IMG/VR virus record: IMGVR_UViG_3300029779_000011
Origin: a virus
Direction: 5' to 3' (one strand)
Length of the DNA stretch: 40,862 bases
Shown here: one piece after another, positions 1 through 40,862 of the stretch
How positions within the stretch are numbered: the first letter of the stretch is position 1
How the letters are laid out: each line of letters starts with the position of its first letter
Translations under genes and position numbers: made by a program
Notes under the pieces: generated by a model
What the model saw: the letters and a program-made list of their open reading frames with translations, nothing else
What the model was told of the DNA's origin: nothing
The model's database searches: none

Positions 1-123
1 TCTTTGCTTGCGTCTCAGATGTAGGCGAGACACGGGAGAAGTGGAACCAATGCCCGCTGCCGAACTGAGTCACTTGATTGGCCACGAGTTACCGCAGTTC
101 TGGCAAAGGCAGATCTTCTGGTT
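1..123. repeat. terminal direct repeat copy 1 (identical to 40740..40862)
   Basis: Read directly: bases 1-123 equal 40740-40862 base for base. Confidence 0.97.
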
Positions 124-318
124 CTTCACGATCTCTTTTGCGGTGCCTGTGCTTTTCTTCCAGACAAGGTTTGAAAGGCCAAGCGTACACATAGCGGTTA
201 TGCCACGAGCAGCGTTGTTCATGTGACCGCCAAACCCGACGCCGGATTTTTTGGTTTTGCTGGATACCTGTTGCATGGAAATTGTTACATTTTCGCTTCC
301 ACAGTTAGGGCATGTCAT
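70..318 (-). CDS. small zinc-ribbon protein, 82 aa
   Basis: ORF track. CPNC near the N-terminus and CQNC near the C-terminus give a 4-Cys zinc-ribbon signature. Converges on the 40625..40807 gene across the junction. Confidence 0.55.
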   Translation of the reverse strand: MTCPNCGSENVTISMQQVSSKTKKSGVGFGGHMNNAARGITAMCTLGLSNLVWKKSTGTAKEIVKNQKICLCQNCGNSWPIK

Positions 319-367
319 AAATATAATCCTCTCTTTTGGTAAGATACAACAATTTTACCACCAGAGT

Positions 368-395
368 TTTACAGTCTCAAGGTTAAAAATATACA
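368..395 (+). promoter_or_regulatory. candidate sigma-A promoter TTTACA-16-TATACA
   Basis: Hexamers read in the AT-rich divergent intergenic region upstream of the 441 ORF. Confidence 0.3.
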
Positions 396-440
396 AAAAG
401 AAATGATGAAATTTGGAAGATTGAAGAAGGAGGGCGCAAA

Positions 441-602
441 ATGATTTGCATTCAGGATGATATGTGCTATAATAAGGGTGAAGAAATTGCGCCCGCCGAT
501 AGTGGCTTTCAGTATTTAATGGAACTTACGACAGAGGAAAAACGAGAACTAATTAGAATGTGGAAGGAGCGAAACAATGTTTCTAAGCAGGGAAAAGTAT
601 GA
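441..602 (+). CDS. hypothetical protein, 53 aa (below ORF-track cutoff)
   Basis: Hand translation gives MICIQDDMCYNKGEEIAPADSGFQYLMELTTEEKRELIRMWKERNNVSKQGKV. GAAGGAGGG lies 7 nt upstream of the ATG. Confidence 0.45.
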   Translation: MICIQDDMCYNKGEEIAPADSGFQYLMELTTEEKRELIRMWKERNNVSKQGKV

Positions 603-822
603 TGATATTATGTTACAGTTGTGCAGGATCAGAACCGAAATTGCTACGAAAGACGAGTGCGGAGAAGCTTGCCGAATGTGCGAACACGCGATCGGCGCAG
701 CCAGCCCCGGCGGCGACATCGTGCTTGTCTGCGAAAAAAAGCTTAAAGCAGTTTGCAGCGACTTTAGTCCTCGAATCCTGACAGACATTTGTTCAGGAAA
801 TTCCAGAAATGTTCAGACGTAA
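577..822 (+). CDS. hypothetical Cys-rich protein, 81 aa
   Basis: ORF track. GGAAGGAG lies 7 nt upstream. The 3' end overlaps the convergent 764..1153 gene by 59 nt, which lowers confidence. Confidence 0.4.
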   Translation: MFLSREKYDDIMLQLCRIRTEIATKDECGEACRMCEHAIGAASPGGDIVLVCEKKLKAVCSDFSPRILTDICSGNSRNVQT

Positions 823-1153
823 GCAGCCCGAGCAGGAATGAGATTATTGCAATCACTAGGTCGTGGATTCGATTAGCCTTTGTGGACTTCTTACGCTGAT
901 CAATATACGCCAAGTAGTCCTTCCCACGTTCTTCTATTCCAATTGCGCAGGACGTGCCAAACGATAACACAGGGACACCATCTTTGCTGGGGATTGGGTG
1001 CAGATTCGCAAGTCCAAAATGTTTCAGCCTATTTGCGGTCTGGAAAATATCATCCGTCGCAAATATTCTGCTATCTGCCAACGCTTTAAGCATTTTTCTT
1101 TCGTCTTTGCTCAACTCGATTTCCGAAAACGGAAGGTTGCTTGCATCATCCAT
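764..1153 (-). CDS. hypothetical protein with C-terminal TM helix, co-transcribed with the repressor
   Basis: ORF track. The start overlaps the repressor stop (ATGGATGA coupling). The C-terminal hydrophobic stretch is LVIAIISFLLGLL. Confidence 0.7.
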   Translation of the reverse strand: MDDASNLPFSEIELSKDERKMLKALADSRIFATDDIFQTANRLKHFGLANLHPIPSKDGVPVLSFGTSCAIGIEERGKDYLAYIDQRKKSTKANRIHDLVIAIISFLLGLLTSEHFWNFLNKCLSGFED

Positions 1154-1508
1154 TCTGCTTTCTCCGGTTCTTTAGCATACGTGCCATTTCGAGCAAATCA
1201 CGGCGCTCACTCTTATCCGCAGAACTCCAAATTTCACGGAGTTCTGCGGTTTCGCTATCTTCAACCTCGTCCTTCGGGATGGGGTCTTTTTTTATGCCCG
1301 CAGACGGGTCATCGGTTTCGCCCATCAGCTCCTTGACGGAAACACCGAACAGGTCAGTAAGTTTGACCTGCGTCGTTGCAGATGGCATCTTACCTTTTTT
1401 CCACCCATTCGCGGCAGCATTAGAAAGCCCTATTTTTTTCGCGGCACCGGATTCACTCAAGTTGTGTAACGCGCAAAGTTTGACATAGTTTTCGTAAAAA
1501 GCACTCAT
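1146..1508 (-). CDS. XRE-family HTH repressor (CI-like)
   Basis: N-terminal HTH pattern (SESGAAKKIGLSNAAANGWKKGKMP) with an acidic linker. Divergent from the early genes. Confidence 0.85.
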   Translation of the reverse strand: MSAFYENYVKLCALHNLSESGAAKKIGLSNAAANGWKKGKMPSATTQVKLTDLFGVSVKELMGETDDPSAGIKKDPIPKDEVEDSETAELREIWSSADKSERRDLLEMARMLKNRRKQNG

Positions 1509-1546
1509 TTTCAGTCTACCATTTTGTGCAAAACGCAGAAAGCTTA

Positions 1547-1557
1547 AAAAGTTAACA
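1547..1557 (+). promoter_or_regulatory. operator-like motif AAAAGTTAACA, copy 1
   Basis: An 11-mer containing the GTTAAC palindrome, 8 nt upstream of the -35 of the 1565 promoter. It recurs at 1608 and, inverted, at 1694. Confidence 0.45.
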
Positions 1558-1564
1558 CATCCTA

Positions 1565-1593
1565 TTGACTTCTAACTTTTCTAGCTGTATACT
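1565..1593 (+). promoter_or_regulatory. rightward promoter TTGACT-17-TATACT
   Basis: Near-consensus hexamers with 17-nt spacing, read directly. Confidence 0.65.
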
Positions 1594-1607
1594 GTGTTTA
1601 CGGTTGA

Positions 1608-1618
1608 AAAAGTTAACA
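1608..1618 (+). promoter_or_regulatory. operator-like motif AAAAGTTAACA, copy 2
   Basis: Exact second copy, just downstream of the predicted start of the 1565 promoter. Confidence 0.45.
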
Positions 1619-1679
1619 AAAAACCTGACCCCAGCAAAATAGCTCGTGTCAAAAAGTCTGTTATGTCTTTCGCACTTTC

Positions 1680-1708
1680 ATAATAGCACACATTGTTAAC
1701 TTTTGCAA
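1680..1708 (-). promoter_or_regulatory. leftward promoter TTGCAA-17-TATTAT
   Basis: Hexamers on the minus strand facing the repressor gene. Operator copy 3 lies in its spacer. Confidence 0.5.
1694..1704 (-). promoter_or_regulatory. operator-like motif, copy 3 (inverted)
   Basis: Plus-strand TGTTAACTTTT is the reverse complement of AAAAGTTAACA. Confidence 0.45.
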
Positions 1709-1719
1709 CCTGCAAAACC

Positions 1720-2070
1720 AAAAAAGTTGGCTGCGGCGTAAAGAAAAGCCGCCCGTGGTTCGTTCACGAGCGGTTTTCCCCAGAGTTGTTTACCAGAACG
1801 CGCTGCATCGCTAGACCCCGGCAGCACACTTGGGAATGGCTTACTTGCCTGCCGATGGCATACACCCTTTTTACGCGGTCGGTTTCGCTTGTATGCCTGC
1901 CTGATACTGGCGAACGCAAAACGAACTTACGCTTCTATGACGCGCCGCTCACTTTGGCAGTTCTGACGCTGCCCCTTGCCCTAACGCATTACGCCGTTTC
2001 TTTGGTCTGGAACTGGCAAGTTCAAAAGTTTGGTCATGTAAACCACCTCCCGAATTTACCTAAAAGGGCT
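1720..2070 (-). ncRNA. candidate structured RNA transcribed from the 2077..2106 promoter (boundaries approximate)
   Basis: GC-rich segment without a convincing ORF. Several 5-8 bp hairpins are listed in the findings. A strong promoter lies at one end, and a weak hairpin plus T6 near 1725-1757 at the other. Confidence 0.3.
1981..2037 (-). CDS. 18-codon ORF MTKLLNLPVPDQRNGVMR
   Basis: GGGAGGTGG sits 5 nt upstream of the ATG and about 35 nt downstream of the TTGACT-18-TATACT promoter. Too short to judge whether it is a leader peptide or a remnant. Confidence 0.3.
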   Translation of the reverse strand: MTKLLNLPVPDQRNGVMR

Positions 2071-2084
2071 AATGGCAGTATAGC
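2055..2084 (+). promoter_or_regulatory. weak rightward promoter TTTACC-18-TATAGC
   Basis: Overlaps back-to-back with the leftward -10. It would give a short leader for the Cro-like gene. Confidence 0.3.
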
Positions 2085-2106
2085 ACGTCTGGGGCGTTGC
2101 AGTCAA
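2077..2106 (-). promoter_or_regulatory. leftward promoter TTGACT-18-TATACT
   Basis: Minus strand reads tttgTTGACTgcaacgccccagacgtgcTATACTgcc. The hexamers are the same as in the 1565 promoter. Confidence 0.6.
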
Positions 2107-2135
2107 CAAATTAAACAGACAAGGAGGAGACGATA

Positions 2136-2333
2136 TTGCCGGAAAAATGGACAGGTGACCTGATCGGGAAGATGCACAACAGCAAGGTCACATACGACGA
2201 AGTGGCAGCTGAGTTTGGCTGCACAAAGACATATGTTTCGATGATTCTGAACGGCAGACGGAAGCCGCCGAATGCAAGAAAGCGGATGGAAGAAGCTGTT
2301 GCGGCAGTCATCCGCCGGAAAAAGGAGGGGTAA
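2136..2333 (+). CDS. Cro-like HTH regulator, 65 aa
   Basis: TTG start behind AAGGAGGAG. HTH_3-type pattern VAAEFGCTKTYVSMILNGRRKP. Confidence 0.7.
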   Translation: MPEKWTGDLIGKMHNSKVTYDEVAAEFGCTKTYVSMILNGRRKPPNARKRMEEAVAAVIRRKKEG

Positions 2334-2335
2334 AG

Positions 2336-2560
2336 ATGGAAGCACAGAATCTAGCGGAGCTGCAATCTTCGAAATCGAACATGATCAACGCGGACGTTGC
2401 GGCAAAGATTCTCGGTTGCAGCCCCCAGCGTCTGCGGATGATGGCGCGGGAGAGGCCGGAGCGGCTTGGCTTCCCGGTATGCTGCCCGACCCCGAGTCGG
2501 GTAAAAATCCCGAGAATCCCGTTTATGCGATTCCTCGGATTGGAGGTACATGATGACTGA
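2336..2560 (+). CDS. HTH DNA-binding protein (excisionase/AlpA-like)
   Basis: INADVAAKILGCSPQRLRMMARE resembles the HTH_17 excisionase family. Early-operon position. Confidence 0.55.
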   Translation: MEAQNLAELQSSKSNMINADVAAKILGCSPQRLRMMARERPERLGFPVCCPTPSRVKIPRIPFMRFLGLEVHDD

Positions 2561-2816
2561 CGTTGAATATATCCTTGAGGCGAATCACCGGCGCGCAAGA
2601 GAGCGCGAACTCGGCGAGCGGTGGGACAAGATTATCCGGCAGCGGAAAAGGAAGTCGGAGCTTTTGAAGGCTTCGGAGGCGTTCTGCTTCTCGATTGGCT
2701 GCGTTCTTCTGGGCGGCACGGCGGTTCTTTTGGGCTTCGGGCTGTTCGAGGCGGCGTTCACGCTTGGCGGCGCGGCGGTGATCTTCTTCGGCGGCGCGGT
2801 GCTGATGGAGGCGTGA
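2550..2816 (+). CDS. membrane protein, 88 aa
   Basis: Charged N-terminus followed by two Gly/Ala/Leu-rich hydrophobic helices. Overlapping start and stop. Confidence 0.6.
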   Translation: MMTDVEYILEANHRRARERELGERWDKIIRQRKRKSELLKASEAFCFSIGCVLLGGTAVLLGFGLFEAAFTLGGAAVIFFGGAVLMEA

Positions 2817-2817
2817 G

Positions 2818-3018
2818 ATGATTTACCCGTGCGAGAAATGCACACACGACACAGGCAAGTGCCGCTGCCTTGACTGGCAGAGATGGTTTTCCGTGGAGTT
2901 TGAGGCAGAAGCGGCGAAGGTGCTTGCTGCGACGCACGCAGAGCCGTTACCGGCGCCGCCGAAGATATTCTATCGCGAGATTGTTTTCAGTTCGATCTTC
3001 ACGCGGCTTTGGAGGTAG
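2818..3018 (+). CDS. hypothetical protein, 66 aa
   Basis: ORF track. N-terminal CEKC...CRC cysteine cluster. Tightly packed in the operon. Confidence 0.5.
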   Translation: MIYPCEKCTHDTGKCRCLDWQRWFSVEFEAEAAKVLAATHAEPLPAPPKIFYREIVFSSIFTRLWR

Positions 3019-3020
3019 AT

Positions 3021-3194
3021 ATGAAGCAGGCTGAACGTGTTTTGAAGTACATGCGCGACTTCGGCTGCATGCGGCTTGGAGCGCGTGTCTACGATCTGAA
3101 GCGCAAAGGGTACAACATCCGGCGCGACATGGAAACGAGCAAGAAACGGTATGGCGAGGATACGAGCTATGCCAGATACAGGTTGGTGGAATGA
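3021..3194 (+). CDS. winged-helix type DNA-binding protein
   Basis: ATG behind GGAGG. FGCMRLGARVYDLKRKGYNI matches the RLxARIxDLRxxGxxI motif of small phage HTH proteins. Confidence 0.6.
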   Translation: MKQAERVLKYMRDFGCMRLGARVYDLKRKGYNIRRDMETSKKRYGEDTSYARYRLVE

Positions 3195-3415
3195 TGGAAG
3201 ATAAACAGCAAGCGCCGTTTATCACGGATATCAACGGCGCAGAGATCTACGATGGGAACGAGTACTTTGTTTCCGACGAAGGAAACATTGCTGCCGCGGC
3301 GCCGGGTGAGAACTGGACCGTACAGAATGCGTTGATCGCGCATCTGGTGGAAACGTATGGCACGAATTGCATTGCCGAAAAGTGCGGCTTGGACAAGCGA
3401 GTCTGCAAGATTTAA
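3191..3415 (+). CDS. hypothetical protein, 74 aa
   Basis: ORF track. ATGA start/stop coupling. Confidence 0.55.
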   Translation: MMEDKQQAPFITDINGAEIYDGNEYFVSDEGNIAAAAPGENWTVQNALIAHLVETYGTNCIAEKCGLDKRVCKI

Positions 3416-3425
3416 GGAGGAAAGT

Positions 3426-4070
3426 ATGCTGAAAGGATTTAACGAGCTTGTACAGATCGACGTTTTGCCGTTCTGTGACAAGCGGAAGGCGAAGGATGAC
3501 AGCGGAAAGCCGATTGAAGTTCCGTATCTTCCGTGGGCGAAATGTAAAATGCTGCTCCACGAAAACGGGGCGAGCGAGGTCTACTTTGTGCCGCTGAAAA
3601 ATGAGACTGGCGGGTACTTATTCCAGTCAAAGGAAGTCCATGACAAGAATGGCAGAACGACGGGGTGCTATTTCGTTTCCGTCGAAATCCACATCGACGA
3701 TAAAACATTCCGCATGGATATGCCGCTGATGAACGGTTCCTTAGTGGTTTACGATGACACGTTGAATCAGCTTCGGATTTCCAACGCTCATGCGAGAGCG
3801 TTTGTGAAGGGCGTGGCAATTCACACAGGGCTTGGCTTCAAGCTTTGGCTGAACGACAAGGACACGGAGCGCGCAGACGATGACCTTTCCCAGCACAGCA
3901 TTATGGCGATCAAGCAGAGAATCGAACAGCTGATTACATTAAAACTGCAAAACGGGGCGGATATGAGCTATATCCTCTCGGGGCTTGGGCTGAATCAGAA
4001 GAAATTCGATCAGCTGATGGCGTCGTTCGGCAACATTCAGTATCTGGAAAACACGCTGAAACGCCTATGA
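3426..4070 (+). CDS. single-strand annealing protein, Sak/Rad52-like (DUF1071-type)
   Basis: ATG behind AAGGAGG. VPYLPWAKCKMLL and the following beta-rich core resemble the Sak family. Located next to an exonuclease. Confidence 0.65.
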   Translation: MLKGFNELVQIDVLPFCDKRKAKDDSGKPIEVPYLPWAKCKMLLHENGASEVYFVPLKNETGGYLFQSKEVHDKNGRTTGCYFVSVEIHIDDKTFRMDMPLMNGSLVVYDDTLNQLRISNAHARAFVKGVAIHTGLGFKLWLNDKDTERADDDLSQHSIMAIKQRIEQLITLKLQNGADMSYILSGLGLNQKKFDQLMASFGNIQYLENTLKRL

Positions 4071-4627
4071 TACACGACCACGACAGAAGCGGGTGGTTCG
4101 GCGCGTCGGACACGGCGGCGATCATGGGCAGATGGGATACAAAGACATTCCGCAGCTTTTGGCTGCAAAAGCTCGGCGTGAACCGCGACTACTTTTCAAC
4201 ACTGGAAATGGATACCGGAAGTGCTTACGAACACAGGATTCTGGAGCATATCGGCATCCGAAAGATGGACAGGCAGATCAAGATTCGGCGGCTTCGGCTT
4301 CGGGTGAATCTGGATGGCGAGGACGCACAGGAAATATCGGAAGTAAAGACGCACAAGGGAGAATCCTTCAAGGTGTCTCGTGCGTACTGGATGCAGGCGC
4401 AAGTTGAAATGTTCGCTGCGAAAAAGGCGCTGCGTATCGTGGCGTACCATCTGGAACCGGAAGACTACAGAAACTGGTTTCGGGAGATTGAGGACGATAG
4501 GTTGTCCTATCATCCGATACCGTATGATCGGGAATGGATAGAAGGGGAGTATCTGCCACGGCTTCGGTATCTTGCGAAGTGTCTTAGAAAGGGGGTCATT
4601 CCGGTTGATAGAGCTGAACATCGTTGA
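4067..4627 (+). CDS. YqaJ-like recombination exonuclease (PD-(D/E)xK)
   Basis: N-terminal GASDTAAIMG motif and an NLDGED..EISEVKT D-E-K signature. Confidence 0.75.
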   Translation: MIHDHDRSGWFGASDTAAIMGRWDTKTFRSFWLQKLGVNRDYFSTLEMDTGSAYEHRILEHIGIRKMDRQIKIRRLRLRVNLDGEDAQEISEVKTHKGESFKVSRAYWMQAQVEMFAAKKALRIVAYHLEPEDYRNWFREIEDDRLSYHPIPYDREWIEGEYLPRLRYLAKCLRKGVIPVDRAEHR

Positions 4628-5174
4628 AGCTTCGTGGAGCATGGACGCTTCGGGGAGCTGGCTGAAGCTCCGACCGGAGCTGCCCGGACAAGCCCGTATG
4701 GTTGCCGGGGAACTTGACCCACGGAAGAAACACATAGTCACGATCAAGGAATTTCGCAAGAAGCGGAGCTTGGATGCAAACCGATATCTCTGGACACTCT
4801 GCAACAAGCTTTCCGTCAAGGTTGGGATTCCGCCGGAAGAGGTCTACCGGCACTATATCCCGGACGTTGGCGACAACTCTGATACGATCTGTATTCCGGA
4901 CGCAGCGATCAAGCGGTTTCGGGAAGACTGGGAATCGCACGGACTCGGGCGCTGCACGGAGATCATGGCGTCAAAAATTCCGGGCTGCACGAATGTCATT
5001 TGCTACTACGGCTCGAGCACCTACGACACAAAGCAGATGGCGAGGCTTATCGATCTGGTCGTTGAGGATTGCAAACAGCAGGGCATTGAGACGCTCCCGC
5101 CGGAAGAGCTCGAGCGTATGGCGCTGGAATGGAGGCAGGATGAGAAAGGAAACGAAGGCGACAAAGATACCTGA
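4605..5174 (+). CDS. ninB: NinB/Orf-family recombination mediator (start uncertain: 4572, 4605 or 4641)
   Basis: VTIKEFRKKRSLDANRYLW, SSTYDTKQMARLIDLV and LALEW align by eye with lambda NinB. Confidence 0.75.
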   Translation: MIELNIVEASWSMDASGSWLKLRPELPGQARMVAGELDPRKKHIVTIKEFRKKRSLDANRYLWTLCNKLSVKVGIPPEEVYRHYIPDVGDNSDTICIPDAAIKRFREDWESHGLGRCTEIMASKIPGCTNVICYYGSSTYDTKQMARLIDLVVEDCKQQGIETLPPEELERMALEWRQDEKGNEGDKDT

Positions 5175-5439
5175 GAAGGTTAAGGAAGCTGTCTGGGCGC
5201 GCGACGGCGGGCGCTGTGTTGTTTGTTTACGAACCGGCAATCCGTGGTGCCACTTCATCCCACGCTCGCAGGGCGGGCTTGGAATCGAGCAGAACATCGT
5301 GACGCTTTGCGATAGCTGCCATATGGCATTCGACCAATCACCGAAGCGCAAAAGCCTGAGAGAGTATATCAGGCGGTATCTCAAGATGAAATATCCCGAT
5401 TGGGATGAAACGAAACTGATTTATAAGAAAGGGATGTAA
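5140..5439 (+). CDS. HNH endonuclease, 99 aa
   Basis: ATG behind GGAGG inside the longer track ORF. CVVC...HFIPRSQGG...N..TLCDSCH is an HNH motif. Confidence 0.8.
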   Translation: MRKETKATKIPEKVKEAVWARDGGRCVVCLRTGNPWCHFIPRSQGGLGIEQNIVTLCDSCHMAFDQSPKRKSLREYIRRYLKMKYPDWDETKLIYKKGM

Positions 5440-5441
5440 GC

Positions 5442-5609
5442 ATGGAAGAACACAAATCGTTTGTTTATCTGGATGCAGCTCAGTACAAGGAAATGGTGGA
5501 AAAAAGTATGCAGCTTTCGATGCTTGAGAGAGCGTACAAGGAACTGAAATCGTATGAGATTGAGTTTATCCTGAAAACCATCTTCGGGGAGAAGGAGGAA
5601 GCATGCTGA
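5442..5609 (+). CDS. hypothetical protein, 55 aa (below ORF-track cutoff)
   Basis: Hand translation gives MEEHKSFVYLDAAQYKEMVEK...GEKEEAC. The stop overlaps the ssb start (ATGCTGA). Confidence 0.5.
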   Translation: MEEHKSFVYLDAAQYKEMVEKSMQLSMLERAYKELKSYEIEFILKTIFGEKEEAC

Positions 5610-6004
5610 ACCACATTGTTATTATGGGCAGGCTCACGCGTGACCCGGAACTGAGAAAGACGCCGAACGGAACTTCGGTCGCATCTTTCACGCTGGCGGT
5701 CGATCGTGATTTTACGCCGGAAGGCGGAGAGAAAGAGACAGATTTCATTGACTGCGTCGCATGGAAGGGAACAGCTTATTTTGTCAGCGGATACTTCTTC
5801 AAGGGCAGCATGGCTGTCGTAGACGGTAGATTGCAGCTGCGCGACTGGAAGGACAAGGACGGAAACAAGCGCCGGTCTGCTGAGATCGTGGCGAATCGTG
5901 TTTACTTCGGCGAAGGAAAGAAATCTTCGGAGCCGAAGGACCCGGCAAACCCCGGCGGGTTTACGATGATGGACGAAGATGACGGCGATCAGCCGCCGTT
6001 CTAA
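5603..6004 (+). CDS. ssb: single-stranded DNA-binding protein
   Basis: OB-fold N-terminus MLNHIVIMGRLTRDPELR and an acidic tail DEDDGDQPPF. Confidence 0.95.
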   Translation: MLNHIVIMGRLTRDPELRKTPNGTSVASFTLAVDRDFTPEGGEKETDFIDCVAWKGTAYFVSGYFFKGSMAVVDGRLQLRDWKDKDGNKRRSAEIVANRVYFGEGKKSSEPKDPANPGGFTMMDEDDGDQPPF

Positions 6005-6016
6005 GGCGGTGGCGGG

Positions 6017-6733
6017 ATGGCAAACAACAAAGACCCTGCCGTCTTGTTTTACACGTCGGATTTCCTATCCGGCTGTGCCTTGATGGATATGCGGGAGCGT
6101 GGGCAGTATATCACGCTCCTGTGCCTCCAAAGAGAGCGCGGGCATATGACAATGCAGGAAATCATACGGGCTGTCAAAAAGCCGTCAGACGAGGTTATGA
6201 GCAAGTTTCAGAAGGATGAGGACGGCAAGTACTTCAATCGCCGGATGGAGCTTGAAATCGAAAAACGGGACAAGCATTGCCAGCGTCAAAGGGAGAACAT
6301 CAGCAAGCGTTGGAACAAAGAAAATGATAACTATGGTATGGCTGATGGTAGTGCTTGCGGTAATACCACGGTATTACCTTTAGGAAATGGAAATGGAAAT
6401 AGAAAAGAGAGTAGTTCTATTTCTGAGAAGAAACGTAAGAAATTTATACCACCTACGTTGGAAGATGTTTCCGCATACGCGAAGGAGCGTGGAGCCCCGA
6501 ATCTGGCACAGAAATTTTTCGACTATTATTCTGCCGGAAATTGGGTCGACGGGAAGGGCGACCCCGTACGGAACTGGAAGCAGAAGTTTTTGACGTGGGA
6601 ATCGAAAGAACGTGAGAAGGGCACGCCGTCACAGCCGGGGAAAAAGCCGGGGTACAACGTGCAGCATCACGACGGCGATCTGAGCGACTTACAGAAAGCG
6701 GCGATTCAGCGGATGTTGGGGGAGGAAGCATGA
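6017..6733 (+). CDS. DUF1376 (YdaU)-type replication organiser
   Basis: N-terminal FYTSDFLSG..M..RERGQYITLL pattern. C-terminal PTLEDVSAYAKERG...NWKQKFLTWE is typical of phage replisome organisers. Confidence 0.7.
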   Translation: MANNKDPAVLFYTSDFLSGCALMDMRERGQYITLLCLQRERGHMTMQEIIRAVKKPSDEVMSKFQKDEDGKYFNRRMELEIEKRDKHCQRQRENISKRWNKENDNYGMADGSACGNTTVLPLGNGNGNRKESSSISEKKRKKFIPPTLEDVSAYAKERGAPNLAQKFFDYYSAGNWVDGKGDPVRNWKQKFLTWESKEREKGTPSQPGKKPGYNVQHHDGDLSDLQKAAIQRMLGEEA

Positions 6734-6954
6734 TGAAGCAGGGAGCCGAGGTCTGGATTGTCATACCGGAGCCGCTGCCGATTTTCCAACGGCTTATGCC
6801 GAAGCTCAGAACGCCTTTAAGGGCGCGAAAGTATCCGCAGAAGATGAAGAACAAGACGTTTTACCTCGTCAGCGTCAAGGACCCGGAGGACGGGCGGTGG
6901 AAGATTATCACCGTCCGGGAACCGGAATGCTGGGAGGTAGAAGTGACGGTATAA
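6730..6954 (+). CDS. hypothetical protein, 74 aa
   Basis: ORF track. ATGA coupling to the upstream gene. Composition is unremarkable. Confidence 0.45.
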   Translation: MMKQGAEVWIVIPEPLPIFQRLMPKLRTPLRARKYPQKMKNKTFYLVSVKDPEDGRWKIITVREPECWEVEVTV

Positions 6955-7027
6955 GCCAGATGACCGATGGCGGGGAGAGAAACTGCCGGAGGGCAGCAAG
7001 AGGAAGGCGGAAGATGGGAGGGGAAAT

Positions 7028-7900
7028 GTGAGCAATTTAGAGCAGATGGTGATTGCCCGCGTATTCCCGCGCAAAACTAACGCTTCGCCGACTGATGCGC
7101 TGGCGTTCTTCAGTGAGCCGACGATTGAGAACATCTCGGACTGCATCAAGGCGGGAGTGACAAAGGTACATATTTCCGTGACGTTCACGTGGGATTTGGA
7201 ACGTGCAGAGGAACTATACGACACATGGCAGATTCTCGGCGTACCGGTAGAAGTCGGCGGTCCGGCATTCGATGATCGCATGGGAGACTTCACACCGGGG
7301 CTTTACCTGCGTGACGGGTTGATTTTTACCTCGCGGGGATGCACAAAGGACTGCTGGTTTTGCTCCGTACCGCGCTGCGCGCATGGCGTAATTCGGGAGC
7401 TTCCGATCGTGGACGGCTGGAACATCCTTGACGACAACATTCTTGGAACGTCAGAAACGCATTTTCGGGCAGTCTGTGAAATGCTCAAGAGGCAAACACA
7501 CAGATCTGTTTTTACAGGGGGATTAGAACCGGCGCTGCTTCAACAGTGGCAAGCGGATCTTCTGCATGAGGTAAAACCGGCGAGGCTATACACGGCATAT
7601 GACACTCGTGACGATCTGGAACCGCTGGTAGAGATGGGCGAGAAACTTCGATCTGCAGGATTTCGCCCGGCAAGCCATACCATGTGCTGCTATGTGCTGT
7701 GCGGCTACGACGGAGACAGCTTTGAGGACGCAGAAAAGCGTCTGACCCAGACCATGCAGGCAGGATTTGTTCCGTATGCCATGCTGTTTCGCGGAGAGGA
7801 TGGAAAGTACGATTCTGAATGGCGGAGATTCCAGCGCGAATGGTGCCGCCCGATTATCACTGGGAAAAAGTTCAACGAATTTTGGAAGGAGACGACATGA
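7028..7900 (+). CDS. radical-SAM protein with N-terminal Rossmann/B12-binding-like region
   Basis: GTG start behind GGGAGGGG. CTKDCWFC (CX3CX2C) lies at 7340-7363, about residue 105. Confidence 0.7.
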   Translation: MSNLEQMVIARVFPRKTNASPTDALAFFSEPTIENISDCIKAGVTKVHISVTFTWDLERAEELYDTWQILGVPVEVGGPAFDDRMGDFTPGLYLRDGLIFTSRGCTKDCWFCSVPRCAHGVIRELPIVDGWNILDDNILGTSETHFRAVCEMLKRQTHRSVFTGGLEPALLQQWQADLLHEVKPARLYTAYDTRDDLEPLVEMGEKLRSAGFRPASHTMCCYVLCGYDGDSFEDAEKRLTQTMQAGFVPYAMLFRGEDGKYDSEWRRFQREWCRPIITGKKFNEFWKETT

Positions 7901-8277
7901 CAGACGAGGAAATTATACAGGTACTGCGTATCTGCGCGACGCATATAGAGAAGGGTTGCGGGCTTTGTTCACAAATGAAGTATGTGCGTTGCACGGAGCG
8001 GCTGGCGGATGAAACTATCACCATGATCGAGCGCCTGACCGCCGAGAACGCGGCGCTGTGGGAGAAGGTGCCGCAGTGGATCAGCGTGGATGACAGGCGC
8101 CCAAAGCCTGGAACGCGCGTCCTTGCTACGGACGGCGTATTTGTTGGAGAAGCATACCGAACAAGCGCTGATACGTGGCGCAGATATGATGGCATTGCAA
8201 TGCGGGACTGCATCGGCAGCGTAGTCACCCACTGGATGCCGCTGCCGGAAGCGCCGGGGGAAGGAGAAAAGGCATGA
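7897..8277 (+). CDS. DUF551 domain protein
   Basis: ATGA coupling. C-terminal WISVDDRRPKPGTRVLA...VTHWMPLPEAP is the DUF551 pattern. Confidence 0.7.
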   Translation: MTDEEIIQVLRICATHIEKGCGLCSQMKYVRCTERLADETITMIERLTAENAALWEKVPQWISVDDRRPKPGTRVLATDGVFVGEAYRTSADTWRRYDGIAMRDCIGSVVTHWMPLPEAPGEGEKA

Positions 8278-8702
8278 AAGCTGTTTTAATTAGCATTCGC
8301 CCGGAGTGGTGCGAGAAGATCATAAGCGGAGAGAAAACGATCGAGGTGCGCAAGACGCGCCCGAAGATGAACCCGCCGTTTAAGTGCTATATCTACAAAT
8401 GTGGAAACGGCAAAGTCATCGGGGAATTTCTGTGCGATGAGATCATCAACATTAACGGCGAGGGAAGAATCCCGTCGGATGCTGCGCGGCCAACCTGCCT
8501 AGAGCCTGCGGAGCTGCACCAGTATCTCGGAGCTGCCACCGGCTTCGGCTGGCACATCTCAGATTTGCGCATTTACGATCACCCGCGCGATCTGTGGGAG
8601 TTTACCGGCCTGCGGCAGACAAAATACGGCCTTGCGCCAGGACCCATCACCCGCCCGCCGCAGAGCTGGCGGTATGTGGAGGAAGAGCTATGGAACGATT
8701 GA
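8274..8702 (+). CDS. ASCH (PUA-like) domain protein
   Basis: MKAVLISIRPEWCEKIISGEKTIEVRK matches the ASCH N-terminal motif. Confidence 0.7.
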   Translation: MKAVLISIRPEWCEKIISGEKTIEVRKTRPKMNPPFKCYIYKCGNGKVIGEFLCDEIININGEGRIPSDAARPTCLEPAELHQYLGAATGFGWHISDLRIYDHPRDLWEFTGLRQTKYGLAPGPITRPPQSWRYVEEELWND

Positions 8703-9061
8703 CTTATTTCAAAGACGGATACTGGCGGGTAAATTTCAGCGGAGTGCAGTACCAGGTGGATTTTGTTGATCGACTTGCGGCATACGAGGACATTGCCGAG
8801 TTGTGCGGCGGGTTTGACCGCCTCCGCGAGCTTGCCGAGGCCGACAAGGACGGGCGCGTCCTGATTCTGCCGTGCAAGCTGGGTACAAAAGTCTATCGAA
8901 TCCGCTACAAAATTGTTGATTACCCGGGCAAACCGGAGCCGGAAATTACAACCACATGGTTTACACCGGAATATCGTGAGGACATCGGCAAAACCGTTTT
9001 CTTCACTCGCGAGGAAGCCGAGAAGGCTTTGCAGGAAATGGGGGGCAAGAAGGATGGCTAA
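8690..9061 (+). CDS. hypothetical protein, 123 aa
   Basis: Internal ATG of the track ORF (MERLTYFKDGYW...), overlapping the upstream stop. Confidence 0.6.
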   Translation: MERLTYFKDGYWRVNFSGVQYQVDFVDRLAAYEDIAELCGGFDRLRELAEADKDGRVLILPCKLGTKVYRIRYKIVDYPGKPEPEITTTWFTPEYREDIGKTVFFTREEAEKALQEMGGKKDG

Positions 9062-9281
9062 GCACATAACCAAAGCGCAATTGGAACAACTCTATCAGGC
9101 TCAGCTCTTCGATAACGACGAATATCTGAGACTTTTAAAAGAGTTTGCAGGGATAGAATCCCGACCGACCACGGAGTACAACCACTACGACGAAAATGGC
9201 GAGTTTATTGGTAGCAGCGTGGACACCGATCTTTCTGACCTGCTGGACGAGGCTGGCGTGGAGGTGCGGGACGATGGCTGA
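9054..9281 (+). CDS. hypothetical acidic protein, 75 aa
   Basis: Internal ATG (MAKHITKAQ...). Operon packing. Confidence 0.55.
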   Translation: MAKHITKAQLEQLYQAQLFDNDEYLRLLKEFAGIESRPTTEYNHYDENGEFIGSSVDTDLSDLLDEAGVEVRDDG

Positions 9282-9555
9282 ACTGAAACCGTGCCCGTTC
9301 TGCGGCGGGGAAGTTAGTCTTGTTCTGTGCGATGACGAAGGGAATCTACATGATGAGGCATATAGAGAACGTCCCTATAGTGGACTTGGCTTTATGCTTC
9401 ACCACGCTCATGAGGAAAATCCGGGATGCCCGATTGCAAGCTATGAGTGCGATGGCGGGATTTTAGGTGGTGTGTATATTTATGACACAGAAGAACAAGC
9501 CACTGAAGCATGGAACAAGAGGGATGAAAATTATGATGAAGGTGCATTTTGGTAA
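9274..9555 (+). CDS. Lar-family restriction-alleviation-like protein
   Basis: MAELKPCPFCGGE at the N-terminus and EAWNKR near the C-terminus, as in Lar-family proteins. Confidence 0.55.
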   Translation: MAELKPCPFCGGEVSLVLCDDEGNLHDEAYRERPYSGLGFMLHHAHEENPGCPIASYECDGGILGGVYIYDTEEQATEAWNKRDENYDEGAFW

Positions 9556-9605
9556 TACGGCAAGTTGATATGCGTCAACTATTGAGGCATAGAACAGGAG
9601 GGTAA

Positions 9606-9824
9606 ATGATGGCTGATTTTATCCGGCGCGAGGATGCGCTATTTGCGATACGGAAAGCAGAACGCGGTGGAAGCATGACGGCACTAACACGGTTGGAACG
9701 CGCATATGCCGAAATTCGGGAAATGCCCGCCGCCGACGTTGCGGACGTGAGCCTTCTGAATTACAAGCACTGCCCCAACTGCGGGGCGAAGATGGATGGA
9801 GGTGAAGATCGTGCGGTTAGTTGA
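9606..9824 (+). CDS. hypothetical protein, 72 aa
   Basis: ATG behind GGAGGG. C-terminal CPNCG. Confidence 0.55.
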   Translation: MMADFIRREDALFAIRKAERGGSMTALTRLERAYAEIREMPAADVADVSLLNYKHCPNCGAKMDGGEDRAVS

Positions 9825-10050
9825 CTTAGATGCAGTAATCGATTGTATCGAAATGGAGTGGGGATACGAGGGGATACGTGAGGACTTATACAGTCTGCCA
9901 GTCGTAGACGCTGTGCCGGTCGTGCGTTGCCAAGATTGCAAGAATTTCCGTCGGAATGAAGAAAATGACCCGTACTGCGCAGATCGGAGAGGGCTTTCAG
10001 ACCCGGAGCCTGACGGGTATTGCAGCTACGGAGAACAGAGGGAAGAATGA
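9811..10050 (+). CDS. hypothetical protein (GTG start preferred over 9796)
   Basis: GGAGGTG lies 6 nt upstream of the GTG. VRLVDLDAVID...VVRCQDCKN is a common small phage protein pattern. Confidence 0.55.
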   Translation: MRLVDLDAVIDCIEMEWGYEGIREDLYSLPVVDAVPVVRCQDCKNFRRNEENDPYCADRRGLSDPEPDGYCSYGEQREE

Positions 10051-10583
10051 ACACACATATTACAAACATCAAGGGCGACTGGCAGGAGATTCAAGACGCT
10101 TCGGGATATAGTGTCAACCGAGATGGACAAATCAGAAACGATAAGACTGGTAAGATTCTGAAACCGTTTGGCAGCAGAGGGAAATATCTGGGCGTTGGGC
10201 TAGGAAGAGCTGGGTACCGAAGAGTACATCGTATTGTAGCTGAAACGTTCATTCCAAACCCGGAGAACAAGCCGCAAGTCAACCATATCGACGGAGACAA
10301 GGCGAATAATAGAGTTGAGAACCTAGAATGGTGCACTTTGAGCGAAAACCAGCGGCACCGTTTCGATGTTCTTGATAAGCATTTTTCAAAGGAAAAAATG
10401 GAGGCCATAACAGAACTTGCAGCTATCAAAAATCGCAAGAAGGTCCGCTGCGATGATACTGGCGAAATTTATTCCAGCATTATGGCGGCAAGTGTAGCAA
10501 CCGGAATCAGCCGTGCGAATATCTCAAATTGCGCACATGGGCGGTATAAACAGGCTTGCGGGCAGCATTGGAGTTTTGTATAG
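10047..10583 (+). CDS. free-standing HNH homing endonuclease (NUMOD4 + HNH_3 + C-terminal HTH)
   Basis: WQEI...GYSVNRDGQIRN (NUMOD4), HRIVAETFIPNP...VNHIDGDKANNRVENLEW (HNH_3), and IYSSIMAASVATGISRANISNC. Confidence 0.85.
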   Translation: MNTHITNIKGDWQEIQDASGYSVNRDGQIRNDKTGKILKPFGSRGKYLGVGLGRAGYRRVHRIVAETFIPNPENKPQVNHIDGDKANNRVENLEWCTLSENQRHRFDVLDKHFSKEKMEAITELAAIKNRKKVRCDDTGEIYSSIMAASVATGISRANISNCAHGRYKQACGQHWSFV

Positions 10584-10592
10584 GAGGGAATT

Positions 10593-11204
10593 TTGAGGAC
10601 AGAAATCATCAAAGTAAAAGGAGACTGGCAAGAAGTTGTAAACGATTGCCGGGCAACTGTAAAAAAGCCGCCTCTTGGGCGCGAACCGAGTGCTGAATGG
10701 AAAAGGGCAATCCTAATCGCAGAGCATGACCCAATCCGAGATATTATCATCAAATTTCGATGGAAAGATATTAAATATTGGGTCGCCATGCACTGGAAGA
10801 CACATATTTGGAGAAGCCGGGTTGATTCCCAGAGAAACGACAGGCAATCGAAGTACGACCGCAATAAGGCACCTCAGGACGCTAGGGTTGATTTTATTGG
10901 GGACCCAAATATTCAAAATCTGATTGATACCATGCGCAAGCGGTTATGCAGTCAGGCAGACCCGGAGACGCGCGCGTATGCCGAGGATTTCAAAACAGCT
11001 CTGCATGAGGTGCAGCCGGAGATCTCGGACGTTCTCGTGCCAAACTGCGTTTATCGGTGCGGCTGCCCGGAAATGCAGACGTGCGGGATGTACGAATGGT
11101 GGCTGAAAGTTCACCCGGACATTGCAAGCACGGACATTCAGAAGCGGTATAACACTTACAACGAACTGTTTTGGAAAGTGAGGGAGAAGCGTGGGAGAAA
11201 GTAA
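10593..11204 (+). CDS. divergent ThyX (Thy1)-like fold protein; function uncertain
   Basis: TTG start behind GGAGGG. By-eye alignment to ThyX matches AEHDPIRDIIIKFRWK to HETPFEHIVFTFHVK and NIQNLIDTMRKR..A..ETRAYA to the C-terminal helices. RHR is replaced by WKTH. Confidence 0.45.
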   Translation: MRTEIIKVKGDWQEVVNDCRATVKKPPLGREPSAEWKRAILIAEHDPIRDIIIKFRWKDIKYWVAMHWKTHIWRSRVDSQRNDRQSKYDRNKAPQDARVDFIGDPNIQNLIDTMRKRLCSQADPETRAYAEDFKTALHEVQPEISDVLVPNCVYRCGCPEMQTCGMYEWWLKVHPDIASTDIQKRYNTYNELFWKVREKRGRK

Positions 11205-11427
11205 GTTAAACGAAATGACGCTTGAAGAATTAAAGAACCATATGGACACAATCACAGGACGCCTTAAAAATGAATGGGTGAAGCTCACGATGGTCGAATC
11301 TTTGAGTAATTCGATTCGAAACGAAATGAACCTGCTTGGGATGCTGGTAGATGCGGAACTGAAGGCTATTGTAAAAATTGAAAAACTGATGAAGGAAAAT
11401 GCAAATGGGAACGATTCTGGCAATTGA
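11191..11427 (+). CDS. coiled-coil hypothetical protein, 78 aa
   Basis: ORF track. GTG start. Heptad-like charged sequence. Confidence 0.5.
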   Translation: MGESKLNEMTLEELKNHMDTITGRLKNEWVKLTMVESLSNSIRNEMNLLGMLVDAELKAIVKIEKLMKENANGNDSGN

Positions 11428-11908
11428 CCCCGGCAACGTTCAATCCGGCTATGTGCTGGTGGAGCACGACGGGAAGGAAATCCGGAAGGTGCTGGAGGTC
11501 GGGAAAATCGAGAATCCGGCAGTGGCAGATATGCTTGACCGGAAGTTTTATGCAAACTGCATAGACGTTGCAATCGAGATGGTGCAGGGTATGGGGCAAA
11601 CAGTAGGACAGGAAGTGTTCGACACCTGCGTTTGGGTCGGGCGATTCTGGGAAATTGCGTTGAGGTCTGGCGGATATGAGCCGAAAAGGATATACAGGAG
11701 AGAAGAAAAGCTGTACCTGTGCGGCTGTCTGAGCGCGAAGGATAAGAATATCCGGCAAGCGCTGATTGACAGATACGGAGGTGTAGGGACGAAAAAAGAG
11801 CCGGGCTTCTTTTATGTGAACGGCACGAAGTTTGCGAAAGATATGTGGGCGGCTATGGCGGTAGCAACAACGTATTTCGATAAGTACATAAGGGGGATAC
11901 AGCTATGA
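11399..11908 (+). CDS. RuvC-like Holliday junction resolvase
   Basis: ILAIDPGNVQSGYVL N-terminal catalytic Asp motif and an RNase-H-like length, as in Gram-positive phage RuvC-type resolvases. Confidence 0.75.
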   Translation: MQMGTILAIDPGNVQSGYVLVEHDGKEIRKVLEVGKIENPAVADMLDRKFYANCIDVAIEMVQGMGQTVGQEVFDTCVWVGRFWEIALRSGGYEPKRIYRREEKLYLCGCLSAKDKNIRQALIDRYGGVGTKKEPGFFYVNGTKFAKDMWAAMAVATTYFDKYIRGIQL

Positions 11909-12723
11909 ACGATAACTGCATTTGCGCGCATTTATATGGAGATGGTAGCAGGAATTGTAGGTTAAGAGCGGAATACATCCGCTGCAACCGCGCCGAGGAA
12001 TGCTCTGCCTATAAAAATGGAAAGTGTTTTTGCGTAACAACACTATTTGGCGTCAGATGCCCCAACGGTGAGATCACAATTGTGGATGGTGGAACAAAAC
12101 GGTCAAAGGCATTTTTACGGGTTCAGAAAGAAGCCAGAACAAATCCAGCTTATGGGAAATTGCAATATCCATCAACCAATTTGATTACACGCATAGGAGA
12201 AGATGCTTTTCTCACCGTTTCTTATATATGGTTGGAGGATTTCGGCGGGGGAATCCGTTGCGATGACCCGCATTTTAGCACAAACAAACTGTACATAAGC
12301 GCAGATAAACTCACGCCTGAAAACATCAAGAGAATTTGCGATTTTATCCCACGAGCAATGATGGGCGGCGTAATTCGGGATTATCAGGACAAAACCGTCC
12401 CGATGTTTTTGCATCAGCTACGGGGTTTATTCCCAGAAAAGTATGCAGCATTCCAGGAAGCGTATCCTGATTACAAAATCAAAGCTCCGGACTGGAAGGG
12501 ACGATGGGCAAAGCTTTCAACCTGCAACAGGAATGCAGAGTACAAGGACTGCCACAAAAACACGTTCCGTTTTGATGGAGACTACATTGTATGCGACTGC
12601 TATAACTCGTCATTTGCGCCATTTCGTGCAAATCGGGCAGAAATCCGCGTGAAATTATCTGATGAAATGGAAGTAGAAATCACAGACAACGGACAAGTCA
12701 CCGATGAAACTGTTTTCTTGTGA
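11905..12723 (+). CDS. Cys-rich hypothetical protein, 272 aa
   Basis: ORF track. ATGA coupling. Cysteine clusters at both ends. No family recognised. Confidence 0.65.
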   Translation: MNDNCICAHLYGDGSRNCRLRAEYIRCNRAEECSAYKNGKCFCVTTLFGVRCPNGEITIVDGGTKRSKAFLRVQKEARTNPAYGKLQYPSTNLITRIGEDAFLTVSYIWLEDFGGGIRCDDPHFSTNKLYISADKLTPENIKRICDFIPRAMMGGVIRDYQDKTVPMFLHQLRGLFPEKYAAFQEAYPDYKIKAPDWKGRWAKLSTCNRNAEYKDCHKNTFRFDGDYIVCDCYNSSFAPFRANRAEIRVKLSDEMEVEITDNGQVTDETVFL

Positions 12724-12738
12724 GAGGGGGATACAGCT

Positions 12739-13068
12739 ATGAGTACAATGAACGATCTGGCAAAGCGTATTCGCAGCAGCAACAAGGCTTATTTTGCTGC
12801 CGGTATGGAGGCAGGAAAGCAGAAGGTGGTAGACCTCTTCTTTGTGGCGGCGCATGAACTGGGCATGCTCAAAAGCCCGGCGAATGCAAAAGAACTTCTG
12901 GACAAAATGGAGCAGCTGGACGCAGAGTACGGCGTGGCATGGCTGGGCAAGAAGGAATCCGACGATGCAATTCACCGGCTGGACTCGAGCCTTAAGAAGC
13001 TCTGCGTTCCGTTCTTTCAGCCGTTTTTCGAACGGAACGATACAATCAAGGATTGGTGGGACAAATGA
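12739..13068 (+). CDS. hypothetical protein, 109 aa
   Basis: ATG behind GAGGGGG. Helical composition. Confidence 0.6.
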   Translation: MSTMNDLAKRIRSSNKAYFAAGMEAGKQKVVDLFFVAAHELGMLKSPANAKELLDKMEQLDAEYGVAWLGKKESDDAIHRLDSSLKKLCVPFFQPFFERNDTIKDWWDK

Positions 13069-13478
13069 AAATTGTTTTAGATCTGTTGGCGTTCATGCCC
13101 ACAAGGGCGCATGAATATGATGCGGGGCTTGATCTGTATTCGGCGAGCGACGACGTTTACATCTACCCCGGAGAAAGCGAATTGTTTGATACAGGCGTGC
13201 ATGTCCAACTGCCGAAAAACACCGTGGGATTTCTCAAGAGCAAAAGCGGTCTGAACGTCAAGCACGGAATCACAAGTGAAGGGGTCATAGACGTCGGCTA
13301 CACCGGAAGCATCATGGTCAAGCTATACAACCACGGAAGCAAGCCCTACAAGGTCTGTAGGGGCGACAAGATCTCGCAGCTTGTTATACTGCCCTGCATC
13401 CTTCCGGAGCTGGAAGTGGTCAGCTCGCTCGAGAAGACGGAACGCGGGGAAAATGGGTTCGGGAGTTCGGGCAGATGA
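13065..13478 (+). CDS. dut: dUTP diphosphatase
   Basis: Motifs AGLDLYS, GVIDVGYTGS, GDKISQLV and RGENGFGSSG. Confidence 0.9.
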   Translation: MKIVLDLLAFMPTRAHEYDAGLDLYSASDDVYIYPGESELFDTGVHVQLPKNTVGFLKSKSGLNVKHGITSEGVIDVGYTGSIMVKLYNHGSKPYKVCRGDKISQLVILPCILPELEVVSSLEKTERGENGFGSSGR

Positions 13479-13726
13479 TGGGGGATATTACAAAACAGGA
13501 ATACTCCACTTGGATGGAAGAATGCCTGAAAACTGTGCTGGAGTTCAACCCATCGTCGATCTGCATTGTTGCTACTGCGGGGGATGGGACAACAAAGACA
13601 GGATATTTCAATTCGACGGGGCAAGACAAAGCTATTTTTGCCGCTAACATTATGAGCGACGTTGTAATGGATATTGTCAAAATCAATGCAGAGGATATCA
13701 AGAAAATATTGGGCGGAACAGAGTAA
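13475..13726 (+). CDS. hypothetical protein, 83 aa
   Basis: ORF track. ATGA coupling. Confidence 0.55.
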   Translation: MMGDITKQEYSTWMEECLKTVLEFNPSSICIVATAGDGTTKTGYFNSTGQDKAIFAANIMSDVVMDIVKINAEDIKKILGGTE

Positions 13727-13739
13727 GGGGGCTGATACG

Positions 13740-14054
13740 GTGAGCAAACCGCGCTATGGGTGGTGGGGCTACGCAAAATGGATGGTACGAAGCTACAAGG
13801 GCGGTACGCTTATGACGCGCGAGGAAATCGATGCGGTAGATGCTGCTGTCGAGGAAACAAAGCAGCTTTCCGATGGCGCGGAACGGCTGAAGCTTATTGA
13901 TCTGGTCCTTTGGAAGCGTACACACACCTTACAGGGCGCTGCTATGGTGGTATATGTTTCGGAGCGTACCGCTCAGGAATGGCATAGGCAGTTTATCTAC
14001 TTGGTGGCAGAAAAACGTGGTTTATATTCAAAAGTTTGCGTAAGAGAGCCTTAA
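13740..14054 (+). CDS. late-gene transcriptional activator (RinA/ArpU-like, sigma region-4-like HTH)
   Basis: GTG behind AAGGGGG. WWGYAKWMVRSY and LIDLVLWKRTHTLQGAAMVVYVSERTAQEW patterns. Sits directly upstream of terS. Confidence 0.6.
   Translation: MSKPRYGWWGYAKWMVRSYKGGTLMTREEIDAVDAAVEETKQLSDGAERLKLIDLVLWKRTHTLQGAAMVVYVSERTAQEWHRQFIYLVAEKRGLYSKVCVREP
14031..14051 (+). repeat. 21-nt exact repeat AAAGTTTGCGTAAGAGAGCCT, copy 1
   Basis: Identical to 19334..19354. Overlaps the last codons of the activator gene. Confidence 0.9.
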
Positions 14055-14070
14055 ACATAGTGTATCGTTG

Positions 14071-14099
14071 AGAGCGTAGAGGTGTATCCTCTGCGCTTT
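14071..14099 (+). terminator. hairpin (10-12 bp stem, loop TGTAT) with weak T-rich tail
   Basis: AGCGTAGAGG-tgtat-CCTCTGCGCT read directly, followed by ttcatccttctt. Confidence 0.4.
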
Positions 14100-14147
14100 C
14101 ATCCTTCTTACGGCTACGCAGCGTACTGCGGAACCTCCTTTTTCTTA

Positions 14148-14177
14148 GCTCCACCGGAAACCACAATCCGGTGGAGC
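14148..14177 (+). promoter_or_regulatory. 11-bp perfect hairpin/inverted repeat 33 nt upstream of terS
   Basis: GCTCCACCGGA-aaccacaa-TCCGGTGGAGC with no U tail. Could be a pac-related or regulatory element. Confidence 0.35.
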
Positions 14178-14209
14178 GCGAAAAGGATAACTATTTCGAG
14201 GTGGTGATT

Positions 14210-14629
14210 ATGGCTGCGAGGTTGACAGATCGGCAAAAAAAGAAAATAGTTGCCGACTGGGTAGAAATGCAGTCGTACAACGCTGTCGCGAAAAAGCATG
14301 GCGTCACGCACCAGACTGTGAAGAGAATTGTTGATGCATCACCAGATATCAGCGAAAAAGTACAGCAGAAAAAAGAGGAAAACACGGCTGAGATGCTGGC
14401 TTTCATGGAATCGCAGAAAGGCGCGATGCAGGAAGCTATCGTTTTGCACCTGAAAGCGCTGACTGACCCAGAAAAAATCTCTACAGCGACGCTGAGCCAG
14501 ATCGCGACATCATTTGGAATTATCGTTGACAAGGCAACGAAGAACACGGCCAGCAGCAATGACAGCCTGAATAAGCTGGATGGGCTGCTTAGGGAGTTTA
14601 GAGATGCTGTTAAGTCAGAAACAACTTGA
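14210..14629 (+). CDS. terS: terminase small subunit
   Basis: ATG behind GAGGTGGTG. N-terminal HTH (SYNAVAKKHGVTHQTVKRIV). Sits directly upstream of terL. Confidence 0.7.
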   Translation: MAARLTDRQKKKIVADWVEMQSYNAVAKKHGVTHQTVKRIVDASPDISEKVQQKKEENTAEMLAFMESQKGAMQEAIVLHLKALTDPEKISTATLSQIATSFGIIVDKATKNTASSNDSLNKLDGLLREFRDAVKSETT

Positions 14630-15803
14630 ATTTGCGAGGTACGCAAATCACCGCTGGAACTTTAAGGGCGGAGCAACTCGAAGTGGGAAGACGTATCTTG
14701 ATTTTAAATGGATTATCCCACTTCGTATTCGGGAGCGTGCCGGTAAAGACGGGCTTGCCGTCATCCTCGGTGTCACAAAATCCACAATCGAGCGAAACGT
14801 GCTCGAGCCGATGCGAAATCTTTACGGCGATAAGCTGGTAGGAACGATATCAAGCGATAACACTGCTTGGATATTTGGCGAGAAGTGCTATTGCCTCGGT
14901 GCGGAAAAGGTATCTCAGGTCTCGAAAATCCGCGGCGCGTCAATCAAGTATTGCTACGGTGACGAGGTTGCAGATTGGTCGGAAGAAGTCTTTGCACTTC
15001 TGAAAAGTCGACTTGATAAAGAGTATTCCTGCTTTGATGGAACGTATAACCCGCAATATCCGAACCATTGGCTGAAAAAGTTCTTGGACAGCAATGCAGA
15101 TATTTTCAGCCAAGTTTATACAATTGATGATAATCCGTTCTTGCCTCCTTCCTTCGTAGAAAACCTAAAGAAGGAATATGCCGGAACGGTTTTCTACGAT
15201 AGATACATTCTTGGGAAATGGACGCTGGCAGAAGGACTTGTATACCCTATGTTCGGCGATTCCTGCATCGTGCAGGACATACCGGACACCGGCGATTACT
15301 ACATTTCCATTGACTACGGCACACACAACCCATTTTCGGCTGGCTTGTGGTGTGTGACAAAAACAGAAGCGGTGCGAATCGGAGAGTATTATTACTGCGG
15401 GCGAGAAGAACGGAAAGAAAAAACGCCGGAAGAGTATTATTCAGAGGTCAAGCGCCTCGCGGGCGGGAGGGATATAAAATGCCTGATTGTAGACCCGTCG
15501 GCGGACGCTTTTATTGCCACCGTAAAGAAGCACCATGACTTCAAAGTGCGTGGGGCTGTGAATGATGTACTGCCCGGCATACAGACAACGGCTGAGATGA
15601 TTGCGTCCGGGAAGTTAAAAATCCATGAGAGCTGCGAGGACGCCATCCGCGAATTCGGGCTTTACAGGTGGGACGAAAAAGCAGAATCTGACCGCGTCGT
15701 GAAGGAAAACGACCACGCTATGGACGAAATCAGGTACATGGTGATGACGGTCTTGAAAAAGCACTTCAAAGAACACAGATTTGTGCCGGAACTGGCGCGG
15801 TGA
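14604..15803 (+). CDS. terL: terminase large subunit (PBSX-like)
   Basis: Walker A motif GGATRSGKT, a DE motif (CYGDEVADW) and a C-terminal nuclease region. Confidence 0.93.
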   Translation: MLLSQKQLEFARYANHRWNFKGGATRSGKTYLDFKWIIPLRIRERAGKDGLAVILGVTKSTIERNVLEPMRNLYGDKLVGTISSDNTAWIFGEKCYCLGAEKVSQVSKIRGASIKYCYGDEVADWSEEVFALLKSRLDKEYSCFDGTYNPQYPNHWLKKFLDSNADIFSQVYTIDDNPFLPPSFVENLKKEYAGTVFYDRYILGKWTLAEGLVYPMFGDSCIVQDIPDTGDYYISIDYGTHNPFSAGLWCVTKTEAVRIGEYYYCGREERKEKTPEEYYSEVKRLAGGRDIKCLIVDPSADAFIATVKKHHDFKVRGAVNDVLPGIQTTAEMIASGKLKIHESCEDAIREFGLYRWDEKAESDRVVKENDHAMDEIRYMVMTVLKKHFKEHRFVPELAR

Positions 15804-15811
15804 GGTAAAAG

Positions 15812-17170
15812 ATGAAAACATATCAGGATTTTTTAGAGGTTGCGGAAAAGTCTGACCGGGAACGGATGGAATTTATTTTGTCCGCGATAAATAATCACAA
15901 AGACTCGGATTTATACAAACAGGCGGTTATTGCGAAGGAGTATGACGCGCACCGGAATGTGACAATTGCCAATTTTCAAAAGCTGCTTTATACACTCAAC
16001 GGGAAAGTCATTCCGGACAACTACAGTCCGAACTATAAGCTTCGGAGCAATTTCTTTGCAAATTTCATCACGCAGGAAACGCAGTATTTGCTTGGAAACG
16101 GCGTGACACTGAAAAAAGAGGAAAACAAAGCGAAGTTGGGTGCTGGGTTTGACACACGGCTCCAAGACGCAGCACACGACGCGCTTGTCGGCGGCGTTTC
16201 CTATGGTTTCTGGAATCTCGATCACCTTGAAGTGTTTGATGTGACAGAATTTGTTCCGCTTCTGGATGAGGAAAACGGAGCACTTCGGTCGGGCATTCGT
16301 TTCTGGCAAGTATGCACAAGCAAGCCGCTGCGTGCTACTCTCTTTGAGCCTGACGGATTTACACAGTACATCCGACGGAGCGGGGAAGAAATGATGATTT
16401 TGGAGCCGAAGCGCGGCTATGTGGCTGTGGAAGCGACTTCTGAGATTGACGGGACTGAACTTCTGGCGTATCAGAATTATCCGGGCTTCCCTATTATTCC
16501 CATGTACGGGAACCGCGCAAAGCAGTCTGAACTGGTCGGACAGCGCGAGGCGATTGACTGCTACGATTTGATCAAATCCGGCTTTGCAAATACGGTTGAT
16601 GATGCCTCCGTTATTTACTGGACGATTTCCAATGCCGGTGGCATGGACGAGATCGATATGGCACGGTTCAAAGAGTCCATGCGGCGAATTGGCGTAGGTC
16701 TTGTGGACGATGACGGCGCGAAGGCGGAGGCTCATACGCTCACAATCCCGGTTGAAGCTCGGGAAGCGCTTCTTTCCAGAATCAGCGACGATCTGTACCG
16801 AGATTTTCAGATGTTGGACGTTACAAAACTGCAAGGCGGGCAGAAAACAGCGACGGAGATCAATGCGGCATATCAGTCGATGGATAACAAGGTCGATCAA
16901 TTCGAATACTGCGTAATTGATTTCTTACAGGCGCTTTTCAAAATCGTTGGGATTGAGGATGAGCCATCTTTTACTCGCTCTAAGGTAACAAATCAGCTGG
17001 AACAAACGCAGATGGTGCTTCTTGCGGCAAACTACCTCGATGATGAGACAATTTTGAACAAGCTCCCGTGGCTGACGCAAGAAGAAGCTTCCGAAATCCT
17101 GAAAAGAAAAGCGGCAGAGGATATTGAGCGCAGCTTCGAGCCGCCGGAGATGGTGAACGATGAGACCTGA
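15812..17170 (+). CDS. portal protein (SPP1 gp6-like)
   Basis: 452 aa, directly after terL. The N-terminal region is typical of SPP1-type portals. Confidence 0.88.
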   Translation: MKTYQDFLEVAEKSDRERMEFILSAINNHKDSDLYKQAVIAKEYDAHRNVTIANFQKLLYTLNGKVIPDNYSPNYKLRSNFFANFITQETQYLLGNGVTLKKEENKAKLGAGFDTRLQDAAHDALVGGVSYGFWNLDHLEVFDVTEFVPLLDEENGALRSGIRFWQVCTSKPLRATLFEPDGFTQYIRRSGEEMMILEPKRGYVAVEATSEIDGTELLAYQNYPGFPIIPMYGNRAKQSELVGQREAIDCYDLIKSGFANTVDDASVIYWTISNAGGMDEIDMARFKESMRRIGVGLVDDDGAKAEAHTLTIPVEAREALLSRISDDLYRDFQMLDVTKLQGGQKTATEINAAYQSMDNKVDQFEYCVIDFLQALFKIVGIEDEPSFTRSKVTNQLEQTQMVLLAANYLDDETILNKLPWLTQEEASEILKRKAAEDIERSFEPPEMVNDET

Positions 17171-18869
17171 TAAGGGATACGACCTCACCGAAAAAGAGTT
17201 AAAGGCGCTCGAAAAGCGGATATACGATTCTTACAAAGAAGCGTATGACGGTCTGACGGACATCATTAAGGAGTATTTCGCAAAGTTCGCAGACCGTGAC
17301 GAAGCCGAAAAGGCACGGCTGGACGCTGGCGATATCACCGAGGAACAATACAAGCAATGGCGGCTTGCGCAGATCGGGCGTGGAAAGCGCTTTGAGGCGC
17401 TACGGGATAAGGTCGCAGAGCGCATGACAAATGCAAACGCTGCTGCTGTTGCGTATGTCAACGATGCAACGCCGGGAATTTACAGTTTGAATCGGAATTT
17501 CGCGGCGTACACCATTGAACAAGTGACCGGCGATGTCGGATTTGACTTATGGGACGAACAGACTGTAAAGCGCCTAATTGTGGAACAGCCGGAGCTTATG
17601 CCGTATTACCCGCCGAAAAGAGCGTTAAAGCGCGGAATTGATCTTGCATGGGGCAAAAAGCAGATCACAGCCAGCGTCACAAGCTCCATTTTGCAGGGCA
17701 AGAGCATTAAGCACATGGCAGATGATCTACAATCCAGAATTGTCACCATGAACCGCGATTCCGCTATCCGGACAGCTCGAACGGCAGTCACGGGTGCGCA
17801 GAACGCCGGACGGATGGATTCTTATTTTGCGGCTGAAAAGATGGGGATTAAATGCCGCAAAGAGTGGATGGCGACGCTGGACGGAAGAACGCGCCATTCT
17901 CACGCGATGCTCGATGGTGAAGTCGTGGATAACGACAAGAAGTTTTCTAATGGTTGCCGATTCCCGGGAGACCCGCAAGGCAGACCGGAAGAAATATACA
18001 ACTGCCGCTGTACGTTGGTATCTGTGATAGAGGGAATTGGCACTTCCAGAGGACAGCGCCGAGCCAGAAATCCTGAGACAGGGCAAAATGAGCTTATTGA
18101 AAATATGACATACGCAGAGTGGGCGGGGTGGAAAAAGCGTGTGAAAAAGCCTAATTTTGCCCCTGCGGGAACGATCGATGAAGCGGAAAAATACGCGGAA
18201 ATGTTCGTTGAAAGTTACAAGAGCAAATATACAGGGAAAGTTGATTATCGTGGAATCGACATCGCACATGCAAATGAAATGAACAGGGCGTTGACAGAAG
18301 TTCTTGGCGAGTATGAAGTTGACTATAAACTTCGGAATATAACTCCGTTTAATACAAGAGAAAAACGCTTCAAAGATACAACGGCGGAAGCGGCGTATCA
18401 ATGGGGAACCGGAGATTTGTTCTTCAACAAAAAATACCTTAAAAATGCAAAAGCGATGGCAGACCACATAAAGGAATACACAGATTTGCTTAATCAGGTA
18501 TTACCAAACATTGATGTGGCAATGGAGCAAACCAAGAAAAAAACGGGCATAGCGGCAGAGCTTCAAATGCGTTATCTTAAAGCGCTAAAGAAAACGGGCA
18601 GGACAAATGTTAGCAAACCTGATGCCTATGGCTCAATGGTTCACGAGCTAGGGCATTACTTAGACGATAGGTTGTTCACAAAAGCTGTGAAAGAATCTGG
18701 GTTCAATATGGCGAGCAGTTTTTCAAAATATGCCGAAAATGTTTCCGCATACGCTACAAGCAACAGGCAAGAATACGTTGCAGAGAGCTTCACGGCATAT
18801 TGGTTTGGGGAAACAAGCGAGTTAGACCCAGAACTTGTGAAAATCTTTGAAAGGCTTAAGAAAAAATGA
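17160..18869 (+). CDS. minor head protein (SPP1 gp7 / Mu F-like) fused to a C-terminal HExxH zincin-like domain
   Basis: MuF motif LDGRTRHSHAMLDGEVV...NCRCTL. HELGH lies at 18642-18656 and EYVAESF at 18771-18791. Confidence 0.85.
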   Translation: MRPDKGYDLTEKELKALEKRIYDSYKEAYDGLTDIIKEYFAKFADRDEAEKARLDAGDITEEQYKQWRLAQIGRGKRFEALRDKVAERMTNANAAAVAYVNDATPGIYSLNRNFAAYTIEQVTGDVGFDLWDEQTVKRLIVEQPELMPYYPPKRALKRGIDLAWGKKQITASVTSSILQGKSIKHMADDLQSRIVTMNRDSAIRTARTAVTGAQNAGRMDSYFAAEKMGIKCRKEWMATLDGRTRHSHAMLDGEVVDNDKKFSNGCRFPGDPQGRPEEIYNCRCTLVSVIEGIGTSRGQRRARNPETGQNELIENMTYAEWAGWKKRVKKPNFAPAGTIDEAEKYAEMFVESYKSKYTGKVDYRGIDIAHANEMNRALTEVLGEYEVDYKLRNITPFNTREKRFKDTTAEAAYQWGTGDLFFNKKYLKNAKAMADHIKEYTDLLNQVLPNIDVAMEQTKKKTGIAAELQMRYLKALKKTGRTNVSKPDAYGSMVHELGHYLDDRLFTKAVKESGFNMASSFSKYAENVSAYATSNRQEYVAESFTAYWFGETSELDPELVKIFERLKKK

Positions 18870-18935
18870 AAAATGGGGAGTACATCATTGATGATTTTTT
18901 GAGAGCATTAAAAGAAATTGCAGAGGAAGTGAAAA

Positions 18936-19334
18936 GTGAACGTTGAATTTATCGACAATTCCGAACAAGTGAAGTCCGCTATGCACGACGCGCTGATTCG
19001 CGCCCTCGAAAAGATCGGCATGACGGCTGAAAAGTACGCGAAGCGGCTTTGCCCGGTGGACACCGGCAATCTGAGGAACAGTATCACTCACCGCGTAGAT
19101 GAAGGGGAACCGGCTGCATACATCGGAAGTGACACGGAATATGCCGCATACGTCGAACTCGGAACCGGTAAGTATTATCCGGGCGGGAGACCTACGCCGT
19201 GGGCGTATCAGGACGCAAAGGGAAACTGGCACTGGACGGCGGGCAATAAAGCGCAGCCATATTTGAAGCCCGCAGCGGCTGACCATGCGTCCGAATACCG
19301 GCAGATCGTAGAGGATGAATTGAAAAATGGCTGA
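18936..19334 (+). CDS. HK97 gp10-like neck/tail-completion protein
   Basis: GTG start. CPVDTGNLRNSI and YAAYVELGTG motifs. Confidence 0.7.
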   Translation: MNVEFIDNSEQVKSAMHDALIRALEKIGMTAEKYAKRLCPVDTGNLRNSITHRVDEGEPAAYIGSDTEYAAYVELGTGKYYPGGRPTPWAYQDAKGNWHWTAGNKAQPYLKPAAADHASEYRQIVEDELKNG

Positions 19335-19354
19335 AAGTTTGCGTAAGAGAGCCT
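19334..19354 (+). repeat. 21-nt exact repeat AAAGTTTGCGTAAGAGAGCCT, copy 2
   Basis: Identical to 14031..14051. Starts at the last base of the gp10-like stop codon. Confidence 0.9.
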
Positions 19355-19371
19355 AAAATATGCGGTATAAA

Positions 19372-19411
19372 TGTGGTAACAGTGAAGAAACGACTGTTGC
19401 CACATTTTTTT
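19372..19411 (+). terminator. rho-independent terminator
   Basis: TGTGGTAACAGT-gaagaaacg-ACTGTTGCCACA, a 12-bp stem with one G-U pair, followed by T7. Confidence 0.8.
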
Positions 19412-19458
19412 GTTCTGTCGCGGCAAAGAACCGCCGACAAGGGAAAGGGAGATAGAAC

Positions 19459-20049
19459 ATGGCATTAACAAGGAAGCTCCTAAAGGGCATGGGGCTGACG
19501 GAAGAGCAGATGGACACTATCATTGAGGCACACACCGATACCGTAGACGGGCTGAAAAACGATCTCGCGCGGTATAAGGCAGACGCCGAAAAGCTCCCCG
19601 GAGTACAGGCGGAGCTGGAAAACCTGAAAGCCAAAGGCGACGACGGCTGGAAGGATAAGCACGACAAGGTCAAAAAGGAATTTGACGATTACAAAAGAGA
19701 GCAGATACAGAAGGAAACCAAGAGCGCGAAGGAATCCGCGTATCGGGAACTTTTGAAGTCTGCGGGTATCAGCGAAAAGCGCATTGATTCGGTTTTGAAG
19801 GTCACCGATCTTTCTTCGGTTGAATTGGAAGACGGCAAGATCAAGAACGCCGATGATTTGAAGAAGTCCATCAAGGAAGAGTGGGCAGATTTCGTTGTTA
19901 CCACGAAACAGAAGGGCGCGGACACCAAAGACCCGCCCGCAAACAACGGCGGCGCTATGAGCCGGGACGACATCTTTAAAATTAGGGATGCGTCTGAACG
20001 GCAGGCAGCAATTGCCGCAAATCTCAATTTGTTCGGAAAGGAAGAATAA
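19459..20049 (+). CDS. scaffolding protein
   Basis: Highly charged coiled-coil protein of 196 aa, directly upstream of the capsid gene. Confidence 0.75.
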   Translation: MALTRKLLKGMGLTEEQMDTIIEAHTDTVDGLKNDLARYKADAEKLPGVQAELENLKAKGDDGWKDKHDKVKKEFDDYKREQIQKETKSAKESAYRELLKSAGISEKRIDSVLKVTDLSSVELEDGKIKNADDLKKSIKEEWADFVVTTKQKGADTKDPPANNGGAMSRDDIFKIRDASERQAAIAANLNLFGKEE

Positions 20050-20050
20050 T

Positions 20051-21214
20051 ATGGCAGCAAAAAACAACCTGACCATGACGAGCGACGTTCAGGTAACCGC
20101 TCGGGAAATCGATTTTGTAACCCGCTTTGCGCGGAACTGGCAGCATCTGCGCGACATTCTCGGCATTATGCGCCCCATCAAAAAGCAGCCGGGTACCGTT
20201 CTGAAATCCAAGACCGCAAGCGTGACGCTCGCGCAGAGCGTCGGCGAGGGCGAAGAGATCCCCTACTCCAAAGCGACTGTCATTGAGAAGGACTATGCGA
20301 ACATCAACGTCGAAAAGTACGCGAAGGCGGTCTCTATCGAGGCAATCAAGGAATACGGCTATGATGTCGCAGTCGCGATGACCGATGAAGCTTTCCTGTA
20401 TGAGCTTCAGACCAACGTCACGAACCGGTTCTACGACTACCTGAATACCGGTCTTCTGAGCGTCAGCGAAACCAACTGGCAGCGTGCGCTTGCGATGGCG
20501 AAGGGTGCTGTTATCAACAAGTTCAAGCAGATGCACAGAACCGCGACAAACGTTGTCGGCTTTGTGAACGTCATGGACTTGTATGACTACCTCGGCGGCG
20601 CTGATATCACCATCCAGACTGAGTTCGGCTTCCAGTACATCAAGAACTTCATGGGCTACAGCACCGTGTTCCTGCTGTCTGACGAAGAAATCAAGCGTGG
20701 TCGTGTCATTGCGACTCCGGTTGAGAACATCGTTCTGTACTACATCGACCCGGCTGACAGCGATTTCGCCCGTGCCGGTCTTGACTACAGAACTGATGGC
20801 GAAACGAACCTGGTTGGTTTCCACGTGCAGGGCAACTACTCCACGGCGGTCTCCGAGTCCTTTGCAATCATGGGCATGACCCTGTTCGCGGAGTATCAGG
20901 ACGGCATTGCCGTTGCTGACATTGACGAGACCCCGTCGCTCGGCACACTGACCGTTACTTCGGCAGCCGGAACCGCAACCGGCGACACGAAGATCACAGT
21001 CAACCCGGCGAAGGAAACGTCTGGGAATGTCTACAAGTACAAGGTGGGCGATTCGGCTGAGACTGTGACCTATGGTCAGAATGTCAGAACGTGGTCGACG
21101 TGGGACGGCAAGTCCGATATCACTGCGACGACGGGCAAGAAGATCACAGTCGTTGAGGCTGACGCGACCTACAAGGCGCAGAAGGCTGGCAACGCGACGG
21201 TAACGGCGAAGTAA
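20051..21214 (+). CDS. major capsid protein with C-terminal Ig-like domain
   Basis: ATG 2 nt after the scaffold stop. 387 aa. The C-terminal TVTSAAGTATGDTKITV...VTAK region resembles Big_2. Confidence 0.85.
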   Translation: MAAKNNLTMTSDVQVTAREIDFVTRFARNWQHLRDILGIMRPIKKQPGTVLKSKTASVTLAQSVGEGEEIPYSKATVIEKDYANINVEKYAKAVSIEAIKEYGYDVAVAMTDEAFLYELQTNVTNRFYDYLNTGLLSVSETNWQRALAMAKGAVINKFKQMHRTATNVVGFVNVMDLYDYLGGADITIQTEFGFQYIKNFMGYSTVFLLSDEEIKRGRVIATPVENIVLYYIDPADSDFARAGLDYRTDGETNLVGFHVQGNYSTAVSESFAIMGMTLFAEYQDGIAVADIDETPSLGTLTVTSAAGTATGDTKITVNPAKETSGNVYKYKVGDSAETVTYGQNVRTWSTWDGKSDITATTGKKITVVEADATYKAQKAGNATVTAK

Positions 21215-21230
21215 TGGAGGTGGCGGTGTG

Positions 21231-21650
21231 ATGCTGACTGAATTATGTGGCGTGCTTCGGAACTGGTTTGAAACTGACAGAATCAGTGGTACGTACACGG
21301 TCGAAAACGGCAGCATCACACTGCCGTTTTTGCAAAACGGGCAGTTTTTCCGTGTGGTGGGCTCTGTTTTCAACGATGGAGTTCACCAATACCCGGATTA
21401 CGCGATGGCAGACGAGACATTTGATGGCTCTATCTGGCCGATGTCTGTTCCTCCCGCGCTTCTCTGCTTGGGAGAGGAAATCAAGGCGTGGCAGGAAAAG
21501 AACGGAGACATCGCCGCGAGCCCGTACACGTCGGAGAGCTTCGGCGGGTACAGCTATTCGAAATCGACGAGCGGGTCTGCAACCGGCGCTGGGATGGTAA
21601 CATGGCAGTCTGTTTTTAAGTCGCGCCTGAACCAATGGAGGAAGATATGA
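21231..21650 (+). CDS. head-tail connector protein
   Basis: ATG 7 nt after GGAGGTGG. Position after the capsid gene. Confidence 0.55.
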   Translation: MLTELCGVLRNWFETDRISGTYTVENGSITLPFLQNGQFFRVVGSVFNDGVHQYPDYAMADETFDGSIWPMSVPPALLCLGEEIKAWQEKNGDIAASPYTSESFGGYSYSKSTSGSATGAGMVTWQSVFKSRLNQWRKI

Positions 21651-21997
21651 GCTTACTTGACGATTTTGCAAGACCGTGTGTCCTCTTGGACAAAAGCCGC
21701 GTGCCGGACGGCGAGAGCGGCTATATCACGACGTGGGCGGAAGGCGCGGAGTTTTACAACTATCAGGCGCTTGATACGTCGATGGAGGCCAGAAGAGCCG
21801 AAAAAGAGGGCGTTACAAGCGTTTACTCGGTTCTGGTTCAGCAAAGCGTTCCGATTGAGTATAACGACTTCTTCCGGGATAAAACGACCGGCGAGACGTA
21901 CCGTGTAACATCGGAGCCGATGGCAAAGAAAACCCCACGCTCGGCCAGCTTCGATCTCAAGTATTTCACGGCAGAAAAGAAGGCGTTACCGGCATGA
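21647..21997 (+). CDS. head-closure / head-tail adaptor protein
   Basis: ATG behind GGAGGAAG. ATGA coupling. Assigned by size and position. Confidence 0.55.
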   Translation: MSLLDDFARPCVLLDKSRVPDGESGYITTWAEGAEFYNYQALDTSMEARRAEKEGVTSVYSVLVQQSVPIEYNDFFRDKTTGETYRVTSEPMAKKTPRSASFDLKYFTAEKKALPA

Positions 21998-22362
21998 CAA
22001 AAGGACAGGCTCTACAAGAATGGTTTTCGCAGTTCCTGACAGCCTATTCGACGTCCAGCGTGCCGGACGATGCTGTTTTCCCGTGGCTCACGTATGAGCT
22101 TATTACGGGCGCATGGGATAGTGGAGAGATCGGGCTTACGGTGAATCTGTGGTACTACACGGAAAAGGAAGCAGAACCGAATGCCAAAGCGCAGGAAATT
22201 TCGGACGCGATCGGATTGGGCGGCGTGTTCGTTCCGTGCGACGGCGGCGCAATTTGGATTAAGCGCGGAGCGCCGTGGTGCCAGAACATCGCGGACGGTT
22301 CCGACAAATACATCAAGCGGCGGTATTTGAACGTAACGGTCGAATACATTACCGCGAACTGA
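21994..22362 (+). CDS. tail terminator/completion protein
   Basis: ATGA coupling. Precedes the major tail protein. Confidence 0.55.
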   Translation: MTKGQALQEWFSQFLTAYSTSSVPDDAVFPWLTYELITGAWDSGEIGLTVNLWYYTEKEAEPNAKAQEISDAIGLGGVFVPCDGGAIWIKRGAPWCQNIADGSDKYIKRRYLNVTVEYITAN

Positions 22363-22375
22363 AAGGACTGATTTC

Positions 22376-22966
22376 ATGGCGAAATTTACAAAAATTCCGG
22401 CGGATACGTTTAAGCAGCTGCAAATCAACGCTGGCGTTGTTTTGAGCGAATTTGCGCCTGCAACCGGAACGTTTGAACCGGAGAACCAGATCGGTGCAAC
22501 TACCGGCGGCGTTACGTTTTCCGCGACACCGACGTATTCCGACTACGGCTCGGATGTGGACAACTGCCCCAAGAACACAATGGAAATGAAGCGGATGGAC
22601 GATGTCGAAGTGAAGCTTGCTGGTACATACGTAACGGCTACGACCGCCTCCGCGAAATCTCTTATGGCGGCGGCTGACATCGACGGCACAGATACGACGA
22701 AGGTTGTTCCTCGGCGCGATCTTTCGGCGGCTGACTTTGCGGACATCTGGCTTGTTGGTGATTATTCCGACAAGAACGGTGCGACAAACGGTGGTTTCAT
22801 TGCTATTCGCCTTATGAACGCGCTGTCGACCGGCGGATTCCAGCTGAAAACAGCGGACAAAAACAAGGGGCAGATGGCGTTTGAGTACACGGCGCACTAT
22901 TCGATGTCGAAGCAGGACGTTGTGCCGTATGAGGTTTATATCAAAGCAGGCACGGCTGAAACGTAA
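22376..22966 (+). CDS. major tail protein
   Basis: 196 aa beta-rich protein directly upstream of the chaperone pair and tape measure. Confidence 0.75.
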   Translation: MAKFTKIPADTFKQLQINAGVVLSEFAPATGTFEPENQIGATTGGVTFSATPTYSDYGSDVDNCPKNTMEMKRMDDVEVKLAGTYVTATTASAKSLMAAADIDGTDTTKVVPRRDLSAADFADIWLVGDYSDKNGATNGGFIAIRLMNALSTGGFQLKTADKNKGQMAFEYTAHYSMSKQDVVPYEVYIKAGTAET

Positions 22967-22978
22967 GGAGAAGAAAGT

Positions 22979-23347
22979 ATGAAATTTTCGGAACTTAGCA
23001 CGGATAGGGCGGCTGATGTTCTTTGCGAGGTCAGCGTGTACGCGCTCAACATCCTGACGGATGACGAGCTGCGGGAGAGTCTGAAAGCACAGATTGACGC
23101 AGAGAAGCCTCAGACAGCCGGTGAAAAATACGCGATCGGTGCGCAGAAGATCGGGCAGTGGATTCCCCTGATTCTGAAAAAGCACAGAGAGGACACACTT
23201 GGTATTCTGGCTGCGGTCAACGAAACGACTGTTGAGGCGGTCAAAAAGCAGAGTCTTATCAAGACCATGCGGCAGATTCAGGAGATCGTCAGGGACAAAG
23301 ATATGCTGGATTTTTTCAAATCGTGCGCGTCGGAGGCGAAAGCGTAA
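22979..23347 (+). CDS. tail assembly chaperone (gpG-like)
   Basis: Position between the major tail protein and the tape measure. Contains the slippery site near its end. Confidence 0.7.
   Translation: MKFSELSTDRAADVLCEVSVYALNILTDDELRESLKAQIDAEKPQTAGEKYAIGAQKIGQWIPLILKKHREDTLGILAAVNETTVEAVKKQSLIKTMRQIQEIVRDKDMLDFFKSCASEAKA
23311..23317 (+). promoter_or_regulatory. -1 programmed frameshift slippery heptamer T TTT TTC
   Basis: In the G frame this reads GAT TTT TTC. The -1 frame stays open to 23631. Confidence 0.6.
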
Positions 23348-23631
23348 CGCTTGCGCTTCTGGCGGCTCCAAAGATAAGCGCGGGAGGGCTGATTCGCCTT
23401 TTGCCGATTTTGGTAAAGCGGCAGCAGGAAGAATCAGCCTTCCGCATTTATACGACGGAGTGTTTGCGCACAATGACGGAAAACACGGCGAAATTCGCGG
23501 GCGGTAGCTTTGTTCAGGCGAAATATTCTGACCTGATAGACCCGAAGCCGCAGGACAGCCGAACCTGCGAAGAAATCACCGCCGAGGTTGTTAAGCGGTG
23601 CGGACTGGTGGTGAAAGATGAATCTATTTGA
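23323..23631 (+). CDS. gpT-like extension of the tail chaperone (expressed as a G-T fusion by -1 frameshift)
   Basis: ORF in the -1 frame overlapping the end of gpG. Has no RBS of its own. Confidence 0.6.
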   Translation: MRVGGESVTLALLAAPKISAGGLIRLLPILVKRQQEESAFRIYTTECLRTMTENTAKFAGGSFVQAKYSDLIDPKPQDSRTCEEITAEVVKRCGLVVKDESI

Positions 23632-25627
23632 ACTTTTTGTAAAAATCGGCGCGGACACGACCGAAGCGAATAAAGGCATTGACGAAGTCGGGCGGAAAAC
23701 ATCCGGGCTCGGGGAAAAGCTGAAATCCGGACTTGCGACAGCCGGGAAAGTAGCTGTTGCGGGTGTCGCGGCTGGCGCCACCGCAATCGGAGCGCTCGGG
23801 ACGAAAGCGGTTGCCGCTTACGCTGACTATGAACAGCTTGTGGGCGGTGTGGAAACGCTTTTCAAGGACAGCCAAGATCAGGTTATGGATTATGCGAACA
23901 ACGCATATAAGACCGCTGGTCTGTCCGCAAATGAATATATGGAGACGGTAACGAGTTTCTCAGCCTCTCTGCTGCAATCTCTCGATGGAGACACAAGCGC
24001 GGCAGCGGACAAGGCGAACTTGGCAATTACCGATATGTCCGATAACGCAAACAAGATGGGCACGGACATGACATCCATCCAAAATGCTTATCAAGGCTTT
24101 GCGAAATCGAACTATACAATGCTGGACAACTTAAAACTTGGCTACGGCGGAACGCAGGCGGAAATGGAGCGGCTGCTTGCGGACGCAGAGAAGATTTCCG
24201 GTATCAAGTACGACATTTCGAGCTATGCGGACATCGTGGACGCTATTCATGTGGTGCAGACCGAAATGGGCATCACGGGAACGACCGCAAAAGAAGCGGC
24301 CAGTACGATTCAGGGCTCGTTCGGTATGATGAAATCCGCATGGCAGAACCTTGTGACAGGCATGGCAGACCCCGACCAAGATTTGGGCGTTTTGGTAGGG
24401 AACTTTACGGATTCTGTGGTCATCGCGGGGAACAATCTGATTCCTCGGATTCAGGAGCTTTTGCCGCGTATCGTCGAAGCGACAACGTCCCTTATCGGAA
24501 CGGTAAGCGAACAGTTACCGGCGATTCTGGGCACGGTACTGCCGTCTCTTGTAGAGGGCGCTACAAACCTTGTAACCGGTCTTATGGCGGCTTTGCCGTC
24601 TGTGCTGTCGGTTTTGGCGGACGTTGCGCCGACGGTCATCAACACGCTCGTTCCGGCTCTCATTGAGCTTTTGCCGCAGATCACACAGACTGGCATTGAT
24701 GTCATTGTATCGCTTGCACATGGTATTGCAGACGCGCTCCCGCAGCTAATTCCCGCCGCAACGGATGCAATTATCGAAATCGTAGAGGTTTTGACTAGCC
24801 CGGACAACCTCGGGAACCTGATTGACGCAGCGCTTGCTATCATTCTGGCTCTTGTTGATGGGCTTGTAGATGCGACTCCAAAACTGATTGCAGCAGTTCC
24901 GGACGTTATCGCGAACCTTGTCACGGCAATCATTGCAAATATGCCGAAAATTCTTGAAGCAGGCGTGGAAATCACAATGGCGCTTGCAGATGGGCTTATC
25001 AAGGCGATTCCGGAATTGGTGGCGGCGATTCCGAACCTGATTCTCGGTATCGTGCAGGGCATTATCGACAATCTGCCGGAGATCATCATGGCAGGCCCCA
25101 AAATCATTGCGGCTCTGGCAACTGGCTTGATTGAAGCGATTCCGGATATCGTCATGGTCATTCCACAGTTGATTCGGTCTATCGTGGACACATTTCTTTC
25201 GTTTGACTGGGGAAGCATCGGTAAGAACATTGTCGAGGGCATCAAAAACGGTTTCGTGAATATGTGGAACAGTTTCAAGCAAACGGTTGAAAACGTCTTC
25301 ACGGGGCTTGTAGACGGTGTGAAAAGCTTCCTCGGCATCGCGTCCCCGTCTAAGGTCTTCGCCGGTATTGGCGGATATATGGCGGAAGGACTCGGGCAGG
25401 GCTTTGACAAAGAATTCTCAAATGTCAAGCGTGGGATTCAAAGCCAACTCGATTTCGGCACGATGACCTTTGGAATGTCTTCCTTCGGTCATCTTCCGGC
25501 ACTCGCCGGAGCAGGCACGACAAATAACTACTACAACATCAATGCCGACCGGGTGAAGCAGTTTAATGACATTATCCGAATTACAGAAAATGAGCGTTTG
25601 ACTTCGCGGATGGGGGTATCTGCATGA
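23618..25627 (+). CDS. tape measure protein
   Basis: 669 aa, Ala/Gly/Ile-rich and helical. N-terminal MNLFELFVKIGADT... is typical of tape measure proteins. Confidence 0.9.
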   Translation: MNLFELFVKIGADTTEANKGIDEVGRKTSGLGEKLKSGLATAGKVAVAGVAAGATAIGALGTKAVAAYADYEQLVGGVETLFKDSQDQVMDYANNAYKTAGLSANEYMETVTSFSASLLQSLDGDTSAAADKANLAITDMSDNANKMGTDMTSIQNAYQGFAKSNYTMLDNLKLGYGGTQAEMERLLADAEKISGIKYDISSYADIVDAIHVVQTEMGITGTTAKEAASTIQGSFGMMKSAWQNLVTGMADPDQDLGVLVGNFTDSVVIAGNNLIPRIQELLPRIVEATTSLIGTVSEQLPAILGTVLPSLVEGATNLVTGLMAALPSVLSVLADVAPTVINTLVPALIELLPQITQTGIDVIVSLAHGIADALPQLIPAATDAIIEIVEVLTSPDNLGNLIDAALAIILALVDGLVDATPKLIAAVPDVIANLVTAIIANMPKILEAGVEITMALADGLIKAIPELVAAIPNLILGIVQGIIDNLPEIIMAGPKIIAALATGLIEAIPDIVMVIPQLIRSIVDTFLSFDWGSIGKNIVEGIKNGFVNMWNSFKQTVENVFTGLVDGVKSFLGIASPSKVFAGIGGYMAEGLGQGFDKEFSNVKRGIQSQLDFGTMTFGMSSFGHLPALAGAGTTNNYYNINADRVKQFNDIIRITENERLTSRMGVSA

Positions 25628-25785
25628 GAAGCGAAAACTTCATCGGCACGAACCAGGAAGGGCGCAGCCTCTCCGGCGGCGATACCTACAACTTTATCGT
25701 GCAGGCGAATGAAATCCGCGAGATCGACGACTTCATCCGCCGCGCCAAGAGCCAGAGAAGAATAAAAAGAATGGGGGTGACGTGA
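25624..25785 (+). CDS. hypothetical protein, 53 aa (below ORF-track cutoff)
   Basis: Hand translation gives MRSENFIGTNQEGRSLSGGDTYNFIVQANEIREIDDFIRRAKSQRRIKRMGVT. ATGA coupling upstream, and the stop abuts the next start. Confidence 0.4.
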   Translation: MRSENFIGTNQEGRSLSGGDTYNFIVQANEIREIDDFIRRAKSQRRIKRMGVT

Positions 25786-27762
25786 TTGAGCATTACGGCT
25801 ACTGTAAAAATCAAAGATTTTGCGTTTTTGGATGAGTCGGCAAGAAACGTAAACGACCATACATCAAATCCAGTCACTCTTAGCCATGGGGACTATTTGA
25901 TTATGTCCGTACAAGAACTCCCCCAAAATATGCGTTTTAAGCGAATCACCGACGCAACTGCACATGCATATTTAAGCAGTGTAACAGGTGTGAATGAGGC
26001 ATACACAAGTGTGATGTTCGCCCAATTTGACGCGGAATCTATTACGTACAACACGAAACCTAATCACCTTTCTTCTTCGTATGGTGACACTAAGGTGACT
26101 ATCTCACGCGGGTGGAACGAAATTGATGATTACGTAACTATGTACGGGATTAGGTATGGCATTGTTTTCTACCTCAACAAATACGCTGATGGCTCCGTCG
26201 CTGTAGTAACAAGTGGCACTAATGCCCCATATTTAACAGTAACGGTCGATGATAGCGACACAATAGGGCTAACATTACGCGAAACGTCCCCCACATCAGG
26301 TACAATCATAAAAACGCAGGATAACACTTTCACGTGGCGTGTAGCGGAAGATTCTGATAATCAGTGCGCCCCTGCGCTGGAACAAGCCTCTGCCGTCTTC
26401 CGCTGGCGCTCCGGCACGAGCGGCACCATTCACACGATCAACGTCTCCGGCAACACGCAGAGCGTCACGGTACCCGCAAACACCTTTGCAGGCACGACGA
26501 GCATCCAGTGGCAGGTCGCGGTCACGGCGAACAGCGGCGTGGTCACAACATCCAAATGGGTGACGCTTTCGACCGCCGATGCAACGCCGACCGCCGCGCC
26601 TTTGAGCCCGGTTGATACGGTGATCGACGGCTCGAAGGACGTTCTGTTCCAGTGGCAGCACTCGATCTCAACCGGCACGGCGCAGAGCAAGGCAGACCTG
26701 CAAAAAAGCACCGACGGCTCGACATGGACGACGCTGACGACCGTGACCGGCGCTGCGAAGCAGTGGACGTGCCCTGCCGGGACGTTAACTTCCAGCATCA
26801 AATACTGGCGCGTGCGCACCTACAACGCCGACGGCATTGCGGGCGAATGGAGCGATGCGGCACAGATAGTGGTTATTGCTGCACCGGCTACGCCTGCGAT
26901 CCAGATCAAGTCAACCGGTCCGCGCCCGTCCATCAGCTGGCAGACCTCCGAGCAGGAGGCGTACCAGGTAGAGCTTGACGGAAAGCTTTCCGGCGGCACG
27001 CACTACGGCACGGACAAGACGTGGACGAGCCCAGCATATCTCGCGGACGGAAGCCACACGGTGCGCGTGCGCGTGCAGAACCAGTACGGCATGTGGTCAA
27101 ACTGGGGCGCGGCGGCGCTGCCTGTGACGAACACGCCGGGCGCGAGTATCACGCTGAGCGTACAGGCTTCCAGCGCCGCGGATCTCAGTTGGCAGACCTC
27201 CGGCAGCTATGACTTTTATCTTGTATACCGAAACGAAAAGCCGATTGCAAAGCTCACCCAAACGCAGTACACAGACGAGCTGTCTTCCGGGAACGTCACC
27301 TATCAGGTGCGCGGCTGCTACGCGGATTCGAGCAATTACGGTTTGTCTGGCGCGGTCACGGCAACGATCACGACCGGACAGTATGTGACGCTCTACGGCA
27401 TCGCGTCCGGGAAGAAAGTGACGCTCAAGCATTGCGGACTCAAGAATCAGCCGGTGCAGAACGCGATCAACCGCGACATTCAGTACATTTTCATGTATGG
27501 CAGCACGTACCCGCATGCGGAAAGAAGCGAGTTTGTGACAAAGAAGGTCGGCGGCACGGCGGTTTTCCTTCCGGGCGAAGACAAAGCAGGATTTGACGCG
27601 CTGATTGGCGAATTGGTGTGCCTGAAAACGCAGTCCGGCGAAATGGTCATCGGATATCTGAACGAGACGAGCGACACGTCGAGAGTGAACCCAGATAAAT
27701 CCGTCGTCAACTTCTCGATTCAGCAGATCGACTACACGGAGGTGATCGACATTGATTCGTGA
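25786..27762 (+). CDS. distal tail (Dit)-like protein with about four FN3-like repeats
   Basis: TTG start. Repeated W-x-W / YxVR beta-sandwich units. First gene after the tape measure. Confidence 0.65.
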   Translation: MSITATVKIKDFAFLDESARNVNDHTSNPVTLSHGDYLIMSVQELPQNMRFKRITDATAHAYLSSVTGVNEAYTSVMFAQFDAESITYNTKPNHLSSSYGDTKVTISRGWNEIDDYVTMYGIRYGIVFYLNKYADGSVAVVTSGTNAPYLTVTVDDSDTIGLTLRETSPTSGTIIKTQDNTFTWRVAEDSDNQCAPALEQASAVFRWRSGTSGTIHTINVSGNTQSVTVPANTFAGTTSIQWQVAVTANSGVVTTSKWVTLSTADATPTAAPLSPVDTVIDGSKDVLFQWQHSISTGTAQSKADLQKSTDGSTWTTLTTVTGAAKQWTCPAGTLTSSIKYWRVRTYNADGIAGEWSDAAQIVVIAAPATPAIQIKSTGPRPSISWQTSEQEAYQVELDGKLSGGTHYGTDKTWTSPAYLADGSHTVRVRVQNQYGMWSNWGAAALPVTNTPGASITLSVQASSAADLSWQTSGSYDFYLVYRNEKPIAKLTQTQYTDELSSGNVTYQVRGCYADSSNYGLSGAVTATITTGQYVTLYGIASGKKVTLKHCGLKNQPVQNAINRDIQYIFMYGSTYPHAERSEFVTKKVGGTAVFLPGEDKAGFDALIGELVCLKTQSGEMVIGYLNETSDTSRVNPDKSVVNFSIQQIDYTEVIDIDS

Positions 27763-28789
27763 CGTATCCTACCGCGTGGCGGTTTTACGAAAGGGCGGCG
27801 AGGTATCGGCGCTTTCGTGGGCGGCGGGGAATGACCCAACGGTTTATTTCGATGCGTCCGGCGAGATCAAGTCGAGCTTTTCCGGCGAATTCTATGTGAA
27901 TCCCATTGTAGACCTGCTGTCAGACGAAATTCAGCCGATTTTGACCGTGGACGGAACGGAATATCCCCTCGGGGTGTTCCGCGCCGCGACGGTGACCACA
28001 GCGGTCACAAAATACGGAAAGACGGTCAAGGTAGAGGCGTATGACCGGTGCTGGCTGCTCAAAAGCAACAAAACGCAGACGCGGGTGCATTATGCAAAGG
28101 GCACGTCTTACTTGACGGTCGTTCAGCAGATTTTGACGGCGTGCGGCGTGGCACTGGCTATCACGACAGCTTCTGCGGCAACGCTTGCCACAGACCGCGA
28201 GGACTGGGAGATCGGAACAGATTATCTGACGATCTGCAATGACCTTCTGGCGGAGATCAACTACAAGCCTGTGTGGTTCGACGTGCAGGGTATCGCCCAT
28301 ATCGAGCCGTATACACAGGCGCTTGCGGCAAACATCAAGCACCGATACGGCGGGACGGAGATTTTGAGACCGATTTCGGCAGACGCTTCGGAGGAAACGG
28401 ACATCTTTTCTACGCCGAATGTTTTTGTGTGCGTCTGCTCGAATCCGGACTTGGAAGATGCGCTTGTGGCGACGGCGGTCAACGAATCGCCGTCGTCCGC
28501 GACCTCAACATTCAAGCGGAATATGCGAATCGTTCAGGTGACGAAGGTCGACAATGTTGCATCTCAGGACGAATTGCAGACCATCGCGAACCGGCTGATG
28601 AGCGAGTCGCAGCAGACGGTAAAAACGATCAGTTTCGAGACATTTTCTGAGGGGAATCACGGCATCGGGGACGCGATCTCCATTGACCATCCGGATATCG
28701 GCGGAATCTATGAGGAAACCGCTTGGAGCATCACGCTTGGAGCGGGAGAGTTGATGAAACACACAGCGAAAAGGACGGTGATTGCATGA
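27752..28789 (+). CDS. tail-associated / baseplate hub-like protein
   Basis: 345 aa. Second gene after the tape measure. Confidence 0.55.
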   Translation: MIRDVSYRVAVLRKGGEVSALSWAAGNDPTVYFDASGEIKSSFSGEFYVNPIVDLLSDEIQPILTVDGTEYPLGVFRAATVTTAVTKYGKTVKVEAYDRCWLLKSNKTQTRVHYAKGTSYLTVVQQILTACGVALAITTASAATLATDREDWEIGTDYLTICNDLLAEINYKPVWFDVQGIAHIEPYTQALAANIKHRYGGTEILRPISADASEETDIFSTPNVFVCVCSNPDLEDALVATAVNESPSSATSTFKRNMRIVQVTKVDNVASQDELQTIANRLMSESQQTVKTISFETFSEGNHGIGDAISIDHPDIGGIYEETAWSITLGAGELMKHTAKRTVIA

Positions 28790-29028
28790 TTCCGGGCTTA
28801 TCGACGCAGAAAGAAAAGAAGGTAACAGCACCGACATTTGACCTTGCGACGGTCGGCGCGGTGTATTCCGACGGTTTGAGCCTGATTTTTGACGGCAGCA
28901 CGACGGCAAGCGAAAAGCATTACAAATGCAACACGTCGATTTCGTTCAAGGCGGGCGACCGGGTGAAGATTTCGAAGATTTCCGGCTCTTACGTGGTGGA
29001 TTACGTCGTCGGAATCCCAAAAACATAG
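28786..29028 (+). CDS. small tail/baseplate protein, 80 aa
   Basis: Internal ATG (MIPGLSTQ...) overlapping the upstream stop. Confidence 0.5.
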   Translation: MIPGLSTQKEKKVTAPTFDLATVGAVYSDGLSLIFDGSTTASEKHYKCNTSISFKAGDRVKISKISGSYVVDYVVGIPKT

Positions 29029-29039
29029 GGGGTGATTAA

Positions 29040-29333
29040 GTGTTTCAGAAAATCGCGAACGCTTTATCGGTGGAAGTAGAGGGAACTGACCTGACGAAAG
29101 CGACGAAGATTGAGTTTTACGTGAGGCAGGGATGTTCCTTCTTCCAGTATGAACCTACAGTAGTCGACGAAACGCACCTGCTTGTAAAAATCCCGTATGC
29201 AGACGCAATGCGGCTGCAAGCAAGCACTGTGAGACTACAGCTTGCCTTAACGGATGGCGACGGAAACCCGATGGCAGCTGAAATCGTGCAGACGGACGCA
29301 AAGCGGTTTTTGAAGGAGGCGGGATATGATTAA
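29040..29333 (+). CDS. hypothetical tail-module protein, 97 aa
   Basis: ORF track. GTG start behind GGGGGTG. Confidence 0.5.
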   Translation: MFQKIANALSVEVEGTDLTKATKIEFYVRQGCSFFQYEPTVVDETHLLVKIPYADAMRLQASTVRLQLALTDGDGNPMAAEIVQTDAKRFLKEAGYD

Positions 29334-29580
29334 AATGACGCTCTCCCAGCCGGAGATCAAGATGAAGATCGCCCCGGCGAAGGTAGTTTACACGGGAGGC
29401 AGCAAGCCGTATGAGGGCGTATACGACGTAACGCCGAAGACTTACGAGCCGGTGGTGCTGCCGACCAGAAACCGGCTTTTGTCCCGCGACGTAAACGTTG
29501 CAAAAATCCCGCAGTATGAAGTATCCAACGCCGCCGGTGGGCTGACGCTCATCATGGGCGACGAGTATATGAACAGTTAG
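29326..29580 (+). CDS. hypothetical tail-module protein, 84 aa
   Basis: ORF track. Overlapping start. Confidence 0.5.
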   Translation: MIKMTLSQPEIKMKIAPAKVVYTGGSKPYEGVYDVTPKTYEPVVLPTRNRLLSRDVNVAKIPQYEVSNAAGGLTLIMGDEYMNS

Positions 29581-29590
29581 GAGTGAGCAT

Positions 29591-30178
29591 ATGGCAAACA
29601 AGTATGTAAACAAACTGATCGTCGGCACGGAGGTCAAGCTCGACCTGTCGGGCGATACCATCGTCGCAAGTGACCTCAAAAAGGGCGTCACCGCGCACGA
29701 CAAGTCCGGCGCGCCGATCACCGGCACGAACGAGTTTGACGTCAACTCGCAGGACGCGGACGCTGCGGTTGCGGAGGTTCTGAAGGGCAAGACATTCTAC
29801 GCGCGCGGCTCGAAGCTGACCGGCAACATGCCGGACAACGGCGCAAAGACGCTCGAGATTGCCGATGCGGAAGACGAGCCGACAATTGCAATGGGCTTCC
29901 ACGACGGCTCCGGCAAAGCGCGCATCAAGGCGACAGAAAAAGCAAAGATCATTCCCGGCAATATCAAGTCCGGCATTACCATTCTCGGCGTGGTGGGCAG
30001 CTACGGCGGCGAGGCGGTCAAGGCACAGGCAAACAAAAACGTCACACCGAGCTTTGCCGAGCAGGTCGTGACGCCGGATGAGACGTATGACTATCTGTCG
30101 CAGGTGACTGTCGCGGCGATTCCCGTCACCTACACCGACAACGCCGCAGGAGGGCAGACGCTCCAGATCGGAGGCTGA
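29591..30178 (+). CDS. tail fibre-like protein
   Basis: N-terminal VKLDLSGDTIVASDLKKGVTAHDKSGAPITG, shared with the next gene. Confidence 0.55.
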   Translation: MANKYVNKLIVGTEVKLDLSGDTIVASDLKKGVTAHDKSGAPITGTNEFDVNSQDADAAVAEVLKGKTFYARGSKLTGNMPDNGAKTLEIADAEDEPTIAMGFHDGSGKARIKATEKAKIIPGNIKSGITILGVVGSYGGEAVKAQANKNVTPSFAEQVVTPDETYDYLSQVTVAAIPVTYTDNAAGGQTLQIGG

Positions 30179-30179
30179 C

Positions 30180-30605
30180 ATGGCAGTCAACAAAGTCGCC
30201 CTGAACGGCGAAGTCAAGCTTGACCTGACCGCCGACACCGTAACGCCGGAGACGCTTCTCAAGGGGAAGACGGCGCACAACGCGGCGGGCGAGCTGATTA
30301 CAGGAGTGTATGAGCCTATGAACATAAAACAGTACACCGGTACGCTGCTTGCCTCGGGCTGGGCTGCGGATGCACATGGCTACCAGGCGCAGACGATCAC
30401 GATCACGGGGCTGAAAGCGTTATATGACGTTGACCCGCAGTGGGACGTGGTCCTCTCGGGCACGGACCCGGATGCGGACGCGGCGCTTTTGGAGGGCTTC
30501 GCGCTCATCCACAACTACAAGACGGGCGCGAACAGCCTGACCGCGCAGTGCATTGGCAAGGCGCCGACGGTCAACATCCCGGTTAAGGTGGTGGTGTTCG
30601 GATGA
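30180..30605 (+). CDS. tail fibre-like protein (N-terminal paralogue of 29591..30178)
   Basis: VKLDLTADTVTPETLLKGKTAHNAAGELITG. Confidence 0.55.
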   Translation: MAVNKVALNGEVKLDLTADTVTPETLLKGKTAHNAAGELITGVYEPMNIKQYTGTLLASGWAADAHGYQAQTITITGLKALYDVDPQWDVVLSGTDPDADAALLEGFALIHNYKTGANSLTAQCIGKAPTVNIPVKVVVFG

Positions 30606-31249
30606 GCGGGCGCAGTCCTAGATGGATTCAGAAGATCTCGCGCGGAACGCCGCTTGGAGACATTGAGGTCGGCACGCTGATCAAACTGAACGAGAACAGT
30701 TCGCCAGTAGAATTCTACGTAGCGAAGCATGATTATGAAAGTACTTTGAACGGAGCTGGCCGGACGCTGCTGGTTCGGAAAACTGTATACGATATGCACC
30801 AGTTTGGCACGCATAATACATACGCCGACAGTGTGCTGGATGTGTTCTTCAATGGAACGTATCTTGCCTTGCTGGACGCGACCATTCAGACGGCAGCCGG
30901 GACAACAAAATTCTATTACACGGTCGGCGGAGCATCGACGGCACTGACAACGCTGGAACGTGCTGTTTTTCAGTTGTCTATCACAGAGCTTGGGCTTACG
31001 GCAAGCAACATGAACGCGGAGGGCAGCGCACTGCCGATTGCAAATAGCTTGAAAATCGCAACAAATGCAGCTGGCGCAGCGGTTAAACAGTGGTCAAGGA
31101 CGCCATACCCAGGCGGCACCAGATACGTGCGTTGCCTTTACGAAACGGGAGCGTTGGATTACGATTCGTCCACTTATACGTACGGTTCGCGCCCAGCGTT
31201 GACGCTTCCGGATGACGTAGCTGTCGACAAAGACATGTTGATCGCATAG
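30602..31249 (+). CDS. putative receptor-binding protein (DUF6273-like pattern)
   Basis: IKLNENSSPVEFYV...LLVRK...VFQLSITE...GSRPALTLP. Paralogue of the next gene. Confidence 0.55.
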   Translation: MSGRSPRWIQKISRGTPLGDIEVGTLIKLNENSSPVEFYVAKHDYESTLNGAGRTLLVRKTVYDMHQFGTHNTYADSVLDVFFNGTYLALLDATIQTAAGTTKFYYTVGGASTALTTLERAVFQLSITELGLTASNMNAEGSALPIANSLKIATNAAGAAVKQWSRTPYPGGTRYVRCLYETGALDYDSSTYTYGSRPALTLPDDVAVDKDMLIA

Positions 31250-31258
31250 GAGGCGCGT

Positions 31259-31945
31259 ATGGGAATGTTTTTAAGGCGCGGACCTGCGCCACACAGAACG
31301 AGGATGTCCGATCTGGAAATCGGGCGCAGTATCAAACTGAACCTGAACAGTACGCCGTGGGAGTGGCTGGTCGTGCATCAGGGCTTGCCGTCGGAAATCT
31401 ACGATGCGAGCTGCAACGGCACATGGCTGCTGCTAAAAGACATCTATGAGAAACGAGTGTGGAACAGCGCCGGCACAAACATTTTGGAAAGCAGCACGGT
31501 TCAAAGCTACCTGAACGGAGACTTTCTGGGTCTGTTTGACCCGGAGGTACAGAGCGCAATCAAGCAGGTAAAAATTCCGTACCGCAAGAACGGCGGGTCT
31601 GGCGGCACTGATCAGAGTGGTGCAAATGGGTTGCTGAGTAAAATTTTCTTGCTGGCGGATCTCGAAGTCGGTTTCCTCGCATCGACCACCACACCAGAGG
31701 ACGGAGCAAAGCTGGACTATTTTGTAGCAGGGACCACAGGAGCCTCCAAACGTATTGCGTACCTCAACGGTTCGGCAAACAGCTGGTGGCTACGCTCCCC
31801 GCACGCCAGCAGAAGTGATATCGCCGGTAGCGTCGGAACAGATGGCGTATATGGCGGTGCCAAGGTAATCGCATCTTACGGCGTCCGCCCGGCAATCATT
31901 CTCCCGTCCAACTTTATCATTACCGACGACATGCTCGCAGCATAG
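31259..31945 (+). CDS. putative receptor-binding protein (paralogue of 30602..31249)
   Basis: IKLNLNSTPWEWLVV...LLLKD...IFLLADLE...WWLRSP...GVRPAIILP. Confidence 0.55.
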   Translation: MGMFLRRGPAPHRTRMSDLEIGRSIKLNLNSTPWEWLVVHQGLPSEIYDASCNGTWLLLKDIYEKRVWNSAGTNILESSTVQSYLNGDFLGLFDPEVQSAIKQVKIPYRKNGGSGGTDQSGANGLLSKIFLLADLEVGFLASTTTPEDGAKLDYFVAGTTGASKRIAYLNGSANSWWLRSPHASRSDIAGSVGTDGVYGGAKVIASYGVRPAIILPSNFIITDDMLAA

Positions 31946-31953
31946 GAGGCACT

Positions 31954-32625
31954 ATGTACATCACACATAACAATCAAACCTACGCGAACGTCCGGGTATA
32001 CAGCACATCCGGCTCGGTCCGGTTTACGGGCGATTCTCTTTCGGGGCTGACGACGCTGACCGGTCCCGTCGGGGTCTTCGCGGACAACGGCTTCGAGCTG
32101 CGGACGTTCGTACCGATCGATTATCTCCGACAGGACATCAAAGACGGCAGCTGGCTACTGACGAATATCCCGCTGCCGGAGCCACAGCCAGTCGTTGCAA
32201 CGCCTGTTGTCTATGATCTTCTGACATCCACGGCGAATATGACGCGAATGTTGATGAAGGGCGAGAAGCCAAAGACGGCAGATGAAATTATCATGTGTTC
32301 GGCGCTCTACGACGAATGGACGCCGGGCAATCACGTCGCCGGAGACATTTTCTCTGTAGGCGGGGATATATGGGAATGCTTCCAGAATTACGACAATGCG
32401 GTCAACCCCGATATCGTCCCCGGCAACGCGGCGTGGTTCACGTTCAATAAGCCGTATCACGGCACGTCACGCGAGACGGCGCGGAATTTCGTGCACCCAA
32501 CGGGGGCGCACGACATCTACAAAAAAGGTGAATGGGCAGTGCAGGGCGGAAAGTTCACCAAAGCTAACCAGGACACAGCATATAGTCTCGCGGAGTATCC
32601 GCAGGCGTGGGATGTGGAAGAATAA
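31954..32625 (+). CDS. tail-tip protein with CBM5/12-like carbohydrate-binding motif
   Basis: YDEWTPGNHVAGDIFSVGGDIWECFQNY...AWF resembles chitin-binding-type aromatic motifs. Confidence 0.45.
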   Translation: MYITHNNQTYANVRVYSTSGSVRFTGDSLSGLTTLTGPVGVFADNGFELRTFVPIDYLRQDIKDGSWLLTNIPLPEPQPVVATPVVYDLLTSTANMTRMLMKGEKPKTADEIIMCSALYDEWTPGNHVAGDIFSVGGDIWECFQNYDNAVNPDIVPGNAAWFTFNKPYHGTSRETARNFVHPTGAHDIYKKGEWAVQGGKFTKANQDTAYSLAEYPQAWDVEE

Positions 32626-32655
32626 CAGCCGCCCGAGGGCGAGAAAGGAGAACAC

Positions 32656-32955
32656 ATGGACGACGGAATTCAGGCGCATGTCGCAGCGATCGACGCGCGC
32701 TGCAAATCCAACCAGCACCGCATCGACGAGCTCGAGGCGGACAACAAGGCGCTTCACCAGCTGGCTACCTCCGTAGAAGTGCTGGCGACGAAGCAGGAGA
32801 CGATCGAGTCGAACGTGAACGAGATCAAGACCGACGTGAAAGCCCTCAAGGCGCTCCCCGGCAGCCGCTGGGAGGGGCTTATCAAGGCAGCCGTGACAGC
32901 GATCGTCGCGGGGCTGGTCGGCTACGCGCTGGCTCTGGCGGGGCTGGGAGGCTAG
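32656..32955 (+). CDS. xhlA: XhlA-like lysis-associated membrane protein
   Basis: Coiled-coil N-terminus plus the C-terminal TM helix AAVTAIVAGLVGYALALAGL. Confidence 0.65.
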   Translation: MDDGIQAHVAAIDARCKSNQHRIDELEADNKALHQLATSVEVLATKQETIESNVNEIKTDVKALKALPGSRWEGLIKAAVTAIVAGLVGYALALAGLGG

Positions 32956-32956
32956 T

Positions 32957-33208
32957 ATGGCGGACGGGCAGAAAAAGCCGCAGCGGAAGACGAAGGGGCG
33001 CATGGCGCGGGAGCTGGTCTACTACTGCATTTACGCCCTGACGCTTACGCTCGCGTGGGCAGTGGTCATCAAGACGGTTGCGGTCATCCTCGACCGCCCG
33101 TCCGACCTCTCCGACGTGCTGATCTTCGCGGCGGCGTCGTTCGGCGGGGAGCTGCTGCTCCTGCTGTGCAAGAGAGTATTTGCGAAACCAAATGAACCGG
33201 TAGAATGA
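32957..33208 (+). CDS. holin-like membrane protein (2 TM)
   Basis: Basic N-terminus followed by two hydrophobic helices. Confidence 0.5.
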   Translation: MADGQKKPQRKTKGRMARELVYYCIYALTLTLAWAVVIKTVAVILDRPSDLSDVLIFAAASFGGELLLLLCKRVFAKPNEPVE

Positions 33209-33219
33209 AAGGGGTACAT

Positions 33220-33444
33220 ATGGATAATATCAAAAAGCGGCTGGGAAACCTGCTCAGCGTCAAGAGCCTGGTCACGATGATTCTGACCTGCGTGTTCGCC
33301 TACATGGCAGTCGTGGGCAAAATCTCGCAGGACTTTATGACCATTTATGCGGTCATCATTGCGTTTTATTTTGGAACCCAGTCCCAGAAGACGCAGGATG
33401 TGCTGGACAGTGCGGGCACGCCGCAGGAGGGCGAAAAGAAATGA
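33220..33444 (+). CDS. holin (2 TM, charged C-terminus); start 33205 or 33220
   Basis: SLVTMILTCVFAYMAVVG and IYAVIIAFYFG helices. Directly upstream of the endolysin. Confidence 0.6.
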   Translation: MDNIKKRLGNLLSVKSLVTMILTCVFAYMAVVGKISQDFMTIYAVIIAFYFGTQSQKTQDVLDSAGTPQEGEKK

Positions 33445-34133
33445 TGAAAGCATCCGAGCTTGTGCGCAGGCACATTGACGTTGCGAAGAATTACAAGACC
33501 GTCTACATGTGGGGCTGCTTCGGCTCCCCCGTGAGCGAAACGATCATTGACGAGAAATCCGCACAGTACCCGGACTGGTACACCGGCGGCAGAGTCACAT
33601 ATCTGCGCAGCCTCATCGGGAAGATCGTCTATGGCTTTGACTGCGTAAACCTGACAAAGGGCATTCTCTGGGGCTGGAACGGCAACAAAAACGCCTACTA
33701 CGGCGGTGCAAGATACGCCTCGAACAGCGTTCCGGATGTCTCCGCCGACGGCATGATCGCAAAGTGCAAGGACGTGTCAACGACCGGCTGGGACAAGCTG
33801 ATTCCCGGCGAAGGTCTCTGGATGCCCGGGCACTGGGGCATGTACATCGGTGACGGTCTGGCGGTCGAATGCACCCCGATCTGGGACAACGGCGTGCAGA
33901 TTACCGCTGTGCAGAACATCGGCACGAAAGCAGGCTACCACGCCCGCAAGTGGCAGAAGCACGGAAAGCTCCCGTGGGTGGAATACGATACCGTAAAGGT
34001 CGACGCCGAGGTTGAAGAAGCAAAGAAGACCATCCGGCAGAAAGCCGGTCTTACAGACAGCACGATCGATTACCTCGCCGGATACAAGTACGGTGACGAT
34101 CTTCTCAAAAAGCTCGCAGCAGCGATGAAGTAA
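33441..34133 (+). CDS. endolysin, NlpC/P60-like cysteine peptidase
   Basis: GFDCVNLTKG (catalytic Cys context) and GHWGMYIGDGLAVEC (His context). Confidence 0.65.
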   Translation: MMKASELVRRHIDVAKNYKTVYMWGCFGSPVSETIIDEKSAQYPDWYTGGRVTYLRSLIGKIVYGFDCVNLTKGILWGWNGNKNAYYGGARYASNSVPDVSADGMIAKCKDVSTTGWDKLIPGEGLWMPGHWGMYIGDGLAVECTPIWDNGVQITAVQNIGTKAGYHARKWQKHGKLPWVEYDTVKVDAEVEEAKKTIRQKAGLTDSTIDYLAGYKYGDDLLKKLAAAMK

Positions 34134-34145
34134 GGTGGTGTTATT

Positions 34146-34394
34146 ATGGCACCGCAGGCGCGGGCAAAACTCCCGCCAGAGCTTGGCGGTTTGACTAGAA
34201 AAGACATGGAAACCGTTATCTATCAGGCAAATCTAGGGAGAGAGAACGCGAAAATCGCGCAACTGTATTTTGTGGATAAGTTACCACAGGTAGATGTTGC
34301 GACGGAGCTGTATCTTGGACGCGCTACGGTGCAACGCCGCCTGCCGGGCATCGTGCGGGAGATGCAGCGCACATCCAGCAAATTGTATAGTTGA
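34146..34394 (+). CDS. stand-alone sigma-70 region-4-like HTH protein, 82 aa
   Basis: AKIAQLYFVDKLPQVDVATELYLGRATVQRRLPGIVREM fits the region-4 pattern. Confidence 0.5.
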   Translation: MAPQARAKLPPELGGLTRKDMETVIYQANLGRENAKIAQLYFVDKLPQVDVATELYLGRATVQRRLPGIVREMQRTSSKLYS

Positions 34395-34395
34395 T

Positions 34396-34427
34396 ATAAG
34401 CGCCGATTTCTCGGCGCTTATTTTTTA
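34396..34427 (+). terminator. rho-independent terminator of the late operon
   Basis: ATAAGCGCCGA-tttc-TCGGCGCTTAT followed by a T-run. Confidence 0.85.
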
Positions 34428-34446
34428 TAAAAATTTTGAAAAGCCC

Positions 34447-34475
34447 TTGACATATACGGTAATACAGTATATAAT
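34447..34475 (+). promoter_or_regulatory. consensus sigma-A promoter TTGACA-17-TATAAT with internal inverted repeat ATATAC-N9-GTATAT
   Basis: Hexamers and spacing read directly. The inverted repeat spans 34452-34472. Confidence 0.8.
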
Positions 34476-34531
34476 AAGGTCATAGAGACAAACCAAAACA
34501 AATACGACAATATATTTTGGAGGTAATTATA

Positions 34532-34912
34532 ATGCTTAATATTGTTTCGGCGTGGGGTGTACCGACAAACCCCGCCTATAACCCCGATACCGCGAACAAC
34601 GGCGGCGGGTATTGGCAGTTCTCAGGAGGCATTGTCGCCGATCTCGACGGTCAGACCGTCACCGTCGAGGTCGACGACACCTCCTGCGGCGATTTTGGCA
34701 GCCGCGTCTATTACGACGTGGCAGCCGATGGATACCGATGGTGGGTATCCGACGGCTCGATGGACGATGCGTCCATCGATGCTCCGGAAGATGTGGACGC
34801 GGTTTTGGCGTCCATCTCCGGTGTCCTGGGCGTGGACGCCGAAGCACTGATCTCAGCCGCGCGAGATGCTGCGAGCATCTGCGCGTGGGAGGGTGTGTGG
34901 AATGCCCACTGA
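34532..34912 (+). CDS. acidic lysine-free protein, 126 aa
   Basis: ATG behind GGAGG. Hand count gives about 20 Asp/Glu, 3 Arg and 0 Lys. The gene is locally GC-rich. Confidence 0.65.
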   Translation: MLNIVSAWGVPTNPAYNPDTANNGGGYWQFSGGIVADLDGQTVTVEVDDTSCGDFGSRVYYDVAADGYRWWVSDGSMDDASIDAPEDVDAVLASISGVLGVDAEALISAARDAASICAWEGVWNAH

Positions 34913-35084
34913 CGCGCAAAAGCGCACCCGCAACAAGTGGGACGCCGAGAACATGTCCGTGATCTCCTGCAAGCTCAAGCGGGAGATCGCGGAAACCTTT
35001 AAGGCCGTGGCGAAAGCCAACGGCACGACGCCGAACGAACTGATACGCGGCTGGATTTCTGAATACTTATTCGATCAAAACTGA
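34902..35084 (+). CDS. ribbon-helix-helix (CopG/Arc-like) DNA-binding protein, 60 aa
   Basis: Overlaps the upstream gene by 11 nt. MSVISCKLKREIAETFKAVAKANGTTPNELIRGWISEYL gives a beta-strand-helix-helix pattern. Confidence 0.6.
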   Translation: MPTDAQKRTRNKWDAENMSVISCKLKREIAETFKAVAKANGTTPNELIRGWISEYLFDQN

Positions 35085-35146
35085 TGCACAACTGAAGCAC
35101 AGGAAAATAGTAAAAAGCTCATACTGAACACAAAGGAGTGTTCGGT

Positions 35147-35530
35147 ATGGGCTTTTCTTATTTCAATCCAAACCCGGAAGGGAAACAAGTCGGAGACTGT
35201 ACCGTCCGGGCAATTTCAAAGGCGACGGGCAAGAGCTGGGATGAAACATACGTCGGGCTTTGCCTACAGGGGTTGAAAATGGGCGACATGCCGTCGGCAA
35301 ACAGTGTCTGGGGCGCGTACCTCCGGCAGCAGGGATTTACCCGGAACGTTGTGCCGAACACATGCCCGGACTGCTACACGGTCGCGGAATTTGCAAGAGA
35401 CCATCCGCGCGGCTTGTATGTACTCGCCTTATCAAGCCACGTTGTGTGCGTGGAAAACGGGACAATTTTTGATACATGGAACTCCGAAAACGAGATTCCG
35501 CTGTTCTACTGGGAAAAGGAGGATAAATGA
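35147..35530 (+). CDS. hypothetical protein with Cys/His papain-like signature
   Basis: FNPNPEGKQVGDCTVRAISKATGKSW (Cys) and LSSHVVCVENGTIFDTW (His). Confidence 0.55.
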   Translation: MGFSYFNPNPEGKQVGDCTVRAISKATGKSWDETYVGLCLQGLKMGDMPSANSVWGAYLRQQGFTRNVVPNTCPDCYTVAEFARDHPRGLYVLALSSHVVCVENGTIFDTWNSENEIPLFYWEKEDK

Positions 35531-35997
35531 TGTTCGGACAACAGCCTTATGTGTATCAGCAGCCGATTTACAATCAACCGCCCATGATGCAGGAACCAAT
35601 GATGCGTCCACAGTATCAGCCTGCGCCGTCGATGCAGTATCCGACTCCGCAACCTCAGCCACAGCAGCCGAGCGGTGGACAGTCCATCATATGGGTTCCG
35701 AACGAAAAGGCGGCAAACGAATTTATCGTCGCGCCGAATAACGCCGTCACACTCTGGGACATGAATGCGCCGGTTGTGTATGTGAAGAAAGCCGACGCAA
35801 GCGGTAAACCAGCAATGACAACGTATGACCTTGTAGAGCGCTCTACAGCCCCCGTGAGCCCCACAGCGCCGCAAACAGTTCCTACGGTGGAATACGTGAC
35901 CCGCAAGGACTTTGACGAACTGGCGGCAAAGGTGGCGGCTCTGAGTGTCAAGCCCGTTAGAAAGATGAAGGAGGCAGAAAATGAATCCACTGTTTAA
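35527..35997 (+). CDS. protein with Q/P/M/Y-rich N-terminal low-complexity region
   Basis: ATGA coupling. About the first 50 aa are MMFGQQPYVYQQPIYNQPPMMQEPMMRPQYQPAPSMQYPTPQPQPQQP, followed by a small globular domain. Confidence 0.65.
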   Translation: MMFGQQPYVYQQPIYNQPPMMQEPMMRPQYQPAPSMQYPTPQPQPQQPSGGQSIIWVPNEKAANEFIVAPNNAVTLWDMNAPVVYVKKADASGKPAMTTYDLVERSTAPVSPTAPQTVPTVEYVTRKDFDELAAKVAALSVKPVRKMKEAENESTV

Positions 35998-36196
35998 TGC
36001 ACTCGGCGGCGGGCAAATGCCCGGGGCTATGGGGCAGTTTCAAAATATGGTGCGGCAGTTTCAGCAGTTCAAGCAGAGCTTTCAGGGAGACCCGAAAGCG
36101 GAGGTTGAAAAGCTGGTGCAGTCTGGGAAAATCTCGCAGCAGCAGTTGAACCAGCTACAACAGGCGGCAAGCCAGTTTCAACAGCTTCTTGGATAA
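35981..36196 (+). CDS. Q-rich small protein, 71 aa
   Basis: ATG behind GGAGG. Overlaps the upstream gene. FQQFKQSFQ...QQQLNQLQQAASQFQQLLG. Confidence 0.6.
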   Translation: MNPLFNALGGGQMPGAMGQFQNMVRQFQQFKQSFQGDPKAEVEKLVQSGKISQQQLNQLQQAASQFQQLLG

Positions 36197-36209
36197 TTAA
36201 GATTTCAAT

Positions 36210-36221
36210 TCGTGCGCACGA
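36210..36221. promoter_or_regulatory. perfect 12-bp palindrome TCGTGCGCACGA
   Basis: Read directly. Lies 38 nt upstream of the 36259 start. Confidence 0.4.
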
Positions 36222-36258
36222 TTGAGATAAATTTCAAAATCTACGAAAGGAGAAAACT

Positions 36259-37056
36259 ATGAGTTTGAATGGCGATGGTATTCCTATGAACATGCCTGTA
36301 GTTCCGGCAAACTCGGACGGCGGAAACGGATGGGGCGGTGGTAATGGCTGGTGGATCATTATCCTGTTCCTCGCGATTTTCTGCGGCTGGGGTAACGGAA
36401 ACGGCTTTGGCAATCGTGGAGGGAACGGTGGCGTTATTGACGGCTATGTTCTGGCATCTGACTTCTCGAACATCGAAAGAAAGATTGACAGCGTGAACAA
36501 TGGTGTCTGCGACGGCTTCTATGCGATGAACACGGGGATGCTTAACGGCTTTGCCGGTGTAACGCAGGCTGTGACTTCCGGCTTCTCGAACGCTGAACTT
36601 TCCCGCTGCAATCAGCAGGCTGCGCTTATGCAGCAGCTGAACAACATGGCGATGCAGGCACAGGAGTGCTGCTGTGAAAACCGCGCTGCAATCGCCCAGG
36701 TGCGCTACGACATGGCGACGCAGGCATGCGACACCCGCAACACCGTGCAGAACAGCACTCGCGACATCATCGACGCGATGAACTGCGGCTTCCGCAGCAT
36801 TGACCAGAGATTGACGGCGCAGGAACTGGCTGCAAAGGACGCGAAGATTGCCGAGCAGAACCAGCAGCTCTTTGCGGCGCAGCTGGCGGCTTCTCAGGCG
36901 GCGCAGAACGACACGCTCAAGTCCTATGTGAGCGGGCAGTTGGCGTATTATAACCCGCGTCCGGTTCCGTCTTTTGCGGTTCCTGCTCCTTACCAGTTCG
37001 CTGGCTGTAACGGCTATAACGGCGGTTACAACTACGGCTGCGGCAACTGCGCTTAA
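36259..37056 (+). CDS. Gly/Asn/Trp-rich, Cys-rich single-pass membrane protein, 265 aa
   Basis: ATG behind AAAGGAGAA. GGNGWGGGNGWW-IIILFLAIFCGW-GNGNGFGNRGGNGG, an ECCCE motif, and the C-terminus GCNGYNGGYNYGCGNCA. Confidence 0.7.
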   Translation: MSLNGDGIPMNMPVVPANSDGGNGWGGGNGWWIIILFLAIFCGWGNGNGFGNRGGNGGVIDGYVLASDFSNIERKIDSVNNGVCDGFYAMNTGMLNGFAGVTQAVTSGFSNAELSRCNQQAALMQQLNNMAMQAQECCCENRAAIAQVRYDMATQACDTRNTVQNSTRDIIDAMNCGFRSIDQRLTAQELAAKDAKIAEQNQQLFAAQLAASQAAQNDTLKSYVSGQLAYYNPRPVPSFAVPAPYQFAGCNGYNGGYNYGCGNCA

Positions 37057-37124
37057 CTCCATAACGTAGAGCTTTTTCGTGGACTCACGAAAATGATCGG
37101 TTCCTTGCCGATACTCAAGAAACG

Positions 37125-37154
37125 CGGCGGGGCAATCGTCCCGCCGTTATTTTT
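37125..37154 (+). terminator. rho-independent terminator
   Basis: CGGCGGG-gcaatcgt-CCCGCCG followed by TTATTTTT. Confidence 0.7.
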
Positions 37155-37160
37155 AACCGT

Positions 37161-37172
37161 GTCGAATTCGAC
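37161..37172. promoter_or_regulatory. perfect 12-bp palindrome GTCGAATTCGAC
   Basis: Read directly. Lies 23 nt upstream of the 37195 start. Confidence 0.4.
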
Positions 37173-37194
37173 GCATTTAGAAAGGAATGATTTT

Positions 37195-37617
37195 ATGGCA
37201 GAATTTACGAATGTAAACATTCAGACAATTGCCGCCGGGCAGAATGTGCCTCTGACGGAAACGGCGATCAGCAGCAAGCCGTGCATTGTGCATCGAGAGG
37301 GAAGTGGGCTTGTGACGCTTCGCGGGCTGACAAACCAGTGCAAGGCGGTTTTCAAAATTTCCTACGGCGGCAACATTGCCATCCCAACCGGAGGAACCGT
37401 CGAAGCAATCACGGCGGCGCTCGCGATCAATGGGGAAGCCATCGCAAGTGCGACGGCGACCGTGACTCCGGCGGCAGTTGAAAACTATTTCAACGTTTAT
37501 GTTTCGGCACAGATTTCTGTTCCGAAGGGCTGCTGTGTGACGGTTGGTATGAGAAACACAAGCACGCAGGCTATCAATTTCGCTAACAGCAATCTGACGA
37601 TTGAGAGAGTGGCATGA
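37195..37617 (+). CDS. all-beta protein resembling BclA-C-terminal / C1q-TNF jelly roll, 140 aa
   Basis: Internal ATG of the track ORF. The alternating-beta pattern, including VFKISYGGNI...ALAINGEAI...VTVGMRNTS...NLTIERVA, recalls BclA-CTD-like proteins. Confidence 0.6.
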   Translation: MAEFTNVNIQTIAAGQNVPLTETAISSKPCIVHREGSGLVTLRGLTNQCKAVFKISYGGNIAIPTGGTVEAITAALAINGEAIASATATVTPAAVENYFNVYVSAQISVPKGCCVTVGMRNTSTQAINFANSNLTIERVA

Positions 37618-37631
37618 AAGGAGGATGCAAT

Positions 37632-38003
37632 ATGTACGATTTAAGAAATCTCCGTGAAATGCTCTGCAAAGAGCTGGACGAAATCGCCGACAAGCGCGAA
37701 ATGTCCGCCGGTGACTTGGACGCAATCCAGAAGCTGACGAGTTCCATCAAGAACACCTACAAAATCGAAATGCTTGAGGACGGCGGCTATTCCCGAGATG
37801 GTGAGTGGGAATCCGATATGCGCGGCACGTATGGGCGCGGCAGCTCCTACCGTGGCAGGCATCGCGATTCTATGGGGCGATACAGCCGGACAGATGCTCG
37901 GGAGCATATGCGCTCGACGCTGGAAGACATGATGCACGACGCGGACGATGATAAAACGCGCGAGGCTATCCGGCGCTGCATGGAGCAGATTGACAGAGCA
38001 TAA
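37632..38003 (+). CDS. charged helical hypothetical protein with RGSSYRGRHRDSMGRYSR tract
   Basis: ATG 6 nt after AAAGGAGGA. An alternative coupled start lies at 37614. Confidence 0.6.
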   Translation: MYDLRNLREMLCKELDEIADKREMSAGDLDAIQKLTSSIKNTYKIEMLEDGGYSRDGEWESDMRGTYGRGSSYRGRHRDSMGRYSRTDAREHMRSTLEDMMHDADDDKTREAIRRCMEQIDRA

Positions 38004-38015
38004 GGAGGGAAAGAC

Positions 38016-38360
38016 ATGCTGGATGAAGCCGAAATCCGAAAGGAAATAGCACGGCTGGAATACGAAGAATCCAGCTATCCCAATTATGCCAAGCTGGCGA
38101 ACCTATATGTGATACGCGACAAGATGCAGGGAGCGGAGAATGCCAGAGATAAGTTTGTGGGTTACTACTCTGGCGCTCCCGCCCCTGTGACCGCAGAACC
38201 GGCTACCGTGGGCGAGTACGGGGACAGTGAGTTTTTGCTTGCAGTAGCTGGGAAAGACCCGGCGAAGGCTTGGGCGGTCGTTGATGAACTCATGGATACA
38301 CTGGCGATGGTAAACAGCAAGGTCTATAACTCTGTTATGCGGAAAATCAAAGGCATATAG
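38016..38360 (+). CDS. hypothetical protein, 114 aa
   Basis: ATG behind AAGGAGGGA. Last gene before attP. Confidence 0.6.
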   Translation: MLDEAEIRKEIARLEYEESSYPNYAKLANLYVIRDKMQGAENARDKFVGYYSGAPAPVTAEPATVGEYGDSEFLLAVAGKDPAKAWAVVDELMDTLAMVNSKVYNSVMRKIKGI

Positions 38361-38372
38361 CGTGTTGCGTTG

Positions 38373-38393
38373 TATGTTACATTATATGCTACA
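38373..38393 (+). repeat. arm-type repeat pair TATGTTACA-tta-TATGCTACA (left of the att core)
   Basis: The same two 9-mers occur in swapped order at 38623..38643. ATGCCGA also flanks both pairs. Confidence 0.6.
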
Positions 38394-38428
38394 ATGCCGA
38401 TTTTTCCTTGATATTTCAATGGGTTTGC

Positions 38429-38493
38429 CTCCCCTGCTAAGGGAGTAGTCGTCTAAAAAGCGAGCGAGAGTTCGAATCTCTCCTTCCGCGCCA
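38429..38493 (+). other. attP core: 3' portion of a tRNA-Ser(GCU)-like gene (anticodon arm to CCA); not a complete tRNA
   Basis: CTCCC-cuGCUaa-GGGAG anticodon arm, long variable region, GAGAG-ttcgaat-CTCTC T-arm, then CTTCCGC-G-CCA. No matching 5' acceptor or D-arm lies upstream. Confidence 0.6.
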
Positions 38494-38540
38494 AAGTACC
38501 GATTTTAGCAAAATTCAAGCTAAAATCGGTACTTTTTTGT
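38494..38540 (+). terminator. rho-independent terminator (14-bp stem)
   Basis: AAGTACCGATTTTA-gcaaaattcaagc-TAAAATCGGTACTT followed by a T-run. Confidence 0.75.
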
Positions 38541-38622
38541 TTTAAATACTCCACTTTTTATAATGTTTTGAAATTACAAAAATCACGCTGAGTTATGCCG
38601 AATAACATAAAGTTACGATGTG

Positions 38623-38643
38623 TATGCTACATCGTATGTTACA
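38623..38643 (+). repeat. arm-type repeat pair TATGCTACA-tcg-TATGTTACA (right of the att core)
   Basis: Mirror-ordered copy of 38373..38393. Overlaps the integrase stop codon. Confidence 0.6.
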
Positions 38644-39772
38644 AACTGCCGGTTATGGCAGGGGACTCCCTCGTTTTTTCGTCCCCTTGCAGCTGGTTTA
38701 CCGCGTCTACCATCCCACGCATATCTGGATGAACATATCTCTGCGTCGTCGTTATTTTTGTGTGTCGCATGATCTCTTTGATAGTAAACAAGTCTATGTT
38801 TTTTATGGCAAGCGCTGTGGCGGTTGTATGGCGGCACGAGTACGGCGGGAGTTTCCGCGCACCGGCTAGTTCCAAGCACTCATAGTATCGCTTGTAAAAG
38901 TTGTCTTTGTTTATGCAGCAGACGTTCCCGACTTTGGACTTACTTTCTTCACAGAGTTCACGCAGCACGGGTGCGACGAAGTCTGGGAAGACCATAGGCG
39001 TTTCTTTCCGCTTCTTTGTTTTTATGCCGCCCCGGACGATCTCGTTTTTCTCAAAGTCAATCATATCCTTCTTGAGCTTCAGCAATTCTCCCGGCATCAT
39101 GCCTGTATAGATCATCGTGAGGATAAAACCGACAAAATGATCTTTTGCATACGCTTCCCATAGTTTTTTGACGTCGGCGTCGGTAAACGGCTCCGGCGAT
39201 TTTTCGTCCAGTTCCGGGAGCTTAATATATTCCGCGAGATTGACAGTGGTCTGTTTTTCAGCAATCGCGAGGTTATAGCAGTGTGAAAGGACTGTTTTCA
39301 TGTCCTTCCGCGTGTAATAGGTGCTGGCATTGCGGTCGACAACATCCTGTATCTGTGAGATGGTGAGCGTGTCAATTTCGCAGTCGGCGAGCTCCTTCAT
39401 GCGCTCGAAAGCTTTTTCCGCTGCCCCCTGCCGGTTCGCCGACAAGGACAGGTAATCTCCGCGCAGATACGTCTTGTAGTATGCTCTGAGTGTAGGGCTT
39501 CGCCGCTCTTCTTTCGGCGGGTTGGCGGCATATTGGAGCGCGGCACGCTTTGACGTAAAGCCTCCCTTTGTCTTCATCTTTTGATGGAGCTTGTCGTTTT
39601 CGTCGAGGTACGTCTTTTCAGTCCACCTGGCAGTCCACGTTTTCCCACGCTGGTAGGCGTTTCCTTGCCCGTTCCCGCGTGTCCGGTTTCGATGCGCTTG
39701 CTGCTGTTTCCCACACCAGCAGCAGAACGCCGAGCCGTCAGGAATTTCTTTTTTACACTTGATGCACTCCAT
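38639..39772 (-). CDS. int: tyrosine integrase with N-terminal zinc-ribbon
   Basis: C-terminal RHTTATALA...HTKITTTQRYVH (R-H-R-Y catalytic pattern). N-terminal CIKC...CCWCG. Start chosen behind GGAGG; the track start is 39802. Confidence 0.9.
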   Translation of the reverse strand: MECIKCKKEIPDGSAFCCWCGKQQQAHRNRTRGNGQGNAYQRGKTWTARWTEKTYLDENDKLHQKMKTKGGFTSKRAALQYAANPPKEERRSPTLRAYYKTYLRGDYLSLSANRQGAAEKAFERMKELADCEIDTLTISQIQDVVDRNASTYYTRKDMKTVLSHCYNLAIAEKQTTVNLAEYIKLPELDEKSPEPFTDADVKKLWEAYAKDHFVGFILTMIYTGMMPGELLKLKKDMIDFEKNEIVRGGIKTKKRKETPMVFPDFVAPVLRELCEESKSKVGNVCCINKDNFYKRYYECLELAGARKLPPYSCRHTTATALAIKNIDLFTIKEIMRHTKITTTQRYVHPDMRGMVDAVNQLQGDEKTRESPAITGSL

Positions 39773-40328
39773 GTTTTCCTCCACGTTCTTTTCGAATTGC
39801 ATAGAAAGTAATTGCTGAAGCCAGCGCTGAACCTACAATCAGGGCGATGCACGCCCATGCAGCTACGGACAAATCTCCATCGCGAATGAGACCTGTGTTC
39901 CGAATTTGCGCATCCGTCACAAGGCAGGCAATTAGAGAAAAGGAGAGCAGCATACAAAACAGGGCGAGAACGTAACACATTGTATGTGTAGCCCTTATCT
40001 GTGCGCTCTGCGCGGCTGTTGTTGCCGCCAGCTTGGCGTTTTCGATCTCGACATGATGAATCTGCTCGGTCAGTTCTTCCGGGCTTTCTGCGGGTTTGAC
40101 AAGCCCGCACAACTCATCCAGCGACAGCCCGAGAACGCGGCATAGCGCGGCAGAATTGTACAGTTTCGGGTCTTGCTGTGTTCCTGCGCAGAGCTTCGTC
40201 ACAGCCGATCTGGAAACGCCGGATTCTTCAACAAGCCTATCGATGGTGTAATGCTGATCTTCCTTCGCCCGCTTTATGTTACTCTGATATGCAGAAAGAT
40301 ATGGGGCGAGTTCCTGAATCGCCGACAT
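39753..40328 (-). CDS. membrane-anchored XRE-family HTH regulator
   Basis: N-terminal HTH (YTIDRLVEESGVSRSAVTKLCAG) and two C-terminal TM helices (CYVLALFCMLLSFSLIACL and AAWACIALIVGSALASAITFY). Confidence 0.75.
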   Translation of the reverse strand: MSAIQELAPYLSAYQSNIKRAKEDQHYTIDRLVEESGVSRSAVTKLCAGTQQDPKLYNSAALCRVLGLSLDELCGLVKPAESPEELTEQIHHVEIENAKLAATTAAQSAQIRATHTMCYVLALFCMLLSFSLIACLVTDAQIRNTGLIRDGDLSVAAWACIALIVGSALASAITFYAIRKERGGKHGVHQV

Positions 40329-40446
40329 GATATACCTCCATTTTCACATATATTTCGCTGATTCTTCTGCTATGGGTATGGTTTTACCAATTTGAGGGTG
40401 GACATTTCTGCCCACTTTGCTATGCTGGTTACAGGCGCGTGAGAAA

Positions 40447-40476
40447 GCCCCACCGCCGGGGGAGCGACGGTGGGGC
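40447..40476. terminator. 9-bp GC hairpin GCCCCACCG-N12-CGGTGGGGC
   Basis: Read directly. On the minus strand it is followed by TTTCTC, so it could terminate leftward transcription entering from the junction. Confidence 0.35.
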
Positions 40477-40624
40477 GATCTTAAACATTCCATTATACAA
40501 AATAGTCTGTCCCATAATTGCCGCTTACGAGGGTTACCGGACGAAGAAAATGCAAGGTGTTCTTTGTGGAAGATTCCAAATTGAAATTATCGAACGAACG
40601 TTCTAAAATATGGAGGTACACCAA

Positions 40625-40807
40625 ATGCAGAGCATCAATATTCGCTTTGAAAACGGGAAAGTAAACATCATCGTAGACGGGGCGCTTTTCAAAGACGTCC
40701 ACAGTCTGAGCCTGGACTACATCAAGGGCGCACCTATGCTCTTTGCTTGCGTCTCAGATGTAGGCGAGACACGGGAGAAGTGGAACCAATGCCCGCTGCC
40801 GAACTGA
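40625..40807 (+). CDS. hypothetical protein, 60 aa, spanning into the terminal repeat
   Basis: ATG behind GGAGG (MQSINIRFENGKVNIIVDG...). The antisense 40493..40702 ORF is less convincing. Confidence 0.5.
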   Translation: MQSINIRFENGKVNIIVDGALFKDVHSLSLDYIKGAPMLFACVSDVGETREKWNQCPLPN

Positions 40808-40862
40808 GTCACTTGATTGGCCACGAGTTACCGCAGTTCTGGCAAAGGCAGATCTTCTGGTT
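40740..40862. repeat. terminal direct repeat copy 2 (identical to 1..123)
   Basis: Read directly. Consistent with circular assembly or terminal redundancy. Confidence 0.97.

Follow-up and report, generated by a model that had tools for sequence, protein, structure and literature searches.

A predicted compact switch and a separate FuFi-1 RNA gene in the wide repressor–cro gap of a viral sequence

Introduction

The coliphages 186 and P2 carry face-to-face pR and pL promoters, between which transcriptional interference takes place. In phage lambda the short antisense RNA OOP, transcribed from a promoter of its own and ended by its own terminator, is convergent with the P_R transcript, and the Enterococcus faecalis plasmid pCF10 harbors the convergent promoters P_Q and P_X.

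The FuFi-1 motif, a conserved structured RNA, was described by Weinberg et al. (2017; PMC5737381). A 3′ Rho-independent terminator is a trait of the family; the RNA was reported to show no self-cleavage and to be rarely located in 5′ UTRs, and no function is given for it there. The complexity of such conserved RNAs was taken to suggest a “sophisticated biochemical function” (PMC5737381).

The window analyzed in this work is a stretch of 40,862 nucleotides from a virus (IMG/VR record IMGVR_UViG_3300029779_000011). The start of its repressor gene at 1508 (minus strand) and the TTG start of a Cro-like gene at 2136 enclose a gap of 627 bp (1509–2135). This distance had been reported in a previous sequence-only reading and is borne out by the two gene starts. 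The same reading regarded the interval as one oversized genetic switch. According to our analysis the gap instead combines a compact switch (1545–1710) with a separate, minus-strand gene for FuFi-1 RNA. Judged from sequence comparison, this anatomy of a compact switch and a self-contained FuFi-1 unit is very probable. To the regulatory consequence, a delay of the early genes or a higher threshold for them, we give somewhat less than even odds. Taken as a whole, anatomy and consequence form the best explanation at hand, with a probability of roughly 0.6.

Results

Repressor and Cro-like Protein

The two genes bordering the gap encode small helix-turn-helix (HTH) proteins:

1146–1508, minus strand: CI-like repressor of 120 amino acids, XRE/HTH_3 type (Pfam HTH_3, E 1.4e-5; PHROG 8 / 3037)
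2136–2333, plus strand: Cro-like small HTH protein of 65 amino acids (HTH_3 with 22.1 bits at a cut-off of 23; HTH_31; PHROG 1468)

PHROG 8 / 3037 is annotated as transcriptional regulator/repressor, and an S24 peptidase domain is absent from the 120-residue protein. The recognition helix GLSNAAANGWKKGK of the repressor is shared with the related locus L135, whose operator type matches that of the window. In the window lineage the Cro-like gene comes first on the early transcript. Its product is 57–87% identical across heteroimmune relatives and its HTH does not vary with the operators; judged from these sequences, it may not be a classical Cro. At 70–318 a small Zn-ribbon ORF is found, which matches Ogr_Delta only below the threshold.

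Compact Switch

The elements of the switch are located next to the repressor gene:

1547–1557, plus strand: putative operator copy 1, exact 11-mer AAAAGTTAACA, just upstream of the rightward −35
1565–1593, plus strand: predicted rightward early (lytic, P_R-like) promoter, TTGACT-17-TATACT, 10/12 hexamer matches
1573–1580: half-site TAACTTTT in the spacer of the rightward promoter
1608–1618, plus strand: putative operator copy 2, AAAAGTTAACA, spanning roughly +8 to +18 on the rightward transcript
1694–1704, minus strand: putative operator copy 3, AAAAGTTAACA, inside the spacer of the repressor promoter
1708–1680, minus strand: predicted repressor (P_RM-like) promoter, TTGCAA-17-TGcTATTAT, 9/12 hexamer matches with TG

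Three of the four promoters proposed in the sequence-only reading pass the promoter scan, namely the rightward promoter (10/12), the leftward promoter TTGACT-18-TATACT at 2077–2106 (10/12 plus TG extension) and the second leftward promoter (9/12 plus TG). The fourth, a weak rightward promoter at 2055–2084 (TTTACC / TATAGC), fails the scan, as its −10 hexamer has no T at position 6. A scan over 4 kb yielded eight promoter-like sites compared to 3.8 ± 2.3 in shuffles, so promoter counts alone are weak evidence. The three predicted sites are validated by their conserved position in relatives and not by counts: the position of the rightward promoter is kept in L143, L135, the L137 group and phage Chenonceau, a sense promoter lies 31–34 nt past the FuFi-1 end in five window-like lineages, and in almost all lineages the −10 hexamer of a near-consensus promoter ends 35–44 nt before the start of the mini-ORF described below.

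The 11-mer AAAAGTTAACA occurs exactly three times within the 40.9 kb (1547+, 1608+ and 1694−), which confirms the copies listed previously; in shuffled sequences the mean was 0.59 copies and none of 100 shuffles reached three. Copies 1 and 2 form a direct repeat with a spacing of 61 bp, for which the L137 group has 62 bp and a different sequence. Copies 2 and 3 are part of an 18-nt inverted repeat (1602–1619 / 1693–1710), the geometry of which (73–80 nt apart) recurs in the L137 group and in Chenonceau. Thus, the three-site geometry (61–62 bp, 73–80 bp) is common to the window, the L137 group and Chenonceau. In heteroimmune relatives a different repeat occupies the position of copy 1, and in three lineages the repeats flanking the rightward promoter change together with the recognition helix of the repressor. 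This covariation of the two flanking positions supports the view that the AAAAGTTAACA repeats behave as operators. The assignment of copy 3 to the window repressor is less certain, because Chenonceau, with a different recognition helix, possesses this copy as well.

A one-mismatch operator variant had additionally been proposed at 2101. The site deviates from the 9-mer core by more than one mismatch and the same letters are present in relatives with other operators; it was rejected as a fourth operator, the letters being those of the −35 hexamer of the FuFi-1 promoter. With three sites and two promoters clustered at 1545–1710, and the far promoter driving a discrete, self-terminated RNA gene, the term “oversized switch” does not hold.

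The predicted lytic and repressor promoters are convergent, and their positions are conserved in relatives. In this predicted layout the locus would resemble coliphages 186 and P2: the promoters would lie face to face with inferred starts approximately 72 nt apart (62 bp in 186), and each transcript would cross the other promoter. The proteins are probably unrelated, those of the window being XRE types which match the general HTH_3 family.

The FuFi-1 RNA Unit

The remaining part of the gap is occupied by a predicted transcription unit of its own. On the minus strand its order is:

2106–2077, minus strand: predicted FuFi-1 unit promoter, TTGACT-18-TGcTATACT, 10/12 hexamer matches, TG extension
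2043–2050, minus strand: Shine-Dalgarno sequence GGAGGTGG, GGAGG 8 nt before the ATG
1981–2037, minus strand: mini-ORF of 18 codons encoding MTKLLNLPVPDQRNGVMR, with its stop codon in the initial 14 nt of the Rfam core
1995–1743, minus strand: FuFi-1 core (Rfam RF02986), cmscan 95.1 bits, E 2e-19, model positions 1–175 of 175
1773–1749, minus strand: predicted intrinsic terminator, 9-bp stem with seven G-C pairs, tail CUUUUCUUU

The cmscan match is restricted to the minus strand and exceeds the gathering score of the family (59.6 bits). All conserved unpaired elements (CAUAGAA, UGCA and GGUAAACAA) are present in the window copy according to both the cmscan alignment and the alignment of the relatives, and in our own alignment of 17 diverse cores, the window included, 34 of 42 pairs exhibit compensatory changes. 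Score, unpaired elements, 3′ terminator and covarying helices all agree with membership in FuFi-1. In the Rfam register the P1 helix of the window is imperfect (4/7 pairs), and its variable hairpin carries an insertion of about 85 nt. On the plus strand the terminator is weaker, with one mismatch and four U. Fold z-scores were modest and uninformative on their own (−1.9 for the whole transcript, −2.5 for the antisense).

With the published FuFi-1 RNAs the window copy shares the full-length match, the unpaired elements, the 3′ terminator, Bacillota hosts and the phage neighborhood. The published model begins after the leader, whereas in the window and all relatives examined the core is preceded by a promoter, a ribosome-binding site and a mini-ORF. 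The fixed antisense place in the early operon beside the repressor and the insertion of about 85 nt likewise go beyond the published model.

Mini-ORF and Leader

The motif M-T-[KQN]-L-L-x-L-P-[VA]-P was found in all 31 FuFi-1 loci, which had been picked via the core motif, and the 46 distinct related loci described below likewise all have the mini-ORF (M-T-K-L-L-x-L-P-x-P). In the reverse selection, 17 of 19 loci picked via the mini-ORF carry a FuFi-1 RNA above the gathering score directly downstream; approximately 19 mini-ORF matches outside the Bacillota, which have neither a ribosome-binding site nor a core, served as internal control. Signatures of mini-ORF and FuFi-1 are also found in the cultured strains Ruminococcoides intestinihominis CLA-AA-H171, Allofournierella massiliensis An912 and Cohnella cellulosilytica TISTR 1996; for Cohnella the score exceeds the Rfam cut-off. 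The Shine-Dalgarno sequence is kept in all leaders examined, ATG, TTG and GTG serve as start codons, and for Pro8 all four third bases are used. Among the 12-codon leaders (n = 17), codons 11 and 12 are free to vary, and codon 13 is TAA (8), TGA (7) or TAG (2) and never TGG. This stop-codon pattern argues for translation of the mini-ORF. The conserved part comprises the ten N-terminal residues, followed by a free tail of 2–27 residues.

A type I toxin-antitoxin system was rejected, as MTKLLNLPVPDQRNGVMR has no transmembrane stretch, the tail is variable and in many lineages the peptide has only 12 residues. A leader hairpin over the ribosome-binding site was suggested by the minimum-free-energy fold, and a GGCAA/UUGCC helix occurs in nearly all leaders. 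A hairpin hiding the ribosome-binding site is nevertheless unproven, because leaders with the ORF of another sequence swapped in gave the same helix length (6.53 vs. 6.38 ± 0.19) and RNAalifold returned no consensus structure for the leader.

pCF10 prgQ/prgX is similar in its convergent promoters, in a short ORF that opens a structured RNA ending at an internal terminator, and in sense and antisense RNAs acting on a repressor-controlled decision. The prgQ peptide, however, is a secreted hydrophobic pheromone inhibitor with its active part at the C-terminus, whereas the mini-ORF of the window is conserved N-terminally; the regulator is PrgX (RRNPP type) instead of an XRE protein, and the element is a plasmid and not a phage. 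The dual-function RNAs SR1/SR1P of Bacillus subtilis and RNAIII/hld of Staphylococcus aureus also combine a translated small frame and a regulatory structure on one transcript, but have no sequence or structural relation to FuFi-1.

Antisense Position in the Early Operon

Of 46 distinct related loci, 41 possess a strong promoter (at least 10/12 hexamer matches, or 9 with a TG extension) that is directed into the FuFi-1 unit from the 3′ side, compared to 21% of shuffles. Between this promoter and the terminator of FuFi-1 many lineages have a cro-type gene, and beyond the unit more early genes follow; therefore the early operon spans the FuFi-1 unit. In the window, the promoter scan revealed no credible promoter between the unit and the Cro-like gene. 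Without its own promoter, the Cro-like gene would be reached by the lytic transcript after a run of approximately 540 nt that crosses the unit. The antisense stretch is about 330 nt for the FuFi-1 unit and about 470 nt for the leftward transcript. The position of the unit is fixed: in two independently picked sets of loci it is always found antisense inside the early operon, beside the repressor/cro genes.

The facing promoters about 470 bp apart, as noted in the sequence-only reading, correspond to inferred starts at approximately 1600 and 2070. This pair of lytic and FuFi-1 promoters has no counterpart in 186 or P2. The long sense/antisense overlap, on which, according to that reading, the lysis-lysogeny decision may rely in place of a compact operator, is real and conserved family-wide; it adds to the compact operator and replaces none. 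Lambda OOP comes close, as it is a small self-terminated RNA gene which runs backwards near cro/cII, within the rightward early operon, and whose sequence is complementary to the lytic transcript. It differs in being 77 nt long, having neither a conserved tertiary-type fold nor an ORF, and overlapping the end of a coding region, whereas FuFi-1 RNAs comprise 160–330 nt, are kept across heteroimmune phages and carry a mini-ORF.

Discussion

In the mechanism we propose, the XRE repressor would bind the three AAAAGTTAACA sites, shut the lytic promoter and limit its own synthesis. In the lysogen the lytic promoter would be off and FuFi-1 RNA would be made unopposed from its operator-free promoter. 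On failure of the repressor, polymerases that leave the lytic promoter would collide head-on with those of the FuFi-1 unit, and the lytic leader could also pair with FuFi-1 RNA; collision or pairing would delay, or raise the threshold for, expression of the Cro-like gene and of every early gene after it. FuFi-1 RNA would also act in a way that depends on its shape and on the ribosome, because its fold, its unpaired nucleotides and the mini-ORF are all conserved. For a purely antisense role neither the fold nor the unpaired bases would need to be conserved; FuFi-1 may therefore have another function, to which its antisense or interference effect is incidental.

Other readings of the gap were weighed against this proposal. 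The initial one takes the entire 470-bp interval as the switch, with the promoter at 2106 serving the repressor and overlap taking the place of operators; it draws on two near-consensus promoters with the same hexamers facing each other. It is extremely improbable, as the strong predicted terminator at 1773–1749 would end leftward transcription 240 nt short of the repressor gene, the interval matches a structured RNA that is already catalogued and shows covariation, and the operators and promoters form a compact cluster at 1545–1710 whose geometry is kept in relatives. Scarcely credible is a protein gene on the plus strand: a frame of 156 codons (1693–2163) runs stop-free across the whole unit, and is open across it in L143 as well, but it has no ribosome-binding site, starts with a TTG inside an operator and gives no Pfam match. 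Moreover, close relatives differ by 29 and 7 nt in length, so the frame is not kept, and the G+C-rich region makes long spurious frames likely. Very improbable, too, is a translation-sensing 5′ leader composed of mini-ORF, RNA and terminator, in which conditional read-through sets repressor synthesis. In 19–22 of 28 viral loci the unit is indeed located upstream of, and co-directional with, the XRE repressor gene, and in short-leader subtypes the mini-ORF stops inside or just before the first core helix, where a ribosome would remodel it. Base pairing is also possible between the P1 3′ strand of the window (GUGAGCGG) and the terminator's 5′ arm (CCGCUCGU); this pairing, present in the window and in the Rfam consensus, is absent in the subtypes L119, L126 and L128, and an antiterminator was rejected as a general mechanism. 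Further points against such a leader are the separate repressor promoter past the terminator in window-like lineages, the convergent cro gene between unit and repressor in many lineages, to which read-through would be antisense, and the rarity of the motif in 5′ UTRs (PMC5737381).

Less easily dismissed, though still unlikely in our judgment, is an accessory (“moron”) RNA, i.e., cargo expressed in lysogeny from a permissive slot beside the immunity region, whose trans action would target the host or other phages, with the opposition to the lytic transcript as a by-product of insulation. The unit is complete in itself, promoter and terminator included, and the promoter has no operator. In G001, the nearest relative, FuFi-1 is missing and the switch measures about 200 bp, and in Chenonceau the same slot is taken by an unrelated gene of 39 codons with a similar promoter and a terminator. 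FuFi-1 itself gave no match in Chenonceau even at E up to 1; a blastn similarity was rejected as FuFi-1, being due to the switch beside the slot and to the Cro-like gene. Across heteroimmune phages the core keeps its sequence and its fold, as expected of a trans-acting partner. On the other hand, the position of the unit is strikingly fixed, whereas morons usually scatter over several slots, and no defence-system protein was detected beside the unit by PADLOC among eight flanking proteins. Nor is a single protein partner encoded beside it; the divergent neighbor is a small DNA-binding protein (HTH_3 or HTH_17). The unit thus has the traits of a moron in its own promoter and terminator and in its absence (G001) or replacement (Chenonceau). 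Its dispensability in G001 together with its replacement by a protein gene in Chenonceau fits an accessory cassette as well as a component of the switch.

The FuFi-1 unit could also be a translation-coupled sensor, with the ten-codon leader M-T-K-L-L-x-L-P-x-P as a regulatory or arrest peptide and the ribosome, which would stop within or shortly ahead of the first helix, remodeling the fold. We consider this quite improbable. If true, the host’s translational state would be read by a phage RNA lying within the early lytic transcript and directed against it, and an RNA-based input to the lysis-lysogeny decision would exist beside the protein repressor.

For annotation it is useful that “oversized” repressor–cro gaps in such phages resolve into a switch of normal size and a gene for an RNA. 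Where small hypothetical genes have been called across these gaps, they may be artefacts; several are annotated across and around the switch of Chenonceau. The orphan FuFi-1 RNA is hereby given a place, as a predicted lysogeny-side unit which always begins with a mini-ORF and is placed backwards within the lytic early operon in phages of gut Clostridia.

The FuFi-1 Unit between the Repressor and Cro-Like Genes

A gap of 627 bp between the repressor gene and the Cro-like gene had been described in a sequence-only reading of the window, and our gene coordinates agree with it. Three of the promoters proposed there were all recovered in the promoter scan; a fourth, "weak" one at 2055-2084 did not pass.

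Features of the immunity region in the window
1146-1508, minus strand: repressor gene
1565-1593, plus strand: predicted lytic promoter, TTGACT-17-TATACT
1708-1680, minus strand: predicted repressor promoter, TTGCAA-17-TATTAT with TG extension
2037-1981, minus strand: mini-ORF MTKLLNLPVPDQRNGVMR (18 codons), ATG at 2037, stop 14 nt inside the FuFi-1 core
2050-2043, minus strand: ribosome-binding site GGAGGTGG, between promoter and core
2106-2077, minus strand: predicted FuFi-1 promoter, TTGACT-18-TATACT with TG extension
2136-2333, plus strand: Cro-like gene, TTG start

The only Rfam match in the window is the structured RNA FuFi-1 (RF02986) at 1995-1743 on the minus strand, which covers the full model with 95.1 bits (gathering score 59.6, E 2e-19), and the RNA is a member of this catalogued family. 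Neither tRNA nor tmRNA genes were found in the window. The scan places a terminator at 1773-1749, formed by the final hairpin of the match and followed by CUUUUCUUU; in a direct reading of the plus strand, this hairpin contains one mismatch and no more than four U. The core follows the promoter at 2106-2077 at a distance of about 75 nt. With promoter, ribosome-binding site, mini-ORF, core and terminator, the interval constitutes a complete predicted transcription unit, about 330 nt long and encoded on the same strand as the repressor. The match spans 253 nt, compared with 217-247 nt in close relatives, and its variable hairpin carries an insertion of about 85 nt. Within this insertion a 15-nt direct repeat is found (1839-1853 and 1887-1901, 80% identical), and this repeat suggests that the window's copy grew by local duplication. 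Weinberg et al. (2017; PMC5737381) attribute to the motif a 3' terminator and features of a "sophisticated biochemical function"; they found it rarely in 5' UTRs, saw no self-cleavage and assigned no function.

The window is bounded by an exact direct terminal repeat of 123 bp (1-123 and 40740-40862), which makes it a complete phage genome that closes into a circle of 40,739 bp; the integrase arm (38639-40328) and the repressor arm are therefore neighbors. It also encodes an integrase, a second XRE regulator, a terminase, a portal protein and a MuF-like protein. The gene of the second XRE/HTH_3 protein (191 aa, 39753-40328, minus strand) overlaps the start of the integrase gene (38639-39802). 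The C-terminal part of the MuF-like minor head protein (17160-18869, plus strand) weakly matches the ATLF (zincin-like) domain below threshold (E 1.8e-4, 21.7 bits, cut-off 27.4).

Conservation of the Mini-ORF and the RNA Core

A pattern derived from the 3' portion of the core was used to scan viral contigs, and the Rfam model was then run on 49 of these records. Above the Rfam cut-off were 31 records representing 30 loci. All 30, like the window, possess the mini-ORF, preceded by a ribosome-binding site GGAG(G)TGG and starting with ATG, TTG or GTG. The peptide reads M-T-[KQN]-L-L-x-L-P-[VA]-P followed by a free tail and comprises 12-36 residues in total. For the reverse test the mini-ORF pattern alone was used to scan one genome per prokaryote species, and 58 loci were obtained. 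About 39 belong to Bacillota or to contigs with a matching phage-type context (Oscillospiraceae, Acutalibacteraceae, Ruminococcus, Lachnospiraceae, Cohnella and one contig binned as Holosporaceae, L183), all with ribosome-binding site and start codon. The remaining loci (about 19) derive from other phyla and have neither ribosome-binding site nor core; their number is about what chance predicts. Of the loci with a ribosome-binding site, 19 were scanned with Rfam, and 17 of these have FuFi-1 immediately downstream in the same orientation, with scores above the cut-off.

The mini-ORF shows signs of translation at the sequence level. All four third bases are in use in the Pro8 codon. Exactly 12 codons are found in 17 of 58 distinct leaders; their codons 11 and 12 are freely variable, and codon 13 is TAA (8), TGA (7) or TAG (2), never TGG. 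The near-invariance of codons 2, 4, 5 and 9 may reflect a further constraint acting on the RNA. In the leader, a GGCAA/UUGCC helix is present that would enclose the ribosome-binding site; its covariation was not above chance. In our own alignment of 17 diverse FuFi-1 cores, compensatory changes occur in 34 of 42 pairs.

Allofournierella massiliensis An912 (L203, 3273-3824) harbors a tandem pair of mini-ORF/FuFi-1-type units on one strand, spaced by about 526 nt. At the loci L160, L175 and L178 a mini-ORF with ribosome-binding site is followed, 160-175 nt further on, by a GGTAAACAA box. The Rfam scan covered L160 and L178, neither of which reached the gathering score for FuFi-1; these loci may represent a shorter, diverged type of the RNA. 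In the bacterial genomes L153, L154, L161, L163, L168, L172 and L195, tRNA genes are located about 0.4 to 5 kb from the unit, and these loci are probably prophage attachment regions.

Placement within the Early Operon

In almost every lineage the predicted FuFi-1 promoter is near-consensus, its -10 hexamer ending 35-44 nt before the mini-ORF. On the 3' side, a promoter pointing into the unit (at least 10 of 12 matches, or 9 with TG extension) was found at 41 of 46 distinct loci versus 21% of shuffles. In 19-22 of 28 viral loci, the next gene on the FuFi-1 strand encodes an XRE repressor. At the genome loci as well as at L130 and L134, the space between the inward promoter and the FuFi-1 terminator is taken by a small HTH gene of cro type; past the FuFi-1 promoter follow further early genes, which are often of the HTH_17 type. 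By this predicted arrangement the unit always stands backwards inside the early lytic operon. In the window, the distance from the FuFi-1 -35 hexamer to the Cro-like start is just 30 bp, a stretch with no credible rightward promoter, so transcription of the Cro-like gene has to come from 1565-1593 via a leader of about 540 nt. Neither this fixed antisense place nor the conserved, apparently translated leader is described in Weinberg et al. (2017), the sole paper found naming FuFi-1.

The Compact Cluster of Predicted Operators

The window as a whole (40.9 kb) contains three copies of the repeat AAAAGTTAACA, all inside 1547-1704 (shuffles: 0.59 copies on average, three copies in 0 of 100). A half-site is present in the spacer of the rightward promoter, and 1602-1619 forms an 18-nt inverted repeat with 1693-1710. 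The variant operator formerly assigned to 2101 differs from the core by more than one mismatch and is the -35 hexamer of the FuFi-1 promoter; relatives with other operators have the same letters there.

Over 1509-1742, L143 does not differ from the window; L135 is homologous there and has the recognition helix GLSNAAANGWKKGK and the type of site of the window. Within the L137 group FuFi-1 is nearly the same as in the window, as is the C-terminal half of the repressor; its HTH differs (IDKSTISCWKARK), and different repeats (GTTTGCAA) occupy the same places. A third recognition helix and a third repeat, TTGTTATCA, are found in Flavonifractor phage Chenonceau, an induced prophage of F. plautii from the OMM12 consortium (PMC10197239).

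Spacing of the repeats (sites flanking the lytic promoter; middle site to inverted copy in the repressor-promoter spacer)
Window: 61 bp; 73 nt
L137 group: 62 bp; 80 nt
Chenonceau: 57 bp; 73 nt

Taken as a set, the three lineages show a compact OR-like cluster of predicted operators. The proposal that the 11-mers are operators gains support from repeats that differ with the repressor helix at the same places (window and L135, L137 group, Chenonceau), with the caveat that the third repeat copy is found in Chenonceau too, although the repressor there is a different one. The Cro-like protein (MPEKWTG...SMILNG...) travels with the FuFi-1 side of the locus and is 57-87% identical among phages with differing repressors and operators; thus it may not read the same sites and may not be an operator-specific Cro. 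The predicted lytic and repressor promoters converge, with starts about 72 nt apart, in an arrangement familiar from coliphage 186. Combined with the opposition of FuFi-1 and lytic promoter, this compact pair gives the locus two nested face-to-face pairs.

Exchange of the Unit and Its Possible Role

G001, the nearest of the virus records compared, has 43% of sampled words in common with the window and a different immunity region of about 200 bp, in which FuFi-1 is absent, as it is from the record as a whole. Chenonceau and the window have the promoter block and the Cro-like gene in common. The FuFi-1 slot of Chenonceau is occupied by a 39-codon gene, MKNNFRTSAEIASLAGRLMHHWCKEIRSLAAIALANRRK (L006 3196-3315, corresponding to ON453904 5228-5347), with a similar promoter (TTGACT-18-TATACT) and its own terminator, likewise antisense to the early transcript; a FuFi-1 signal was not obtained in Chenonceau even at E up to 1. 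A record devoid of the unit and a phage with another gene in its place indicate that the FuFi-1 unit is an exchangeable cassette.

The anatomy of the locus, the conservation of this anatomy and the signs of mini-ORF translation are shown by the comparisons, and several roles can be weighed against them. That the gap is one oversized switch, as was read from the sequence alone, is highly improbable, since it comprises instead a FuFi-1 transcription unit and a compact OR-like operator cluster. A plus-strand protein gene across the gap is scarcely credible: a 156-codon frame (1693-2163) is stop-free antisense over the whole unit, and several distant subtypes are likewise stop-free on that strand, but the frame has neither ribosome-binding site nor family match and is not maintained in relatives, and we judged it spurious. 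We also consider it improbable that the RNA is a translation-sensing leader of the repressor gene, because the repressor has a separate (predicted) promoter, cro genes stand between unit and repressor, and antiterminator pairing is not general. An accessory RNA acting in trans, its opposition to the lytic transcript being incidental, is a serious though doubtful possibility.

We favor a role of the unit in opposing the lytic transcript. In the lysogen, the repressor would shut the promoter at 1565-1593 and FuFi-1 RNA would be made from its operator-free promoter. Upon loss of the repressor, the lytic transcript would have to cross the active unit head-on and would be complementary to an abundant structured RNA; either would delay or gate the Cro-like gene and later early genes. 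As a pure antisense role needs no conserved fold, invariant unpaired bases or conserved translated leader, the FuFi-1 RNA would also have to do something shape-dependent.

Follow-up and report, generated by a model that had tools for sequence, protein, structure and literature searches.

In the window (the whole 40.9-kb stretch of viral DNA that was analysed), two overlapping genes sharing one promoter and flanked by hairpins lie on the plus strand, after the lysis genes and before the integrase-proximal accessory genes. Their left boundary is an intrinsic terminator (34396..34428) that sits immediately 3' of the stop codon of an 82-aa gene (34146-34394) and ends the late/lysis transcription unit. 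It is composed of a hairpin at 34396-34421, with an 11-bp stem containing six G-C pairs and a 4-nt loop, followed by a T-run, and it is kept in two of the loci used for comparison, L086 and L072. The product of the 82-aa gene is sigma-70-region-4-like. On the right-hand side, 3' of the stop codon of the second gene, a perfect 19-bp hairpin (35113..35156) is the probable terminator of the cassette; its minimum free energy is -34.6 kcal/mol, whereas shuffled sequences average -15.7 (z -5.9), none of 200 being equally stable. The T-run 3' of this hairpin is weak (CTTATTTC), and the hairpin also contains the ribosome-binding site and the start codon of the following gene.

The intergenic region (34395-34531) has a GC content of 30%, with an A/T-rich stretch 5' of a consensus sigma-70-type promoter (34447..34475). 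The latter consists of the -35 element TTGACA (34447-34452), a 17-nt spacer and the -10 element TATAAT (34470-34475), in full agreement with the consensus (12 of 12 positions). No other perfect TTGACA-17-TATAAT site exists on either strand of the window, and none occurred in 100 shuffles. Both this textbook promoter and the terminator just before it had been described in the initial annotation, and both are found as described. Over 21 sequence variants from 54 distinct cassettes, the promoter 29-mer is nearly invariant.

Embedded in the promoter is a putative operator, the 21-bp palindrome ATATACGGTA-A-TACAGTATAT (34452..34472, plus strand), which has 10-bp arms with one mismatch. It begins on the last base of the -35 element, fills the spacer and extends three bases into the -10 element, with the right arm (34463-34472) overlapping the latter. 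The inverted repeat ATATAC-N9-GTATAT that had been recognised here is real; its extent was understated, the actual element being the 21-bp palindrome, which is unique in the window even when three mismatches are allowed (none expected by chance). Among the cassettes, the arms are conserved, whereas any of the four bases (A, T, C or G) may occupy the centre, and in cassettes of the AcrIC5 type the palindrome is perfect (TACCGTA arm).

Transcription is expected to start near 34482, within a 5' untranslated leader (34476..34531) that carries the Shine-Dalgarno sequence GGAGG (34519-34523). RNA folding of this leader gave no significant structure (z +0.49), unlike Aca2-type leaders, and an Rfam scan of the regulatory region returned sub-threshold terminator look-alikes only.

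Behind this leader and its Shine-Dalgarno sequence, gene A (34532..34912), the cargo of the cassette, encodes a strongly acidic, lysine-free protein of 126 aa. The second gene (34902..35084), in the Aca position, encodes a 60-aa ribbon-helix-helix (RHH)-like protein, a putative autorepressor. This second gene overlaps the end of gene A by 11 nt and starts with an ATG that has the Shine-Dalgarno sequence GGGAGGG 8 nt upstream, in agreement with the 60-aa gene and 11-nt overlap that had been annotated before. Through this overlap, the RHH-like protein is putatively translationally coupled to gene A.

Composition, family and predicted fold of gene A

The gene A protein contains 16 Asp and 4 Glu residues, 3 Arg and no Lys, which reproduces the composition initially given for its 126 aa (about 20 Asp/Glu, 3 Arg, no Lys). 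Its computed pI is 4.05 and its net charge -17; among the 65 plus-strand ORFs in the window it is the most acidic. The gene had also been singled out as GC-rich, and with 60.9% GC versus a window mean of 51.9% it is, but not to an extreme degree: it ranks at the 96th percentile of 381-nt windows, and the region 32800-33100 attains 66%. Given this rank and the richer parts elsewhere in the phage, the GC-rich island was rejected as a sign of foreign origin.

For gene A, 185 close homologues were found, and the family grew to 277 clusters at 50% identity in an exhaustive profile search. The family is phage-borne, with 197 relatives in IMG/VR and only 2 among 185,579 species genomes. A pI below 6 is shared by 222 of 229 members, and two motifs, NNGGGYWQ and SCGDFGSR, are invariant, the invariant residues including Y27, W28, Q29, C52, F55, R58 and W70. 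Neither Pfam (its Acr families included) nor PHROG, NCBIfam or PADLOC contains a family for gene A. A profile search of the PDB yielded nothing better than E >= 0.94, tblastn against GenBank phage records gave no match with either the window protein or a distant member as query, and the literature yielded no papers for its sequence motifs. N-terminal fusion partners encountered in the profile search were without any Pfam domain. A 4885-aa Ig_7-repeat protein that came up as a possible relative was judged a spurious motif match.

The AlphaFold2 model of gene A (pLDDT 91.4, pTM 0.85) is composed of five strands and two C-terminal helices. Foldseek found no fold match for it in the PDB (best E 0.44), and a BFVD search returned only an uncharacterised member of the family. 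The protein has no signal peptide and no membrane segment and is predicted to be soluble. As in DNA-mimic proteins (Ocr, ArdA, AcrIC5-like), a strong negative net charge is conserved across the family (median -14), but the confident model matches no known mimic and no solved structure; a DNA mimic is only a guess.

The invariant Gly/aromatic motifs rather seem to point to a specific binding site than to generic charge mimicry. Invariant Gly/aromatic/Cys/Arg motifs are uncommon in protein-mimicking Acr proteins, and this counts against an anti-CRISPR reading of gene A. Taken further, gene A might constitute a structurally new anti-defence family that acts via a pocket formed by the invariant NNGGGYWQ loop and SCGDFGSR turn, and not by charge mimicry, a proposal to which we attach little probability. 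Such a pocket could sequester or modify a conserved small ligand, e.g., an immune signalling nucleotide, or dock on a Cas or other defence protein at a conserved site; if true, some 277 gut-phage sequence clusters would share a new fold together with a new mechanism of inhibition.

The RHH-like protein

The 60-aa protein matches the CopG-like repressor family phrog_7325 of PHROG (E 6.3e-6) and displays the canonical pattern of hydrophobic strand, helix, G-T-T-P and helix. In Pfam, it stays below the thresholds for RHH_1 (13.4 bits, cut-off 20.5) and DUF6290 (18.4 bits, cut-off 27), and a weak match to RHH_10 was also obtained. The top Foldseek matches of its model, all with E > 1, are PutA-RHH, Arc, AvtR, AmrZ and ParD, with superpositions at an rmsd of 0.4-1.1 A across about 30 residues. 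The AlphaFold2 monomer shows helices at residues 4-39 and 44-59 and no strand, the ribbon segment being drawn as helix. The original RHH assignment has the PHROG match, the residue pattern and, weakly, the Foldseek matches in its favour, and the sub-threshold Pfam scores and the monomer model without a ribbon strand against it; the RHH fold is regarded as probable, not proven. Homologues (n=134) come from gut phages and are at least 68% identical in the aligned sample.

Exchangeable cargo behind one operator

For comparison, 54 distinct cassettes behind the same operator were considered. Their cargo is gene A in 35 cases, an AcrIC5-like gene in 9 and a three-gene set in 8; one further cassette encodes a 90-aa acidic protein plus zinc-finger proteins, and one has the RHH gene alone and no cargo, with the reservation that many of the compared loci are closely related and come from one large metagenome project, so that these counts overstate independent events. 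The RHH gene is located 3' of all five cargo states, with the same operator each time. Across these cassettes, the promoter, the operator and the RHH gene appear as a conserved shell around variable cargo.

The exchange is most clearly delimited in L086. Its flanks match the window at 86% (33444-34506) and at 91.5% (from the RHH ATG at 34902 onward), and between them a 66-aa acidic protein is encoded in place of gene A, with the breakpoint of the swap at about 34507, within the 5' leader. This 66-aa cargo corresponds over its full length to the Pfam family PF22147 (AcrIC5; E 2.7e-25, 88.7 bits, cut-off 27), and also matches the solved AcrIC5 structure (PDB 7yhr, E 3.7e-10). AcrIC5 has been validated as an inhibitor of type I-C systems, and homologues exist in Firmicutes (PMC7913775). 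With a known anti-CRISPR gene in the same slot of sister phages, gene A is therefore a well-founded new candidate for an anti-defence protein. The AcrIC5-family gene was found in sister cassettes and is absent from the window itself.

Within the three-gene set, precomputed annotation flags the protein of 260 aa as AcrVA2-like (PF26125). Neither a local Pfam scan nor a PDB sequence search confirmed this label, and because these searches failed to reproduce it, it is a lead only. AcrVA2 homologues mostly occur without Cas12a, and other targets are possible. AcrVA2-like genes also occur in L170 and L001, two of the loci where gene A is found in other contexts. In L170, an unrelated phage with a P22-like portal, the gene A homologue forms an operon with an AcrVA2-like-flagged gene of 334 aa, and the last gene of this operon encodes a different protein of 58 aa, which scores above the Pfam threshold for RHH_1. 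In L001, an AcrVA2-like gene, whose product is 51% identical to the 260-aa protein of the cassettes, lies 5 kb downstream.

Presence of the operator closely follows that of the RHH gene. When loci were collected with gene A as seed (n=84), 57 had both, 26 had neither, none had the operator only and one had the RHH gene only; that is, the operator accompanies 57 of the 58 gene A loci with an RHH gene, the exception being a truncated contig, and none of the 26 without. With the RHH gene as seed, the operator was found in 77 of 80 loci, two of the remainder being truncated. Phages of the L072 type have a perfect TTGACA-17-TATAAT promoter as well, with the different palindrome TACACGCA-T-TGCGTGTA; downstream of it lie genes for an acidic protein of 87 aa, for gene A and for a protein of 113 aa that replaces the RHH protein and has a weak transcription-regulator match. 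A swapped putative regulator thus comes with a swapped palindrome, and regulator and operator co-vary. L102 is an exception, in which the RHH gene occurs with the other palindrome and the cognate operator is absent.

These counts also bear on a type II toxin-antitoxin pair, in which gene A would be the toxin, encoded first, and the RHH protein the antitoxin, autoregulating through the palindrome. Overlapping genes and a palindromic promoter are typical of such operons, and the RHH-like protein shows weak resemblance to antitoxin models of the RelB/BrnA type (E 0.025-0.1). Yet gene A is without the RHH gene in 26 of 84 loci, while the RHH gene occurs with unrelated cargo or alone, and since the pairing is not obligate, the toxin-antitoxin reading is rejected as largely refuted. 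Moreover, the RHH domain occupies residues 18-56 of the 60-aa protein, leaving no toxin-binding tail, and gene A is extremely acidic and matches no toxin family; the probability remaining for such a pair is close to negligible.

Proposed function and closest known systems

We consider it fairly likely that the segment 34396-35156 is a counter-defence cassette of the acr-aca type, with gene A as candidate anti-defence effector and the RHH protein as putative autorepressor. The same degree of confidence applies to this reading taken jointly with the assignment of the phage as temperate, siphovirus-like and infecting gut Oscillospiraceae or related Clostridia. Gene A would accordingly represent a new candidate anti-defence family, probably an anti-CRISPR. 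An acr-aca-like candidate autoregulated via the palindrome had been suggested in the initial annotation; comparative genomics lends support to this suggestion at the level of sequence, through the cargo swap, the co-occurrence of operator and RHH gene, the exchange of palindrome along with regulator, and the operon of gene A with an AcrVA2-like-flagged gene in L170.

Anatomy, conservation, cargo swapping and the co-variation of operator and regulator are observed in the sequence, and the following course of events may be envisaged. The consensus promoter would fire upon DNA entry, with no phage factor needed, and the resulting bicistronic mRNA would give rise to gene A and, by translational coupling, to the RHH protein. 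The effector gene A would block a host immune system, most likely CRISPR-Cas and plausibly type I-C. The accumulating RHH protein would bind the 21-bp palindrome, probably as a dimer of dimers, and the promoter would then be shut to a low maintenance level, in the lysogen too, amounting to presumptive burst-then-repress kinetics.

The same cassette architecture would also accommodate a gene A that targets non-CRISPR defence, such as restriction-modification, BREX or signalling-based systems (CBASS, Thoeris, the type III cOA pathway), and could act as a ligand sponge or as an enzyme using the invariant NNGGGYWQ/SCGDFGSR site. The invariant residues Y27, W28, Q29, F55, R58 and W70 resemble a ligand or active site more than a mimic surface, operons regulated by Aca proteins are reported to contain diverse anti-defence genes and not acr genes alone (PMC13551039), and in L171 a Tad2-like gene is located 2.5 kb upstream of the gene A homologue. 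We nevertheless regard a non-CRISPR target as unlikely, albeit deserving attention: the sole same-slot cargo with a validated family is an anti-CRISPR, Foldseek finds nothing for gene A among solved structures, solved sponges included, and its strong negative charge is not obviously fit for anionic nucleotides.

Two readings dispense with an immunity target. According to the first, the locus is a moron or lysogenic-conversion cassette in which gene A helps the lysogen by superinfection exclusion or by modulating host physiology, with the RHH protein merely being its regulator. The site between the lysis genes and the integrase, the own strong sigma-70 promoter and the terminator-like hairpins on both sides fit such a cassette, as does L172, where an Ltp-type lipoprotein gene is found two genes downstream of the gene A homologue. 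On the other hand, gene A is predicted to be soluble and is acidic, without a signal peptide or membrane segment, it has no PADLOC defence-protein match, and AcrIC5-family and AcrVA2-like-flagged genes occupy the same slot, which leaves the moron reading improbable. According to the second, gene A would have a developmental role in the phage, e.g., by serving as an anti-repressor or by modulating lysis timing or the adjacent sigma-70-region-4-like protein. In all backbones examined, even the distant L171, a small sigma-70-region-4-like gene indeed adjoins the cassette. However, the cassette is inverted relative to this gene in L129 and L166, gene A occurs in other contexts in L001, L003 and L170, and an essential gene would resist replacement by an AcrIC5 homologue (L086) or complete absence (L136), all of which makes a developmental role very improbable.

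For the favoured counter-defence reading, the closest known systems are the acr-aca operons known from mobile elements including Pseudomonas phages, e.g., those of acrIC5/acrIF with aca1 (Leon et al. 2021, PMC7913775). In common with the window cassette, they have a variable small inhibitor gene upstream of a conserved DNA-binding gene, a strong promoter with an inverted-repeat operator, and differing cargoes in one slot of near-identical phages, with an AcrIC5-family member among them. The differences lie in the regulator, Aca1 being a helix-turn-helix protein and that of the window cassette RHH-like, in the host, which is Pseudomonas there and gut Clostridia here, and in gene A, which falls outside the described Acr families. 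Furthermore, in JBD30-like phages the acr locus is situated in the head-morphogenesis region, whereas the window locus follows the lysis module. Among prophages of Firmicutes, the acrIIA1 loci of Listeria are placed behind the lysis module too. Likewise, acrIB2 of the Clostridioides difficile phage phiCD38-2 is encoded right after the lysis genes (PMC10732046). It shares with the window cassette the post-structural/lysis position, the direction of transcription and a lysogeny/accessory neighbourhood. Unlike the window cassette, the acrIB2 and acrIIA1 loci have an AP2-domain regulator, a helix-turn-helix regulator or none, and the Acr proteins they encode bear no relation to gene A.

An RHH regulator in the aca position was initially thought to be a variant design, a view that has been overtaken by the publication of Aca14, an RHH-type Aca supported by EMSA and reporter data (Feussner et al., NAR, September 2026; PMC13551039). 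Aca14 represses through a promoter inverted repeat that is AT-rich and overlaps the -10 element; it is known from Pasteurella/Proteobacteria, mainly with AcrIF23, AcrIF6, AcrVA3 and csx20, and the protein of Pasteurella multocida has the accessions WP_005725436.1/HDR1349883.1 (PMC13551039). The paper contains no mention of AcrIC5 or Clostridia (PMC13551039). Compared by description, both systems have in the aca position a protein of some 60-66 aa, RHH in Aca14 and RHH-like in the window, as well as a promoter inverted repeat and several acr or anti-defence cargoes. They differ in that the present cassettes belong to a Firmicute host and carry gene A, AcrIC5-like and AcrVA2-like cargoes, and in that the palindrome fills the whole spacer between -35 and -10, touching the -35 as well as the -10 element.

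For phages of strictly anaerobic Firmicutes in the gut, anti-CRISPR and other anti-defence genes have hardly been explored. With its conserved promoter, operator and RHH gene, the shell offers an anchor for fishing more cargo from gut viromes, with five cargo states already at hand, and gene A stands out as a candidate inhibitor family whose confidently predicted fold lacks a solved relative and whose motif is unusually invariant. If validated, it would be a new Acr or anti-defence family, possibly directed against type I-C systems, which are common in Clostridia, and the newly described RHH class of Aca proteins would be extended to Firmicutes. Inhibitor proteins of this kind are potential off-switches for CRISPR tools.

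Beyond Aca proteins, the regulatory part of the cassette is reminiscent of Arc/Mnt of P22 immI and of CopG-type proteins, i.e., tiny RHH repressors whose palindromic operator, some 21 bp long, overlaps the promoter under their control. Arc and Mnt govern immunity genes, while the window RHH protein is proposed to govern counter-defence cargo. There is no significant sequence homology between the window RHH-like protein and Arc, Mnt or CopG; hhalign aligns it with Arc in register at a pairwise E of 0.0027 and a probability of just 11%. The helix A/helix B hairpin of the 60-aa model superposes on that of Arc at 0.4-0.6 A over 33 residues. In comparison with Arc, Mnt and CopG, the RHH-like protein has a basic N-terminal extension of 17 residues (MPTDAQKRTRNKWDAEN) before the predicted ribbon.

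Architecture and phage setting of the cassette

The window represents a temperate phage, with an integrase (38639-39802) and a CI-like regulator (39753-40328) encoded on the minus strand at its right end and, on the left, genes for a Sak-like annealing protein and an HNH protein, after which the structural genes follow. Judging from the gene order, the cassette resides between the lysis module—a holin-like gene (33205-33444) and an endolysin gene (33441-34133) lying just 5' of it—and an integrase-adjacent, conserved 3.2-kb block of unknown function; a parallel position after lysis genes is taken by acrIB2 of C. difficile phages (PMC10732046). The block (35147-38360) is made up of six genes, all conserved and located on the plus strand and none with a known function (phrog_3754, 21718, 22984, 16490, 20016 and 28802). 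Within it, 36259-37056 encodes a 265-aa protein, Gly-rich at the N-terminus and Cys-rich at the C-terminus (...YGCGNCA), for which weak PADLOC matches to PD-T4-6 and LeoBC (E about 1e-3) were obtained. The last gene of the lysis operon (34146-34394) encodes an 82-aa protein resembling an isolated sigma-70 region 4 or HTH; it flanks the cassette in all backbones examined and is convergent with it in two viral loci (L129 and L166). Relatives are viral contigs of about 40 kb from gut metagenomes; the few genomic matches are one Oscillospiraceae MAG and one Clostridia MAG, and one homologue of the cassette regulator is named as a Hominenteromicrobium protein.

The initial annotation had described, at 34396-35084, an acr-aca-like or DNA-mimic cassette with a ribbon-helix-helix (RHH) autorepressor, and a reading of 34200-35400 together with mechanical scans recovered all of the elements listed there, each on the plus strand. 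Directly 3' of the stop codon of the 82-aa gene, the G+C-rich hairpin and T-run of a terminator (34396-34421) precede the promoter TTGACA-17-TATAAT (34447-34475), which, as proposed, matches the consensus at 12/12 positions and is the sole perfect one in the 40.9-kb window (0/100 shuffles gave any). The inverted repeat seen in this promoter is present, but its size had been understated; it is a 21-bp palindrome with one mismatch, ATATACGGTA-A-TACAGTATAT (34452-34472), which starts on the final base of the -35, takes in the first three bases of the -10 element and is unique in the window even allowing three mismatches (zero expected). The first gene (34532-34912; "gene A"; Shine-Dalgarno GGAGG at 34519-34523) encodes the acidic, lysine-free 126-aa protein as annotated, with 16 Asp, 4 Glu, 3 Arg and a computed pI of 4.05, the most acidic among the 65 plus-strand ORFs of the window; its GC content (60.9%, 96th percentile; window mean 51.9%) bears out the GC-richer composition noticed before. 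The expected 11-nt overlap is found at the start of the 60-aa RHH gene (34902-35084), which has its own GGGAGGG upstream. A perfect 19-bp hairpin (35113-35156; z -5.9) directly 3' of the RHH stop codon holds an AAGGAG ribosome-binding site in its loop and, in its 3' arm, the ATG (35147) of the next gene (127 aa, phrog_3754); possible functions of this hairpin are to end transcription of the cassette and to hinder ribosomes from starting on that gene.

Cargo exchange behind a constant shell

Two sets of 80 viral loci each, one retrieved with gene A and the other with the RHH protein as seed, were compared, and cargo was classified by the content between promoter and RHH gene, resulting in 54 distinct cassette sequences. 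The shell of promoter, palindrome and RHH gene is constant across these; the cargo is gene A in 35/54, an AcrIC5-like acidic protein of 66 aa in nine, a set of three genes (about 71-77, 254 and 260 aa) in eight, a 90-aa acidic protein together with zinc-finger proteins in one, and absent, with the promoter directly 5' of the RHH gene, in one, these counts, like those on operator and regulator below, overstating independence as they largely stem from related phages of one metagenome project. The qualitative pattern—several cargo swaps and one regulator-plus-operator swap—is independent of the numbers.

By its sequence, the 66-aa cargo is clearly assignable to the AcrIC5 family, matching Pfam PF22147 (E 2.7e-25; 88.7 bits, cut-off 27; whole model covered) and the solved AcrIC5 structure 7yhr (E 3.7e-10). 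AcrIC5, a highly acidic protein, is a validated inhibitor of type I-C systems; it prevents binding to target DNA, and homologues are known from Firmicutes and Actinobacteria (PMC7913775; bioRxiv 10.1101/2025.06.06.658234). The window and locus L086 differ by a clean cargo swap, gene A for an AcrIC5 homologue, with flanks of 86% and 91.5% identity; one breakpoint falls in the 5' leader (about 34507), the other precisely on the start codon of the RHH gene (34902). A precomputed annotation labels the 260-aa member of the three-gene cargo PF26125 "AcrVA2-like"; this label was not reproduced by a local Pfam scan or a PDB sequence search and serves as a lead only. Homologues of AcrVA2 are found on many mobile elements, in most cases in the absence of Cas12a, and their targets may be different ones.

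These exchanges, including that for the AcrIC5 homologue, and the co-occurrence of operator and RHH gene support the acr-aca-like anti-defence candidate proposed initially. A lysogenic-conversion or exclusion moron, which would agree with the position and the promoter-terminator framing of the cassette, is improbable in view of the Acr-family cargo swaps and the absence of a PADLOC match, and a developmental role of gene A is unlikely, since gene A is replaceable or absent in related phages and the cassette can be inverted.

Gene-A-seeded loci constitute an unbiased sample as to the regulator: RHH gene and palindrome occur together in 57 and are both missing in 26, the palindrome alone is found in none, and the single locus with the RHH gene only breaks off 25 nt before gene A. 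In RHH-seeded loci, the palindrome is located upstream in 77/80, two of the remaining three being truncated. Its arms are almost invariant across cassettes, the central base being A, T, C or G, and it is perfect in AcrIC5-type cassettes. An alternative cassette is found in phages with the same backbone (L072, 2566-3767; also L066, L067 and L073-L083), where a perfect TTGACA-17-TATAAT promoter with a different palindrome, TACACGCA-T-TGCGTGTA, is followed by genes for an 87-aa acidic protein (pI 4.1; no family), gene A and, in the RHH place, a 113-aa protein with a weak transcription-regulator match at its C-terminus. At the sequence level, this second design shows that regulator and operator co-vary; anatomy, conservation and cargo swapping are likewise evident from the sequences. 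The only exception to the operator-RHH linkage is L102 (1707-2680), seemingly a recombinant cassette, in which the usual RHH operator ATATACGGTA is absent and the TACACGCA-palindrome promoter, the 87-aa acidic gene and gene A precede the RHH gene. The 87-90-aa acidic protein, present in L148 and L102 too, is a candidate for another uncharacterised cargo.

The regulator and the proposed mode of action

The RHH assignment of the 60-aa protein has moderate support. In favour of this identity, as originally annotated, are a canonical layout, in which a basic 17-residue N-terminal arm precedes the hydrophobic strand MSVISCKL, helix A, G-T-T-P and helix B (NELIRGWISEYL), and a PHROG match to a CopG-like repressor (E 6.3e-6); against it stand Pfam DUF6290, RHH_10 and RHH_1, all below threshold, and an AlphaFold2 monomer in which residues 4-39 form one helix. 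This model is inconclusive because the ribbon forms only in the dimer. The hhalign alignment with Arc is in register at a pairwise E of 0.0027 and a probability of only 11%, and the best Foldseek matches of the model are nearly all RHH proteins (0.4-1.1 Å over about 30 residues), with non-significant E-values. Weak matches to RelB/BrnA antitoxins were also obtained; a toxin-antitoxin pair is, with hardly any residual probability, ruled out because the two genes are not always paired and the RHH protein has no tail for toxin binding.

Based on sequence and analogy, an acr-aca type cassette is the best-supported reading, the architecture being shared with known acr-aca loci. The factor-independent consensus promoter would allow immediate expression of the effector gene A, with the RHH protein co-produced by translational coupling; the latter would then occupy the palindrome between -35 and -10 and throttle the operon. 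We infer RHH binding, repression kinetics and the activity and target of gene A from the Aca1, Aca2 and Aca14 operons (PMC13551039) and from guilt by association with AcrIC5. The 5' leader is unstructured and, therefore, an Aca2-like RNA layer is not indicated. By analogy, gene A would most likely target a CRISPR-Cas system, anti-defence against another type of system being a serious alternative. The view of an RHH Aca as a variant design has been overtaken by Aca14, an RHH Aca with biochemical validation reported in September 2026 (PMC13551039); hence, this regulator type is no longer new. Compared by description, the window regulator differs from Aca14 in its Firmicutes phage setting and operator layout. 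The cassette embodies no new principle; its value lies in an Acr/anti-defence candidate that is clean and accessible to experiment, and in a regulatory anchor that would be of use in mining gut viromes.

Gene A as a protein family and its occurrence outside the shell

Gene A belongs to no family in Pfam, PHROG, NCBIfam or PADLOC, has no match in GenBank phage records, and a literature search for its motifs found no paper. It is a real, conserved family, with 185 homologues from a word-indexed search and 277 clusters at 50% identity from an exhaustive profile search, nearly all of them stand-alone proteins of 110-140 aa. Members are acidic (median net charge -14; pI below 6 in 222/229), and N23-G-G-G-Y-(W)-Q29, C52-G-(D)-F-G-(S)-R58, W70 and G75 are invariant in the alignment. 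The AlphaFold2 model built from the family alignment is confident (pLDDT 91.4, pTM 0.85) and consists of five strands followed by two C-terminal helices. Foldseek gave no match in the PDB (best E 0.44) and, in BFVD, solely an uncharacterised family member; from the PDB result it follows that the predicted fold differs from solved anti-defence proteins, DNA mimics and sponges. What is new here is gene A itself, an unreported family with a confidently predicted fold without a solved relative. Its invariant Gly/aromatic pocket would be compatible with another way of acting. The profile search also retrieved P0202, a giant Bacteroidota-type surface protein (4885 aa) with 18 Ig_7 repeats and a Por secretion tail; its 18 matches to profile positions 11-55 (E 6.6e-12) were judged a repeated-motif coincidence.

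Outside the shell, a homologue with 54% identity is found in L170, an unrelated phage with a P22-type portal. There, a near-consensus promoter flanked by an inverted repeat heads an operon (3397-6558) encoding, in this order, a 155-aa protein, the gene A homologue, a 185-aa zinc-ribbon protein, a 132-aa sigma-70-region-4/GerE-like protein, a 334-aa protein flagged as AcrVA2-like and a 58-aa protein with a Pfam RHH_1 score above threshold (23.3 vs 20.5 bits). Of these, the zinc-ribbon protein is similar to the 254-aa protein that forms part of the three-gene cargo. In locus L001, an AcrVA2-like gene 5 kb downstream of gene A encodes a protein 51% identical to the 260-aa cassette protein. In the distant locus L171, gene A lies 3' of a lysin gene and a small 68-aa sigma-70-region-4-like gene; a Tad2-like (PF11195) 87-aa gene (1264-1527) is located 2.5 kb upstream. 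In locus L003 (6377-10727), gene A is followed by genes for a 378-aa unknown protein, an SNF2 helicase and a PAPS-reductase/DUF3440 plus ParB_N pair that resembles IbrA/IbrB.

Follow-up and report, generated by a model that had tools for sequence, protein, structure and literature searches.

In a 40,862-nucleotide stretch of viral DNA (IMG/VR record IMGVR_UViG_3300029779_000011; hereafter the window) we found a cassette that consists of a small gene with a sigma-70 region-4 helix-turn-helix (HTH), an optional, predicted papain-like thiol enzyme, genes 1 to 5 and an optional gene 6. A very large set of siphophages infecting gut and rumen Clostridia carries it; its genes are genuine, under constraint and inherited together, and can relocate together within genomes. 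Our tentative reading (probability about 0.3) is that the cassette is a self-contained operon that would build a membrane-tethered complex in the cytoplasm of infected cells. The features in the window are as follows.

34146..34394, + strand: small sigma-70 region-4-type HTH gene, 82 aa, likely dedicated regulator of the cassette
34396..34421, + strand: intrinsic terminator 3' of the HTH gene, 11-bp stem and T-run
35147..35530, + strand: Cpep, 127-aa predicted papain-like thiol enzyme (phrog_3754, E = 5.5e-32)
35527..35997, + strand: gene 1 (phrog_21718, E = 3.5e-30)
35981..36196, + strand: gene 2, 71-aa Gln-rich protein (phrog_22984, E = 1.1e-21)
36259..37056, + strand: gene 3, single-pass membrane protein (phrog_16490, E = 2.9e-49)
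37057..37194, + strand: structured spacer with four hairpins (MFE -50 kcal/mol, z = -4.3)
37195..37617, + strand: gene 4, 140-aa stand-alone TNF/C1q-type jelly roll, presumed trimer
37632..38003, + strand: gene 5 (phrog_28802, E = 2.2e-9)
38016..38360, + strand: gene 6, 114-aa acidic protein, optional member

The first-pass annotation of the window had described genes 1 to 6 as a block, and this observation was confirmed: the open reading frames, the oddities of composition and the internal terminator are all present. Genes 1 to 3 lie where they had been placed, and so do genes 4 to 6, which have good ribosome-binding sites. Longer versions of genes 4 to 6 with upstream starts also exist, and the shorter starts were preferred because of these ribosome-binding sites and the 140-aa length of most homologues. 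The block is indeed one co-conserved unit but had been drawn too small, as the conserved unit begins one gene earlier, with Cpep. PHROG matches of genes 1 to 5 ranged from E = 5e-56 to 2e-9, with a weak match for gene 6 (E = 0.006), and homologous protein clusters for genes 3 and 4 number in the thousands. Median dN/dS against relatives was 0.04-0.17 across the cassette genes (0.12, 0.11, 0.07, 0.04 and 0.17 for genes 1, 2, 4, 5 and 6, gene 5 being the lowest in the block), indicating purifying selection; homologues and low dN/dS together show that these are genes and not chance reading frames. They had been said to match no standard phage module; searches of Pfam, NCBIfam, PADLOC and PDB sequences gave no family assignment for any member. 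The Pfam, NCBIfam and PADLOC searches also gave no match to known exclusion, lysis-control or defence families, which counts against the role proposed below, and the earlier suggestion of a defence module found no PADLOC model to match it.

Co-occurrence of the block in other Clostridia phages, which had been proposed as a check, was extensive: Cpep and genes 1, 3, 4 and 5 are found in the same order in at least 180 of the 182 related loci with enough flanking sequence. The cassette was seen in three genome positions: after the lysis genes, within the head operon, and in convergent orientation to the tail genes. In about 80 loci the cassette lies in the head operon between the portal/MuF and scaffold/capsid genes; in one locus (L260) it is convergent to the tail operon and in another (L261) it comes immediately after a tail protein of 1,268 aa. 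The window phage and Butyrivibrio phage Ceridwen have only the terminase-to-tape-measure genes and the cassette in common, and with Dulem virus 35 only the capsid/scaffold genes and the cassette are shared. Order and co-occurrence persist at 29-49% protein identity and through at least three relocations, and the lysis, integrase and tail-tip genes beside the cassette have been swapped while its order was kept. Flavonifractor phage Chenonceau and Dorea phage DO134P1, whose capsid proteins are closer (61% and 50% identical), do not carry the cassette, which is thus accessory.

These data bear on the idea that the genes have no joint function and are unrelated small accessory genes kept together by shared ancestry and tight packing. 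Cpep occurs alone in other phages, gene 6 is optional, bajarodcaudo virus 5 has other genes in place of genes 4-5 and sub-blocks are permuted in two loci (L207, L210), all of which would agree with it, and shared ancestry rather than physical interaction could indeed explain part of the conserved order. However, the idea is very improbable given the persistence of order across divergence and relocation with swapped neighbours, the consistently attached regulator, and overlapping or near-abutting frames that suggest translational coupling.

The genome positions also bring in the possibility, which we consider slightly less probable than our own tentative reading, of a virion-associated accessory module, i.e. 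a non-essential set of decoration, head/neck fibre or ejection proteins. In that case the gene 4 trimer would have a distal place or decorate the particle, gene 3 would be a hydrophobic protein of the ejection or fibre-shaft type, and the others would be adaptors or chaperones. A virion-associated role fits equally well with the roughly 80 head-operon loci and with the TNF-like fold of gene 4, common in phage fibre tips; the locus behind the long tail protein and the retention of the cassette in a virulent phage also favour it, and an optional decoration would suit the patchy distribution. On the other hand, phages with closer capsids are without the cassette, one locus is convergent to the tail operon, and structural genes seldom have an HTH regulator of their own and terminators at their flanks.

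In every clade that was examined, an equivalent small HTH gene directly precedes the cassette or gene 1; representatives are as follows.

Ceridwen (L001), 6638-6859: small HTH gene upstream of cassette/gene 1
L154, 8181-8381: small HTH gene (Sigma70_r4_2, E = 7.7e-6, above the cut-off)
Dulem virus 35 (L098), 7457-7600: small HTH gene, with an additional weak GerE match (E = 0.007)
bajarodcaudo virus 5 (L274), 4611-4847: small HTH gene (Sigma70_r4, E = 3.9e-6)

The matches of the window gene, likely the dedicated regulator of the cassette, were weak (Sigma70_r4, E = 0.087; NCBIfam sigma70-ECF, E = 0.005). In Dulem virus 35 a terminator also follows the HTH gene (7618-7649), and the Ceridwen cassette, which is bracketed by terminators, has one upstream at 6873-6900. 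A perfect sigma-70 promoter precedes the cassette in the window as part of a variable two-gene p131/RHH insert, and no sigma-70 promoter upstream of the cassette was conserved across relatives.

The block had been assigned to a lysogenic-conversion slot. Its location beside attP was borne out, as the cassette adjoins an integrase and a tRNA-like att remnant, and in the window and many relatives it occupies the position of Firmicutes prophage morons, between the lysis genes and attP. Like these it is accessory, with a patchy distribution, and flanked by terminators. However, morons have one or two genes, whereas the cassette has seven to eight that are co-conserved, all under strong constraint, and no conserved host-type promoter. 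It is also intact in Ceridwen, which has no integrase, for which only lytic growth was observed and which is apparently virulent, and throughout one clade its place is between the MuF and scaffold genes. The cassette is not a typical lysogenic-conversion moron. The intact cassette in integrase-less Ceridwen and the unconserved promoter point instead to use mainly in the lytic cycle.

Gene 4 had been described as an all-beta protein recalling the BclA C-terminal and C1q/TNF jelly rolls, and its AF2 model (pLDDT 95.7, pTM 0.85) upheld both statements at the level of fold. The best Foldseek match in the PDB was the F-BclA C-terminal domain (9h38, E = 1e-6, TM 0.77), next to ExsFA (7r1m), BxpB (8d02) and BclA (1wck/3tyj) and then TNF ligands and C1q; the ExsF-leader-peptide complex 9h3d was also among the matches. 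BclA/F-BclA and ExsFA/BxpB are exosporium and endospore-appendage proteins of the Bacillus cereus group. The model thus has an ExsF/BxpB/BclA-type jelly roll (TM 0.70-0.77, E 1e-6 to 2e-5) and is presumed to trimerize. Like ExsFA/BxpB, gene 4 is a stand-alone domain of about 140 aa, without a signal peptide and presumably made in the cytoplasm; among the full-length representatives listed for its 593 clusters (50% identity), it was always unfused. In contrast, its identity to these proteins is just 12-14%, with no Pfam or NCBIfam match, and it is encoded by phages, one of them a lytic phage of a non-sporulating host. The cassette contains neither a collagen repeat nor an exosporium leader, and genes 1, 2, 3, 5 and 6 are without counterparts in exosporium loci.

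The first-pass annotation had proposed a prophage-expressed lysogenic-conversion module for an envelope or exosporium-like spore-surface assembly. In such an assembly, ExsF/BclA-like and Cys-rich proteins would act with Q-rich substrates and with a thiol enzyme for cross-linking or processing, all under control of a GerE-like small HTH protein. The best structural matches of gene 4 favour this proposal, together with the coat/exosporium-like composition of the products (Cys-rich, R/S/Y-rich and Q/P-rich, the last with a weak YppG match, E = 0.64), the perfect promoter and the adjoining attP and integrase in the window, the GerE match in Dulem virus 35 and SpoIID on the host contig of one relative. 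The spore-surface idea is an analogy of fold and composition, and the BclA, GerQ, CotZ, YjcZ and Tgl families were unmatched. Butyrivibrio fibrisolvens, the host of Ceridwen, is described as non-sporulating. A head-operon location throughout one clade, a promoter that belongs to a variable insert, and no conserved sporulation-sigma promoter upstream of genes 3 and 4 on reading by eye further argue against the proposal, as does the only chromosomal 'orphan' trio (L009), a truncated prophage remnant rather than a domesticated locus. We consider this proposal quite unlikely, and the earlier interpretation as a whole only partly supported.

TNF-like knobs at viral and phage fibre tips, such as those of the cyanophage A-1(L) short tail fibre (CBD, 8ke9) and the phi812 central spike (9eul), have the fold class in common with gene 4 and are likewise phage-encoded. 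Many phage fibres are capped by such jelly rolls, and in BFVD, where gene 4 best matched uncharacterised proteins of gut phages (two bear the name 'BclA protein'), tail fibres were also matched. These points and products without signal peptides, as in virion proteins, again favour a place in the virion. However, such a knob forms the C-terminal domain of a long fibre protein and as a rule evolves quickly, whereas gene 4 is a separate small protein and strongly conserved, unlike diversifying receptor-binding tips. The Q/P- and RG/SY-rich low-complexity regions and the W-flanked transmembrane segment of the cassette products are also atypical of virion proteins.

Gene 3 was as previously described, with a single hydrophobic segment (GWWIIILFLAIFCGW, residues ~30-44) between Gly/Asn/Trp runs, an invariant CCC, 11 Cys (also the family median) and the C-terminus that had been claimed. 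The segment is followed by a helical Cys-rich domain with the CCC, a Pro-rich segment and a Gly/Cys-rich C-terminus; W32, W44, C137-139 and C264 are invariant. The likeness to YjcZ-type sporulation peptides was not upheld by family searches, and no PDB or Pfam match was found for gene 3. The 30 aa that precede the hydrophobic segment have a K+R count of 0.18, as against 0.95 for the 30 aa that follow, a weak positive-inside signal by which the large domain may be cytoplasmic. Hydropathy and charge analysis gave no signal peptide-like or hydrophobic segment in any other product, and gene 3 is thus the only member with a membrane-spanning segment.

In the spacer between genes 3 and 4, which contains the palindrome GTGTCGAATTCGACGC, the internal terminator was recovered at 37124-37147 plus a T-run (10-bp stem, 8 G-C). 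Across 26 distinct relatives the spacer hardly varies, although the genes on either side are at dS ~1; hairpins 1 and 2 show compensatory changes, and an Rfam search gave no match. The proposed 3+3 split has some comparative backing, as one locus (L062) has genes 4-6 only, and in bajarodcaudo virus 5 genes 1-3 are present but the genes after them are unrelated.

The seventh gene, Cpep, had been overlooked. Its C18, H98 and D109 are invariant in 99 sequences, and the AF2 model (pLDDT 93.7) places the Cys at a helix N-terminus and the His and Asp on adjacent strands, as in papain-like (clan CA) enzymes; its D-[TS]-W motif resembles the N-S-W of papain. At 127 aa it is smaller than most clan members, and no significant structural or sequence match to solved members was found, the best being a weak one to Josephin-2 (E = 0.1, TM 0.49), followed by USP, PLpro and TssM (all E > 1). 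It could be a peptidase, an isopeptidase or a transglutaminase. Synteny between Cpep and gene 1 holds in 180 of 182 loci, and Cpep is present by itself in Bacillus Tsamsa-like, Geobacillus GBK2 and Lak phages. Since bajarodcaudo virus 5 has cassette genes without Cpep, it may be functionally separate.

In Bacillus phage Izhevsk, Cpep is among host-takeover genes and adjoins an Ocr-like anti-restriction gene and a kinase. This context, the deubiquitinase-type papain fold of its only fold neighbour, the patchy accessory distribution and the retention in a virulent phage would suit a multi-gene anti-defence or host-takeover module, in which the thiol enzyme and its partners neutralise host immunity, for example by removing a protein modification, and the membrane protein targets a membrane-bound effector. 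However, such a module is unlikely: the fold match is not significant, the other genes can do without Cpep, an anti-defence gene usually stands by itself and evolves fast, in contrast to the strong constraint on all seven genes here, and the jelly-roll trimer and low-complexity partners are left unexplained.

Gene 1 has a Q/P/M/Y-rich N-terminal tail, in agreement with the low-complexity start reported earlier (75% Q/P/M/Y in residues 1-52), a conserved beta-rich core of ~55 aa (WVxGExxAxxxxVAPNxxVxLxDxxxxxxYxKxxDxSGxP) and a C-terminal amphipathic helix. Gene 2 is Q-rich (25% Gln) and overlaps gene 1 by 17 nt, again as described. Its matches to tape-measure families were sub-threshold and came from Q-rich helices, and no similarity to the tape measure of its own phage was found, a further point against a virion module. 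Genes 5 and 6 had been called charged helical proteins, and their composition fits. Gene 5 is charged (23 K+R and 28 D+E in 123 aa), with conserved, presumably helical N- and C-terminal segments around an R/G/S/Y/D-rich low-complexity middle that carries the motif RDSMGRYS. Pfam and PDB searches gave no match for genes 1 and 5. Gene 6, with the conserved motif YGDSEF...DELM, was present in 55 of 59 window-clade, 24 of 54 rumen-clade and none of 69 head-module-clade loci.

Returning to the membrane-tethered complex, the infected cell would produce these proteins in its cytoplasm, chiefly in lytic growth, and they would assemble into a complex that gene 3 tethers to the inner face of the membrane; cytoplasmic products with one anchor are supported by the hydropathy and charge analysis. 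The gene 4 trimer may serve as a hub to which its partners dock by short peptides that are Pro-rich or of low complexity; 'MPVxP', conserved at the N-terminus of gene 3, and the gene 1 tail 'MAYNNxFP' are candidates. This idea is based on the matches of gene 4 to ExsFA/BxpB and 9h3d, and is modelled on ExsF, whose trimers bind partner proteins through short leader peptides (PMC12357932). Genes 1, 2 and 5 would contribute small folded domains and low-complexity linkers, and Cpep, whose invariant triad, papain-like layout and host-takeover neighbours in Izhevsk also favour this reading, might trim or cross-link some component.

The most plausible role of the complex would be to control passage across the membrane late in infection, either by exclusion of superinfecting phage DNA or through the timing or completeness of lysis; an altered lysogen surface is less likely. 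The Dar capsid-cargo system of phage P1 and the Imm/Sp exclusion proteins of T4 are functional analogies only, being non-essential, multi-component, late-made and present during lytic growth, and no relationship in sequence or fold is claimed. Whatever its role, this uncharacterised cassette travels as one unit in hundreds of phages of gut and rumen Clostridia.

All six open reading frames proposed in the first-pass annotation were found exactly where it had placed them. A gene for a putative thiol enzyme, which it had omitted, lies directly upstream of gene 1, and we refer to the enzyme and genes 1-6 together as the cassette. Short starts were preferred for genes 4 (37195) and 5 (37632) because of the good ribosome-binding sites upstream; the length of 140 aa that most homologues of gene 4 share agrees with the start at 37195.

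Features of the cassette and its upstream region

34146-34394, plus strand: predicted HTH gene of the sigma-70 region-4 type
34396-34421: terminator, preceding a two-gene insert
34447-34475: sigma-70 promoter, perfect TTGACA-17-TATAAT, upstream of the p131/RHH insert
34529-34912: acidic 127-131-aa protein (p131), in the two-gene insert
34866-35084: ribbon-helix-helix (RHH) protein, in the two-gene insert
35147-35530, plus strand: putative thiol enzyme
35527-35997, plus strand: gene 1
35981-36196, plus strand: gene 2
36259-37056, plus strand: gene 3
37195-37617, plus strand: gene 4
37632-38003, plus strand: gene 5
38016-38360, plus strand: gene 6

The described compositions were also confirmed. 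Gene 1 starts with 52 residues that are 75% Q/P/M/Y, and gene 2, with a Gln content of 25%, shares 17 nt with gene 1. In gene 3 there are 11 Cys, the ECCCE motif, a Gly/Cys-rich end and a single hydrophobic stretch, GWWIIILFLAIFCGW, with Gly/Asn/Trp on both sides. The internal terminator was located at 37124-37147. Genes 1-5 matched PHROG families without assigned function (E = 5e-56 to 2e-9), and the median dN/dS against relatives was 0.04-0.17 per member. For the thiol enzyme and for genes 3 and 4, the protein clusters in public metagenomes (90% identity) number about 7,800 or more each, and a single gene 4 variant occurred in 677 blocks of the assembly collection. Based on the PHROG matches, protein clusters and low dN/dS, the six reading frames are real genes and not chance.

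Scans of all cassette members against Pfam, NCBIfam and PADLOC gave nothing above noise, and neither did PDB-sequence profile searches with the thiol enzyme and genes 1, 3, 4 and 5; Rfam had zero matches over 33000-40862. Against the PADLOC-DB defence models gene 3 gave coiled-coil-type noise only (E ~1e-3) and the other members gave none, so that the defence module suggested in the first-pass annotation found no counterpart for any component. Genes 2 and 3 were also considered as tape-measure mimics because of weak family matches. They are unlike the tape measure of the window phage itself, and we treated these matches as coiled-coil or Q-rich bias.

Next, 258 loci were collected around relatives of gene 4. 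They formed three clades: a window-like clade, a clade like Dulem virus 35, and a rumen clade including Butyrivibrio phage Ceridwen. Iterative searches recovered the enzyme and genes 1, 2, 3 and 5 each in 230-251 of the 258 loci. The flanks were long enough in 182 loci; at least 180 of these carried the enzyme together with genes 1, 3, 4 and 5, and 175 carried gene 2, with constant gene order across the cassette loci. The block is thus kept together, although its extent had to be revised from the six genes originally proposed: the upstream enzyme belongs to it, and gene 6 occurs only in the window clade and in roughly half of the rumen clade. Holins, lysins, integrases and the p131/RHH insert nearby varied freely, and the window phage and Ceridwen have only the terminase-to-tape-measure genes and the cassette in common. 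That the cassette genes have no joint function appears improbable next to such co-conservation, with separately occurring sub-blocks as the exceptions: one locus has only genes 4-6, and in bajarodcaudo virus 5 unrelated proteins come after genes 1-3. These two cases give some support to the 3+3 division that had been read from the internal terminator. The order genes 3-4-5 and then enzyme-1-2 was seen in two loci.

Three genomic positions were observed. In the window and rumen clades the cassette follows the lysis genes and precedes the integrase or early genes; in about 80 loci, including Dulem virus 35, it lies between the portal/MuF and scaffold/capsid genes; and in a single distant relative it is convergent to the tail genes. 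In the clade with the cassette in the head module, the thiol enzyme is separated from the HTH gene by small coiled-coil and membrane proteins (6776-7373 in Dulem virus 35, where they are XhlA-like, and 7780-8169 in another member, L154), and part of a lysis region seems to have moved along with the cassette. The same clade has a gap of ~700 nt between gene 5 and the scaffold gene, which contains a 56-aa 'Cysteine-rich KTR' zinc-ribbon gene (L154 11075-11245; Pfam E = 2.5e-17). Endonuclease genes were found inserted in the cassette between genes 4 and 5 in Ceridwen (9518-10312) and between genes 2 and 3 in Dulem virus 33 (7410-7961, minus strand). They are annotated as 'hypothetical' and 'endonuclease', respectively, and both read as homing-endonuclease-like. 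Their insertion suggests that the cassette is a widespread, conserved target.

A small HTH gene, predicted to be of the sigma-70 region-4 type and a likely regulator, was located directly 5' of gene 1 or of the whole cassette in all clades examined, and a terminator usually followed it. The window copy scored 12.8 bits against Pfam (curated threshold 24.1), and positional equivalents scored above threshold in L154 (25.9 vs 25.7) and in bajarodcaudo virus 5 (26.7 vs 24.1). In the window, the region 34396-35084 between the HTH gene and the cassette holds the p131/RHH insert, which looks like a classical moron since only some relatives carry these genes. The perfect promoter at 34447 was rejected as a cassette-specific sigma-70 promoter because it belongs to this variable insert and is not conserved. 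In relatives without the insert there was no comparable promoter 5' of the cassette; across relatives the best upstream matches were mostly 8-9/12. Reading by eye revealed no conserved sporulation-sigma promoters 5' of genes 3 and 4.

These results bear on the lysogenic-conversion slot to which the block had been assigned. Ceridwen has no integrase and all its genes are co-oriented; its growth has been observed only as lytic, and its authors consider the phage virulent. It nevertheless keeps the whole cassette, with terminators on both sides. The presence of the cassette in this phage and inside head operons, together with the lack of a conserved promoter, speaks against the assignment. A lysogenic-conversion moron would be expected to have a host-type promoter and terminator of its own and to be confined to temperate phages; by these measures the cassette is not a typical one. 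Its head-operon location throughout one clade implies late co-transcription there. Host domestication was also considered and rejected, as the only chromosomal 'orphan' copy examined, a trio beside housekeeping genes in an Oscillospiraceae MAG, has a 5'-truncated gene 3 and is therefore a prophage remnant.

The embedding in head operons in one clade would also fit a virion accessory structure, a reading nearly as probable as the one we favor. The capsid proteins of Flavonifractor phage Chenonceau and Dorea phage DO134P1 are closer to that of the window phage (61% and 50% identity, respectively) than Ceridwen's is (36%), and despite this both phages were absent from the matches for gene 4, gene 1, gene 3 and the enzyme. 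From these comparisons, the cassette is predicted to be accessory and not an obligatory structural module. Among the head genes of the window, the MuF-like minor head protein (17160-18869) is long, with 569 aa; proteins of this type sometimes bear C-terminal toxin domains.

Downstream of the cassette, a stretch at ~38425-38493 reads by eye like the 3' part of a tRNA, with a CCA end, an anticodon-type loop CTGCTAA and a T-loop TTCGAAT. A terminator-like hairpin (~38496-38540, by eye) and the integrase gene (38639-39802, minus strand) come next. ARAGORN found no tRNA over the window and Rfam was also silent on this stretch; as it adjoins the integrase, it is probably the attP core. Genes 1-6 also occur in a prophage (NZ_AP023416.1 251813-254547) of Vescimonas fastidiosa MM35, an Oscillospiraceae isolate cultured from the human gut; its gene 4 is 72% identical, and 84 nt separate the end of its cassette from a tRNA-Val gene at the border of the prophage. 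Minus-strand genes of lysogeny type occupy both ends of the window, with repressor-like ORFs on the left (1-1508) and, on the right (38639-40328), the integrase and a membrane protein of XRE-like type. The window thus has the appearance of a complete phage genome, circularly permuted, and not of an integrated prophage with host flanks.

Gene 4 was modeled with AF2 from a diverse alignment of 72 sequences, giving an all-beta model with a pLDDT of 95.7. The first Foldseek match in the PDB was the F-BclA C-terminal domain (9h38; E = 1e-6, TM 0.77), with ExsFA (7r1m), the ExsF-F-Anchor complex (9h3d), BxpB (8d02) and BclA (3tyj, 1wck) next; these top matches had probability 1.00 and TM 0.67-0.77. 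TNF ligands and C1q ranked after the exosporium proteins. Based on this order, the earlier guess of a BclA or C1q-TNF jelly roll was right at the level of fold, and the modeled protein has the TNF/C1q-type jelly roll of the ExsF/BclA kind. The likeness is one of fold: identity to BclA and ExsF-BxpB in the structural alignments is 12-14%, without detectable membership in their sequence families. PDB phmmer with gene 4 found neither BclA nor ExsF, and Pfam and NCBIfam returned only noise. Among predicted viral structures the best matches were uncharacterised gut-phage proteins, two of them named 'BclA protein', and many were fibre tips. At 50% identity the family falls into 593 clusters; every full-length representative listed was a stand-alone protein of ~140 aa.

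The jelly roll would fit the spore-surface or envelope conversion proposed in the first-pass annotation, which we nevertheless regard as quite unlikely. In contrast to exosporium proteins, no cassette protein has GXY repeats or Collagen matches, and genes 1 and 3 have Pro-rich N-termini only loosely similar to exosporium leader peptides. Sporulation-specific expression and a spore-surface location of gene 4 are indirectly unlikely, since the cassette is intact in Ceridwen, a lytic phage of Butyrivibrio fibrisolvens. The likeness of gene 3 to YjcZ-type sporulation membrane peptides did not hold either: those peptides are tiny, whereas gene 3 has 265 aa and no NCBIfam or Pfam match, and the resemblance is compositional and limited to the surroundings of the hydrophobic segment.

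Gene 3 is the only cassette member with a membrane-type segment, and the other products have no export signals. Lys/Arg is nearly absent before this segment (average 0.18 in the preceding 30 residues vs 0.95 after it), which weakly suggests that the large Cys-rich helical domain is cytoplasmic. No variation was seen at W32, at W44, in the CCC motif or at the C-terminal Cys. The spacer between genes 3 and 4 (37057-37194) contains four hairpins (MFE -50 kcal/mol, z = -4.3), with compensatory changes in hairpins 1 and 2, and is nearly unchanged in 26 distinct relatives at a dS of ~1 in the flanking genes. Some relatives have an extra gene of ~70 aa after it, and gene 3 and gene 4 alleles are shuffled independently. 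The spacer could have a regulatory role or act as a linker for recombination between these alleles.

In the thiol enzyme, Cys18, His98 and Asp109 were invariant among 99 sequences. In its model (pLDDT 93.7) the Cys starts helix 18-27, the His is at strand 99-103 and the Asp ends strand 106-109, giving a predicted papain-like layout with the Cys-His-Asp triad in canonical positions. The best Foldseek match, Josephin-2, was not significant (E = 0.1, probability 0.72, TM 0.49), and the PDB-sequence and Pfam searches were without match. A truncated endolysin was rejected, as the C39-like lysin of bajarodcaudo virus 5 is not related to the enzyme. Without the rest of the cassette the enzyme was found in Bacillus Tsamsa-like phages, Geobacillus GBK2 and Lak megaphages, and in the Tsamsa-like phages it is in the early region, adjoining an Ocr-like gene and a kinase. 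We consider it unlikely that the whole cassette is an anti-defence module.

Taken together, the cassette is a constrained, co-inherited and relocatable operon that includes an HTH gene of its own and a single product anchored in the membrane. As the preferred reading, at a probability of roughly 30%, we propose a membrane-level function in the infected cell, for example exclusion of superinfecting DNA or lysis control. In the cytoplasm the products would come together as a complex with gene 3 as its tether, and the thiol enzyme may process or cross-link one component. By analogy with ExsF, where the exosporium leader of BclA and F-Anchor is bound in inter-subunit clefts (PMC12357932), a gene 4 trimer could be the hub at which short peptides of its partners, Pro-rich or of low complexity, dock.

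A more speculative view, to which we give little weight, is that of a portable self-assembling 'coat-like' system of gut-Clostridia phages, forming a covalently stabilised layer or compartment at the membrane, on spores or on virions. Gene 4 would be the ExsF-like trimeric hub and gene 3 the Cys-rich membrane anchor, with the Gln/Pro- and Arg/Ser/Tyr-rich genes 1, 2 and 5 as building blocks, the thiol enzyme for cross-linking or processing, and a sigma-4-type regulator of its own. If true, this system would parallel exosporium assembly on the viral side and might be an evolutionary source or sink of BclA/ExsF-type proteins.

No published function, name or Pfam family was found for the cassette members. 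The genes were left as hypothetical in the Ceridwen paper, all members are annotated as hypothetical in RefSeq for V. fastidiosa MM35, and a full-text literature search on phage-encoded BclA-, exosporium- or C1q-like proteins found no such cassette. Only gene 4, by fold superfamily, and the enzyme, by fold class, have recognisable relatives. As the cassette fits under no known system, we class it as a phage accessory system of a new kind, a rating based on the absence of any match. Two cultivable systems are available, phage Ceridwen on B. fibrisolvens DSM 3071 and the prophage of V. fastidiosa MM35, a usable host. Once found, the function would explain a conserved part of a lineage that is among the commonest in phages of human and ruminant gut Clostridia and would show what purpose a spore-surface-type jelly roll has in a virus.
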